A program made the translations under genes and the position numbers. From Macrostomum lignano (Eukaryota): 64,000 nt of DNA. The notes under the pieces are model-generated. The model did not search any database. It worked only from the letters and a program-made list of their open reading frames with translations, and was not told the DNA's origin. The stretch spans positions 62,001-126,000 of the forward strand of contig NIVC01001433.1 in the NCBI GenBank assembly GCA_002269645.1, written 5' to 3'. Position 1 is the first letter of the stretch; each line of letters opens with the position of its first letter. Of this stretch, positions 1-64,000 are shown one piece after another.

Positions 1-1
1 G

Positions 2-1395
2 AACCAGGGCCTGTGCAGCAGCGGGGCTGGCCGGGCCGGACCCGACCCCGATCTGGACAGAATTCGCGATCGCCTGGCTGGAGTTCGGCGAAAACTGCTT
101 GTGCTGTCTGGCAAAGGCGGCGTTGGCAAGTCCACTGTTAGCGTCTGCCTGGCCCGCGCCTTTGCTGCCGCTGCCGCTGATGACGGCCAGGTGGAGACAC
201 CGGTGCATCAGCAGCCTCAGTTGCAGGTGGAGTTGCTTTTTTTCAGAAATTTGTCTGCCCAGCATTCTCGTCCGCCCTTCCTATCCTCGTCTGCCCCTTC
301 CATCCTTATCCGCCGTTCTATCCTCATCCGCCCCCTTCCTATCTTCATCCGCCCTTTTCCTATCCTCGTCCGCCCCCTTTCTATCCTCATCCGCCCCCTT
401 CCTATCCTCATCCGCCTATTTCTTATCCTCGTCCGCCCCCTTTCTATCCTCATCCACCCCTTCCTATCCTCATCCGCCCCATTCACAACCTCAACCTCAT
501 CCGCTCCCATTCACAACCTCAACCTCATCCGCTCCCATTCACACAACCTCAACCCCATCCGCCCCCATTCACAACCTCAACCCCATCCGCCCCATTCACA
601 ACCTCAACCTCATCCGCCCCCATTCACAACCTCAACCTCATCCGCCCCCATTCACACCTCAACCTCATCCGCCCCCATATACAACCTCAACCTCATCCGC
701 CCCCTAAACCCGCGCATCCGCAGGTGGGCCTCCTTGACGTGGACATCTGCGGGCCGTCGGTGCCCACCATGCTGGGCCTGCTGGGCGAAACTGTCCACCA
801 GAGCGCCGACGGCTGGTCGCCCGTCTACGCCGACGAGTCCCTCGCCGTCATGTCCGTCGCTTTTCTATTGGCCTCGCCAGACGAAGCGGTGGTTTGGCGC
901 GGGCCCCGTAAAAACGGATTAATTAAACAGTTTCTACGCGATGTAGATTGGGGCCAGCTGGACTACCTGTTGATTGACACGCCACCTGGCACCAGCGATG
1001 AGCACCTGTCAATTGTTCAGCTGCTCAAGTCTGCCGGAGTAGACGGAGCAATTATTGTCACCACGCCGCAGGAGGTGTCCCTTCTAGATGCTCGCAAGGA
1101 GGTGAATTTCTGCCGCCGGCTAGGCGTGCCTGTTCTAGGCGTCGTTGAAAACATGTCCGGTTATGTGTGTCCGAATTGTACACGAAAGTCAGACATTTTT
1201 CCGGCCACCACCGGAGGAGCTGCGGCTATGTGCAAAGAGTTCGGACTGCCGCTATTGGCCAGGGTGCCTATTGAGCCGGGGCTGGCGCGGGCCCTGGATC
1301 AGGGTCAATGTCCGATTGACACCATGCCTGACGGTAGCGAGACCATGACCGCTATGCGGCTCTTAATTGACCAGCTGAGGACTGCTCTTCCTTGA
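2..1395 (+). CDS. NUBP1: Cytosolic Fe-S cluster assembly factor NUBP1/Nbp35, 5'-partial; exons <1-190 and 724-1395
   Basis: Frame 2 reads NQGLC...[15 protein letters not shown] (deviant Walker A). After intron 191-723 (GT..AG, phase 0) it reads [53 protein letters not shown]. The N-terminal Cys extension favours NUBP1 over NUBP2. Confidence 0.93.
265..705 (+). repeat. C-rich minisatellite (about 21 bp, then about 28 bp units; core CATCCGCCCC) in the NUBP1 intron
   Basis: Tandem cctcatccgcccc(c)ttcctat, then cacaacctcaacctcatccgcccccatt. Confidence 0.85.
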
Positions 1396-1464
1396 TGAGG
1401 CCTCACTTGATTTGTATGCTCTGCTGCATTCTGGCCTGACCACGTTTGCTCTGATATGACTATA

Positions 1465-2150
1465 TTCATCCGTCTCCATCCGCCCCCTTATCCGTCCCCT
1501 CTCCGCCTCCATCCTTCCCTTATCCGCCTCCATCCGCCCCCCTTATCCGTCCCTTATCCGCCTCCATCTGCCCCCTTATCGGCTTCCATCCGTTCCTTAT
1601 CCGCCTCCATCCGTCTCCATCCGCCCCCTTATCCGCCTCCACCCGTCTCCATCCGCCCCCTTATCCGCCTCCATCCGCCTCCATCCTTCCCTTATCCGCC
1701 TCTATCCCCCCAATTATCCGCCTCTATCCGCCCCCTATCCGTCCCTTATCCGCCTCCATCTGCCTCCATCCGCCCTCTTATCGGCCTCCATCCGTTCCTT
1801 ATCCGCCTCCATCCGCCCTCTTATCGGCCAACATCCGTCTCCATCCGCCCCCTTATCCGCCTCCATCCGTCTCCATCCGCCCCCTTATCCGCCTCCATCC
1901 GTCTCCATCCGCCCCCTTATCCGCCTCCATCCGTCTCCATCCGCCCCCTTATCCGCCTCCATCCGTCTCCATCTGCCCCCTTATCCGCCTCCATCCGCCC
2001 CCTTTTCCGCCTCCATCCGCCTCCATCCGCCCCCTTATCGGCCTCTATCCGTCTCTTATCCGCCTCCATCCGCCCCCTTATCGGCCTTTATCCGCCTCCT
2101 TATCTGCTATCCATCCTTCTCTTCTCTACTTTTATCTGCGCTTCTATCCG
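1465..2150 (+). repeat. About 22-bp degenerate minisatellite ccgcctccatccgcccccttat
   Basis: Visible tandem units; shares the CATCCGCCCC core with the NUBP1 intron array. Confidence 0.85.
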
Positions 2151-2654
2151 CTCATTTTTTCATAAGCTCCGCCTCTATCAGCCTCTTGTTGTACGGAATG
2201 TAACTCGCCCTTCTCCCTCGCTACAGCAGACTTCTGGTTTGTGTTTTATTTGTACTCTGCACTGTAGAGTTAGCTGTTAAATTAATCATGATTTCTCAAT
2301 ACCAATTATGATGCTTAATCTTCTTAACTACGTTTAAGTGTCATGTCTTCATGTGTCATCGAACTGATAAAGTTATTGGTTAATCATATGCGTCATCTGC
2401 AATACAATAATATTACTCCAATTATTCGGCCAATATTCATTAAGATCTGCAATTAATGCTCTGAATTTGTACAAAAACTGTTGATTGTACTTCTAAATTC
2501 TAATGCTCTAAAGAATGTTTGTAGTAGAGTGGTTATCTTCGGGCTTGATTGATTTATAATGAATAATATCTTTTGGTTTTTGAATTTCTTTGCCAGGCTT
2601 CGTCTTTTCTTTGTTATAGTCATTTTGCTGCCGCATTAGGTTTACTGCAATATA

Positions 2655-4320
2655 TTCGACACTAACCTATTCTCTCTAATCCACTCTACTCTCTCCCTCC
2701 CTATTCTACACTCTGCTCTCTCTAGTCTACACTCTGCTCTCTCTAGTCTACACTCTACTCTCTCCATTCTATACTATGCTCTCCCTATTCTACACTCTGC
2801 TCTCTCTAGTCTACACTCTGCTCTCTCTAGTCTACACTCTACTCTCTCCATTCTATACTATGCTCTCCCTATTCTACGCTCTGCTCTCTCTAGTCTACGC
2901 TCTGCTCTCCCTGTTCTACACTCTGCTCTCCCTATTCTACACTCTGCTCTCTCTAGTCTACACTCTACTCTCCCTATTCTACACTCTGCTCTCCCTATTC
3001 TACACTCTGCTCTCTCTAGTCTACACTCTGCTCTCTCTAGTCTACACTCTGCTCTCCCTATTCTACACTCTGCTCTCCCTATTCTACACTCTGCTCTCTC
3101 TAGTCTACACTCTACTCTCTCCATTCTATACTATGCTCTCCCTATTCTACGCTCTGCTCTCTCTAGTCTACGCTCTGCTCTCTAGTCTACTCTCTACTCT
3201 CTCCATTCTACACTCTGCTCTCTCTAGTCTACACTCTACTCTCCCTATTCTACACTCTGCTCTCCCTGTTCTACACTCTGCTCTCCCTATTCTACACTCT
3301 GCTCTCCCTATTCTACACTCTGCTCTCCCTATTCTACACTCTGCTCTCTCTAGTCTACACTCTACTCTCTCCATTCTACACTCTGCTCTCCCTGTTCTAC
3401 ACTCTGCTCTCTCTAGTCTACACTCTGCTCTCTAGTCTACTCTCTACTCTCTCCATTCTACACTCTGCTCTCTCTAGTCTACACTCTACTCTCTCCATTC
3501 TACACCCTCCTCTCCCTATTCTACACTCTGCTCTCTCTAGTCTACACTCTGCTCTCTCTAGTCTACACTCCACTCTCTCCATTCTACACTCTGCCCTCCC
3601 TATTCTACACTCTGCTCTCCCTATTCTACACTCTGCTCTCCCTATTCTACACTCTGCTCTCCCTATTCTACACTCTGCTCTCCCTATTCTACACTCTGCT
3701 CTCCCTATTCTACACTCTTGCTCTCCCTATTCTACACTCTGCTCTCCCTATTCTACACTCTGCTCTCTCTAGTCTACACTCTACTCTCTCCATTCTACAC
3801 TCTTGCTCTCCCTATTCTACACTCTGCTCTCTCTAGTCTACACTCTGCTCTCTAGTCTACTCTCTACTCTCTCCATTCTACACTATGCTCTCCCTATTCT
3901 ACACTCTGCTCTCCCTATTCTACACTCTGCTCTCTCTAGTCTACACTCTACTCTCTCCATTCTACACCCTCCTCTCCCTATTCTACACTCTGCTCTCTCT
4001 AGTCTACACTCTAATCTCTCTAGTCTACACTCTACTCTCTCCATTCTACACTCTGCTCTCCCTATTCTACACTCTGCTCTCCCTATTCTACACTCTGCTC
4101 TCCCTATTCTACACTCTGCTCTCTCTAGTCTACACTCTACTCTCTCCATTCTACACTCTGCTCTCCCTATTCTACACTCTGCTCTCCCTATTCTACACTC
4201 TGCTCTCCCTATTCTACACTCTGCTCTCTCTAGTCTACACTCTACTCTCTCCATTCTACACTCTGCTCTCTCTAGTCTACACTCTGCTGTCTTTCTCCTC
4301 TACTCTCTACTCTCATCTAC
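2655..4320 (+). repeat. 21-bp minisatellite ctctgctctccctattctaca
   Basis: Tandem units; source of the LLSLFYT/HSALPIL pseudo-ORFs. Confidence 0.92.
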
Positions 4321-4495
4321 TCTAACTCTTTCGACTCCTCTCAGCTCTCTACTTACATTCTGCTCTTTTAAGTCTACCATCTCTCTCCAACTGTTCACCC
4401 AACTTCATAACCTGTTACTGAACTTCTTGCAAACTCACGACTCCTGCTCTAATTCTTTTTCCTCTTTAACTGCATCGACCCTCCGCCCTCTGCAG

Positions 4496-7400
4496 ACCGC
4501 AGAGCCGGCAACCGCCAAACCGGTTGAGACGCCCCTAGCGGCGTCAACGGGACCAGAGGATGACTCGAACCCCTGCCGCTCGTTCACCTGGGATGATTAC
4601 CTGCAGAATACGGGCGCCATCGCGGCCGATTCCGACACTTTCCATCACGTAGAAGCTGCCCACGCCAGCCTCTGCCGGCCTGGCATGCTGTTCGCGTTGC
4701 CATGGAAACGCGACACTTATTGGCCAGTTCGCATAGCAACTGTTAGCGGACCGTTGCTAGGCGTTCAATTCGTTGGCGCAGCTTCGTCGGTTGCTAAGGA
4801 GCAGCATCAGCATCAGCAGCCAGTGTGGTACAGCGTGGCCAGCAAGACTGGCAAATCGCTGGATTGGTGCCGCCAGAACCCCACGCTAGTAAAACCGCCG
4901 CCCGAAGTTCGAGTCGGCGACTCTTCAGACACTGCAGACGATGCCGTATTGAAAAGTTTATTACTAGGCAAAGGCGAAGGCGAAGGCGAGGACGCTCCGA
5001 CTGAGATGCTTGATGGTGACGCCCTGCAACCGGCTGAGAGGATTCTGGAGGGCGGCCTGTTGGAGTGCTGCGACTGTCTGATGCCATACGCTCTGTGGTT
5101 TGTTAAGGTTAGCTGGGATGCAGATGGAATGCAGATTGGTTCCAGTATCGGGTAGATTGGTTCCAGTTTCGGCTTTCGAGTAGATTGGTTCCAGTTTCTG
5201 GTAGATTGTTTCTAGTATCGGGTAGATTGGTTCCAGTATCGTGTAGATTGTTTCCAGTATCGTGTAGATTGTTTCCAGTATCGGGTAGATTGGTTCCAGT
5301 ATCAGGTAGATTGGTTCCAGTATCGTGTAGATTGTTTCCAGTATCGGGTAGATTGTTTCCAATATCGGTTAGATTGGTTCCAGTATCGTGTAGATTGGTT
5401 CCAGTATCGTGTAGATTGTTTCCAGTATCGGGTAGATTGGTTCCAGTATCAGGTAGATTGTTTCCAGTATCGGGTAGATTGGTTCCAGTATCAGGTAGAT
5501 TGTTTCCAGTATCGGTTAGATTGGTTCCAGTGTCTGGTAGATTGGTTCCAGTTACTGGTAGATTGGTTCCAGTATCAGGTAGATTGGTTCCAGTTTCGGG
5601 TAGATTGGTTCCAGTATCGGGTAGATTGGTTCCAGTATCGGGTAGATTGGTTCCAGTTTCGGCTTTCGGGTAGATTGGTTCCAGTTTCTGGTAGATTGTT
5701 TCAAGTATCGGGTAGATTGGTTCCAGTATCGGGTAGGTTGGTTCCAGTTTCGGCTTTCGGGTAGGTTGGTTCCAGTATCGGGTAGATTGGTTCCAGTTTC
5801 GGCTTTCGGGTAGGTTGGTTCCAGTATTGGGTAGATTGGTTCCAGTTTCGGCTTTCGGGTAGGTTGGTTCCAGTATCGGGTAGATTGGTTCCAGTTTCGG
5901 CTTTCGGGTAGGTTGGTTCCAGTATCGGGTAGATTGGTTCCAGTTTCGGCTTTCGGGTAGATCGGTTCCTTAATCTAATAGCGCAGTTCCAGTTTCCTCA
6001 GTGCGAGCACCTCGAACGCCATCATCCCGCCACCCAAAGGTCGTTAGCAACCGCGGCGGCCGACTCCAGCTCGTGTGGATGGACGAGCAGTGCTCGGAGC
6101 CCCGGCCCGACAGAGAGCCGTTCTACCTGTTCTTCACCAGCCACCGACTGCATCCGTTGGGGTTTGGCGCCTCGGATAGCGAGCAGAAGTCGTCACTTCC
6201 CTACTATTATTCTCCCAGCCTGACCGAGTCGGGCCGGGTGTCCAACGAGTCGGCCACCAGCCTATCGTCGTCATGGCAACCAGCATTAGCCGGTAAATTT
6301 ATGCGCAAGCATCGGGCCCCGCCGCAGCATAGATTCCGCTTGGGCCATCGAATGGAAGCTGTGCATCCGGTGCATAGGCGGACTATCCAGCCCGCCTCTG
6401 TCGTGTCAGTGATTGACAAGCACTTTTTCATTGTCGAATTGGACGATTTACGGCCGCCTAGTGAACGGCAGAGCGTGAAACGGTTGTGCACTGCGGAGAC
6501 CTGCGAGATATTCGCCGCTAATACTTGCGCCTCGAGGTCGCTGCCCTTGACTCCTCCGCCGGGTGAGTTTACCAGTGTCGGTTGTGGGATATTTATCAAT
6601 GTGTCAGCTGTAGAATGTTATCTGTGTCGGTTATGAGGTGTTTGTTAGTGTTTGTTGTAGGGTGTTTATTGGTGTCGTTTGTGAAATGTTTATCGGAGTC
6701 AGTTGCGGGGTGTTTATCAGCTAGTCAGTGATGGGAATGTCGATCTGCTAGTTAGTGGTTGGGTTGTTTATCAGCTTGTCAGTCGTACAGCGGGGTGTTT
6801 ATCAGCTAGTCAGTTGTGGGGGTGTTTATCAGCTAGTCAGTTGTGGGGGTGTTTATCAGCTAGTCAGTTGTGGGGGGTGTTTATCAGCTAGTCAGTTGTG
6901 GGGGTGTTTATCAGCTAGTCAGTTGTGGGGGTGTTTATCAGCTAGTCAGTTGTGGGGGTGTTTATCAGCTAGTCAGTTGGGGGGGGGTGTTTATCAGCTA
7001 GTCAGTTGTGGGGGTGTTTATCAGCTAGTCAGTTGTGGGGGTGTTTATCAGCTAGTCAGTTGTGGGGGTGTTTATCAGCTAGTCAGTTGTGGGGGTGTTT
7101 ATCAGCTAGTCAGTTGTGGGGGTGTTTATCAGCTAGTCAGTTGTGGGGGTGTTTATCAGCTAGTCAGTTGTGGGGGTGTTTATCAGCTAGTCAGTTGTGG
7201 GGGTGTTTATCAGCTAGTCAGTTGTGGGGGTGTTTATCAGCTAGTCAGTTGTGGGGGTGTTTATCAGCTAGTCAGTTGTGGGGTGTTTATCAGCTAGTTT
7301 ATCAGTGTAGACTAGACTAGCATAACTACAAAACGGCCCATCACAAACCACTGTACTCCCATTAACCGCAATTCCCAGGTCACAGCGGCCACTTCACCTG

Positions 7401-9249
7401 GGCTGGTTACCTGGCCAGCCTCCCAGCCTCATCGGACGGTCAAGCCGCCCAGGCCCCGCCCGACTCATATTTCCAGCTGCCAGACGAAGAGTTCGACTTT
7501 TGTCTGGGCGAAAAGTTGGAAATGGTCAGCCAAGAGGAACCAGCTAATACTCTGGTGCCGGCCACCATCACCAGGTTTATTGGCCGGCTGATGCTGCTGC
7601 ATCTCAATCATCTGCCGCCGCTGTCTCCGCCAATTCTGGTTGACATGGGATCCACCAGCCTGTTCCACGTTGGCTGGGCCGAACTGAATGGCCATCGAAT
7701 GTCTGTGCCGTTTTGCTATCAACAGGTATATTAATGAATACTTACTCAAATTAATTGCTTTATGTTTTCACTTTAGTCACAAGGTTCACTCTGACCCACT
7801 AATTAACCTACTCATTGATCCACTAATTGACCTACTTTTTGGCCTACTTTTTGACCTACTTATTGACCTACTTATTGACCCACTTGTTGACCTACTTTTT
7901 GACCTACTTATTGACCCACTTGTTGACCTACTCAGTAAAGCCTGCTAATAGGCGTACTATAACTAATTTAATAATTTTACCTCTAGTTTAGAGTACCTTA
8001 TTTTTATAACTACTATTCGATGTATTGACGCATATGCAATATATTTTACCCTTCAGTGAACATGCTTTACTTATTATTCTAATACACACGCTTCTCGCCT
8101 ACTAACAGTAGCAATCTGTAGAAAAAATGTTATAGTAAAGCCTTTTAAAAAGTCTCAACTACCCTGCCACCATTGCAGGCGGCCCATCACAAGCGCCTGC
8201 TAACTAACGTGCATCCGCCAAGCTGGTGCAGCAAAATCTACGTCAACAGCCGTTGCCACGTGGGCCCCAGCCTGTCCAAAGGCTCCGTAGATGGCCTACC
8301 AAAGTCCCTCGGTCCAGGCGACGTGTGCGTCCTACTCGAAGACCTAATCAGTCGAATAGTACAAGCGGCCTACAATCCCACGAAGGTGTTAAAAGACATC
8401 GAGCGTGATCCCGAAGAGCCGCGCGATTCTCTGGCTCAACGCCCGATGAAAGCGAAGTTCAAAGGCAAATCTTATTCGTCAATAGTGCAGCTGTGCAATA
8501 ACAGCATGTTTCTAGACGAATATTTGAAGCAGTTCTGCATCAGACTGAAGGCCTGCCCCTATTTTGTTAGCGTATTCCGTTTGCGCACCTCCTGCCCGGA
8601 GACCTGTCAGGCCAGATTAAAGAAACTGCTCACAGTCGAACGGTTGCCAAGGAAGACTCGACCGCCTAGGCTGCTCAGACCGAATGCTTCGGCTAGCAAT
8701 CTGCCTCAGCTGGAGCAGCAACCGCAGCATCAGGCAGGCGGAGACGACAGCTATCAAGGTGGCGCCGATGTTGACGACGATCTGGCTAGCAACCATTCCT
8801 CAGCTAATGGCGGCGCCGCTCGGGTGCAAACTCGCGGCGTCCGTCTGCCCAGCTACGCCCTGCTAGAGAAGCGCAAAAAGCGGCGCAATAATAATCATAA
8901 CGATGATCAGCAGCAGCAGCAGCAGCAGCAGGCTTCTGCCTCGACTGGAGCGGCCGCATCTGCTACTACTACTAGTAGTAAGAAAGCTAAATTAGCTCCT
9001 CCATTGATTTCTAATCCGTTGCATTGGTCAATTGACGAATTGTTAATCTATTTGAAATCCAATACGGACATATCTGACGATGTCTGCGAGCTGCTCGTGT
9101 CTGAGAAGGTCGATGGACAGGCCTTCCTGTTGCTGACTCTGCCCACTGTTGTTAGCGGGCTGGGCTTGTCTCTGTCAGCCTCTGCCGAGCTCTGCCACTG
9201 CGTCTGGCAGCTTAAGAAGGCCTTCTTTCAGCAGTTCGCCAATAGCTAG
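4496..9249 (+). CDS. SFMBT: Scm-like protein with four MBT domains (4xMBT-SLED-SAM, Polycomb group); exons 4496-5107, 6040-6562, 7379-7725, 8179-9249; start codon not located
   Basis: MBT repeats ([24 protein letters not shown]; LWFVK|VVSNRGGRL; [12 protein letters not shown]; [14 protein letters not shown]), SLED-like segment ([22 protein letters not shown]) and C-terminal SAM ([34 protein letters not shown]). All three introns are GT-AG with matching phases (0,1,0). Confidence 0.88.
5135..5965 (+). repeat. 21-bp minisatellite gtagattggttccagtatcgg (SFMBT intron 5108-6039)
   Basis: Tandem units filling the intron. Confidence 0.92.
6705..7300 (+). repeat. 27-bp minisatellite ggggtgtttatcagctagtcagttgtg (SFMBT intron 6563-7378)
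   Basis: Near-perfect period of 27. Confidence 0.92.
7790..7935 (+). repeat. 12-bp minisatellite ttgacctactta (SFMBT intron 7726-8178)
   Basis: Tandem ttgacc(t/c)actt(a/t/g). Confidence 0.75.
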
Positions 9250-9489
9250 TCTATGGGAAACCGAGCTGGTTCTTTGACTTTTCCTCTCTACTCACTATTT
9301 ATTTTTATTAGTCTTTGTGTTTATTCGGTATTGTTGTCGCACTTGTTATCAATTTGTGTGTCTGCTTTCAGCTAATTAGCAGTGTGCACTCCTCTGTGTC
9401 TGCGTATCTTTGTCTGTCTCTCTACTCTAACTTGTTCAGCTCGTGTGTCTGTCTCTAGGCCTCTTACTGCCACCCCCGTCATCTATCCT

Positions 9490-10615
9490 TATTTCTCTCC
9501 TCTTCTCTTTGCTCTCTCTCCTTCTCCTCTCTCTCCCTCTCCTCTCTCTCCTTCTCCTCTCTCTCCTTCTCCTCTCTCTCTCCTTCTCCTCTCTCTCCCT
9601 CTCCTCTCTCTCCTTCTCCTCTCTCTCCTTCTCCTCTCTCTCCTTCTCCTCTCTCTCCTTCTCCTCTCTCTCCTTCTCCTCTCTCTCTCCTCTCTCTCCT
9701 TCTCCTCTCTCTCCTTCTCCTCTCTCTCCTCTCTCTCTCCTTCTCCTCTCTCTCCTTCTCCTCTCTCTCCTCTCTCTCTCTCTCTCTCCTCTCTCTCTCC
9801 CTCTCCTCTCCTCTCTCTCTCCCTCTCCTCTCTCTCCCTCTCCTCTCCTTCTCCTCTCTCTCTCCCTCTCCTCTCTCTCCCTCTCCTCTCTCTCTCTCCT
9901 CTCTCTCTCCCTCTCCTCTCCTTCTCCTCTCTCCCTCTCCTCTCTCTCTCTCTCCTCTCTCTCCCTCTCCTCTCCTTCTCCTCTCTCCCTCTCCTCTCTC
10001 TCCTCTCTCTCTCCCTCTCCTCTCTCTCTCCTTCTCCTCTCTCTCTCCTCTCTCTCTCCCTCTCCTCTCTCTCTCCTTCTCCTCTCTCTCTCCCTCTCCT
10101 CTCTCCCCCTCTCCTCTCTCTCTCTCTCTCCTCTCTCTCCCTCTCCTCTCCTTCTCCTCTCTCCCTCTCCTCTCTCCTCTCTCTCTCCCTCTCCTCTCCT
10201 TCTCCTCTCTCCCTCTCCTCTCTCTCTCTCTCCTCTCTCTCCCTCTCCTCTCCTCTCTCTCTCCCTCTCCTCTCTCCCCCTCTCCTCTCTCTCTCTCCTC
10301 TCTCTCCCTCTCCTCTCCTTCTCCTCTCTCCCTTCCTCTCTCTCCTCTCTCTCTCCCTCTCCTCTCTCTCTCTCCTTCTCCTCTCTCTCTCCTTCTCCTC
10401 TCTCTCTCTCCTTCTCCTCTCTCTCTCCTTCTCCTCTCTCTCTCCTTCTCCTCTCTCTCTCTCCTTCTCCTCTCTCTCTCTCCTTCTCCTCTGCTCTCTC
10501 CTCTCCTCTCCTCTCCTCTCCCCTCCTCTCCCCATCGCCTCTCCTCTCGTCTCGTCTCTCCTCTTCTCACCTTTCATCTCCTTTCTCCTCTCCTCTCTTC
10601 TCTCTCTTCTCTTCT
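9490..10615 (+). repeat. CT-rich simple repeat (polypyrimidine tract)
   Basis: About 1.1 kb almost entirely C/T. Confidence 0.95.
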
Positions 10616-11374
10616 GTTTTGCGGTAGTTAAAATCGTTTTGCTATTTAAATTTAGTTCTTTTCATTAAGTATTTGTGTACAAACACGAAACACGGAACTT
10701 GTTAATATTCATTTCATTTGTCTAATAAATTCTGCTCTGACCTTAACAGAAGAATTACTGTTTTTTCTTCTCTTCCATAAGTGTTTGTGATTTAGATAAA
10801 TTATCTATAATAAGCTCTCTATTGCTGCTCCAATTCTAAGAGACGCGTTGCCATTCTTTCTGTCCAAAAGTATCTTTTAATTGTTGTGCTAAGCTCACAA
10901 GAAATGTTTATTAAATAAGGAGTTTATGTCGAAACAATATTTATTGCGTCTGCTTAAAGTACAATTCATTGTAGTGCTGTAATTGAAATTCCAATGTCAT
11001 ATTTTATTTGAAATTACCATAAACTCCTTTCCTTATCTGATGGCCAAGCAATTTTCGCTTAGTGCGATAGTGTTTAATAATAATCTTTCTTAAATTAATA
11101 AATTAACTACCTATCTACAGTAAATACTATCTATCGTAATTTTAGTAATAAAAAAGAACTAACTTTCTATTTCCAGACACCACGTCAGTATGCATCGTTT
11201 TTTATTACTTGTATCAACGATAATAATTCATTGTGGTTTATGATTTATAATATAATATATTATTTAAGTTACGAGTGCGCACCGTGTGACCGTGTGCGCG
11301 TTTATTTACTCGATAACTTTTATAACAGTTTATAAATGCAGTTAATCTCGTGTCATTTCGCTTTTAATCCTGTA

Positions 11375-12395
11375 AAAGTCATGACCTTGACTCGTGAAGG
11401 AATCGGGAATCCCGTACAAACCATGACCTTGACTCGTGAAGGAATCGGGAATCCCGTACAAATCATGACCTTGACTCGTAAAGGAATCGGTCATCCCGTA
11501 CAAATCATGACCTTGACTCGTAAAGGAATTGGGAATCCCGTACAAACCATGACCTTGACTCGTGAAGGAATCGGGAATCCCGTACAAACCATGACCTTGA
11601 CTCGTAAAGGAATCGGGAGTCCCGTACAAATCATGACCTTGACTCGTAAAGGAATCGGGAATCCCGTACAAACCATGACCTTGACTCGTAAAGGAATCGG
11701 GAATCCCGTACAAACCATGACCTTGACTCGTAAAGGAATCGGGAATCCCGTACAAATCATGACCTTGACTCGTAAAGGAATCGGGAATCCCGTACAAACC
11801 ATGACCTTGACTCGTAAAGGAATCGGGAATCCCGTACAAACCATGACCTTGACTCGTAAAGGAATCGGGAATCCCGTACAAATCATGACCTTGACTCGTG
11901 AAGGAATCAGGAATCCCGTACAAACCATGACCTTGACTCGTAAAGGAATCGGGAATCCCGTAAAAACCATGACCTTGACTCGTAAAGGAATCGGGAATCC
12001 CGTACAAACCATGACCTTGACTCGTAAAGGAATCGGGAATCCCGTACAAACCATGACCTTGACTCGTAAAGGAATCGGGAATCCCGTACAAATCATGACC
12101 TTGACTCGTAAAGGAATCGGGAATCCCGTACAAACCATGACCTTGACTCGTAAAGGAATCGGGAATCCCGTACAAACCATGACCTTGACTCGTAAAGGAA
12201 TCGGGAATCCCGTACAAATCATGACCTTGACTCGTAAAGGAATCGGGAATCCCGTACAAACCATGACCTTGACTCGTAAAGGAATCGGGAATCCCGTACA
12301 AATCATGACCTTGACTCGTGAAGGATTTGGAAATCCCGTGCAAATCATGACCTTGAATCTTGGGTAATCGAATCGGGAATCCCATATAAATCATG
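11375..12395 (+). repeat. 42-bp minisatellite catgaccttgactcgtaaaggaatcgggaatcccgtacaaac, about 23 copies
   Basis: Period 42 (14-aa pseudo-repeat); units directly adjacent with no spacers. Confidence 0.95.
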
Positions 12396-13227
12396 AATAA
12401 TTGATTAGGTTATTTTTTCTTTTAATTAATCAAACTAATGACCTTGAATCTACTAAAGAATGAGCTTTGTATTTGTTAAGAAAATATCGATTGAAAACGG
12501 CTACAATGTGACTTAAGACCTGATTTGTACCATATCTCTCCTAGTTAAAGGGTAATTTTTTTAAGAAACGCAAACTACATTGGAAGTATGTGTGTACTGT
12601 ACGTTTTGTGTTCTGTATATTCTCAGAAAAGTCACGTGTGTTAGGCCAATATGTGTTACCCTGAAGGCACCGGGTGCACTGATCCGAGAGGGATTGAGTT
12701 TCTTTGCAACTCGCTTCGTTCGTTTCCTTGGTGGTGGGGGGGGGGGTGGCTGCAGAAAAAGAGGGAGAAGAGAGACGTGGCAGATAGAAAATTGGACGAA
12801 AAATTATTATAACCTCTGAGACGCGTTCTCAGTTCTCTGCACCTCTCCGTACTATACTAACTCTTCAATTCTATAATGCTCAATGAAACAGCTGCTGTTG
12901 CTGCTGCTGTTGCTGCTGCGATATCTGAAAGTCCAACAGCCAATGGGAGCAGACTAGAGGGACAGAAAGAGAGACCTGTTCGTTGTTTTCTGTCCTCTTC
13001 AAATATCCCATATCTCTATATTATATAGCGTAGTCAGTCATATAGCTAGACCTGCTCAAGATCCTAAACACAGCTGACAGGTTGCTAAGCTGAATTCAAG
13101 ACGGCTGTTGAAGAGCAAAGCTGGTTAAATAAATAATAATGCAGTTCATTACTGCGGCTGATTTGAAATTCTGCTCTGCAGCTAGCAGGTGAGTGTGGCG
13201 TGATGACTTTAAGGCCATGTTTTCATA

Positions 13228-14365
13228 CTCGAAGGGTGAGATTTTGAGACCCTCTCCTAACACTGATTATGAGATTTTGAGACCCTCTCCTAACACTGAT
13301 TATGAGATGTTGAGACCCTCTCCTAACACTGATTATGAGATTTTGAGACCCTCTCCTAACACTGATTATGAGATTTTGAGACCCTCTCCTAACACTGATT
13401 ATGAGATGTTGAGACCCTCTCCTAACACTGATTATGAGATTTTGAGACCCTCTCCTAACACTGATTATGAGATTTTGAGACCCTCTCCTAACACTGATTA
13501 TGAGATGTTGAGACCCTCTCCTAACACTGATTATGAGATGTTGAGAGGCTCTCATAACACTGATTATGAGATTTTGAGACCCTAGCTCTCCTAACACTGA
13601 TTATGAGATGTTGAGACCCTCTCCTAACACTGATTATGAGATTTTGAGACCCTCTCCTAACACTGATTATGAGATTTTGAGACCCTCTCCTAACACTGAT
13701 TATGAGATGTTGAGACCCTCTCCTAACACTGATTATGAGATTTTGAAACACTCGCCTGAAACTGATTGAGATTTTGAAATTCTCGCCTGAAACTGATTGA
13801 GATTTTGAAACTCTCGCCTAAAACAGATTATGAATGAGATTTTGAAACTCTCGCCTAAAACAGATTATGAATGAGATCTTGAAACTCTCGCCTAGAACTG
13901 ATTATGAGATTTTGAAACACTCACCTGAAACTGATTATGAGATTTTGAAACTCTCGCCTGAAACTGATTATGAGATTTTGAAACTCTCGCCTGAAACTGA
14001 TTATGAGATTTTGAAACTCTCGCCTAGAACTGATTATGAGATTTTGAAACACTCACCTGAAACTGATTATGAGATTTTGAAACTCTCGCCTGAAACTGAT
14101 TATGAGATTTTGAAACTCTCGCCTAGAACTGATTATGAGATTTTGAAACTCTCGCCTAGAACTGATTATGAGATTTTGAAACTCTCGCCTAGAACTGATT
14201 ATGAGATTTTGAAACACTCACCTGAAACTGATTATGAGATTTTGAAACACTCGCCTAAAACTGATTATGAGATTTTGAAACGCTCGCCTGAAACTGATTA
14301 TGAATGAGATTTTGAAACTCTCGCCTAAAACAGATTATGAATGAGATTTTGAAACTCTTGCTTAA
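13228..14365 (+). repeat. 33-bp minisatellite with two adjacent subfamilies
   Basis: gagattttgagaccctctcctaacactgattat (13228-13740), then gagattttgaaactctcgcctgaaactgattat (13740-14365). Confidence 0.92.
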
Positions 14366-14754
14366 AACTTACTGAGATTTTTTCAGGGGCGCCAAAACCT
14401 ATAGATTATGAATGATTCTCATCCTTGCTTGGCTAGGCATATAAATCAGTCCTTCTAGCCAGTTAGTTAAATAATATAATTATGATTGAGGCTGCAAAAT
14501 GCAGAGAACACTGGGCTTGATGCGGATTTTGGAATTGCATGCGCTTGGCGATGGATTTTTGAGATTAGATAAGGCAGTGGGACACGAAGACAGATTAAGC
14601 TCGTTTCTTCCAAAGTGCCGCAAGAAAAATGAAATAATAAAAGCTCTTATTTATGTGGTTTTTTTTATTATTCGGTCGTAATACTCGTTTAAGCTACTCT
14701 TTCATTAGTAGACAAAGCGGGCATAAGTGAGATTTTTTTAATACCAAAAAACAC

Positions 14755-14783
14755 TAGGGTTAGGGTTAGGGTTAGGGTTAGGG
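14755..14783 (+). repeat. Short interstitial telomeric repeat TAGGG(TTAGGG)4
   Basis: ctagggttagggttagggttagggttaggg. Confidence 0.8.
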
Positions 14784-15509
14784 TTTTGTGTAGTTACTAA
14801 TATATAATTTACTGAACTTTCTGAAATTCTCTGACCAAACCTACGATTTGGTAACCAACAGGGTAATAAAGTATTATCTTCAAGGCCTTCAAATCTGTAC
14901 ACGTATACGATTATCTATACATTTAGAGTGTTAGGCCAGATCCGCTCTATAAATTGTTTAGAACAGTTTGAAACCGAAAAAACGAAACGCTGAAACCCTC
15001 GCTTAGTCAGCGATTCTCTGCTCCTGAAAAATCAGGCTCTCTGCCCCAGCTGAGACAGATTTTTTACCAGCATATCAGTGAGCAAAGCTTTTCTCAATTT
15101 ACTTTTATTAGCTGCTATTTTTATTTTAACACAATCTACTAGCGCAAATGTACATCCAGTCTCGGGGAGTGTACATTCTTTTCTAACCCCAGCCCATCCC
15201 CTCCCAAACCACCGCCCTGTTCCAAGCGCTAAATTAGGCGAAGGCTCTCTCTGCAGTCGTTGGCCTCGCCCTTCGGTTGTGTGCGCTTGTCTATCGGCCC
15301 TTAACCTCAACCTCCTTACATATCTGTCACACCTTTTCCCTTCTTACCTGCCTGCCCTGCCTATGCCACCTGTATGCTATATGCAGGTGAAAGCAACCAA
15401 CCACTGTGTGACCTTATAGACTTGAATATAAATTACACACAGACCAAATATTAGCTACAGCAACAAGGATTGCTTTCATATTAATCTGCTATAGAGTTGA
15501 GAGTTGACT

Positions 15510-16949
15510 ATGACTTTCCCAATTCATCCGAACAATTACAACTCGATGCTGCCTGCGCCCAGCCAGCTGGACGAACCGAACACGTTCAGGTCTGTGTGGA
15601 CGCCCAGTAGTAAACTTTGGTTTTAAATTGTGTTCAACATGAATTATTAGCTACTGTTGCTATTTGAACAACAAAATTACATGACCTAATTTACACAGCA
15701 AAGTACTTGCCCCGTCAATAGGATAAAGTACATGGATAGTGTACATGTTTGAAAGTTTAACTATCTGCATATCCGTCTGAATCCTGCAGCGAAGGCATTC
15801 GCCGAGTTCGACTGCTGCGCAGCGCTCAGCTGGAGTGCATCACGGTGGCCCTGGTCTGGATCGATGTTGCCATGGTTACGCATCAGATTGTGCTGGACTT
15901 CTCGCTAACGGGTGAGAATGTATGGTTTATGAGTAGGAAATCTATACTTCTAAACGAGTTGGTTGTTCTCTTTTTTTGTTTGTTTGTTTGTCAATGGCAA
16001 AATTTACTGCGATCTAATTACTGTTTATGAATTCGTTCTTTGCCTTCTCAATGTTATCATACACTCAGTTCCAGGTTCTCAGCAATTCCCCATTGAGCCA
16101 TGGCATCTCAGAAACTCCCCATTGAGCCAATTGGCATCTCAGAAACTCCCCATTGAGCCAATTGGCATCTCAGCAACTCCCCATTGAGCCAATTGGCATC
16201 TCAGCAACTCCCCATTGAGCCAATTGGCATCTCAGCAACTCCCCATTGAGCCAATTGGCATCTCAGCAACTCCCCATTGAGCCAATTGGCATCCCAGCAA
16301 CTCCCCATTGAGCCAATTGGCATCTCAGCAACTCCCCATTGAGCCAATTGGCATCTCAGCAACTCCCCATTGAGCCAATTGGCATCCCAGCAACTCCCCA
16401 TTGAGCCAATTGGCATCTCAGCAACTCCCCATTGAGCCAATTGGCATCTCAGCAACTCCCCATTGAGCCTTGGCATCTCAGCAACTCCCCATTGAGCCAA
16501 TTGGCATCTCAGCAACTCCCCATTGAGCCAATTGGCATCTCAGCAACTCCTTTTTTTCTGTTTATTAATTTGCCTATGAGCAATCTTTGTCATCATTTTT
16601 CTTGACCCCGAACCTTGAACAGAATATGAATCTCCTCAGACTATGGTGTGTAAAATTTCCGCATCCTAATTCCACTCCAAAATGCTACTCTGCTATATGC
16701 TATTTAAATCTTTCAACCATGCGCGCCATAATTTTATTGATGCACCTATACTATAATACTAGTAGTAGTGTATATGGACAATTGTTTCTTTTTTGACAGC
16801 CTCAAACTCCACCGACAAAAACGGCACGGACGAGCGGCCACAGCTGGCCGAATTCAGTAGCGACCATCCGGCACTGAGTAGCCGGGCCTCCACTGGCCTC
16901 TTCATCGCCATCACCGCCATGGCCTTCCTGTTCCTGCTCGAGGTGGAAC

Positions 16950-16990
<41 letters not shown>

Positions 16991-16993
16991 GCC

Positions 16994-17040
<47 letters not shown>

Positions 17041-17091
17041 GTCTGTCTGTGTCTGTCTGTGTCTGTCTGTCTGTCTGTTTGTCTGTCTGCC

Positions 17092-17164
<73 letters not shown>

Positions 17165-17267
17165 TAGTGTCTGTCTGTCTGTCTGTGTCTGTCTGTCTGT
17201 CTGTTTGTCTGTCTGCCTGTCTGCCTGTCTGTCTGTCTGTCTGCCTGTCTGTCTGTCTATCTGTCTA

Positions 17268-17315
<48 letters not shown>

Positions 17316-17347
17316 CCTGTCTGTCTGTCTGTCTGTCTGTCTCTGCC

Positions 17348-17419
<72 letters not shown>

Positions 17420-19410
17420 AGTCTGTCTGTCTGTCTGTCTGTCTGTCACCCTACTAAAACCTGTCATCTCCCATCTGCCCGCAGACAATCGCCAGAAATA
17501 TCTACATCCGGGTATCTCAAAAACGCTTCTGCCTAATGAATGTAAGTAATGTTATGAATATCATTTTGCATTTTTAAAGATAAATAAAGTTAATTCATTA
17601 AACACTATTATCTATATTATATTTCCAGGTGTGCGACTTAGTCTTGTGTGCAGCCTCGTTCTGCATCAACCTGTCGCTGCTGGTGGCGCGGGTCACCCCG
17701 TTAGCCAGGGATTTCGTAGCCCTGCTAATCACTTTTAGACTCGTCAGATTGCTCACATTATTTGGAGGTTAGTTTCTTTTTCTCAGCACTTTTATTTAGA
17801 AAACTCTGCATACTCTACTATATCGCTTATTCAGTAGAGTGTTTCGCTCCTGTTTCACTATGATGAATTTCTATTTGAATAACCGCCAGGCTTAACTCGA
17901 GCTGAGAAACGGCAAATTCTGCGAATGCTCGACGGCTACAGACGAGAGGAGAGCTTCAACCTTGAGCAGCAGCGAATGCTGCAGACTGAGCTGGAGAATC
18001 GAACTCGGGAGTGTCAGGATCTGCGAGAGTTGGTTAAGTCGGCTACTTTGTCTAGGAATCGACTGAGGCAGAGTGAGTTATGTCAGCTATCGGGGAAGTT
18101 TTGGAATGGGAAAAAATAGGATTGCAATAAATATGGGTGCAGTAGAGATGAAGTAACAATAGAGATAGAGAGTGATAAGAGTGAAAATAGAGTGATTAAG
18201 TGAGGATAGAGAGTGATAGAGAGTGAGAATAGAGATTGATAAAGTGGTGAGGATAGAGAGTGATGAAGTGAGGATAGAGAGTGATAAAGTGAGGATAGAG
18301 AGTGATAGAGAGTGAGAATAGAGATTGATAAAGTGGTGAGGATAGAGAGTGATGAAGTGAGGATAGAGAGTGATAAAGTGAGGATAGAGAGTGATAAAGT
18401 GAGGATACAGAGTGATAAAGTGAGGATAGAGAGTGATAAAGTGAGGATAGCGAGTGATAAAGGAGAATAGAAAATGATAAGAGAGTGAGAATAGAGTGAT
18501 AGAGTGAGGATAGAGAGTGATAGCGAGTGATAAAGTGAGAATAGAGAGTGATAAAATGTCCCCATGGCTCTATGGTCAAAAGGAAGGATTCAAGAGCAAT
18601 CAGGGAAACGTACAATGCCACTATATGTTACCCAATCGCGTACAACTCAATCCTGCAGAGCAGATGGGCCAGCACCAGCTGAAGCAGGAAGACGGCAGTC
18701 CGAACGAAGAATCCTGCACGGATGTCACCGGCGGCTCTCCAGACAACAGTCGGACAGGCACCAGAAGCGTACCGGACGATTCCGGGCACAGTTCCGATTC
18801 TAGTCCGGATTCGCCGCCGCGGGAGACTTTCGGTCGAGGTCTTGGTTAGTTTGTTCAATATTCTTTGTTGGATTGAAGTATTTTGGGTGTAGGTTCGATG
18901 TACATTAGATCCAGGGTTGAATGTACATTGGGAAGCGAGGTTGAATGTACATTGAGGTGCAGTTTGGAATGTACATTGGGGGAGCAGAGTTGAATGTGCA
19001 TTGGGGTGCGGTATTGAATGTATATTAGCGAGCAAGGTTGAATGTACATTGTTAAGTAGGGTTAAATGTACATTGGGGTGTGTGATTCAATGTTAGGGTG
19101 CGGAATTCAATGTACATCGGGGTGCGGTGTGAATTTAAGTATTAATAATTAGGTGTTCACAGTGCAATGTACTAAGTATGCATGCTAACTATTTAAATTT
19201 ACATTAAAAATGAAATGCCAATTAGAATTCTTGTGCTCATACTATGAGTAATGCATCACAGAAAGCGCTTGGATTCTCCTTTAACTTCCAGAGTCATCGT
19301 CGACAGAAGCGCCTCAGATTGGCATTGAGCTGGCCGAGGTCGCGGATTCGAATCCTCAGCCGGCACAGGATGAACTCGACGAAGGCGGCGCTTTTACTTC
19401 AAAATTTTAG
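15510..19410 (+). CDS. Voltage-sensor-domain-only membrane protein, Hv1 (HVCN1)/TMEM266-like; exons 15510-15589, 15790-15911, 16800-16942, 17485-17541, 17629-17767, 17890-18072, 18659-18844, 19292-19410
   Basis: Spliced frame gives S1 [17 protein letters not shown]2 [12 protein letters not shown]3 [13 protein letters not shown] and S4 [15 protein letters not shown], then a coiled-coil-like segment ([24 protein letters not shown]) and an acidic tail. Seven GT-AG introns have consistent phases (2,1,0,0,1,1,1). No pore domain. The exon 7 donor is ambiguous by a few nt. Confidence 0.75.
16070..16548 (+). repeat. 31-bp minisatellite gagccaattggcatctcagcaactccccatt (Hv-like intron 2)
   Basis: About 15 tandem copies. 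Confidence 0.92.
16950..17448 (+). repeat. (TCTG)n microsatellite (Hv-like intron 3)
   Basis: Direct reading. Confidence 0.95.
18150..18555 (+). repeat. 21-bp GA-rich minisatellite gtgaggatagagagtgataaa (Hv-like intron 6)
   Basis: Tandem units. Confidence 0.85.
18890..19130 (+). repeat. Degenerate minisatellite with core ttgaatgtacattggg (Hv-like intron 7)
   Basis: About 8 diverged copies of aatgtacatt. Confidence 0.7.
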
Positions 19411-20294
19411 AGCAGTGTTCTCACTCTCTCTCTCTCAGTGTTCTTATCTCCCGTCTCTTATCTTCCAGTGTGTGTACAAATCTCCCAAAATTTTCCGGAT
19501 TAACGAGAACGGCGTCCTTCTAATTTGGCTCTCCAAGTTCCACACACAAACTTTATTAATTGTAAAAGGAAATTTCAACAGAAATGTATTTGTGTTGTAC
19601 TTTTTTATTCTAGGATTACTAATTCCGGTAAATTTCTACACAAAAATCGTTAATTTGCGCATTTTGCTACTTATAGTGTCCTAATAGATCAGTAGCATGT
19701 ATCGTGAAAGCTTTAATGAAATGCTTCAAAGAGCTTATAAAGACCATAGAAAAAAATGTCATAAAATTACTTTGCATGAAGAATCTAAGCTTAAAAGCGA
19801 GTGTTTTGTACACAGTTTGAAAGTACACAGTGTCCTTTCTTATCTAATCTTGAAAAGTACACACCAAGTTAATTATAAATAAATCGTAGATTGTTTTTAT
19901 AATGATTTTTTTTGGTTTTAACATTGTCTCCGCATTAATTAAAACAAATAAAGAGCCCATTTTTAATTTGTAGGTAATCTTAGTTATCGATCTTTATGTA
20001 CTTTTATTTTCATTGTCTCAAATTGCTTCCATTTTATAATACAAAATGTCATTCAGTATTTCTGTGCGCGTTTTTCTATTTCGTGTTATAATTTATTGCT
20101 ACGATGCACAATTAAACTACTGTCGTCTGGCAGTAGTATATATCGAGTATTTTAACGTGCTGTATTATATTTTAAATAACCATATCCTACGCATGAAATC
20201 GTATTAAAAATTCTTTTGAAACAAAAGACGAAATTGGACTTTAGTTTATGATGCTTTTTCTGGAAATTATTTGCTGAATGGTCCACTTAATGCT

Positions 20295-21195
20295 ATTGGC
20301 GCCACAATTTGATTTTGTTTGGCGCCACAAAATGAGTTTAATTGGCTCCGAATAAGTTAATAGGCGGCACAATGAGTTTTATTAGCGCTACAGTATGATT
20401 TTAATTGGCGCCAAAATATGACTTTTATTGGCGCCACAATATGAACATCATTGGCGCTGAGTTTATTTGGCGCCAAAATATGAGTTTCTTTGGTGCCACA
20501 ATACGAGTTTAATTGGCTCCACAATATTGAGTTTAATTGGCTCCACAATATGACTGTCTTTAGCGCCACAATATTGAGTTTAATTGGCTCCACAATATGA
20601 CTGTCTTTAGCGCCACAATATTGAGTTTAATTGGCTCCACAATACGAGTTTAATTGGCGCTACAATATTGAGTTTAATTGGCTCCACAATATGACTGTCT
20701 TTAGCGCCAAAATTTTGAGTTTAATTGGCTCCACAATATGACTGTCTTTAGCGCCACAATTTTGAGTTTAATTGGCTCCACAATATGACTGTCTTTAGCG
20801 CCACAAAATTGAGTTTAATTGGCTCCACAATATGACTGTCTTTAGCGCCATAATTTTGAGTTTAATTGGCTCCACAATATGACTGTCTTTAGCGCCACAA
20901 TTTTGAGTTTAATTGGCTCCACAATATGACTGTCTTTAGCGCCACAATTTTGAGTTTAATTGGCTCCACAATATGACTGTTTTTAGCGCCACAATATTGA
21001 GTTTAATTGGCTCCACAATACCAGTTTAATTCGCGCCACAATATTGAGTTTAATTGGCTCCACAATATGACTGTCTTTAGCGCCACAATATTGAGTTTAA
21101 TTGGCTCCACAATATGACTGTCTTTAGCGCCACAAAATTGAGTTTAATTGGCTCCACAATATGACTGTCTTTAGCGCCACAATATTGAGTTTATT
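20295..21195 (+). repeat. 47-bp minisatellite built from two 23-24-bp subunits (aattggctccacaatatgactgtctttagcgccacaatattgagttt)
   Basis: Tandem units, degenerate at the left end. Confidence 0.9.
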
Positions 21196-21525
21196 TAGCG
21201 TCATCCAAATGTCATCAGCGCGGAAAGCATAGCACCAGAAGCGTCAAATAAATCGCTTATTTACTCTAAACAGTTATGAATTATTAACCTTAGCATTGAA
21301 AGCTTGCATATACGATCGACTATGCCATAGACGAAATGAAAAATGCACTCCAGACGTTGGGACCAGTAAGCGCCATCGACTATACATTTGTGTCTATGCT
21401 GGACAAAGTTCTTAGAGAACGCGCCTACATGTAGCTCAGATCTATTATAAAAAGTACTCGCCGTTCTTTAATAATTGAATAAATTAGAAATCAGTCAACT
21501 GATTGACAAAACACAAGATCACAGC

Positions 21526-31966
<10,441 letters not shown>

Positions 31967-32180
31967 ATTAAAAAAACGCTTTTCTTACTATCAGTAGCTT
32001 GAAAGAACATTTACGTTCCTGACCGTGGAATGGCTTCTATTTTTCGCTGCTAATGAAGCCATAAAAATAATTTTAAAAATCGTTACAACTACGGCAGGTA
32101 TGGCAGAAATAGCGAAACTTAATTTGTCTTAATGTCTTCGTTTTGTAGGAAAGTGGACACTACCATCATCATCGCTCATG

Positions 32181-33515
32181 CCCCACCGCTCAGCTCCGCA
32201 CCCACCCCATCCTTCACTCTCTTTCTCCACCGCTCAGCTCCACACCCACCCCATCCTTCACTATCTTTTGCCCACTGCTCAGCTCCGCAACAACCCCATC
32301 CTCCACTCTCTTTCCCCACCGCTCAGCTCCACACCCACCCCATCCTCCACTCTCTTTCCCCACCGCTCAGCTCCGCACCCACCCCATCCTCCACTCTCTT
32401 TCCCCACCGCTCAGCTGCGCACCCGTCCCATCCTCCACTCTCTTCCCTCACCGCTCAGCTCCGCACCCATCCCATCCTCCACTCTCTTCCCTCACCGCTC
32501 AGCTCCGCACCCGTCCCATCCTCCACTCTCTTCGCTCACCGCTCAGCTCCGCACCCACCCCATCCTCCACTCTCTTTCCCTCACCGCTCAGCTCCGCACC
32601 TATCCCATCCTTCACTCTCTTCCCTCACCGCTCAGCTCCGCACCCACCCCATCCTCCACTCTCTTCCCTCACCGCTCAGCTCCGCACCCACCCCATCCTC
32701 CACTCTCTTCCCTCACCGCTCAGCTCCGCACCCACCCCATCCTCCACTCTCTTTCCCCACCGCTCAGCTCCGCACCCACCCCATCCTCCACTCTCTTTCC
32801 CCACCGCTCAGCTGCGCACCCGTCCCATCCTTCACTCTCTTCCCTCACCGCTCAGCTCCGCACCCACCCCATCCTCCACTCTCTTTCCCCACCGCTCAGC
32901 TCCGCACCCACCCCATCCTCCACTCTCTTTCCCCACCGCTCAGCTGCGCACCCGTCCCATCCTCCACTCTCTTCCCTCACCGCTCAGCTCCGCACCTATC
33001 CCATCCTCCACTCTCTTTCCTCACCGCTCAGCTCCGCACCCACCCCATCCTCCACTCTCTTTCCCCACCGCTCAGCTCCGCACCCACCCCATCCTCCACT
33101 CTCTTCCCTCACCGCTCAGCTCCGCACCCACCCCATCCTCCACTCTCTTTCCCCACTGCTCAGCTCCGCACCCACCCCATCCTCCACTCTCTTTCCCCAC
33201 CACTCAGCTCCGCACCCACCCCATCCTCCACTCTCTTCCCTCACCGCTCAGCTCCGCACCCATCCCATCCTCCACTCTCTTTCCCCACCGCTCAGTTCCG
33301 CACCCATCCCATCCTCCACTCTCTTCCCTCACCGCTCAGCTCCGCACCCACCCCATCCTCCACTCTCTTCGCTCACCGCTCAGCTCCGCACCCACCCCAT
33401 CCTCCACTCTCTTCCCTCACCGCTCAGCTCCGCACCCATCCCATCCTCCACTCTCTTCCCTCACCGCTCAGCTCCGCACCCACCCCATCCTCCACTATCT
33501 TTCCCCACCGCTCAG
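32181..33515 (+). repeat. 44-bp minisatellite ccgctcagctccgcacccaccccatcctccactctctttcccca, about 30 copies (left arm of an inverted pair)
   Basis: Period 44. Confidence 0.95.
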
Positions 33516-33636
33516 CTTCGCACGTACCTCCAATATCAAAACAATTAAATCACTTTTTAAATACAATCGGGAAAATTAGTTAAGCTTTACATTCAAAACT
33601 GTTGACGTTAATGGTGAAGTCCGACTGCGGTACAAT

Positions 33637-34750
33637 TTAACTATACAAAGCAGTCTTTATCCAACCAGTGGAGAAGACCGCTATGACGCCGGCCATGCTC
33701 ACAAGTATTCCGGTCACATTGAGCGCCAGAGCCACCCGGCCCTGGCTGCGTGCCTGCCTGCGCCAATTGTCAACGCTCCGTTGGGCCAACATTCGATGAG
33801 AACGAAACGAAAAAATCAATGCCGCAAGGCCGAACGGCATGTTGAGGAACATAGCAGTTAGAATCGACATGAGTAAGTAGGTTGTGCGATTCGAATTCAA
33901 TGTGTCCGGGTTGGCTGCTTGAGAAGGATCCCCGACGACATTGAGGGACTGCGCGTCTGAAAGATTGTCGCATGAAAATTACAGTTAAGCGGTCGGAAAA
34001 GAGAGTCGAGGATGGGGTGGGTGCGGAGCTGAGCGGTGAGGGAAGAGAGTGGAGGATGGGGTTGGTGCGGAGCTGAGCGGTGGGGAAAGAGAGTGGAGGA
34101 TGGGGTGGGTGCGGAGCTGAGCGGTGAGGGAAGAGAGTGGAGGATGGGATGGGTGCGCAGCTGAGCGGTGAGGAAAGAGAGTGAAGGATGGGACGGGTGC
34201 GCAGCTGAGCGGTGAGGAAAGAGAGTGGAGGATGGGGTGGGTGCGGAGCTGAGCAGTGGGGAAAGATAGAGAAGGATGGGGTGGGTGCGAGGCTGAGCGG
34301 TGGGGAAAGATAGTGAAGGATGGGGTGGGTGTGGAGCTGAGCGGTGGGGAAAGATAGTGAAGGATGGGGTGGGTGCGGAGCTGAGCGGTGGGGAAAGAGA
34401 GTGAAGGATGGGGTGGGTGCGGAGCTGAGCGGTGGGGAAAGAGAGTGGAGGATGGGGTTGGTGCGGAGCTGAGCAGTGGGGAAAGAGAGTGGAGGATGGG
34501 GTGGGTGCGGAGCTGAGCGGTGGGGGAAGAGTTTAGAGTGAAATGAGAGAAGTTTTTTAAAACAATATATGATGTAACCACGCTCTGGTCGTGGGATATG
34601 GCAAGGGAAATTTTCCAAAAGTACCTTCGATCTCCGTGCGCCTCCTGAGCAGAGCCGTCGAGACTGGGCCAGGTCTGTGGCCAGGCCTGCTGACTCCCGC
34701 TCTGCTGCACCCCCTGCTGCCTCGGCTCCGTCTCCCACGCCGCCACACAT
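33637..34750 (-). CDS. Small CD225/dispanin-family (IFITM/PRRT-like) membrane protein; probable exons 34750-34625 and 33948-33637
   Basis: YLLMSILTAMFLNMPFGLAALIFSFRS..QARSQGRVALALNVTGILV matches the CD225 layout. ATG 34750 to donor aag|gtac (phase 0) joins acceptor gcgcag|tcc in frame. An alternative acceptor at 33956 would need a different first-exon frame. Confidence 0.68.
34005..34527 (-). repeat. Reverse-complement copy of the 44-bp minisatellite, about 12 copies, in the CD225 intron
   Basis: gatggggtgggtgcggagctgagcggtggggaaagagagtggag is the reverse complement of the 32181-33515 unit. Confidence 0.95.
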
Positions 34751-35414
34751 GCCTTTCCGGAGCCCCTACACCTCTCTGTACCTCACCCGTTCCCCCTTTT
34801 TCCATGCGCTTTACCTTATCTATCTTGTACTTTTCCCGCTTCCCATATTTTTTCTCTTTTTGCACTTTTTTCTGCGCTGTCCCTCCCTTTTCTGGTACCT
34901 ACTTACAGTACTTTGTGCGCTCACCGTCTCCCCACCCCTATAGAAACTCCCAAACGGTGATGCAAGTCTTGTGACCCCTCTTTCCCCTCGATGACTCATC
35001 GATGACTCACCACCCCTCTTGCGCAACCTTTTCTCATGCCATTGTTCTCCTCCCCAAATTTCTCATGCGACACCCACCCCACCTCCGCTTCTATTGTTCT
35101 CGTTTTTGATTCTTTTGTTCTCCTCTTCGCACCCAATTATCACATTTTCCCAGATCTTCTCTTTCTTTTGTTTTCGTTTTCGCACCCAATTAGCACCTTT
35201 TCTCCAATGTTTACTTTTCTATTGTTCTCGATTCTCCCCAATTATCCCCGATTTCCATTTCCTTTGTTCTCGACCCCAGCCCCATTGTTCTCAATGTTTG
35301 CTTGCGCAACACTTTCGCGACCTCCCGCTGCGCCAATTATCCACCCACCCCTTCTCCGGATTGCGCAATTCTCCCATTTCTCATGTTGCTATGCCGTTCT
35401 CATGCTTCTCATCA

Positions 35415-35505
35415 TGACTCATTCTGACGTCATTCTGCCGGCAGCCAATCAGAGAGAGGGAGTCATGGAAACGAACTTGGAGCGGTGGCTGGGAAGGCTA
35501 TATAA
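35415..35505 (+). promoter_or_regulatory. Putative Pol II promoter: AP-1 (35415), CRE (35425), CCAAT (35445), TATA (35499)
   Basis: TGACTCA, TGACGTCA, CCAAT and TATATAA in canonical order within 90 bp; GTAAGT donor at 35789. Confidence 0.5.
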
Positions 35506-37154
35506 GGAAGCGGTTTTCGGCATGAGAACCCTCAGCTGCGTACGCTTCGGCATTTGTCTTGTCCCTCTTGTGGACTCGCCGTCAAACCTCGATCTGACTC
35601 ATTCGTCCATAGGACGAACCTCTGCCGGTCCGCGGTCTGTCACCGACAATCATCTTCAGCATTGCCTGAACTACATCAGCGCCTCGTCGCTTCAGTGCAT
35701 CGCCGCTTCACAGCCTGCCTGTCTGCAGCCAACAGCCGCCCACGGTCACTCCATCGCTCTCTCTCTCTCTCTCTCTGTGCAGCTGCCAGTAAGTTCCTGT
35801 TACTAATTTGTGCTCTAATTGCCTTGCTTATCCGGTGTTTGCCTACTTTCCATTGCTTGATCAGAGAGCTGAGCCAATTGTGATACCGTACCTTTTGCTG
35901 TATTTATTCAATAGTGAAGCCGCCTAATTGCCTGCTTATTTGCCTAAGGGCCTAATTATTAACTATTAACTAACTTCATCATTATTCAATCTTTCACCAT
36001 CATTTAACTCATGGCTTGCTAAGCCTTTCTCTCGGGGTGGCTAAGCATAAGGAAGTTGGGTAAGCTAATGGCCTCTCCCCGTGCAAAGCCCGCCTGTGAG
36101 TGCGTGCTGCGGGTCGGAGTGTGCGTGCAGTAGAGGGATTAGCGAGTCTTGGCACAGAATGGCAGTAGCCCCATGCTGACGCGTCCCTTCGCCCTGAGCA
36201 ATCTAAACTATAGACAGTACATGTTCGCCTCATACTACTCTTAGTAATTGAAACCGCAAGTCAGCCTCGCTCACAGCCACAAAGGATCCCCTGCTGAGAA
36301 ATCCTCCAGACTGAGCCCAGAGTTCCCGATCATGCCCCAAGCAGAGTCCCTGTACTCGGCTGCATGTGTCTCCCCTGTTAGCCTAAATCCCCTGGTAACC
36401 AATCCAGGCGGGGCTCTAGCCTCGAGAGGTCTGGTAGTAAGATCTAGGTGCGCCAGGTCTGACCGAGTGGCCAACTATTGCACCTTGGCTACAGGTGGGG
36501 TCCATGTGGGTCCTTGGCCCTCTGGTCACGAAGCGCTACCAAAGCTATCAATCATGTGGGCGGGACAGTCTGATGCTGGAGGTCCGTCAGGTCATTGCCC
36601 GGTCATAGGCAGCCTGCGGTCATTGCCCCCTCTGGTCATGCGTTCATCTCTCAACGGAGCGGACGGGCGACAAGGGCGGTTACATCATATATACTCACTA
36701 AACTTTAAAAAAAATTTAACTTTAAAAAAAAATCCGAGACAAAGTTATAAGAAATAAGATGATCAAATTTCGATTTTTCAATGCCTTTTTTCAGTTAGTG
36801 ACTGATATGCAAGCATATCATAGGCATTTCTTAGATTTTCTCTAGCCTAGCTCTTGGGCTGGGGGCGATTTTGCTGAGGCCTGCCAAGTGAATTAAGTCG
36901 CGGCCGAGTAGAAATGAGTAGAAGGCGGGGAAGCTGGAGCTCGATCTAGCGAATCTGATTGTGCCCGACTGACTTCGAGAGCGACGCGACGATTCGCCGG
37001 CTCCCAGGAGAAAAGACAGGCTCGATCACAAGACACAAGCCAATCTTTACGTTTATGCCCGACTTGTCGAATTCGTTTAGCTGTCTCGCTGCTGCATGGG
37101 GTGACGAGTTGATTAGCTGACCGCCCTCTTGCTGGCTTTTTAATACTAAAGTCA

Positions 37155-38655
37155 GTGTTCTCTCTCTCCTCTCCCCCTCTCTCCTTCTCTCTCTCCTCTC
37201 CCCTCTCTCCTTCTCTCTCTCCTCTCCCCCCTCTCTCCTTCTCTCTCTCCTCTCCCCCCTCTCTCCTTCTATATCTCCTCTCCCCCCTCTCTCCTTCTCT
37301 CTCATTCTCTCTCTCCTCTCCCCCTCTCTCCTTCTCTCTCTCCTCTCCCCCTCTCTCCTTCTCTCTCTCCTCTCCCCCTCTCTCCTTCTATATCTCCTCT
37401 CCCCCCTCTCTCCTTCTCTCTCTCCTCTCCCCCCTCTCTCCTTCTCTCTCTCCTCTCCCCCCTCTCCTTCTCTCTCTCCTCTCCCCCCTCTCTCCTTCTC
37501 TCTCTCCTCTCCTCCCTCTCTCCTTCTCTCTCTCCTCTCCCCCTCTCTCCTTCTATATCTCCTCTCCCCCCTCTCTCCTTCTCTCTCATTCTCTCTCTCC
37601 TCTCCCCCCTCTCTCCTTCTCTCTCTCCTCTCCCCCCTCTCTCCTTCTCTCTCTCCTCTCCCCCCTCTCTCCTTCTCTCTCTCCTCTCCCCCCTCTCTCC
37701 TTCTCTCTCTCCTCTCCCCCTCTCTCCTTCTATATCTCCTCTCCCCCCTCTCTCCTTCTCTCTCATTCTCTCTCTCCTCTCCCCCCTCTCTCCTTCTCTC
37801 TCTCCTCTCCCCCCTCTCTCCTTCTCTCTCATTCTCTCTCTCCTCTCCCCCCTCTCTCCTTCTCTCTCGTTCTCTCTCTCCTCTCCCCCCTCTCTCCTTC
37901 TCTCTCTCCTCTCCCCCCTCTCTCCTTCTCTCTCTCCTCTCCCCCTCTCTCCTTCTATATCTCCTCTCCCCCCTCTCTCCTTCTCTCTCTCCTCTCCCCC
38001 CTCTCTCCTTCTATATCTCCTCTCCCCCTCTCTCCTTCTCTCTCTCCTCTCCCCCCTCTCCTTCTCTCTCTCCTCTCCCCCTCTCTCCTTCTATATCTCC
38101 TCTCCCCCTCTCTCCTTCTCTCTCTCCTCTCCCCCCTCTCTCCTTCTCCCTCCTTCTCTCTCTCCTCTCCCCCCTCTCTCCTTCTCTCTCATTCTCTCTC
38201 TCCTCTCCCCCCTCTCTCCTTCTCTCGCTCACTCTCTCCCCCTCTCCCCCTCTTCTCGCTAACTCTCTCATTTTCTTGCTCCCTTTCTCTCTCCTCTTTC
38301 CCCTCTCTCCGCTCTCTTTCTCTCTCTCTATATATATATATCTCCTTCTCTCTATCTCCCTCTATCTCACTCCCCCCTCTCTCCCCTCTCTCCTTCTCTC
38401 ACTCCCTCTCTCCCTCTATCTCACTCCCCCTCTCTCCTCTCGCACTTCCCTCAGCCTCTTTCTCTCCATTTCTCTCTCTCGCTTTGTTTCTCCCTCTCTT
38501 CCCCTTTACCTCCCTCTCTCTTCCCCTCTACCTCCCTCTCTCTTCTCTACCCTCCGTCTCTTTTTCTCCCTCTCCCGCTCCTTGTCCCTCTCTCTCCGTC
38601 TCTCGCACTCTTTCTCAATTCCTCTCTCCCACTTCTCTCTCTTTCCCTCTCACCT
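37155..38655 (+). repeat. CT-rich simple/minisatellite repeat
   Basis: About 1.5 kb of ctctctcctctcccccctctctccttct variants. Confidence 0.95.
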
Positions 38656-39274
38656 GATCTCGCTCCCAATTTAACTATTACCTCGTAAACTGAACTTATG
38701 AACTGTCACACGTGTGACAGAGGTCGGTCACACCTGAATCAGTCGGTTTCTGGGCCGACTTTCGCCTTATTGAAAGCGTGACGAGCATAAGCGTGAGGCC
38801 AACTCACCAGGGTTTTGGAGATCTGTACCAGCAGATGGGCCGCTCGGTTTGAACACTTCCTGTCGATCAACCCGACAATCTGGCGGATCTGCTGTAGCTA
38901 CTGACAGCTGTTGAACCGACATGGCCTGTCAGGCAATGCTAATTATCAATCGAAAAGGCGGAAGCTTTTAACTGGCTAGCTTGGAGGGAAAAATTATATA
39001 GCTTTTGTAGATTTGCTATCAGGGGCTTAGTGTGTGTGCGCCTCGCGCCTGCCCGATGCCCACCCCCCATTGCTCTAGCTCTACCTACCAAGCTCGGAAC
39101 TCTACAAGCGATGAAAGCTCATTGGCTCCCGCCATAGGGGCGCATATTGTAACTCTCTATGCATATGTGTATATTGTATGTAGTTTAGTGAGTTAATACT
39201 GCTTAGAAAGTCAGTTCAGTCAGACGGATAACACGAAACAAAAGTACATGCTTAAGTGCATGGGTGATTTCAGT

Positions 39275-39396
39275 GCATGAGCGATTATTCTGTGGGATTT
39301 CAGTGTGCATGAGCGATTATTCTGTGGGATTTCAGTGTGTATGAGCGATTATTCTGTGGGATTTAGTGTGCATGAGCGATTATTCTGTGGGATTTG
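39275..39396 (+). repeat. About 32-bp repeat x4, gcatgagcgattattctgtgggatttcagtgt
   Basis: Four tandem copies. Confidence 0.8.
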
Positions 39397-39754
39397 GCAC
39401 ATCAGCCCACAGTTAGTTCAACCTAAAAAGAAAATACATCGTGTAATATAAATAGATGTGGGATGCTGGATGCCGTGAGAGCATGCGTATAGAAGGATCA
39501 GCAATAATTGAATGGAGCAGATCATAAAAGCTATCAAATTGGCTGGGCTAGTGGACTTTGTACTGTGCGCACTTGCCATCAGCCCAGCTGATTGCAGGTT
39601 CATTTGGGTGCCTGCCCGGCTTACTTAACCGACACTGAACTGACGCCTGAATACTGTTGTAGCTCAAAATTGAGTTTTGAGTTGCTTGATAGCAGAGGGA
39701 GATCGATTTGAGTCAAGTACGGAGAAGCGTCCACGAGCTCAATATGCAAGAATA

Positions 39755-40320
39755 GGACTATCACCAGAATACCTGAGCTCATCAATAACCAAGAATAGAG
39801 CTGCGTCACCAGAATACCTGAGCTCATCAATAACCAAGAATAGAGCTGCGTCACCAGAATACCTGAGCTGATCAATAACCAAGAATAGAGCTGCGTCACC
39901 AGAATACCTGAGCTGATCAACAACCAAGAATAGAGCTGCGTTACCAGAATACCTGAGCTGATCAACAACCAAGAATAGAGCTGCGTCACCAGAATACCTG
40001 AGCTCATCAATAACCAAGAATAGAGCTGCGTCACCAGAATACCTGAGCTCATCAATAACCAAGAATAGAACTGCGTCACCAGAATACCTGAGCTCATCAA
40101 TAACCAAGAATAGAACTGCGTCACCAGAATACCTGAGCTCATCAATAACCAAGAATAGAGCTGCGTCACCAGAATACCTGAGCTCATCAATAACCAAGAA
40201 TAGAACTGCGTCACCAGAATACCTGAGCTCATCAATAACCAAGAATAGAACTGCGTCATCAGAATACCTGAGCTCATCAATAATCAAGAATAGAGCTGCG
40301 TCATCAGAATACCTGAGCTC
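39755..40320 (+). repeat. 45-bp minisatellite caccagaatacctgagctcatcaataaccaagaatagagctgcgt
   Basis: About 12 copies, no spacers. Confidence 0.93.
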
Positions 40321-40784
40321 AATGTTCGAAAATTGAAGACTTAAAATTAGGTTCAAAGAAAGAGTGGTAGCAACCAAACTGAGGGTACATAAATGAGTTA
40401 AGCCTTTCGAATCCTCATCAAATATTTGTATGCTTCATCAATGAGAATATTAGCAATTACTATAAATTGTAGTTATACATATTTATTGTCAATTTTTCGG
40501 CTTTCGCCAATAGCAAACAGGCCAGTTTACAGGGGAGACGTAGAGCAAAAGTACAAATGACTGACTTCATGAAACAAACAGTATTCCCTGTGCATGGCAA
40601 CAAGCATAAACTGGCCAGGCACTACCAACGACTACTTAACTTAATGGCTCCTTATAAATATTTAATCAACTGGATGTCACGTTTAAAATATTTTCAACTT
40701 ACGAAACGTTTCTCGGAATAGTTAATTATACAATCTAACCGATTAAACACGCGAAACTAAACAGAAATTATGCACATTTGAATT

Positions 40785-41345
40785 GAATCAGGGATTTTTT
40801 TAAGTGATTAAGGGATGTTTTTAGGTGACTCAGGGATGTTTTTAGGTGACTCAGGGATGCTTTTAAGTGACTCAGGGATGTTTTTAAGTGATTAAGGGAT
40901 GTTTTTAGGTGACTCAGGGATGTTTTTAGGTGACTCAGGGATGCTTTTAAGTGACTCAGGGATGTTTTTAAGTGATTAAGGGATGTTTTTAGGTGACTCA
41001 GGGATGTTTTTAGGTGACTCAGGGATGCTTTTAAGTGACTCAGGGATGTTTTAAGTGATTGAGGGATGTTTTTAGGTGACTCAGGAATGTTTTTAGGTGA
41101 CTCAGGATGTTTTTAAGTGACTCAGGGATGTTTTTAAGTGACTCAGGGATGTTTTTAAGTGATTAAGGGATGTTTTTAGGTGACTCAGGGATGCTTTTAG
41201 GTGACTCAGGGATGCTTTTAAGTGACTCAGGGATGTTTTTAAGTGATTGAGGGATGTTTTTAGGTGACTCAGGGATGCTTTCAAGAGACTCAAGGGTGTT
41301 TTAAAGAGACCCAGGATGATTTTTTCAATCAACTCAGGGATGTTC
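40785..41345 (+). repeat. 21-bp minisatellite gtgactcagggatgtttttag
   Basis: Tandem units, briefly interrupted at about 41080-41105. Confidence 0.9.
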
Positions 41346-41451
41346 TTAAGTGACCCAGGAAAGCGTCCCACATCATTGATTAAAAATGTCAAGCTCGCAG
41401 GCAACACATTGAAATTTCAATGCTTTGGAGAATAAATTTGAAATTGCTAGA

Positions 41452-44400
41452 CTACTCAGAAGATGCAGTCGGTGGAGGCGGTGGAGGCGGCGGTGGTGGC
41501 ATCATTTCTGCGTCCGTCGATGACGATGCAGCGCTGGTGGCAGCTCCGACACTCTCGGAGAGCGCAGTTGGCTCCTCAGGCATTGGCGGCGGCTTGCCGT
41601 AGTTGGGATTAGGCACGGAGGTGTCCACCTGCCAGACCTGGACAAGGGTCTCGCTCAACGGTATCATCTGCGGCAGAATTTCGTCAACGTGCAAATCCTG
41701 CAACTCGAACCATTTCTCCGTACTGGAGTGCTGCAGGTGCACCCTGTAGGTGCCGCTCACAGGGGTGCCTGGCGATTGGATTTGGGGTGGGTATCATGGG
41801 GAGCATGCGGCGCCAAAGGCGATGGAAAGTCTTGAACTTGAGATGCGATAAGAGAAGGGAACGGAGTGACAAGAATAGTCAGCGAGTGAGACACAGAGTG
41901 ACAAGTATAGTCAGCGAGTGAGACACAGAGTGACAAGAATAGTCAGCGAGTGAGACGCAGAGTGACAAGAATAGTCAGCGAGTGAGACACAGAGTGACAA
42001 GAATTGTCAGCGATTGAGACACAGTGACAAGAATAGTCAGCGAGTGAGACAAAGAGTGATAAGGCTAGTAAGCCAGTGAGACACATAGTGACAAGAATAG
42101 TTAGCGACTGAGACACAATGACAAGAATAGTCAGCGAGTGAGACAAAGAGTGACAAGAACAGACACAGGAAAATGAGACACAGAGTGACAAGAAAAGACA
42201 CAGGAAAATGAGACACAGAGTGACAAGAACAGACACAGGAAAATGAGGCACAGAGTGACAAGAACAGACGCGGGAAAATGAGACACTGAGTGACAAGAAC
42301 AGACGCGGGAAAATGAGACAGAGTGACAAGAACAGATACAGGAAAAAGAGACAGAGTGACAAGAACAGACGCGGGAAAATGAGACACAGAGTGACAAGAA
42401 CAGACGCGGGAAAATGAGACACAGAGTGACAAGAACAGACACAGGAAAATGAGGCACAGAGTGACAAGAACAGACACAGGAAAATGAGACAGAGTGACAA
42501 GAACAGACACAGGAAAATGAGACACAGAGCGACAAGAACAGACACAGGAAAATGAGACACAGAGCGACAAGAACAGACACAGGAAAATGAGACACAGAGC
42601 GACAAGAACAGACACAGGAAAATGAGACACAGAGTGACAAGAACAGACACAGGAAAATGAGGCACAGAGTGACAAGAACAGACACAGGAAAATGAGGCAC
42701 AGAGTGACAAGAACAGACGCGGGAAAATGAGACAGAGTGACAAGAACAGATACAGGAAAAAGAGACAGAGTGACAAGAACAGATACAGGAAAAAGAGACA
42801 GAGTGACAAGAACAGATACAGGAAAAAGAGACAGAGTGACAAGAACAGACACAGGAAAATGAGACAGAGTGACAAGAACAGATACAGGAAAAAGAGACAA
42901 GAACAGACACAGGAAAATGAGACACAGAGCGACAAGAACAGACACAGGAAAATGAGACACAGAGTGACAAGAACAGACGCGGGAAAATGAGACAGAGTGA
43001 CAAGAACAGACACAGGAAAATGAGACAGAGTGACAAGAACAGACGCGGGAAAATGAGACAGAGTGACAAGAACAGATACAGGAAAATGAGACAGAGTGAC
43101 AAGAACAGACGCGGGAAAATGAGACACAGAGTGACAAGAACAGATACAGGAAAATGAGACAGAGTGACAAGAACAGACACAGGAAAATGAGACACAGAGA
43201 CTCAGGGAACAGACTCTGTGTCTGTTCTTCACCTTGAAGAACAGGCACAGGAAAATGAGACACAGAGTGACAAGAACAGACACAGGAAAATGAGACACAG
43301 AGTGACAAGAACAGACACAGGAAAATGAGACACAGAGTGACAAGACTGAGGGACTGAGAATATGCTAAGGAACTCACCGTCATGCACCACGTTGGCAACC
43401 AAGTTGTAGGTGGTGAACTGGTGTTTAGCCCTGGTCCACGGGTCCAACAAGTCGCCAAAATCAACTCCGCGAACGGGAAAATTTACAATAGTGGGATTTT
43501 TCTCCCGAGTGAATAGATTCTTGACGAAGCGTTTGACATAGAGCAGAATGTACTGGGGCAGCTTGATCAGCTGGAACCGCTTCATAGTGGAGTCTTTGTG
43601 CGTCTTGTACTCTTTTTTGGCGACGCCGTTAAACTTGGACAATATGCTGGACAGTGGCACCTGTGGGTTAAATAATTAAATGTCAGTCACTAGCCTTAGA
43701 GCTAAAGTATACAGTACTAAATTATGTGCCCTGGGTCATATAAATATCAGTTTTGCCCATATTTATCTTGAATATCCTGAATACTGAGCACTCTGAATAC
43801 CCCTGAGCACCCTAAATATTCCCCCTGAGCACCCTGAATATTCCCCCTGAGCACCCTGAATATTCACCCCTAAAAACCCTGAATATTTCCCCTGAGCACC
43901 CTGAATATTCTCTCTAAGCACCCTGAATATTCGCCCCTAAAAACCCTGAATATTCCCCCTGAGCACCCTGAATATTCACCCCTAAAAACCCTGAATATTT
44001 CCCCTGAGCACCCTGAATATTCTCTCTGAGCACCCTGAATATTCGCCCCTAAAAACCCTGAATATTTCCCCTGAGCACCCTGAATATTCTCCCTGAGCAC
44101 CCTGAATATTCGCCCCTAAAAACCCTGAATATTTCCCCTGAGCACCCTGAATATTCTCCCTAAGCACCCTGAATATTCGCCCCTAAAAACCCCGAATATT
44201 CCCCTGAGCACCCTGAATACTACCCCTGAGCACCCTGAATATTCCCCCTGAGCACCTTGAATATTCGCCCCTAAAAACCCCGAATATTTCCCCTGAGCAC
44301 CCTGAATATTCGCCCCTAAAAACCCTGAATATTTCCCCTGAGCACCCTGAATATTCTCCCTAAGCACCCTGAATATTCGCCCCTAAAAACCCCGAATATT

Positions 44401-47400
44401 CCCCTGAGCACCCTGAATACTACCCCTGAGCACCCTGAATATTCCCCCTGAGCACCTTGAATATTCGCCCCTAAAAACCCCGAATATTCCCCTAAGCACC
44501 CTGAATACTACCCCTGAGCACCCTGTATATTCCCCCTGAGCACCCTGAATATTCGCCCCTCAAAACCCTCAATATTCCCCCCTGAGCGCCCTGAATATTT
44601 GCCCCTAAAAACCCTGAATATTCCCCCTGAGCACCCTGAATATTCACCCTGAGCACCCTGAATACTCCCCCTGAGCACCCTGAAGCACATGACACTCCAA
44701 CAGTACTACTAGCAGGCTATCCAGTACATACGAAAATCAATACGATATATTACAATAACTGAAAACCCAAACTATTCTCACCTGCGGAATGAGCTTCTCT
44801 TTCATCTCGTCCGGATACAGCGGAGGCGGCGGCAGGTCGCAGGTTAAAAACAAGAAATGCGACTCCTCAACTTTCTCCGTGTATTCGTCCGTGTGAGCGA
44901 GAAGCAGTCGCTGCTCCTCTGTGAGCTCGACTGGGATCACCTGTTGATAAAAAAAAATAAACGGTACGAGTAACTATCAATTTAGTTCAATGGGCAAATG
45001 CCTCGGCATCTAATTAGTATTAATATTAGGGAAATTGCCTTACCTTGTGACTATAGATCCTCATTTTGCCGCGAAAAGTCTTATTAACAATTGAACTGTT
45101 GACAGACTTAGTGCCGTTAAGACCCATATGAAGAGTGTTGAGCAGCCAGGACATAAAATCTACAGCGTCGCTTTGCACTGTGAATTGGAATCGTTTCTTG
45201 CTGCAGAGTACGACCGCCTGGGGAGAGAAATTGGGTGCACTTTTAATAGATGGACGTTGATTGTGGGACTGGCGCTCTGAACAGGTGGGTGTAGGTGTGG
45301 CATTCATTCTGCTCAGAGGGTGATGTTCAGGGTGTTCAGAAATATGGATTTTCAGGGGCTGGTGCTCAGGAATATGGATTCTTATCCCAGGGACTGTTGC
45401 ACAGTGAATGGTGCTTAGGGACTGGTGCTCAGAGGCTGGTGCTCAGGGACTGGTGCTCAGAGGCTGGTGCTCAGGGACTGGTGCTCAGAGGCTGGTGCTT
45501 AGGGACTGGTGCTCAGAGGCTGGTGCTCAGGGACAGGTGCTCAGAGGCTGGTGCTCAGAGGCTGGTGCTCAGGGACTGGTGCTCAGGGACTGGTGCTCAG
45601 AGGCTGGTGCTCAGGGACAGGTGCTCAGAGGCTGGTGCTCAGGGACAGGTGCTCAGAGGCTGGTGCTCAGGGACTGGTGCTCAGGGACTGGTGCTCAGAG
45701 GCTGGTGCTCAGGGACTGGTGCTCAGAGGCTGGTGCTCAGGGACTGGTGCTCAGAGGCTGGTGCTCAGGGACTGGTGCTCAGAGGCTGGTGCTCAGGGGC
45801 TGGTGCTCAGGGACTGATGCTTAGGGACTGGTGCTCAGAGGCTGGTGCTCAGGGTCTGGTGCTCAGGGGCTGGTGCTCAGAGGCTGGTGCTCAGGGACTG
45901 GTGCTCAGAGGCTGGTGCTCAGGGACTAGTGCTCAGGGACTGGTGCTCAGGGGCTGGTGTCAGGGACTGATGCTTAGGGACTGGTGCTCAGAGGCTGGTG
46001 CTCAGAGGCTGGTGCTCAGAGGCTGGTGCTCAGAGGCTGGTGCTCAGGGGCTGGTGCTCAGGGACTAGTGCTCAGGGTACCGTCAGCGTACCTGGAGAAA
46101 CTCGTGCGGCGACACGTGGGCTTTGAAGTTGCGCGGGTTCCAGAGCTTGCGCAGCAGCTCCCCGAAGCGTCGAACCAGCAGGCTGGCCCGGTCTCCGGGC
46201 GGCCTCGGCAGCCCAATGTAGTTCTGCTCCCGAAGAAAATAATTACGCAAAGGCGTTGCCCTGGACAGAATATGAATAATAACACTGCAATAGTCGCTAG
46301 CTTTGAGATTGTTCAGGCCGACAATGCCCGGATAATATGGACTGCCGTCGTGAGCTCGGACCATTCGAGTATCCGAGTCCATTCGAGCGATATAAGCTCG
46401 GGAATAGGTGGGATTAGCCAGGTAGATGATGTCCTGCAGCGACGGGTGTACGAACTCGTAATCGTCTGGCAGGCAGTAGAATTTATGAGTCTCCAGATTG
46501 AGAAACACGTAGTGACCCATCGCCATGCTGTGGGTGTGGGCGTGCGTGCCCTTGCCGCGACCCTGGGAAGAAGGAATGGGGAGAGATGTCCCATCTTTGT
46601 AAAATAAGGTAACTTACTACTCGTGGGTTCCCTCTCTCAAATCTTCGCTCCCATCTTTTTGAATCCTAAATCGCATCCTCTGGGTCTTAGATCTCTTTTA
46701 AGCTTACAACCTTGGATCCCATCCCCCGAATCCTAGATCCCATCCCCCGAAAGCAAGATACCACCCCCCGAATCCTAGTTCCCATCCCCCCGAATCCTAG
46801 ACCCCATCCCCGGAATCCTAGATCCCATCTCCCGAAAGCAAGATACCACCCCCCGAATCCTAGAATCCTAGTTCCCATCCCCCGAATCCTAGACCCCATC
46901 CCCGGAATCCTAGATCCCATCTCCCGAAAGCAAGATACCACCCCCCGAATCCTAGAATCCTAGTTCCCATCCCCCGAATCCTAGACCCCATCCCCGGAAT
47001 CCTAGATCCCATCCCCGGAATCCTAGATCTCATCCCCCAACTCCTAGACCCCACCCCCTGAATCCTAGATCCCATCCTCTGAATGCAAGATACCACCCCC
47101 CGAATCCTAGTTCCCATCCCCCCGAATCCTAGACCCCATCCCCGGAATCCTAGATCCCATCTCCCGAAAGCAAGATACCACCCCCCGAATCCTAGAATCC
47201 TAGTTCCCATCCCCCCGAATCCTAGACCCCATCTCCGGAATCCTAGATCCCATCCCCCGAAAGCAAGATACCACCCACCGAATCCTAGACCCCATCCCCG
47301 GAATCCTAGATCCCATCTCCCGAAAGCAAGATACCACCCCCGAATCCTAGAATCCTAGTTCCCATCCCCCGAATCCTAGACCCCATCCCCGGAATCCTAG

Positions 47401-47949
47401 ATCCCATCCCCGGAATCCTAGATCTCATCCCCCAACTCCTAGACCCCACCCCCTGAATCCTAGATCCCATCCTCTGAATGCAAGATACCACCGCCCGAAT
47501 CCTAGTTCCCATCCCCCCGAATCCTAGACCCCATCCCCGGAATCATAAACCCCATCCTCCGAATCCTAAACCTCATCATCCAAATCCTAACCCCTATCCC
47601 TTAAATCCTAAACCCCATCCCCAAATCGCAGCCTCACCTGAAAATACTTCCCGCACACCAGGCAAGCGTAGACATTCAGATGCGACAGTGACACGGAGCA
47701 CAGCTTCTCAAAATCGAAATCCAATCGATTCCGATCGATGGTGTCCAAATATGGGCAGTGCCGGCTTCGCTCATCAGTTCCGGGTTTACGATCTTCAGCC
47801 TCAGTTTTGAACTCAGTCAATCCATTATTGTCCAACTCATCCTTTGCCTCCTGCTTGATTGGCTGGTCAAGTTTAGCCAGTTTAGTCGGCGGTTCGCCTT
47901 CGCCATTACCATTTTGACCTTCAGCTTCACTGCTTTGTTTGGAATCCAT
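41452..47949 (-). CDS. USP39: U4/U6.U5 tri-snRNP-associated protein 2 (Sad1; ZnF-UBP plus inactive USP domain); exons 47949-47638, 46562-46092, 45217-45044, 44940-44782, 43660-43378, 41768-41452
   Basis: RHCPYLDTIDR..LDFDFEKLCSVSLSHLNVYACLVCGKYFQ|GRG; FYCLPDDYE; YYPGIVGLNNLKASDY; LWNPRNFKAHVSPHEFLQ; DLPPPPLY; EKNPTIVNFP; WFELQDLHV..LPQMI. Five GT-AG introns with phases 0,0,0,0,1. Confidence 0.95.
41865..43345 (+). repeat. 32-bp, then 33/35-bp related minisatellites (core gagacacagagtgacaagaa) in USP39 intron 5
   Basis: Tandem units. Confidence 0.93.
43790..44685 (+). repeat. About 22-bp minisatellite ccccctgagcaccctgaatatt (USP39 intron 4)
   Basis: Tandem units with cctaaaaacc variants. Confidence 0.92.
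45345..46077 (+). repeat. 14-bp minisatellite ggtgctcagggact/ggtgctcagaggct (USP39 intron 2)
   Basis: Tandem units. Confidence 0.93.
46710..47600 (+). repeat. Compound minisatellite of about 21 bp, atcccatccccggaatcctag (USP39 intron 1)
   Basis: Tandem and higher-order units. Confidence 0.88.
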
Positions 47950-48283
47950 GCTGCAGATTGGGTCCAAAATTGTAATTTACGCTACTGATAGTAGGTTAGG
48001 GCTGGTAAAATGTGACTAGATTATTATTCAGGGTGTCGACGGCCTCCTTTATATTATTTATTCTCCTTTATTTGGCTCTGCCCCTCCTTCATCTCCTTCA
48101 TTTGGACAAAATCTCCTTTATTATTGTTGTATTTTGTACAGTTTTGTACATTTGTGTACTTTTTGTACAATTATAACTCTCAACTGATATAATGTTCTGC
48201 ATCAAAATAGTAGCAATAAATTTTTATAAACTGTCTAGCACGCCTGCAGCTACCTGTAGACCACCTGGTGCAGGTTTGTATGG

Positions 48284-49751
48284 ATGGCCCAAGTGTCAAT
48301 TCGAAGTTTTTTTCGCGATTTAAAGACAAAGCTACAGTCTGAGACTGAAGATCTCACTGGTTCGGTTGTTCTTGACACTGGTACCTGTGGATTGCACACA
48401 GCAAGCCGATCATCGCATGGCAGCCATGATGCCAGTGGTTGGCATCTTCAGCAGTTTCTACGCAACCTGTATTATTTGTTTAAAGACTGTCCAGCTCGAG
48501 TAACAGAATTTCAAGCAGTGACGCACTGCTACAATCTACGCCCAATCCAGTTCTGTACTGTCCGCTGGCTAGAGAATTCCAAAGCAGCCAACCGAGCACT
48601 GGAAATGCTTCTTAGCCTACGCCAGTGGCTGGCTTCAAAGAGACCTGATGATTCAGAGACCCTCATGTCACAGCTTCGATCTGCCTGTGCTGACAAGTAC
48701 TTAGAGGCCAAGCTTCATTTTTTGTCTCTATCGCCAACCTAGTTGAGCCATTTTTGCGACAGTTCCAAGCTGCTGCACCAATGTTTCCATTTTTGTACGA
48801 ATCTCTAGGAAAAGTGCTTCGCAGTGTCATGCTACGATTTGTGGATGCCGACGTGATGAAGAAGTGCCTCACTGTGACCCAGCTCTTAGACGTTGACTTA
48901 AGCAACCAAGGTGTGCAGAAAACTACTGTGGACTTTGGTTCAGCTGCTTAAGCTGCTATTGAACAACTCAAGCGACAAGCAACACCACCAACTCAACATG
49001 AACACTTGGCTTTTCGCACCACTAGTCGCGAGTTTCTTTTGAAAGTGCATGAAAAGTTGGTTAGGAAGTCCCCTTTGGCACAGCGTATGGCCAGGGCAGC
49101 AAGTTCTCTATCACCGCACCTTCTTCAGGAGGACACTAGTTTGTGTAACAAGAGGTTCAAGTTGCTAATGAAGCTGCTTTCTGACTCTGGTTGGTTGACA
49201 CATGAGGATGCTGATAAAGCAGTTTTTTTATCATGTAAAGTGATCCTCAGTGCTGTGTAGCTCTCTGCAGAAGTTTGACAGGCATACTGATCAACTTGAT
49301 GTGTTCTTTTCTAACCTCTTCTCAGCAGAAAGTGCTGAAAAATTGCAAGGAACTTCTTTGGATTGTGCCTGTTGTTCTAATATTGTCACATGGGCAGGCA
49401 TCATTTGAAAGTGGCTTCTCTATTAACAATAGTCTGCTGGTGGAAAACTTATCTGACCGAAGCCTAATTGTACAGAGAATTGTTTCCCAAGCTATTCATG
49501 ATGCCGGATCAGTCACAGCAATTGCTATCACTCCCAAAATGCTGCAGCATGTACGATCTGCCCATTCAAGATGCCTGGAAGCTCGAGAGCTGCAGCATAA
49601 ACTGGACTCCGAAAGTGAACAGAAGACTAAAAATAAAAAGTGGCAGCAAGAGATGGTTGAGAAACTTGAGAAAGAAGTGGCAGCTAAGCGTCATACAGCA
49701 GATGCAGCAACAAGGATGCCAATGAGCTTCAAAAGAAGCTTGATGAGTTGA
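48284..49751 (+). pseudogene. Fragmented hAT-family transposase (C-terminal part)
   Basis: Four broken ORFs with LDTGTCGLH, YYLFKDCPAR, FCTVRWLEN (RW motif) and LSHGQASFESGFSIN (hATC dimerisation-like); stops and frameshifts lie between the pieces. Confidence 0.78.
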
Positions 49752-50239
49752 ACAACTCTGGCCCCTAGTATTGACATTTTTACATCTAGAGACAGCTAAT
49801 TCCATTCAGGGGACAGTCTAGTTTTTATATTTTACCTGCATGAATTAAGTGTAAAAAGTGTTTTGTTCTGTTTTGAATGTAAACGTTTTCCCAACTCCCA
49901 GTTTTATTACTATTACATATTTAGTTTCACATGTGTGCAAGCATTTTATGATGAAGAAGTGTGCATATATCAGTGGTAACACTGATTTTATTTATTTTTA
50001 ACATAATCACATACTTTCTTAACAGCAGGTATTTCTCTAGCAGGTAATAAATGATGATAAATAGATCTAAACTAGCAATCTTCGCCCCCCGATGGGGGAC
50101 ATCTGGATAGAATCCTTGTTCTTTAAAAATAACAAATAGACAGCAAAATAAAGCCTTCAAAAAACAACAACAGACATTCCCTCTAAAAACAAAACATCCC
50201 AAGACAGCAAGCATCCTCAGACAGCATTCAAGCATCGAT

Positions 50240-50790
50240 CCTCAAATAGCAAGCATCCCCCAGACTGCAAGCATCCCCCAGGTAGCAAGCATCCCCCCGA
50301 TAGCAAGCAACCCCAGATAGCAAGCATCCCCAGATAGCAAGCATTCCCCCAGACCCCAGATAGTAAGCATCCCCCAGACAGCAAGCATCCCGCAGATAGC
50401 AAGCATCCCCCAGATAGCAATCATCCCCCGATAGCAAGCAACCCCAGATAGCAAGCATCCCCAAATAGCAAGCATTCCCCCAGACTCCAGATAGTAAGCA
50501 TCCCCCAGATAGCAAGCATCCTGCAGATAGCAAGCATCCCCCAGATAGCAAGCATCCCCCCGATAGCAAGCAACGCCAGATAGCAAGCATCCCCCCGATA
50601 GCAAGCAACGCCAGATAGCAAGCATCCCCAGATAGCAAGCATTCCCCAGACCCCAGATCGCAAGCATCCCCCAGACAGCAAGCAACCCCTGATAGCAAGC
50701 ATAACCTGGATACAAAGATACCTTATAGATATCTAGCAACCCCCTCTCAGATAGCAAGTACCCTCCACCCACAAGAGCAAGCATCCCCCT
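50240..50790 (+). repeat. 17-18-bp minisatellite agatagcaagcatcccc(c)
   Basis: Tandem units inside the hAT element. Confidence 0.88.
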
Positions 50791-50929
50791 GTAAACAAGT
50801 ATCCATCCTTAAATAGCAAGCATCCACCAGAGAACAAGTAGCTAGTGCAACAATTTCCTTAGCTTTATAATGGTTCCATTTTGTTTGGCATGACACTTCT
50901 TTTATGTTTAAAATGGGGTCTCTTTTTTG

Positions 50930-51975
50930 TTTAAAAAGGTGGCTCTTTAATGTTTGATATGGTAGCTCTTCTATGTTTGACATGGTAGCTCTTTTGTGTT
51001 TGACATGATAGCTCTTTAATGTTTGACATGGTGGCTCTTCAATGTTTGACATTGAGTCATGTATATGTTTCACATGATGGCTCTTTTATGTTTGACATGG
51101 TGGCTCTTAAATCTTTGACATGGTGGCTCTTTAATGTTAGACAAAGTGGCTTTTTAATGTTTGAAATGGTGGCTCTGTAATGTTAGACAAAGTGGCTCCT
51201 TAATGTTCGACATCATGGCTGTTTTTTGTTCAAAATGGTAGCTCTTTTATGTTTGATACGGTGGCTTTTTAATGTCTGACACAGTGGCTCTTTAATGTTT
51301 GACATAAAGTCACATATATATTTGACATAGTGGCTCTTAAATGTTTGACATGGTGGCTGTTTTTTGTTCTACATGGTAACTCTTTTATGTTTGATACGGT
51401 GGCTTTTTAATGTCTGACATGGTGGCTCTTTTATGTTTTACATGGTGGCTCTTCTATGTTTGACATGGTGGCTCTTTAATGTTCAACATGGTGGCTCTTC
51501 TATGTTTAACATGGTGGCTCTTCTATGTTTGACATGGTGGCTCTTTATAGTTTAACATGGGGGCTCTTTTATGTTTGACATAAAGCCACATATATGTTTG
51601 ACATGGTGGCTTTTAAATATTTGACATGGTGGCTCTTTAATGTTCTTCATGGTGGCTCTTTAATATTCTACATGGTGGCTCTTTTATGTTCGACATGGTG
51701 GCTGTTTTTTGTTCTATATGGTAACTCTTTTATGTTTGATACGGTGGCTTTTTAATGTCTGACATGGTGGCTCTTTTATGTTTGACATGGTGGCTCTTCT
51801 TTGTTTGACATGGTGGCTCTTTAATGTTTGACATGGTGGCTCTTTAATGTTAGACAAAGTGCTTTTTAATGTTTGACATAGTGGCTCTTTTACGTTTGAC
51901 ATGGTGGCTGTTTAATGTTTGACATGGTGGCTCTTTAATGTTAGACAAAGTGGCTCTTCTATGTTTGACATTGCG
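50930..51975 (+). repeat. 23-24-bp minisatellite tttgacatggtggctctttaatg
   Basis: Diverged tandem units inside the hAT element. Confidence 0.88.
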
Positions 51976-52492
51976 CTTCTATTATGTTTAGCAGTTTTGT
52001 TGTGTTTTTAAGGTGTTTTGATAAAAAAAATCTTTTTGCACTACTAAGATTCAAACCCAGGTTGCTACATTAGCATTCCAGTCTGTTCGCATCTTGGCTA
52101 TCTCTTTTCAATTGGAGAACATGAATTGTGGCCCTTATAATTCAATTCTTACTGCAAGTCAATTGAAGTAAAAAGTTATGACATAATCAATTTCTCAGTC
52201 AGCCAGTATCAGTCTCAATTTGAGTTAGCAATATTGGTTACGCAATTTAAATCAAGTCATGTGTGCATTTTTTCGGCACTGTTTTCAACTTGTTGTGATG
52301 CAATCTTTATCACAATCAGAATTCAGCCAGTCAGTTTTTTCTCTAGCATTCTTACAATGAATTTTAGATTGAAAGAGCTGCTTGACCTTTGCAAAAAAGC
52401 ATGTTTTTCAAATATTTAATCCCTTTAAAATTTAGCAATTTCTTAGCCAAGATGCATGTACTGTCCCAGGAAAATTTCTGATCGAATGGTGC

Positions 52493-52568
52493 AAGTTTGA
52501 AGAAAATCGGTTGAGCCAATTTTTCTGAAATCTATTGCATAGCTACAGACATTTCATTTTTAGTATAT
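52493..52568 (+). mobile_element. Second copy of the HINE/Helentron-like 3' fragment (its body may extend to about 52140)
   Basis: Near-identical to 30561-30643 apart from a short internal indel. Confidence 0.55.
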
Positions 52569-53607
52569 GGGAGAGGAGATAAGACAAAAATGTTTCTCGC
52601 ATAACTCTAAATGTACAACAGCAACTTATGTAACATGAATGCATAAAATTAATAAAAAGTCACATCTTTTTATTTTAATGTTGTAGTTTTTTGCTTAAGT
52701 CTTGTTACTAAGATGAAGTCCCCCTTCAATAGCTGTATCTTCTTTATTTGGGAGACAAAGAATGTGTCGACACCCTGTATTAATTTATGCTATAAACCAA
52801 AAAAATAAATACTTTTTTTCCTGCTACCAGACAGGCTTTGTCATCAATACTAGCAACTTACATAATGAAAAATTGATCTTTATATAAATTACTTTAAATT
52901 TAAATATAGCCAAGAAGTCACACACTGTTAAGTCTATATAAAACATAAAACTATAAGTAAAACTAAAACAAGTGCAATTCATTTTCTTTAAGAATAGAAT
53001 TTAAAAAATCAAAATAGAAAGATAAAAAATGATATACTTAAGGCACAGTAGAATTTGCTAAGCATATTTGACCTATTGAAATAGCACAAGTCTGCAGACT
53101 TTCTTAAAAATTTCTGTTATAATTTTAATATCTTTTACAAGCATACATTAGATACTTTAATAAGTCTATAATAGTATAACACAATAAAAATTAATTTTGT
53201 AAGTTGACAAGACAATTATAGTTAATTTAATAAAGTTGATAAAATACCACTGAACTTATTTTTCAAATACATATCAATAAATTCACAACCTTTTTTCATA
53301 ATTGCATTTTTATAGGCCTAAAGCATATGAATTTATACATTGACTGTAATTTTGCATTTACTCTTTCAAAGGTCAAATAATACATCACTATAATATATTT
53401 TATTTTTATCTCTATTTTAGATTGCAATTGGATCAATAATTAACCATTCAACAATTTGCCTATTTGAAAAGATTACTAGCCTAGCATCAATAGTTTATTT
53501 AACATTAATACCAGATATTACTATTTTGCTATACCTAGATATCAAGCAAAGAATTATGGTTACTTTGGTGACATCTATTTTGGTGATACGTTACTTTGGT
53601 AATAAAA

Positions 53608-54353
53608 TAGTGATGGATAGAAAATTATTTTTTCAAATCGAAATCGAAATCGAAGTTTTTGGTTTCTTAGAATTGAAATCGAAATTGAAATCAAAATCAA
53701 AATCAAAATTTTTTGAGCTTAACAAATTTTTACTTTTTTGCTAATCATGCAAAAAAGGTTAACACCTTGCCTCTGCATGTATGAGCTTACATGTTTTATA
53801 AAAAGCATCTTTGATATGTTTAAACCAGAATACTTTAGATTTAACTTACTTTAAAAATACGAAATAGAAAATGCTGGTGTATTATGTATTATACACTTGT
53901 ACATAGAAATACAGTAGAAGTTGTATTATACTTCACTACTGTTTAAGCTGAAGATCTAGATACGAGTAGCCTATATCCATTTCATTAAGGCTTTAAGTCT
54001 TTAGCCAATTAAAATCCAAGCCAATGAGTTCAGCCAGTGGGCTTGTGGAGGTTGAGGTGGGTGCAGCACAAGGTCTTGAACAGTGTGTGTCCAGCACAAT
54101 CTTTTCTTGTAGAAAAGGCAATTCTCACCTCCCCACTGAGTCTTTGAACCACATTTCCTTTCACTTCCTATAGATTTTCTTACTTGTGTAGCATGATCAT
54201 TAATGTCTAAATTGTTAAAATATAACCAAAATTTTGAAATCATTTTTTATGAATGGTGTCGAAATTTTAAATTGAAATCAAAATTATTTTGATGCAAAAT
54301 TAGTTTTTAATTTCAGAATATCAAAATTGAAATTGAATTTCAATCCATCACTA
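53608..54353. mobile_element. Non-autonomous hAT-type MITE, 746 bp
   Basis: 11-bp TIR TAGTGATGGAT/ATCCATCACTA; 8-bp TSD taataaaa/taacaaaa (7/8); subterminal aaatcg/aaattg repeats. Confidence 0.75.
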
Positions 54354-55032
54354 TAACAAAATAATGTATGCATAATTTCACATTTAAACTGAAATAAATA
54401 CTCTAGATTAGTCACTTGTAATTTAATGCCTTGCTTAAATAGGTCAGTTTTGAAAAGGAAGTATACTGCTTGTTTAAAGTGAGGTGTTTCTAAGAAAAAG
54501 AATGTATATTTTAATTTTTAAGATTTCTTTTCAAAGCAAAGTGCAGATTCTTAGAAACATGCTATATTATTTTATCTAAAATTTAACTTGTCAAAAGCTC
54601 ACAAAATAAATATAAAATACTGTGTCTATGCACATTGACAAAGCATAGATGTAAAGGTAAAATTATAAGATAGATTAATTAAGGCTTAGATTTATTTCTT
54701 AGAGCAATTTTTTCATGTTTATTTCTTAGAAAGCCTTTGCTTAAACAAAAAAATTATATTGTACCTTACATATATTTTGTATCTTCATTTAGTAAGACAT
54801 TAAAATATAGTAATTTCTAAAAAAACTATTTTAACTTAAATTCAAAATTGATTTTAAATTATTGACCAAAAGGTTTTTTTTACAAAAATGTCCTATTGAA
54901 CTATTTGCATTGGCTCAACACACGTTTGTTACCAAAGTAACCTGTTACTGAAACAGTTGTTACCGAAGTGACTATCACCGAAATGATTATCACCGAAGTC
55001 ATACATGCGCAACTTTGGGAATCACCCAGCCA

Positions 55033-55136
55033 TTTCTATTGGCAAAATACACATATAAGTCGCTATTGGCTGAGAGCAGTCACGTGACTACTTTTCCATC
55101 CAATAGCGACTTACATATATATGTTGCCAATAGAAA
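55033..55136. mobile_element. 104-bp hairpin (MITE-like) with a central GTCACGTGAC palindrome
   Basis: 37-bp arms with 4 mismatches, flanked by direct repeat CAGCCA (55027-55032, 55137-55142). Confidence 0.6.
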
Positions 55137-58100
55137 CAGCCAAGTGAATTCCAAGGTTGCGCCCATTTTGTAGATAGTGGGGTGTATGCTGGAAAATTCC
55201 GGTGTACACTTGATTTCTGTGGTGTACACCAGCGTATATTTCTTGGCTGTGTACAGTGTAGCATACATTGTGGTGTATGGCGACTGGCATAAAAAATAAT
55301 ATAAAGAATTTTTTGTGCTTTTTCTATGTTAAGTTATTAAAAAAAACATTTTTCTGCTACTATTTCTCATTTACCAATCATTTTAATTACCAGAATTGTC
55401 ACAACAATCATCATGTTGTTATCATTTTTGTAGTTTAAATTTAAATTTAAATATTCATTGATTTTTTTACCATTGTTTAAGTTAGCATACATTTAAAATC
55501 TATTGGCGTACAATTGAAAATTCAATAAAAATGTGTCCGGCGTACACAGAAAACCTTCGCAATATGGGGTTGCGCCCAAGCATGACCGAAGTAACCAGTT
55601 CCCCAAGCAAATAGCAAATGTTAGGCCCTATGTTTTATAAACTACAATAGGCCTAGGTAGATCTTTGCAATTATTCTTTGCAACTAGATATAAAAGCTAA
55701 GGTAGGAATTGAAAATCAAAGTAAGGTATTGTTGATTGGTAGGATATAATTAATATTATGGGCTAAATTGATAAATACATAGCATAGGCCTAGATTAGAT
55801 TATAAATACAAAAGCTTTATATTGGTATAGAAAAATCTTTGGTGTAAGAGCTACTGCAATGGGAAAATGATATAGGCCCTATGAAGCTAAATAGATATTG
55901 CTGTGGCTAGGCCTATAGCATGTTCTGCTTAGGGTGGGATTATAAAAAAGCAGCTGGCATTGTTGGATTGCTACACTAATTAAAGAGCCAAAAACTTCTG
56001 AATTTTTGCATAACTTTTTATTGTTCAACATTGGAGCATTGTGTATTAAAATGTTTTGATTTAGACTAGGCCTATCATTATGAACAACATGAGTATATTT
56101 GTTGTAGACTTGTAGGCCAAGGCCCCTAGATTTTCCTAAATTTAGCAGGACCTAGTTATAGCCTAGGCCTAGTAGTTACTAGTACATAACTTTCTAGTAA
56201 ATTATAGTATTCTTTGTCCCTACAGAGAAAATTAGTAAGCTTCAAAGTTCCGAATGTCAACAGCGACTTCCTAGAATCCTAGGCCTGTATGCCTGCCTTA
56301 AGTCTAGTCAGCAGAAGAGAAAAAAATAAATTCTTTCCGTCAGCGCAGTCGAATTTGAATTTAGCTGGGTGGCGCTGAATTCCTCGAAGCACTCACCGAT
56401 TTAAACAAACTTATCAAGGGAGGAGAAAGCTCTACTAGCTCTGCTCGCTATTATAGGAGAATATGCTGAGATTGCTGACTGTGTGAGCTAAACGGTCTTT
56501 TGATTGCTGACTGCTCTATTTCTCAGTGAAAAAACCTTCCGTTCTTTCTAAATTCTGCTAACTGGCTGACCCTCGTTTCTGGATTTTTTAAATCTCGCCG
56601 TCGCAAAATTCTGTTCTTGTGAAAGTTTGGTCTGCTGAACCTGATGTTTCTGCGTTGTGAAAGTGGCGTGATAATTTGAATTTGTTGGCGATCTGAAATT
56701 TTCGAGTCAATCAAATCTAGACCTCTGGAGCTCCCCCACTAGAGTAAGCTGAGAGGCGCACATAGGTAACCTACATGTTACATGTGCGTATAGAAGGCCG
56801 AATCGGTTCAGGAAACGTATTTACATGCAGTATTATAAAGGTTCTGAGTAGAGAGAGTCTACACCTAAGGATTAAGGAAGAACCTGGTTATATAGTTCAT
56901 GCGTTCCCCAAGCAAGACCAAAGGAGAGGAACTGAGTGGGAAAAAAACTGCATCATGAGAACCTCAATAAAGTACATGTAAGCTACGGATATGAAGGTAA
57001 AAGATGAAAAACTAAAAGCGCTAAGCGCAAAGCAAAAACTGCGTCGATTAAAAGATGATAAGACTTGATATTTACATATGCTTTGTCAGTATTATAATTA
57101 CTTACAAGGATCACTATATATATAAAGTAGCGGTGGTAAAGCGGTAACTTCTAGAGGTCCTTGCTTTATTAAAATGCTAAAAATGAGAGCCGAAGCAGAT
57201 ATCAGTTTCTTTGGAAACGGTTCCGCGACTTTGTGAAACGGTTACGTAATTGTATTGGCTGCACATGTAATTTCGCAGTGGATGTCTCTGATCTTTATTA
57301 CTATAATATTGGTTTAATTGCTGACGTCACTTAATACTGCTAAACAGTCGAGAATAAACTAAGCACAAAGAATCATAGCCTTAGTTGCCTTTTTATGCTT
57401 ATTTTGATGTATACAGTACATGTAGCTGTATGCATATAATAACAAGTACAATAGTAACATATATGTACATGTATTACGTGATATAATTCTGTTTTTTACA
57501 TGTGCACGCACTTTAATAAGAAAGGTACATGCATATTAAAAAGTAGGAAGACTATAACCGCGTGCAAATATTTCCTAAACCTGATCAATACAGATACAGC
57601 TCGCCGTACAAGTGTGTGTATAGTAGATACTTAAAACAACAAAGCATTAATTAAAATGGAAGGAGGAGTTGACTTAAGCTAACGTACAAGTAATATCAAA
57701 ATCTGTGCAGGTTGGCGCGCAATGCTTGTGCAAGAGTTGTAATGTACTGCAACTGGAGGGCATGAGGCGCATGGAGCAGCGTTCATGTGCAGTAAAAGGC
57801 GGGGGTCAGCAAACGTTTTTACCTCCAGGACCAGATTAACAATCCATGCAGCTCATCAGGTCATAAGAGAGAATAGAGGAGAGATACGAGTAGAAAATAT
57901 GAGATGAGATGAGATGAGTTAGAAGATGAGAGCTGAGAAGAGACACAAACATTCGAGAGTTCATCAGACCCGTTCAGCAATCCTTTCGAATCGATGTTCG
58001 GAAGACCGGATTGCTGTTGTGAAGTTTCAAAGGTCGCATTCAAAGGTAGTATAGGCTTGCGCTTGAGTTAACCTTGAGTTCAACTCCAAACTTGATTCCA

Positions 58101-58457
58101 ACTAATGGACTATATACACGATAAATCACTGAAATGTCAAAAAACTGTGTGCTCAAAGAATCGGCGCAATCGATGTTCAGTCGTCCGGCGCAGTTGATGT
58201 TTTTATTGACAGACGTCGAGGCTTTCTTATCTCGGAATTCGGTCGAATTTGTAGCTTCTTCAACATTTCCAATATTGACAGACGATTTTGTAAGCCTTCG
58301 ATCGGTGTCAATAAGGAAGACGGATCTCCTCGATCTGGCAGGCGGGTCACTCTGGCTCCATCATCCGTTTGTCGTTGTTGCGGCTGCAGGTCTTTCTTCA
58401 TGGTGCGGCTTCTGAAGTGAATTATTTAATTAGATCGCTATCAAATTTATGCAGCAC

Positions 58458-59512
58458 GTCACGTGACTACCGTATTTGGGAGCGCATCATTTAGACAATA
58501 GCGTCAGGTGACTCTATGGGAGCGCAGCATGTAGACAATCGCGTCAGGTGACTCTATGGGAGCGCAGCATGTAGACAATCGCGTCAGGTGACTCTATGGG
58601 AGCGCAGCATGTAGACAATCGCGTCAGGTGACTCTATGGGAGCGCAGCATGTAGACAATCGCGTCAGGTGACTCTATGGGAGCGTATCATTCAGACAATC
58701 GCGTCAGGTGACTCTATGGGAGTGCAGCATGTAGACAATTGCGTCAGGTGACTCTATGGGAGCGCAGCATGTAGACAATCGCGTCAGGTGACTCTATGGG
58801 AGTGCAGCATGTAGACAATAGCATCAGGTGACTCTATGGGAGCGTATCATTCAGACAATCGCGTCAGGTGACTCTATGGGAGCGTATCATTCAGACAATC
58901 GCGTCAGGTGACTCTATGGGAGCGCAGCATGTAGACAATCGCGTCAGGTGACTCTATGGGAGTGCAGCATGTAGACAATAGCATCAGGTGACTCTATGGG
59001 AGCGTATCATTCAGACAATCGCGTCAGGTGACTCTATGGGAGCGTATCATTCAGACAATCGCGTCAGGTGACTCTATGGGAGCGCAGCATGTAGACAATC
59101 GCGTCAGGTGACTCTATGGGAGTGCAGCATGTAGACAATAGCATCAGGTGACTCTATGGGAGCGTATCATTCAGACAATCGCGTCAGGTGACTCTATGGG
59201 AGCGTATCATTCAGACAATCGCGTCAGGTGACTCTATGGGAGCGCAGCATGTAGACAATTGCGTCAGGTGACTCTATGGGAGCGCAGCATGTAGACAATT
59301 GCGTCAGGTGACTCTATGGGAGTGCAGCATGTAGACAATTGCGTCAGGTGACTCTATGGGAGTGCAGCATGTAGACAATTGCGTCAGGTGACTCTCTGGG
59401 AGCGCAGCATGTAGACAATTGCGTCAGGTGACTCTATGAGAGCGCAGTATTCAGACAATAGCGTCAGGTGACTCTATGAGAGCGCAGTATTCATACTGTG
59501 GCGTCACGTGAC
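58458..59512 (+). repeat. 40-bp minisatellite gcgtcaggtgactctatgggagcgcagcatgtagacaatc, 25 internal copies
   Basis: Exact period of 40 from 58503 to 59463; no spacers. Confidence 0.95.
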
Positions 59513-60903
59513 TCAGTGGCATCATTAGATTGAATGCACTTAATTAAGTACTGTAAATTTACATGCACAGTAGAACACAGCTGTACAAGGACTGTTTAAC
59601 CTGCTTTACTTACCCAAAGAGACTCATAAATTCGGAGACATCAAAGTCAGTTTCTGGCGCCACTGTAGCTGGAAAGCCTGCCGCTCTCAGCGCTGCCAGA
59701 AGCAGAAAACAGCACTCGATAAAGTGCAGCTTCCTCGTTTGCAATCCCATGCTTGCAACTCGGCTTGTACAAAATGTTTATTGGTCTTGTCCTATTCGCC
59801 GCGTTGTGCCACTTTCTGAATGATCTCTGGCAGCGCTTACAGACTGAATTTTAACTGGTTAAAGGAAATATTTTATCTGAAAAAATGATCTTGTTTTCCA
59901 AAGCACAGCTAGAGCGCAACCAATCAGTGTCAACAGTCTATATTCAACCTGAATGCATATTAAGTTGGCCAGTACTACAGGCAAAAACCACTAGATAACA
60001 CGCGAGATTGTGCACGAGATAACACACTTTCCGCAAGCGTAAACTCGCATACAAAAACATATGTACTTGAAAATGCACCGTAAGAATACTTGACTGCGTC
60101 TAATGCTAGGCTTAATGCATGGTTTTAGATGCAGACCTTTGACTTTTGAATAATTGACCTTTACGGGTTTGAGAAATGCAGCACGCAGTTTTCTTTAAAA
60201 AAGTTAGCTTATGTCCTACTGTAGGGGCAATGACGCTAAGAAGAGAAATGATCACGTTCCAATTCAAGGGGAAAACCGAGGAACGAAATTGCAACTATGA
60301 CATCAAAAAAATGTATCCAAGACAGTAAGGAACAACTATGACGCAATTAAAAAGTCTTACTACGCTACTTCAAGTAGAAATGATAATTTATCTTTTCACA
60401 GATCCAAACAATAGCGAAATAAAATTATCCAAAAAATCATATTTCATATCATCCATACAGCGTCTCGCGAAAAATGAGACAAAAACTACTAGCTCAAAAA
60501 CTAAAATAAATTTATAGGACTAGAGTGTCATTTTAAATCTCTCCATTTGCTCCTATATATTGACAGTGCTAGTTAGAGATGCTGAGAGTAGTGGGCTTTT
60601 GCGGCATTCATGGTCAGGTAAAGTGCGTCAAATATGTATAAGGTGTATTTCCACTTTTGTTACTTGATTCGGTACGAGTATTTTATAGGTGTGATAATCT
60701 TTTGAATAAACTTGAGGGAATTTAGCGGCTTTCATTCAAGCTTCACCTTAGATATCAAACATTTGAGTATCGGAGCCGAAGTATGTTGAAAATGATAATT
60801 GTAAGAAGCAATTTATTTATTTACTATCTTTTTTGCCAAGTTTGTTTTTGCATGAACAAGAAGATCTAGCATAGTATACGGATTCCGTTTGAGCTTTAAA
60901 AGC

Positions 60904-63140
60904 TTACATTTTGAGCAAAACAGTTTCAAGACGGGAATCGATTCCCAATTTTCTGGCCTCCGCCATGCGTTGATAAGCTTGCTGGAGTTTACTAGAGGCA
61001 TTCTTCGGAGCCGCCTCCGCTCCGCTGGCGAACCGCCACTGATGCAGCCGTGCACTCGAAGGCGGATCGTCGAAAAACTGCACGTGAATTTGCTTCGTGC
61101 AGAAACCCTTGGTGCCGGGGTAGGCAAATCATCGCCGGCCACCAGCTTTCGCCATTTGTAGGCCAGTAGTCTATTACAAGCGAGCCGGGTTGGAACCTAT
61201 GTTGACAGCGGCGGCGGAGACGACGGCGCCATCAATCTCGTTCATGTTGTTGTCGTACAGCTGGTCTACAAAGCCATTGAAGTCCTCTGAGTTGACAGAT
61301 ACTTCAAGCAGCTGAGTAGGTTCAGCCGCGGCACGCAGGACGGCGTCCAGCAGGACGGCTCCAGGCACGGCGGCTCCAAGCACGGCATCTCCAGACACGG
61401 CATCTCCAGTCACGGCATCTCCAGACACGGCATCTCCAGTCACGGCATCTCCAGACACGGCATCTCCAGTCACGGCATCTCCAGACACGGCATCTCCAGT
61501 CACGGCATCTCCAGTCACGGCATCTCCAGTCACGGCATCTCCAGTCACGGCATCTCCAGACACGGCATCTCCAGTCACGGCATCTCCAGACACGGCATCT
61601 CCAGTCACGGCATCTCCAGACACGGAATCTCCAGACACGGCATCTCCAGACACGGCATCTACAGTCACGGCATCTCCAGACACGGCATCTCCAGTCACGG
61701 CATCTCCAGACACGGCATCTCCAGACACGGCATCTCCAGACACGGAATCTCCAGACACGGCGGCTCCAGACACGGCATCTCCAGTCACGGCATCTCCAGA
61801 CACGGCGGCTCCAGACACGGCATCTCCAGTCACGGCATCTCCAGACACGGCGGCTCCAGACATGGCATCTCCAGACACGGCATCTCCAGTCACGGCATCT
61901 CCAGACACGGCATCTCCAGACACGGCATCTCCAGACACGGCATCTCCAGACACGGCATCTCCAGTCACGGCATCTCCAGACACGGCATCTCCAGTCACGG
62001 CATCTCCAGACACGGCGGCTCCAGACACGGCATCTCCAGACACGGCATCTCCAGACACGGCATCTCCAGTCACGGCATCTCCAGACACGGCATCTCCGGA
62101 CACGGCATCTCCAGTCACGGCATCTCCAGACACGGCGGCTCCAGACACGGCATCTCCAGACACGGCATCTCCAGACACGGCATCTCCAGACACGGCATCT
62201 CCAGACACGGCATCTCCAGTCACGGCATCTCCAGTCACGGCATCTCCAGACACGGCATCTCCAGACACGGCATCTCCAGTCACGGCATCTCCAGACACGG
62301 CGGCTCCAGACACGGCATCTCCAGACACGGCATCTCCAGACACGGCGGCTCCAGACATGGCGGCACCAGACACGGCGGCGCCAGTGGCAGGCAGGACGAG
62401 AGCAGCCGGCCGCTTTGAATTCTTTGCCAAAATAAATAAATAAATAAATTAATGGCAAAATTAATAAATTTCTTTGTACTTTTAGTGCTTTTTACTTTTA
62501 AACTCTACAGGTTAATTGTAAATTTTTAATTCCTTCAAATGTTAGCAATCATGCTGTACTCACTGTCGCTATCGATGCCGCCGGTGAGTTTGTAAGCCGC
62601 CCGCAAACTTACTCGCAATGGTGTAAAATACGTACGAGTACGTTGATGCAACAAAGACTGCAAGCAGCTATTCAGTGTATTGATTTTAGTTCAGAAATTC
62701 ATTCAGGATTTCTTTTTGACTCGCAAAAGGTAAAAATGCTTTCTAAACTAGAAAATAAGTTTAAATTAATTGCTAAGGAATTCAAGTTTACGTTTAAAAG
62801 TGGGATTTTTGTAATTTCAGGAGTTTTCTGTGACAATTATTTAGCAAATTTAGCAATTTTACCTGATGAAATTGGCGCTGCACACATTCGGTGAGGTTCT
62901 GGTGGTCGGCCATGAGCCGCTGCTCCTGTGCAGAGCAGTTCGACGGGCCCATGACTTCCAGCCACTGCCGAAACTTAGAGACGATGACGCTCTTGAGCAG
63001 CGGTGAATATCTTTCTCGATACTGATAGAACAGGGAAACACGAGCGCCAGGTCGTCGTCCTTCGAGCGCTCGGCGAACCTCTGGGCTAGCAGCTGCATAA
63101 GCCAATCGGCGCAAGGCGTGACGCTGGCCCAAGTCGACCC
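60904..63140 (-). pseudogene. PWWP-domain gene fragment with frameshifts (pseudogene or assembly indels); putative exons about 63140-62884 and 62421-60904
   Basis: Minus strand reads RFQPGSLV...SWWPAMIC in one frame and IHVQFFDDPPS...KLQQAYQRMAEARKLGIDSRLE in another. Phase-0 intron 62883-62422 (gtgcag..aaag). The upstream exon identity is unclear. Confidence 0.55.
61345..62390 (-). repeat. 15-bp repeat (plus-strand ccagacacggcatct), possibly coding (AVSGD)n, about 68 copies
   Basis: Period 15, in frame with coding-like flanks on the minus strand. Confidence 0.9.
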
Positions 63141-63714
63141 GTGCTTTGCGTTGGATTTATGACTTTGCACCTACCGCGGCTCGTTTAGTGCTTAAATCCA
63201 GCGCCGGGCGTCAGAGATTAGGCAGGTCGAGGCCACGCCTTGCCGGTTGGCATTGCCATCACTGTTGTGTATGCCAAAACTTGAGGTTTCCAGTTGTAGT
63301 TGCAAATTAAAAGTGCCAGGTGTGCACAGGTGCTGTATTTAAATTTTAGTCTCCTTAGAAAAACTACACGATCGATAAATTAGAGCCAGAAATGTCACGT
63401 GATTAATAATACATTATACAGATAATTTATCAACTACTCTACTGAAAGAGGCAGCATAAGTAAAAGACAAGAATAATATTAATATAGTTAGCATTTGCGT
63501 AATACCATACTTAAAATAGAAATATCAGCGTTACAGTATTATCATTAAGTTGACCCGTTAAGTTACGACACAACAATCACCAAAACTGATAACCATGCTA
63601 ACGGCAAGGTATGCCACCGTCCTGTGCGGATGGGAATTAGAGGTATTTATTTATTTAGAGGAAATTTTCCCAGATTTCAAATCTCAGATTTCTGGAACTT
63701 CTGAGCTAATAAAA

Positions 63715-64000
63715 TTTGCAATGCCACTTTGAATGCCAGTGTCATTTTGAATGCCAGTGTCACTTTGAATGCCAGTGTCATTTTGAATGCCAGTGTCATT
63801 TTGAATGCCAGTGTCACTTTGAATGCCAGTGTCATTTTGAATGCCAGTGTCATTTTGAATGCCAGTGTCATTTTGAATGCCAGTGCCATTTTGAATGCCA
63901 GTGTCATTTTGAATGCCAGTGCCATTTTGAATGCCAGTGCCATTTTGAATGCCAGTGTCACTTTGAATGCCAGTGTCATTTTGAATGCCAGTGTCACTTT
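63715..64000 (+). repeat. 18-bp minisatellite ttttgaatgccagtgtca (runs off the window end)
   Basis: Tandem units. Confidence 0.9.

What the first reader, a model, noticed from the sequence alone, without database searches (positions are those of the whole stretch)
32181..34527. Long inverted repeat made of 44-bp minisatellite arms encloses a CD225 gene's terminal exon
About 30 units on the plus strand (32181-33515) and about 12 reverse-complement units (34005-34527) flank a 0.5-kb loop containing the whole CD225-domain exon. One arm lies in the gene's intron and the other 3' of its stop. A read-through pre-mRNA could form about 500 bp of dsRNA looping out the exon (editing, siRNA, back-splicing or 3'-end control), and the DNA could form a cruciform. 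The layout also resembles Foldback-type elements with tandem-repeat TIRs carrying a captured exon, though I see no TSD.
Basis: partly seen in the sequence, partly recalled or inferred. Interest (0 to 1): 0.7.

Follow-up and report, generated by a model that had tools for sequence, protein, structure and literature searches.

The report
Inverted minisatellite arms around CD225 exon
Two blocks of the same 44-bp tandem repeat, in opposite orientations, really do bracket the last exon of a small membrane-protein gene, but this most likely reflects a local inverted duplication in a DNA stretch that is 44% tandem repeats, not a mobile element or a proven regulatory device.

Summary
A 44-bp minisatellite forms a left arm (32181-33523, 30.5 units, C-rich on +) and an inverted right arm (33983-34538, 12.4 units), 91-93% complementary. 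The 459-bp loop carries a CD225-domain exon on the minus strand.

The gene-structure reading is plausible. Homology starts upstream of the first in-frame ATG, in-frame stops sit at the arm edge, and a cag acceptor lies 24 nt from the right arm, so the exon is probably spliced. The left arm starts 113 nt after the stop.

- The left arm fills the spacer between two convergent genes (pyruvate carboxylase on +, CD225 on -).
- A related 16-mer array fills the last pyruvate carboxylase intron.
- 44% of the window is minisatellite, and introns here are typically one array each.

The Foldback-element reading fails: no target-site duplication, no unique terminal domain, no other copy in 64 kb. A cruciform is unlikely with a 459-bp spacer. 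Canonical back-splicing is not possible for a terminal exon. A roughly 480-bp RNA stem is thermodynamically possible (-1166 kcal/mol) but needs read-through transcription, which I could not test.

Most likely this is a neutral local inverted duplication of a multi-unit block. Interest is modest.

The parts
31165..31585 (.). 16-bp minisatellite (GGAGTGAGGTGGGTGC, 26 copies). It is G-rich on + and fills the last intron of the pyruvate carboxylase gene. It is a diverged relative of the G-rich strand of the 44-mer, so it is inverted relative to the left arm.
   Evidence: Tandem Repeats Finder. blastn gives 72-74% inverted matches to the left arm. Alignment of the 16-mer trimer to the reverse strand of the 44-mer scores 40 against shuffles of 22.4 +/- 4.3, p=0.0015. 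The sequence shows the donor AAG|GTAGGG at 31161/31162 and the acceptor gctcag|G at 31636/31637.
31637..31966 (+). Terminal coding exon of a pyruvate carboxylase gene (biotinyl domain, AMKM motif). The stop TAA is at 31964-31966. AATAAA (31962) and ATTAAA (31967) overlap or abut the stop.
   Evidence: Pfam Biotin_lipoyl E=1.5e-18. The last two exons align to human pyruvate carboxylase residues 1005-1178, the C-terminus, E=3e-49. Poly(A) hexamers.
32181..33523 (.). Left arm: 30.5 units of the 44-bp minisatellite, C-rich on +. It lies between the stop codons of the two convergent genes, 214 nt after the pyruvate carboxylase stop and 113 nt after the CD225 stop. In the CD225 sense it reads G-rich.
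   Evidence: G4Hunter mean -1.19 on +. In the minus-strand reading it holds 16 GGTGAG and 31 GGTGGG motifs.
33524..33982 (.). Unique 459-bp loop between the arms.
   Evidence: It has no internal repeat and G4Hunter is about 0.
33637..33956 (-). Probable terminal exon of a CD225/dispanin-family gene: 106 codons plus the stop TAA at 33639-33637. The acceptor AG is at 33958-33957. A branch-point-like CTTAAC sits at the inner edge of the right arm.
   Evidence: Pfam CD225 at 34.5 bits, above the 27.1 cut-off. The full HMMER search finds 22 weak relatives, best E=2e-8 and 42% identity. Alignment A1 shows homology upstream of the first ATG. Translation shows stops at the junction. No 3'-end evidence is available.
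33983..34538 (.). Right arm: 12.4 units of the same 44-bp minisatellite in reverse complement, G-rich on +. It probably makes up most (556 of 668 nt) of the intron upstream of the CD225 exon. In the gene's sense it is C-rich, with 36 polypyrimidine-CAG motifs and a single GT.
34625..34805 (-). Hypothetical first coding exon of the CD225 gene: ATG at 34805, donor AAG|GT at 34625/34624, phase 1, which matches the acceptor phase. It would give a 166-aa protein. This is inference only.
   Evidence: Read from the sequence. The phase arithmetic is mine. There is no Pfam family and no transcript evidence. CCAAT, TGACGTCA and TGAGTCA motifs lie on the minus strand at about 35000-35450.

Best explanation
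This is a fixed, non-mobile, spaced inverted repeat. It arose when a multi-unit block of a 44-bp minisatellite was copied locally in inverted orientation across the last exon of a small CD225-family gene. Replication template switching or fold-back repair in a strongly G/C-skewed array is the kind of event that would do this (inferred). The region is one where nearly every intron and spacer is filled by a minisatellite. Afterwards each arm kept turning over by unit gain and loss, and the left arm grew to 30 units.

One arm now forms most of the gene's probable only intron. The other fills the spacer between this gene and the convergent pyruvate carboxylase gene. I think it has no dedicated function.

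Its likely consequences are incidental. Any CD225 transcript that reads past its 3' end before the intron is removed can fold into a roughly 480-bp near-perfect duplex, a potential substrate for dsRNA-editing or dicing enzymes. The downstream arm is G-rich on the sense strand right after the probable 3' end, so it may slow RNA polymerase between the two convergent genes.

Shown: the structure, its position relative to the coding sequences, the shared unit variants, and the folding energy. Inferred: the mode of origin, the intron assignment, and all RNA-level effects.
For: 1. The structure is real in the sequence.
2. The context is saturated with minisatellites. Forty-eight arrays cover 44.2% of the window. 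Successive pyruvate carboxylase introns between 26.7 and 31.6 kb are each dominated by one array. An array next to splice signals is therefore the local norm, not a special placement.
3. The arms come from one variant pool. Mean unit distance is 3.19 within the left arm, 4.08 within the right arm and 3.74 between arms, per 44 nt. There are no arm-specific fixed differences (permutation p=0.14).
4. Multi-site unit haplotypes are shared. R08 resembles L15 (G13, G21, T22, T31, T44) and R05 resembles L02 (A15, T31, A36). This points to copying of a multi-unit block rather than independent growth from single seed units.
5. A third, diverged array of the same family lies 600 bp further left in the opposite orientation. 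The family has therefore spread locally in both orientations more than once.
6. There are no transposon hallmarks.
7. The unit is not found in the metagenome collection, and there is no other copy in the window.
8. The C-rich strand has no stop codon in any frame, which explains the long ORFs through both arms without invoking coding.
9. Folding the minus-strand RNA 33045-34540 gives -1166 kcal/mol with a near-continuous stem.
Against: No reads, transcripts, small RNAs or related genomes could be examined. Neutrality is therefore a default position, not a demonstrated result. The arms being equally similar within and between could also mean ongoing exchange or selection for complementarity. 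The collinear outer-to-inner order of unit variants (L1-L7 with R3-R9) that a simple inverted duplication predicts is only suggestive (p=0.16-0.23). Three related arrays alternating G/C/G around the terminal exons of two convergent genes is an arrangement that a purely random process would not often produce.
Confidence: 0.6

Rival explanations
1. The hairpin is a functional RNA element. The intronic C-rich arm pairs co-transcriptionally with the G-rich arm just past the 3' end. The resulting long dsRNA either regulates the CD225 gene (occluding the branch point and 3' splice site, controlling 3'-end processing, editing, or endogenous siRNA production) or helps terminate transcription between the convergent genes.
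For: - The stem is very stable (-1166 kcal/mol).
- The inner edge of the intronic arm lies only 24 nt from the acceptor and includes a branch-point-like CTTAAC.
- The 113 nt before the downstream arm contain no canonical poly(A) hexamer, so read-through is plausible.
- The downstream arm is G-rich on the sense strand (G4Hunter about 1.2). From my own knowledge, not tested here, G-rich sequence after poly(A) sites is associated with polymerase pausing.
- The arms show no arm-specific divergence.
Against: There is no expression, small-RNA or editing data and no comparative conservation. Long hairpin siRNA loci known from Drosophila (own knowledge) have arms derived from their target genes. Here the arms match nothing else in the window except an intronic array at 72-74%. 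In a window that is 44% minisatellite, one inverted pair is not by itself evidence of selection.
Confidence: 0.15
2. It is an assembly artefact. One array, or the loop plus one array, has been placed in the wrong orientation, or two loci sharing the repeat were joined.
For: Tandem arrays of 0.5-1.3 kb are classic sites of assembly error, and no reads could be inspected.
Against: - The arms are 7-9% divergent and unequal (30.5 vs 12.4 units). Palindromic read or amplification chimeras instead give near-identical, symmetric arms.
- Both arm-loop junctions and both outer junctions run into unique sequence.
- The orientation as assembled gives a coherent gene: promoter-like motifs, candidate exon 1 with matching phase, intron, acceptor, intact CD225 ORF.
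- The whole structure is 2.4 kb, easily spanned by single long reads. Long reads were needed anyway to assemble a window with 48 arrays.
- A single mis-join inside one arm would still leave inverted arms around the exon.
Confidence: 0.08
3. The arms are the two halves of one former array, split by an inversion that had one breakpoint inside the array and the other beyond the exon. On this view there was no duplication.
For: A single inversion gives exactly an array(+)-segment-array(-) layout. The arms share one variant pool.
Against: - Undoing either possible inversion would put the CD225 exon on the plus strand, cut off from its upstream part. The ancestral state would then have been a broken gene.
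- The unit phases at the predicted ancestral junctions do not continue into each other. The left inner end is at about phase 18-38 and the right outer end at about phase 20-24. The right inner end is at about phase 12 and the left outer end at about phase 24. I read these.
- Shared multi-site unit haplotypes in similar outer-to-inner order fit a copy better than a split, though not significantly.
Confidence: 0.08
4. It is a Foldback-type (FB/Galileo/Tetris-like) non-autonomous transposon whose tandem-repeat terminal inverted repeats carry a captured exon.
For: Long, unequal inverted arms built of tandem repeats around a non-repetitive middle are the foldback architecture (PMC4079207).
Against: - No direct repeat of 6 bp or more at the outer borders.
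- No unique external terminal domain shared in inverted orientation. The best local match of the outer flanks is 9 nt of TTTTAAAAA.
- No other copy of the unit in 64 kb.
- The middle holds an intact, conserved exon whose acceptor phase matches a candidate upstream exon outside the structure.
- A related array lies outside the supposed element.
Confidence: 0.04
5. The right arm is coding. It would encode a proline/serine/histidine-rich N-terminal repeat of a PRRT-like protein, continuous with the CD225 domain.
For: An ORF runs from the ATG at 34750 through the whole right arm (326 aa). A GT at the arm edge and the cag acceptor would join it in frame to the CD225 exon. Vertebrate CD225 proteins of the PRRT type have proline-rich N-termini (own knowledge).
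Against: - The join needs a 26-nt intron, far shorter than any intron evident in this window (hundreds of nt).
- The direct reading frame is blocked by two stops.
- A 44-nt unit is not a multiple of 3.
- All three frames are open on the C-rich strand simply because the unit lacks stop triplets. The same kind of ORF (483 and 456 aa) runs through the intergenic left arm.
Confidence: 0.03

Closest known systems
Foldback-type transposons (Drosophila FB, Galileo, Tetris)
   Same: Long inverted arms made of tandem repeats, arms of unequal length, and a non-repetitive middle domain. Their repeats can seed satellite arrays (PMC4079207).
   Different: No target-site duplication, no unique external terminal domain, and no second copy in 64 kb. 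The middle is a host exon in working gene context. The unit is 44 bp, not the 10-31 bp or about 220 bp units of those families. Membership was tested and not met.
Reverse-complementary intronic repeats (for example inverted Alu or MIR pairs) that bracket exons and promote RNA circularisation and A-to-I editing
   Same: Two complementary repeat blocks on either side of an exon could pair in the pre-mRNA and loop the exon out (PMC8516420 and PMC7371899 abstracts).
   Different: - The arms are minisatellite arrays, not dispersed transposons.
- The duplex would be about 480-550 bp, longer than an Alu pair.
- The enclosed exon is terminal, with a stop codon and no downstream splice donor.
- The downstream arm lies outside the coding gene, probably beyond its poly(A) site.
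Hairpin-RNA (endogenous siRNA) loci of Drosophila
   Same: Long inverted repeats of a few hundred bp with a loop, some built from tandem units (own knowledge, not checked here).
   Different: Those hairpins are dedicated non-coding transcripts whose arms derive from target genes. Here the hairpin would enclose a coding exon, and the arms match no gene in the window.
Long spaced inverted repeats / quasi-palindromes as DNA fragile sites
   Same: Inverted arms of more than 500 bp on one DNA molecule. They can fold back when the region becomes single-stranded (PMC10164571).
   Different: The 459-bp spacer and 7-9% divergence put it far outside the range that extrudes cruciforms in duplex DNA. Risk exists only in long single-stranded tracts such as resection or break-induced replication.
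Inverted duplications made by replication template switching or fold-back repair
   Same: A local copy in inverted orientation, with no transposon hallmarks, next to sequence prone to stalling replication because of G/C skew and G-runs.
   Different: No breakpoint microhomology could be defined because the borders lie in degenerate repeat units. The mechanism is inferred, not shown.

Membership tests
Minisatellite (tandem repeat, unit 10-100 bp) | Head-to-tail copies of a 10-100 bp unit | tested here: met
   44-bp period, 30.5 and 12.4 copies, 92% matches.
Spaced inverted repeat | Two reverse-complementary arms on one molecule, well beyond chance | tested here: met
   549-556 nt at 91-93% complementarity with a 459-nt spacer. 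blastn bit score 817.
CD225 / dispanin protein family (the enclosed exon) | Match to Pfam PF04505 above the gathering score, covering the domain | tested here: met
   34.5 bits against a 27.1 cut-off, profile positions 4-67 of 68. Weak but consistent relatives, including a Schistocephalus solidus protein and an Intoshia linei protein named TUSC5.
Foldback-type transposon | Terminal inverted repeats containing tandem repeats around a middle domain | tested here: met
Foldback-type transposon | Target-site duplication (8-10 bp in Tetris; PMC4079207) directly outside the arms | tested here: not met
   No shared direct word of 6 nt or more within about 50-60 nt of the two outer borders.
Foldback-type transposon | Unique external terminal domain present in inverted orientation at both ends | tested here: not met
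   The best local alignment of the outer flanks is 9 nt of TTTTAAAAA.
Foldback-type transposon | Several copies in the genome, with different middles | not testable with these tools
   Only 64 kb is available. There is no other copy in it and none in the metagenome collection. The source genome is not searchable.
Complementary-repeat-driven exon circularisation | Reverse-complementary sequences on both sides of the exon | tested here: met
Complementary-repeat-driven exon circularisation | The exon has an upstream 3' splice site and a downstream 5' splice donor within the same transcript | tested here: inconclusive
   An acceptor-like tttcag is present. The exon ends in a stop codon with no donor in the 113 nt before the arm. 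Only cryptic GGTGAG (16) and GGTGGG (31) motifs occur in the downstream arm. The extent of the transcript is unknown.
Complementary-repeat-driven exon circularisation | Back-splice junction reads | not testable with these tools
   No RNA data available.
Hairpin-RNA / endogenous siRNA locus | A transcript able to form a long, near-perfect hairpin | tested here: met
   -1166 kcal/mol and a roughly 480-bp stem for the minus-strand RNA 33045-34540. This is conditional on that RNA existing.
Hairpin-RNA / endogenous siRNA locus | Small RNAs from the arms, and arms complementary to a target mRNA | not testable with these tools
   No small-RNA data. Within the window the arms match only the intronic 16-mer array, at 72-74%.

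The most novel reading that the evidence does not exclude
The three related arrays (G-rich 16-mer in the last pyruvate carboxylase intron, C-rich 44-mer in the inter-gene spacer, G-rich 44-mer in the CD225 intron) form a selected RNA/DNA device at a convergent gene pair. Read-through from the CD225 gene would produce a roughly 500-bp hairpin enclosing its own terminal exon. That hairpin would feed an RNAi or editing pathway, or enforce termination, and so couple or insulate the expression of the two genes. More broadly, minisatellites in this genome would spread locally in both orientations and build exon-enclosing hairpins as a regular mode of gene regulation.
Probability: 0.07. Interest if true: 0.75.

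Novelty: new member of a known kind. Interest (0 to 1): 0.3.

Why it matters
If the hairpin forms in vivo, it would be an example of a gene whose last exon is enclosed by a half-kilobase duplex made of minisatellite rather than transposon sequence. That would extend the complementary-flank idea, known from Alu pairs, to tandem repeats and to 3'-terminal exons, and it would provide a natural dsRNA source at a convergent gene pair.

As the evidence stands, its main value is descriptive. It shows that in this minisatellite-saturated genome a multi-unit array block can be copied in inverted orientation across an exon without disrupting the reading frame. It also flags a site that could misassemble or rearrange.

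The broader feature of the window may be the more interesting lead. Forty-four percent of it is tandem repeat, with one private minisatellite per intron.

Tried and rejected
1. Positional correspondence of unit variants between arms. The gapless register scan gave a best mean of 2.58 mismatches per unit, permutation p=0.16. Unit-level local alignment weighted for rare variants found a collinear path R4-L1, R5-L2, R7-L3, R8-L6, R9-L7 scoring 13.2, against an anti-collinear score of 10.3, p=0.23. This is suggestive but not significant, so I do not claim a defined register.

2. Target-site duplications and homologous outer or inner flanks: none found.

3. Similarity of the last pyruvate carboxylase intron's 3' end to the 44-mer was weak (score 18, p=0.03). 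I did not rely on it.

4. Relatives and other copies:
- The word-index protein search with the CD225 exon gave no hit.
- Exact look-ups of two ORF versions were not on record.
- The metagenome DNA scan with a 29-nt core of the unit gave 0 matches.
- The metagenome protein-guided scan gave no relative.
As a result, no orthologous locus could be compared.

5. Taxon. The USP39 and pyruvate carboxylase exons show a metazoan that is not a close relative of anything named in the databases. The USP39 exon is 54-60% identical to the best database hits and aligns to human USP39 155-268. The named CD225 relatives are a cestode and an orthonectid. Two literature searches for a minisatellite-rich genome of this type gave nothing specific.

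6. My first guess that the ORFs at 48260-49748 are a hAT-like transposase was not supported by Pfam and is withdrawn.

7. Canonical G-quadruplex motifs with loops of 12 nt or less are absent from both arms. Only long-loop patterns occur.

8. Rfam and tRNA scans of the window found nothing.

9. The coding-arm model is rejected (see rival explanations).
Full report
**Observation**

The finding is real at the stated coordinates. Tandem Repeats Finder reports a 44-bp period array at 32181-33523 (30.5 copies, 92% matches). It reports the reverse complement of the same unit at 33988-34531 (12.4 copies, 92% matches). The inverted-repeat search pairs 33983-34531/34538 with many registers of the left array at 89-93% complementarity over up to 556 nt. 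Self-blastn gives 93.75% over 544 nt, bit score 817. The unique loop is 33524-33982, 459 nt. Splitting both arms into units shows that 28 of the 30 complete left-arm units and all 12 complete right-arm units are exactly 44 nt. Two left-arm units carry 1-nt insertions.

**What lies inside and around it**

*The loop.* It carries a minus-strand ORF, 33640-33978, that matches Pfam CD225 above the curated cut-off (34.5 vs 27.1 bits). An exhaustive HMMER search found only distant relatives (22 hits, best E=2e-8, 42% identity). The named ones come from a cestode and an orthonectid. The alignment shows that homology (N-R-x-T-Y/F-x-x-x-S) starts about nine residues before the first in-frame ATG. The frame is closed by two stops exactly at the arm/loop junction. 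A tttcag acceptor sits 24 nt from the inner edge of the right arm.

*A possible upstream exon.* One candidate has a matching phase (ATG 34805, donor at 34625/34624). It would give a 166-aa protein and a 668-nt intron, of which 556 nt are the right arm. Promoter-type motifs (CCAAT, TGACGTCA, several TGAGTCA) lie at about 35.0-35.45 kb on the same strand. This exon is my inference and has no family match.

*The convergent gene.* On the other side, the plus strand carries a pyruvate carboxylase gene. Its last two exons align to the C-terminus of human pyruvate carboxylase (residues 1005-1178, E=3e-49). Its stop codon (31964-31966) is overlapped by AATAAA and followed by ATTAAA. The two genes are therefore convergent. 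The left arm fills most of the roughly 1.67 kb between their stop codons. The pyruvate carboxylase message probably ends about 190 nt before the arm.

*The CD225 3' end.* For the CD225 gene there is no canonical poly(A) hexamer on the minus strand between 33637 and 31000. The only candidate is TTTAAA at 33561. Its 3' end is therefore unknown.

- The window is extraordinarily rich in minisatellites. Forty-eight merged arrays cover 44.2% of the 64 kb, almost all with different units.
- Between 26.7 and 31.6 kb, each successive pyruvate carboxylase intron is dominated by one private array. The last intron (31162-31636) is a donor, a 421-bp array of a 16-mer, about 50 nt, and an acceptor.
- That 16-mer (GGAGTGAGGTGGGTGC) is a diverged relative of the G-rich strand of the 44-mer. 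blastn gives 72-74% inverted matches to the left arm, and the alignment gives p=0.0015 against shuffles.
- The local layout is therefore: G-rich array, pyruvate carboxylase last exon, C-rich array, CD225 last exon (reversed), G-rich array.
- Apart from a (CTGT)n/(CAGA)n microsatellite pair, no other arrays in the window are inverted copies of one another.

**Origin**

- The mean distance between units is the same within arms (3.19 and 4.08 mismatches per 44 nt) as between arms (3.74). No substitution is fixed in one arm (p=0.14).
- Nearly every variant is found in both arms, including multi-site haplotypes. R08 resembles L15 and R05 resembles L02.
- This argues that a block of several already-diversified units was copied. 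The alternative, that each arm grew from a single seed, fits less well.
- The order of variants from outer to inner edge looks collinear (L1-L7 with R3-R9), as an inverted duplication predicts. Permutation tests do not make this significant (p=0.16-0.23).
- A single inversion splitting one array is less likely. Undoing it would detach the exon from its gene, and the unit phases at the predicted ancestral junctions do not continue into each other.
- There is no target-site duplication, no homologous unique sequence outside the arms, and no other copy in the window or in the metagenome collection.

**The proposed mechanisms**

*RNA hairpin.* The minus-strand RNA 33045-34540 folds at -1166 kcal/mol, with a near-continuous stem of about 480 bp enclosing the exon. 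This requires the nascent transcript to reach the left arm before the intron is removed and before cleavage, which could not be tested. If it happens, the duplex would start about 24 nt from the acceptor and would cover a branch-point-like CTTAAC.

*Back-splicing.* It needs a splice donor downstream of the exon (PMC11766002), and a terminal exon has none. The downstream arm does offer cryptic donor-like motifs in the gene's sense (16 GGTGAG, 31 GGTGGG). The idea is therefore weakened rather than excluded.

*Cruciform.* In duplex DNA, inverted-repeat instability drops about 40-fold when the spacer grows from 12 to 20 bp, and it drops further with divergence (PMC10164571). With a 459-bp spacer and 7-9% divergence, extrusion is unlikely. 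Fold-back would be expected only in long single-stranded tracts.

*Foldback transposon.* The architecture resembles FB/Galileo/Tetris. The defining external domain, target-site duplications and multiple copies (PMC4079207) were tested and not found, or could not be tested. The 'cargo' is a host exon in working context.

*Coding arms.* The long ORFs through both arms are explained by the C-rich strand lacking stop triplets. A 44-nt unit is not a multiple of three. Joining the right arm to the exon would need a 26-nt intron.

*Other properties.* Both arms have borderline G-quadruplex propensity (G4Hunter about +/-1.2; long loops only). The arm just downstream of the CD225 stop is G-rich on the sense strand. 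From my own knowledge, not tested here, that is the orientation associated with polymerase pausing after poly(A) sites.

**Verdict**

The structure is real, and its placement relative to the CD225 exon is as described. The most economical explanation is a neutral, local inverted duplication of a minisatellite block, in a region where minisatellites fill almost every non-coding interval. Dicing, editing, splicing or termination effects are possible but undemonstrated. I put 0.6 on that explanation. The alternatives are:

| Alternative | Confidence |
|---|---|
| Selected RNA-level function | 0.15 |
| Assembly error | 0.08 |
| Inversion origin | 0.08 |
| Foldback element | 0.04 |
| Coding arm | 0.03 |

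It is a new example of a known kind of feature (a long spaced inverted repeat; complementary repeats flanking an exon), not a new kind of system. Interest is 0.3. Reads, transcripts, small RNAs and a sister genome would settle it.

Noticed in passing
window 1-64000, especially 21475-31966: Tandem repeats cover 44.2% of the window (48 merged arrays), nearly all with different units of 10-90 bp. Successive introns of the pyruvate carboxylase gene are each dominated by one private minisatellite that runs almost from the donor to the acceptor. For example, intron 31162-31636 is 89% a 16-mer array. This one-minisatellite-per-intron pattern is more unusual than the inverted pair itself.
   Followed up: partly
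window 31165-31585: The 16-bp array in the last pyruvate carboxylase intron is a diverged relative of the 44-mer, in the orientation opposite to the left arm. The pyruvate carboxylase terminal exon is therefore also bracketed by weakly complementary arrays (72-74%).
   Followed up: yes
window 16949-17447 and 24583-24932: A (CTGT)n array of about 127 copies and a (CAGA)n array of about 87 copies are reverse complements of each other (about 91% over 357 nt). They lie 7 kb apart and bracket the 5' exons of the pyruvate carboxylase gene.
   Followed up: no
window 9494-10615 and 37158-38651: Two long TC-rich, low-complexity arrays in direct orientation share about 81% identity over 1.1 kb, 27 kb apart. 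They flank the whole pyruvate carboxylase - CD225 region.
   Followed up: no
window 31962-31972: The pyruvate carboxylase stop codon TAA (31964-31966) is embedded in AATAAA and immediately followed by ATTAAA. This implies a 3' UTR of only a few tens of nucleotides.
   Followed up: partly
window 30182-30557: The units of this 20/44-bp minisatellite (TTCTAGATGAGATCTCACAG) contain the short palindromes TCTAGA and GAGATCTC. This intronic array could form many small hairpins by itself.
   Followed up: no
window 5974-9246 (+): ORFs with an MBT repeat (E=3.7e-13) and a SLED domain (E=5e-24) indicate an Scm/SFMBT-like Polycomb-group gene upstream of the pyruvate carboxylase gene.
   Followed up: partly
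window 41455-47976 (-): Exons of a USP39/Sad1-like gene (U4/U6.U5 tri-snRNP-associated protein 2). One exon aligns to human USP39 residues 155-268. Its introns again hold large minisatellites (43784-44684, 45388-46077, 46715-47622).
   Followed up: partly
window 48260-49748 (+): Several long ORFs (85-170 aa), adjacent to or overlapping one another in different frames, lie in a repeat-free stretch and have no Pfam family. This may be an unannotated gene or a decayed mobile-element ORF. My first guess of a hAT-type transposase was not supported.
   Followed up: partly
window 52001-56000: A sharp drop in G+C to 28-31% (window average about 46%) in a stretch that has no tandem array scoring 150 or more. 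This is a compositional boundary of unknown meaning.
   Followed up: no
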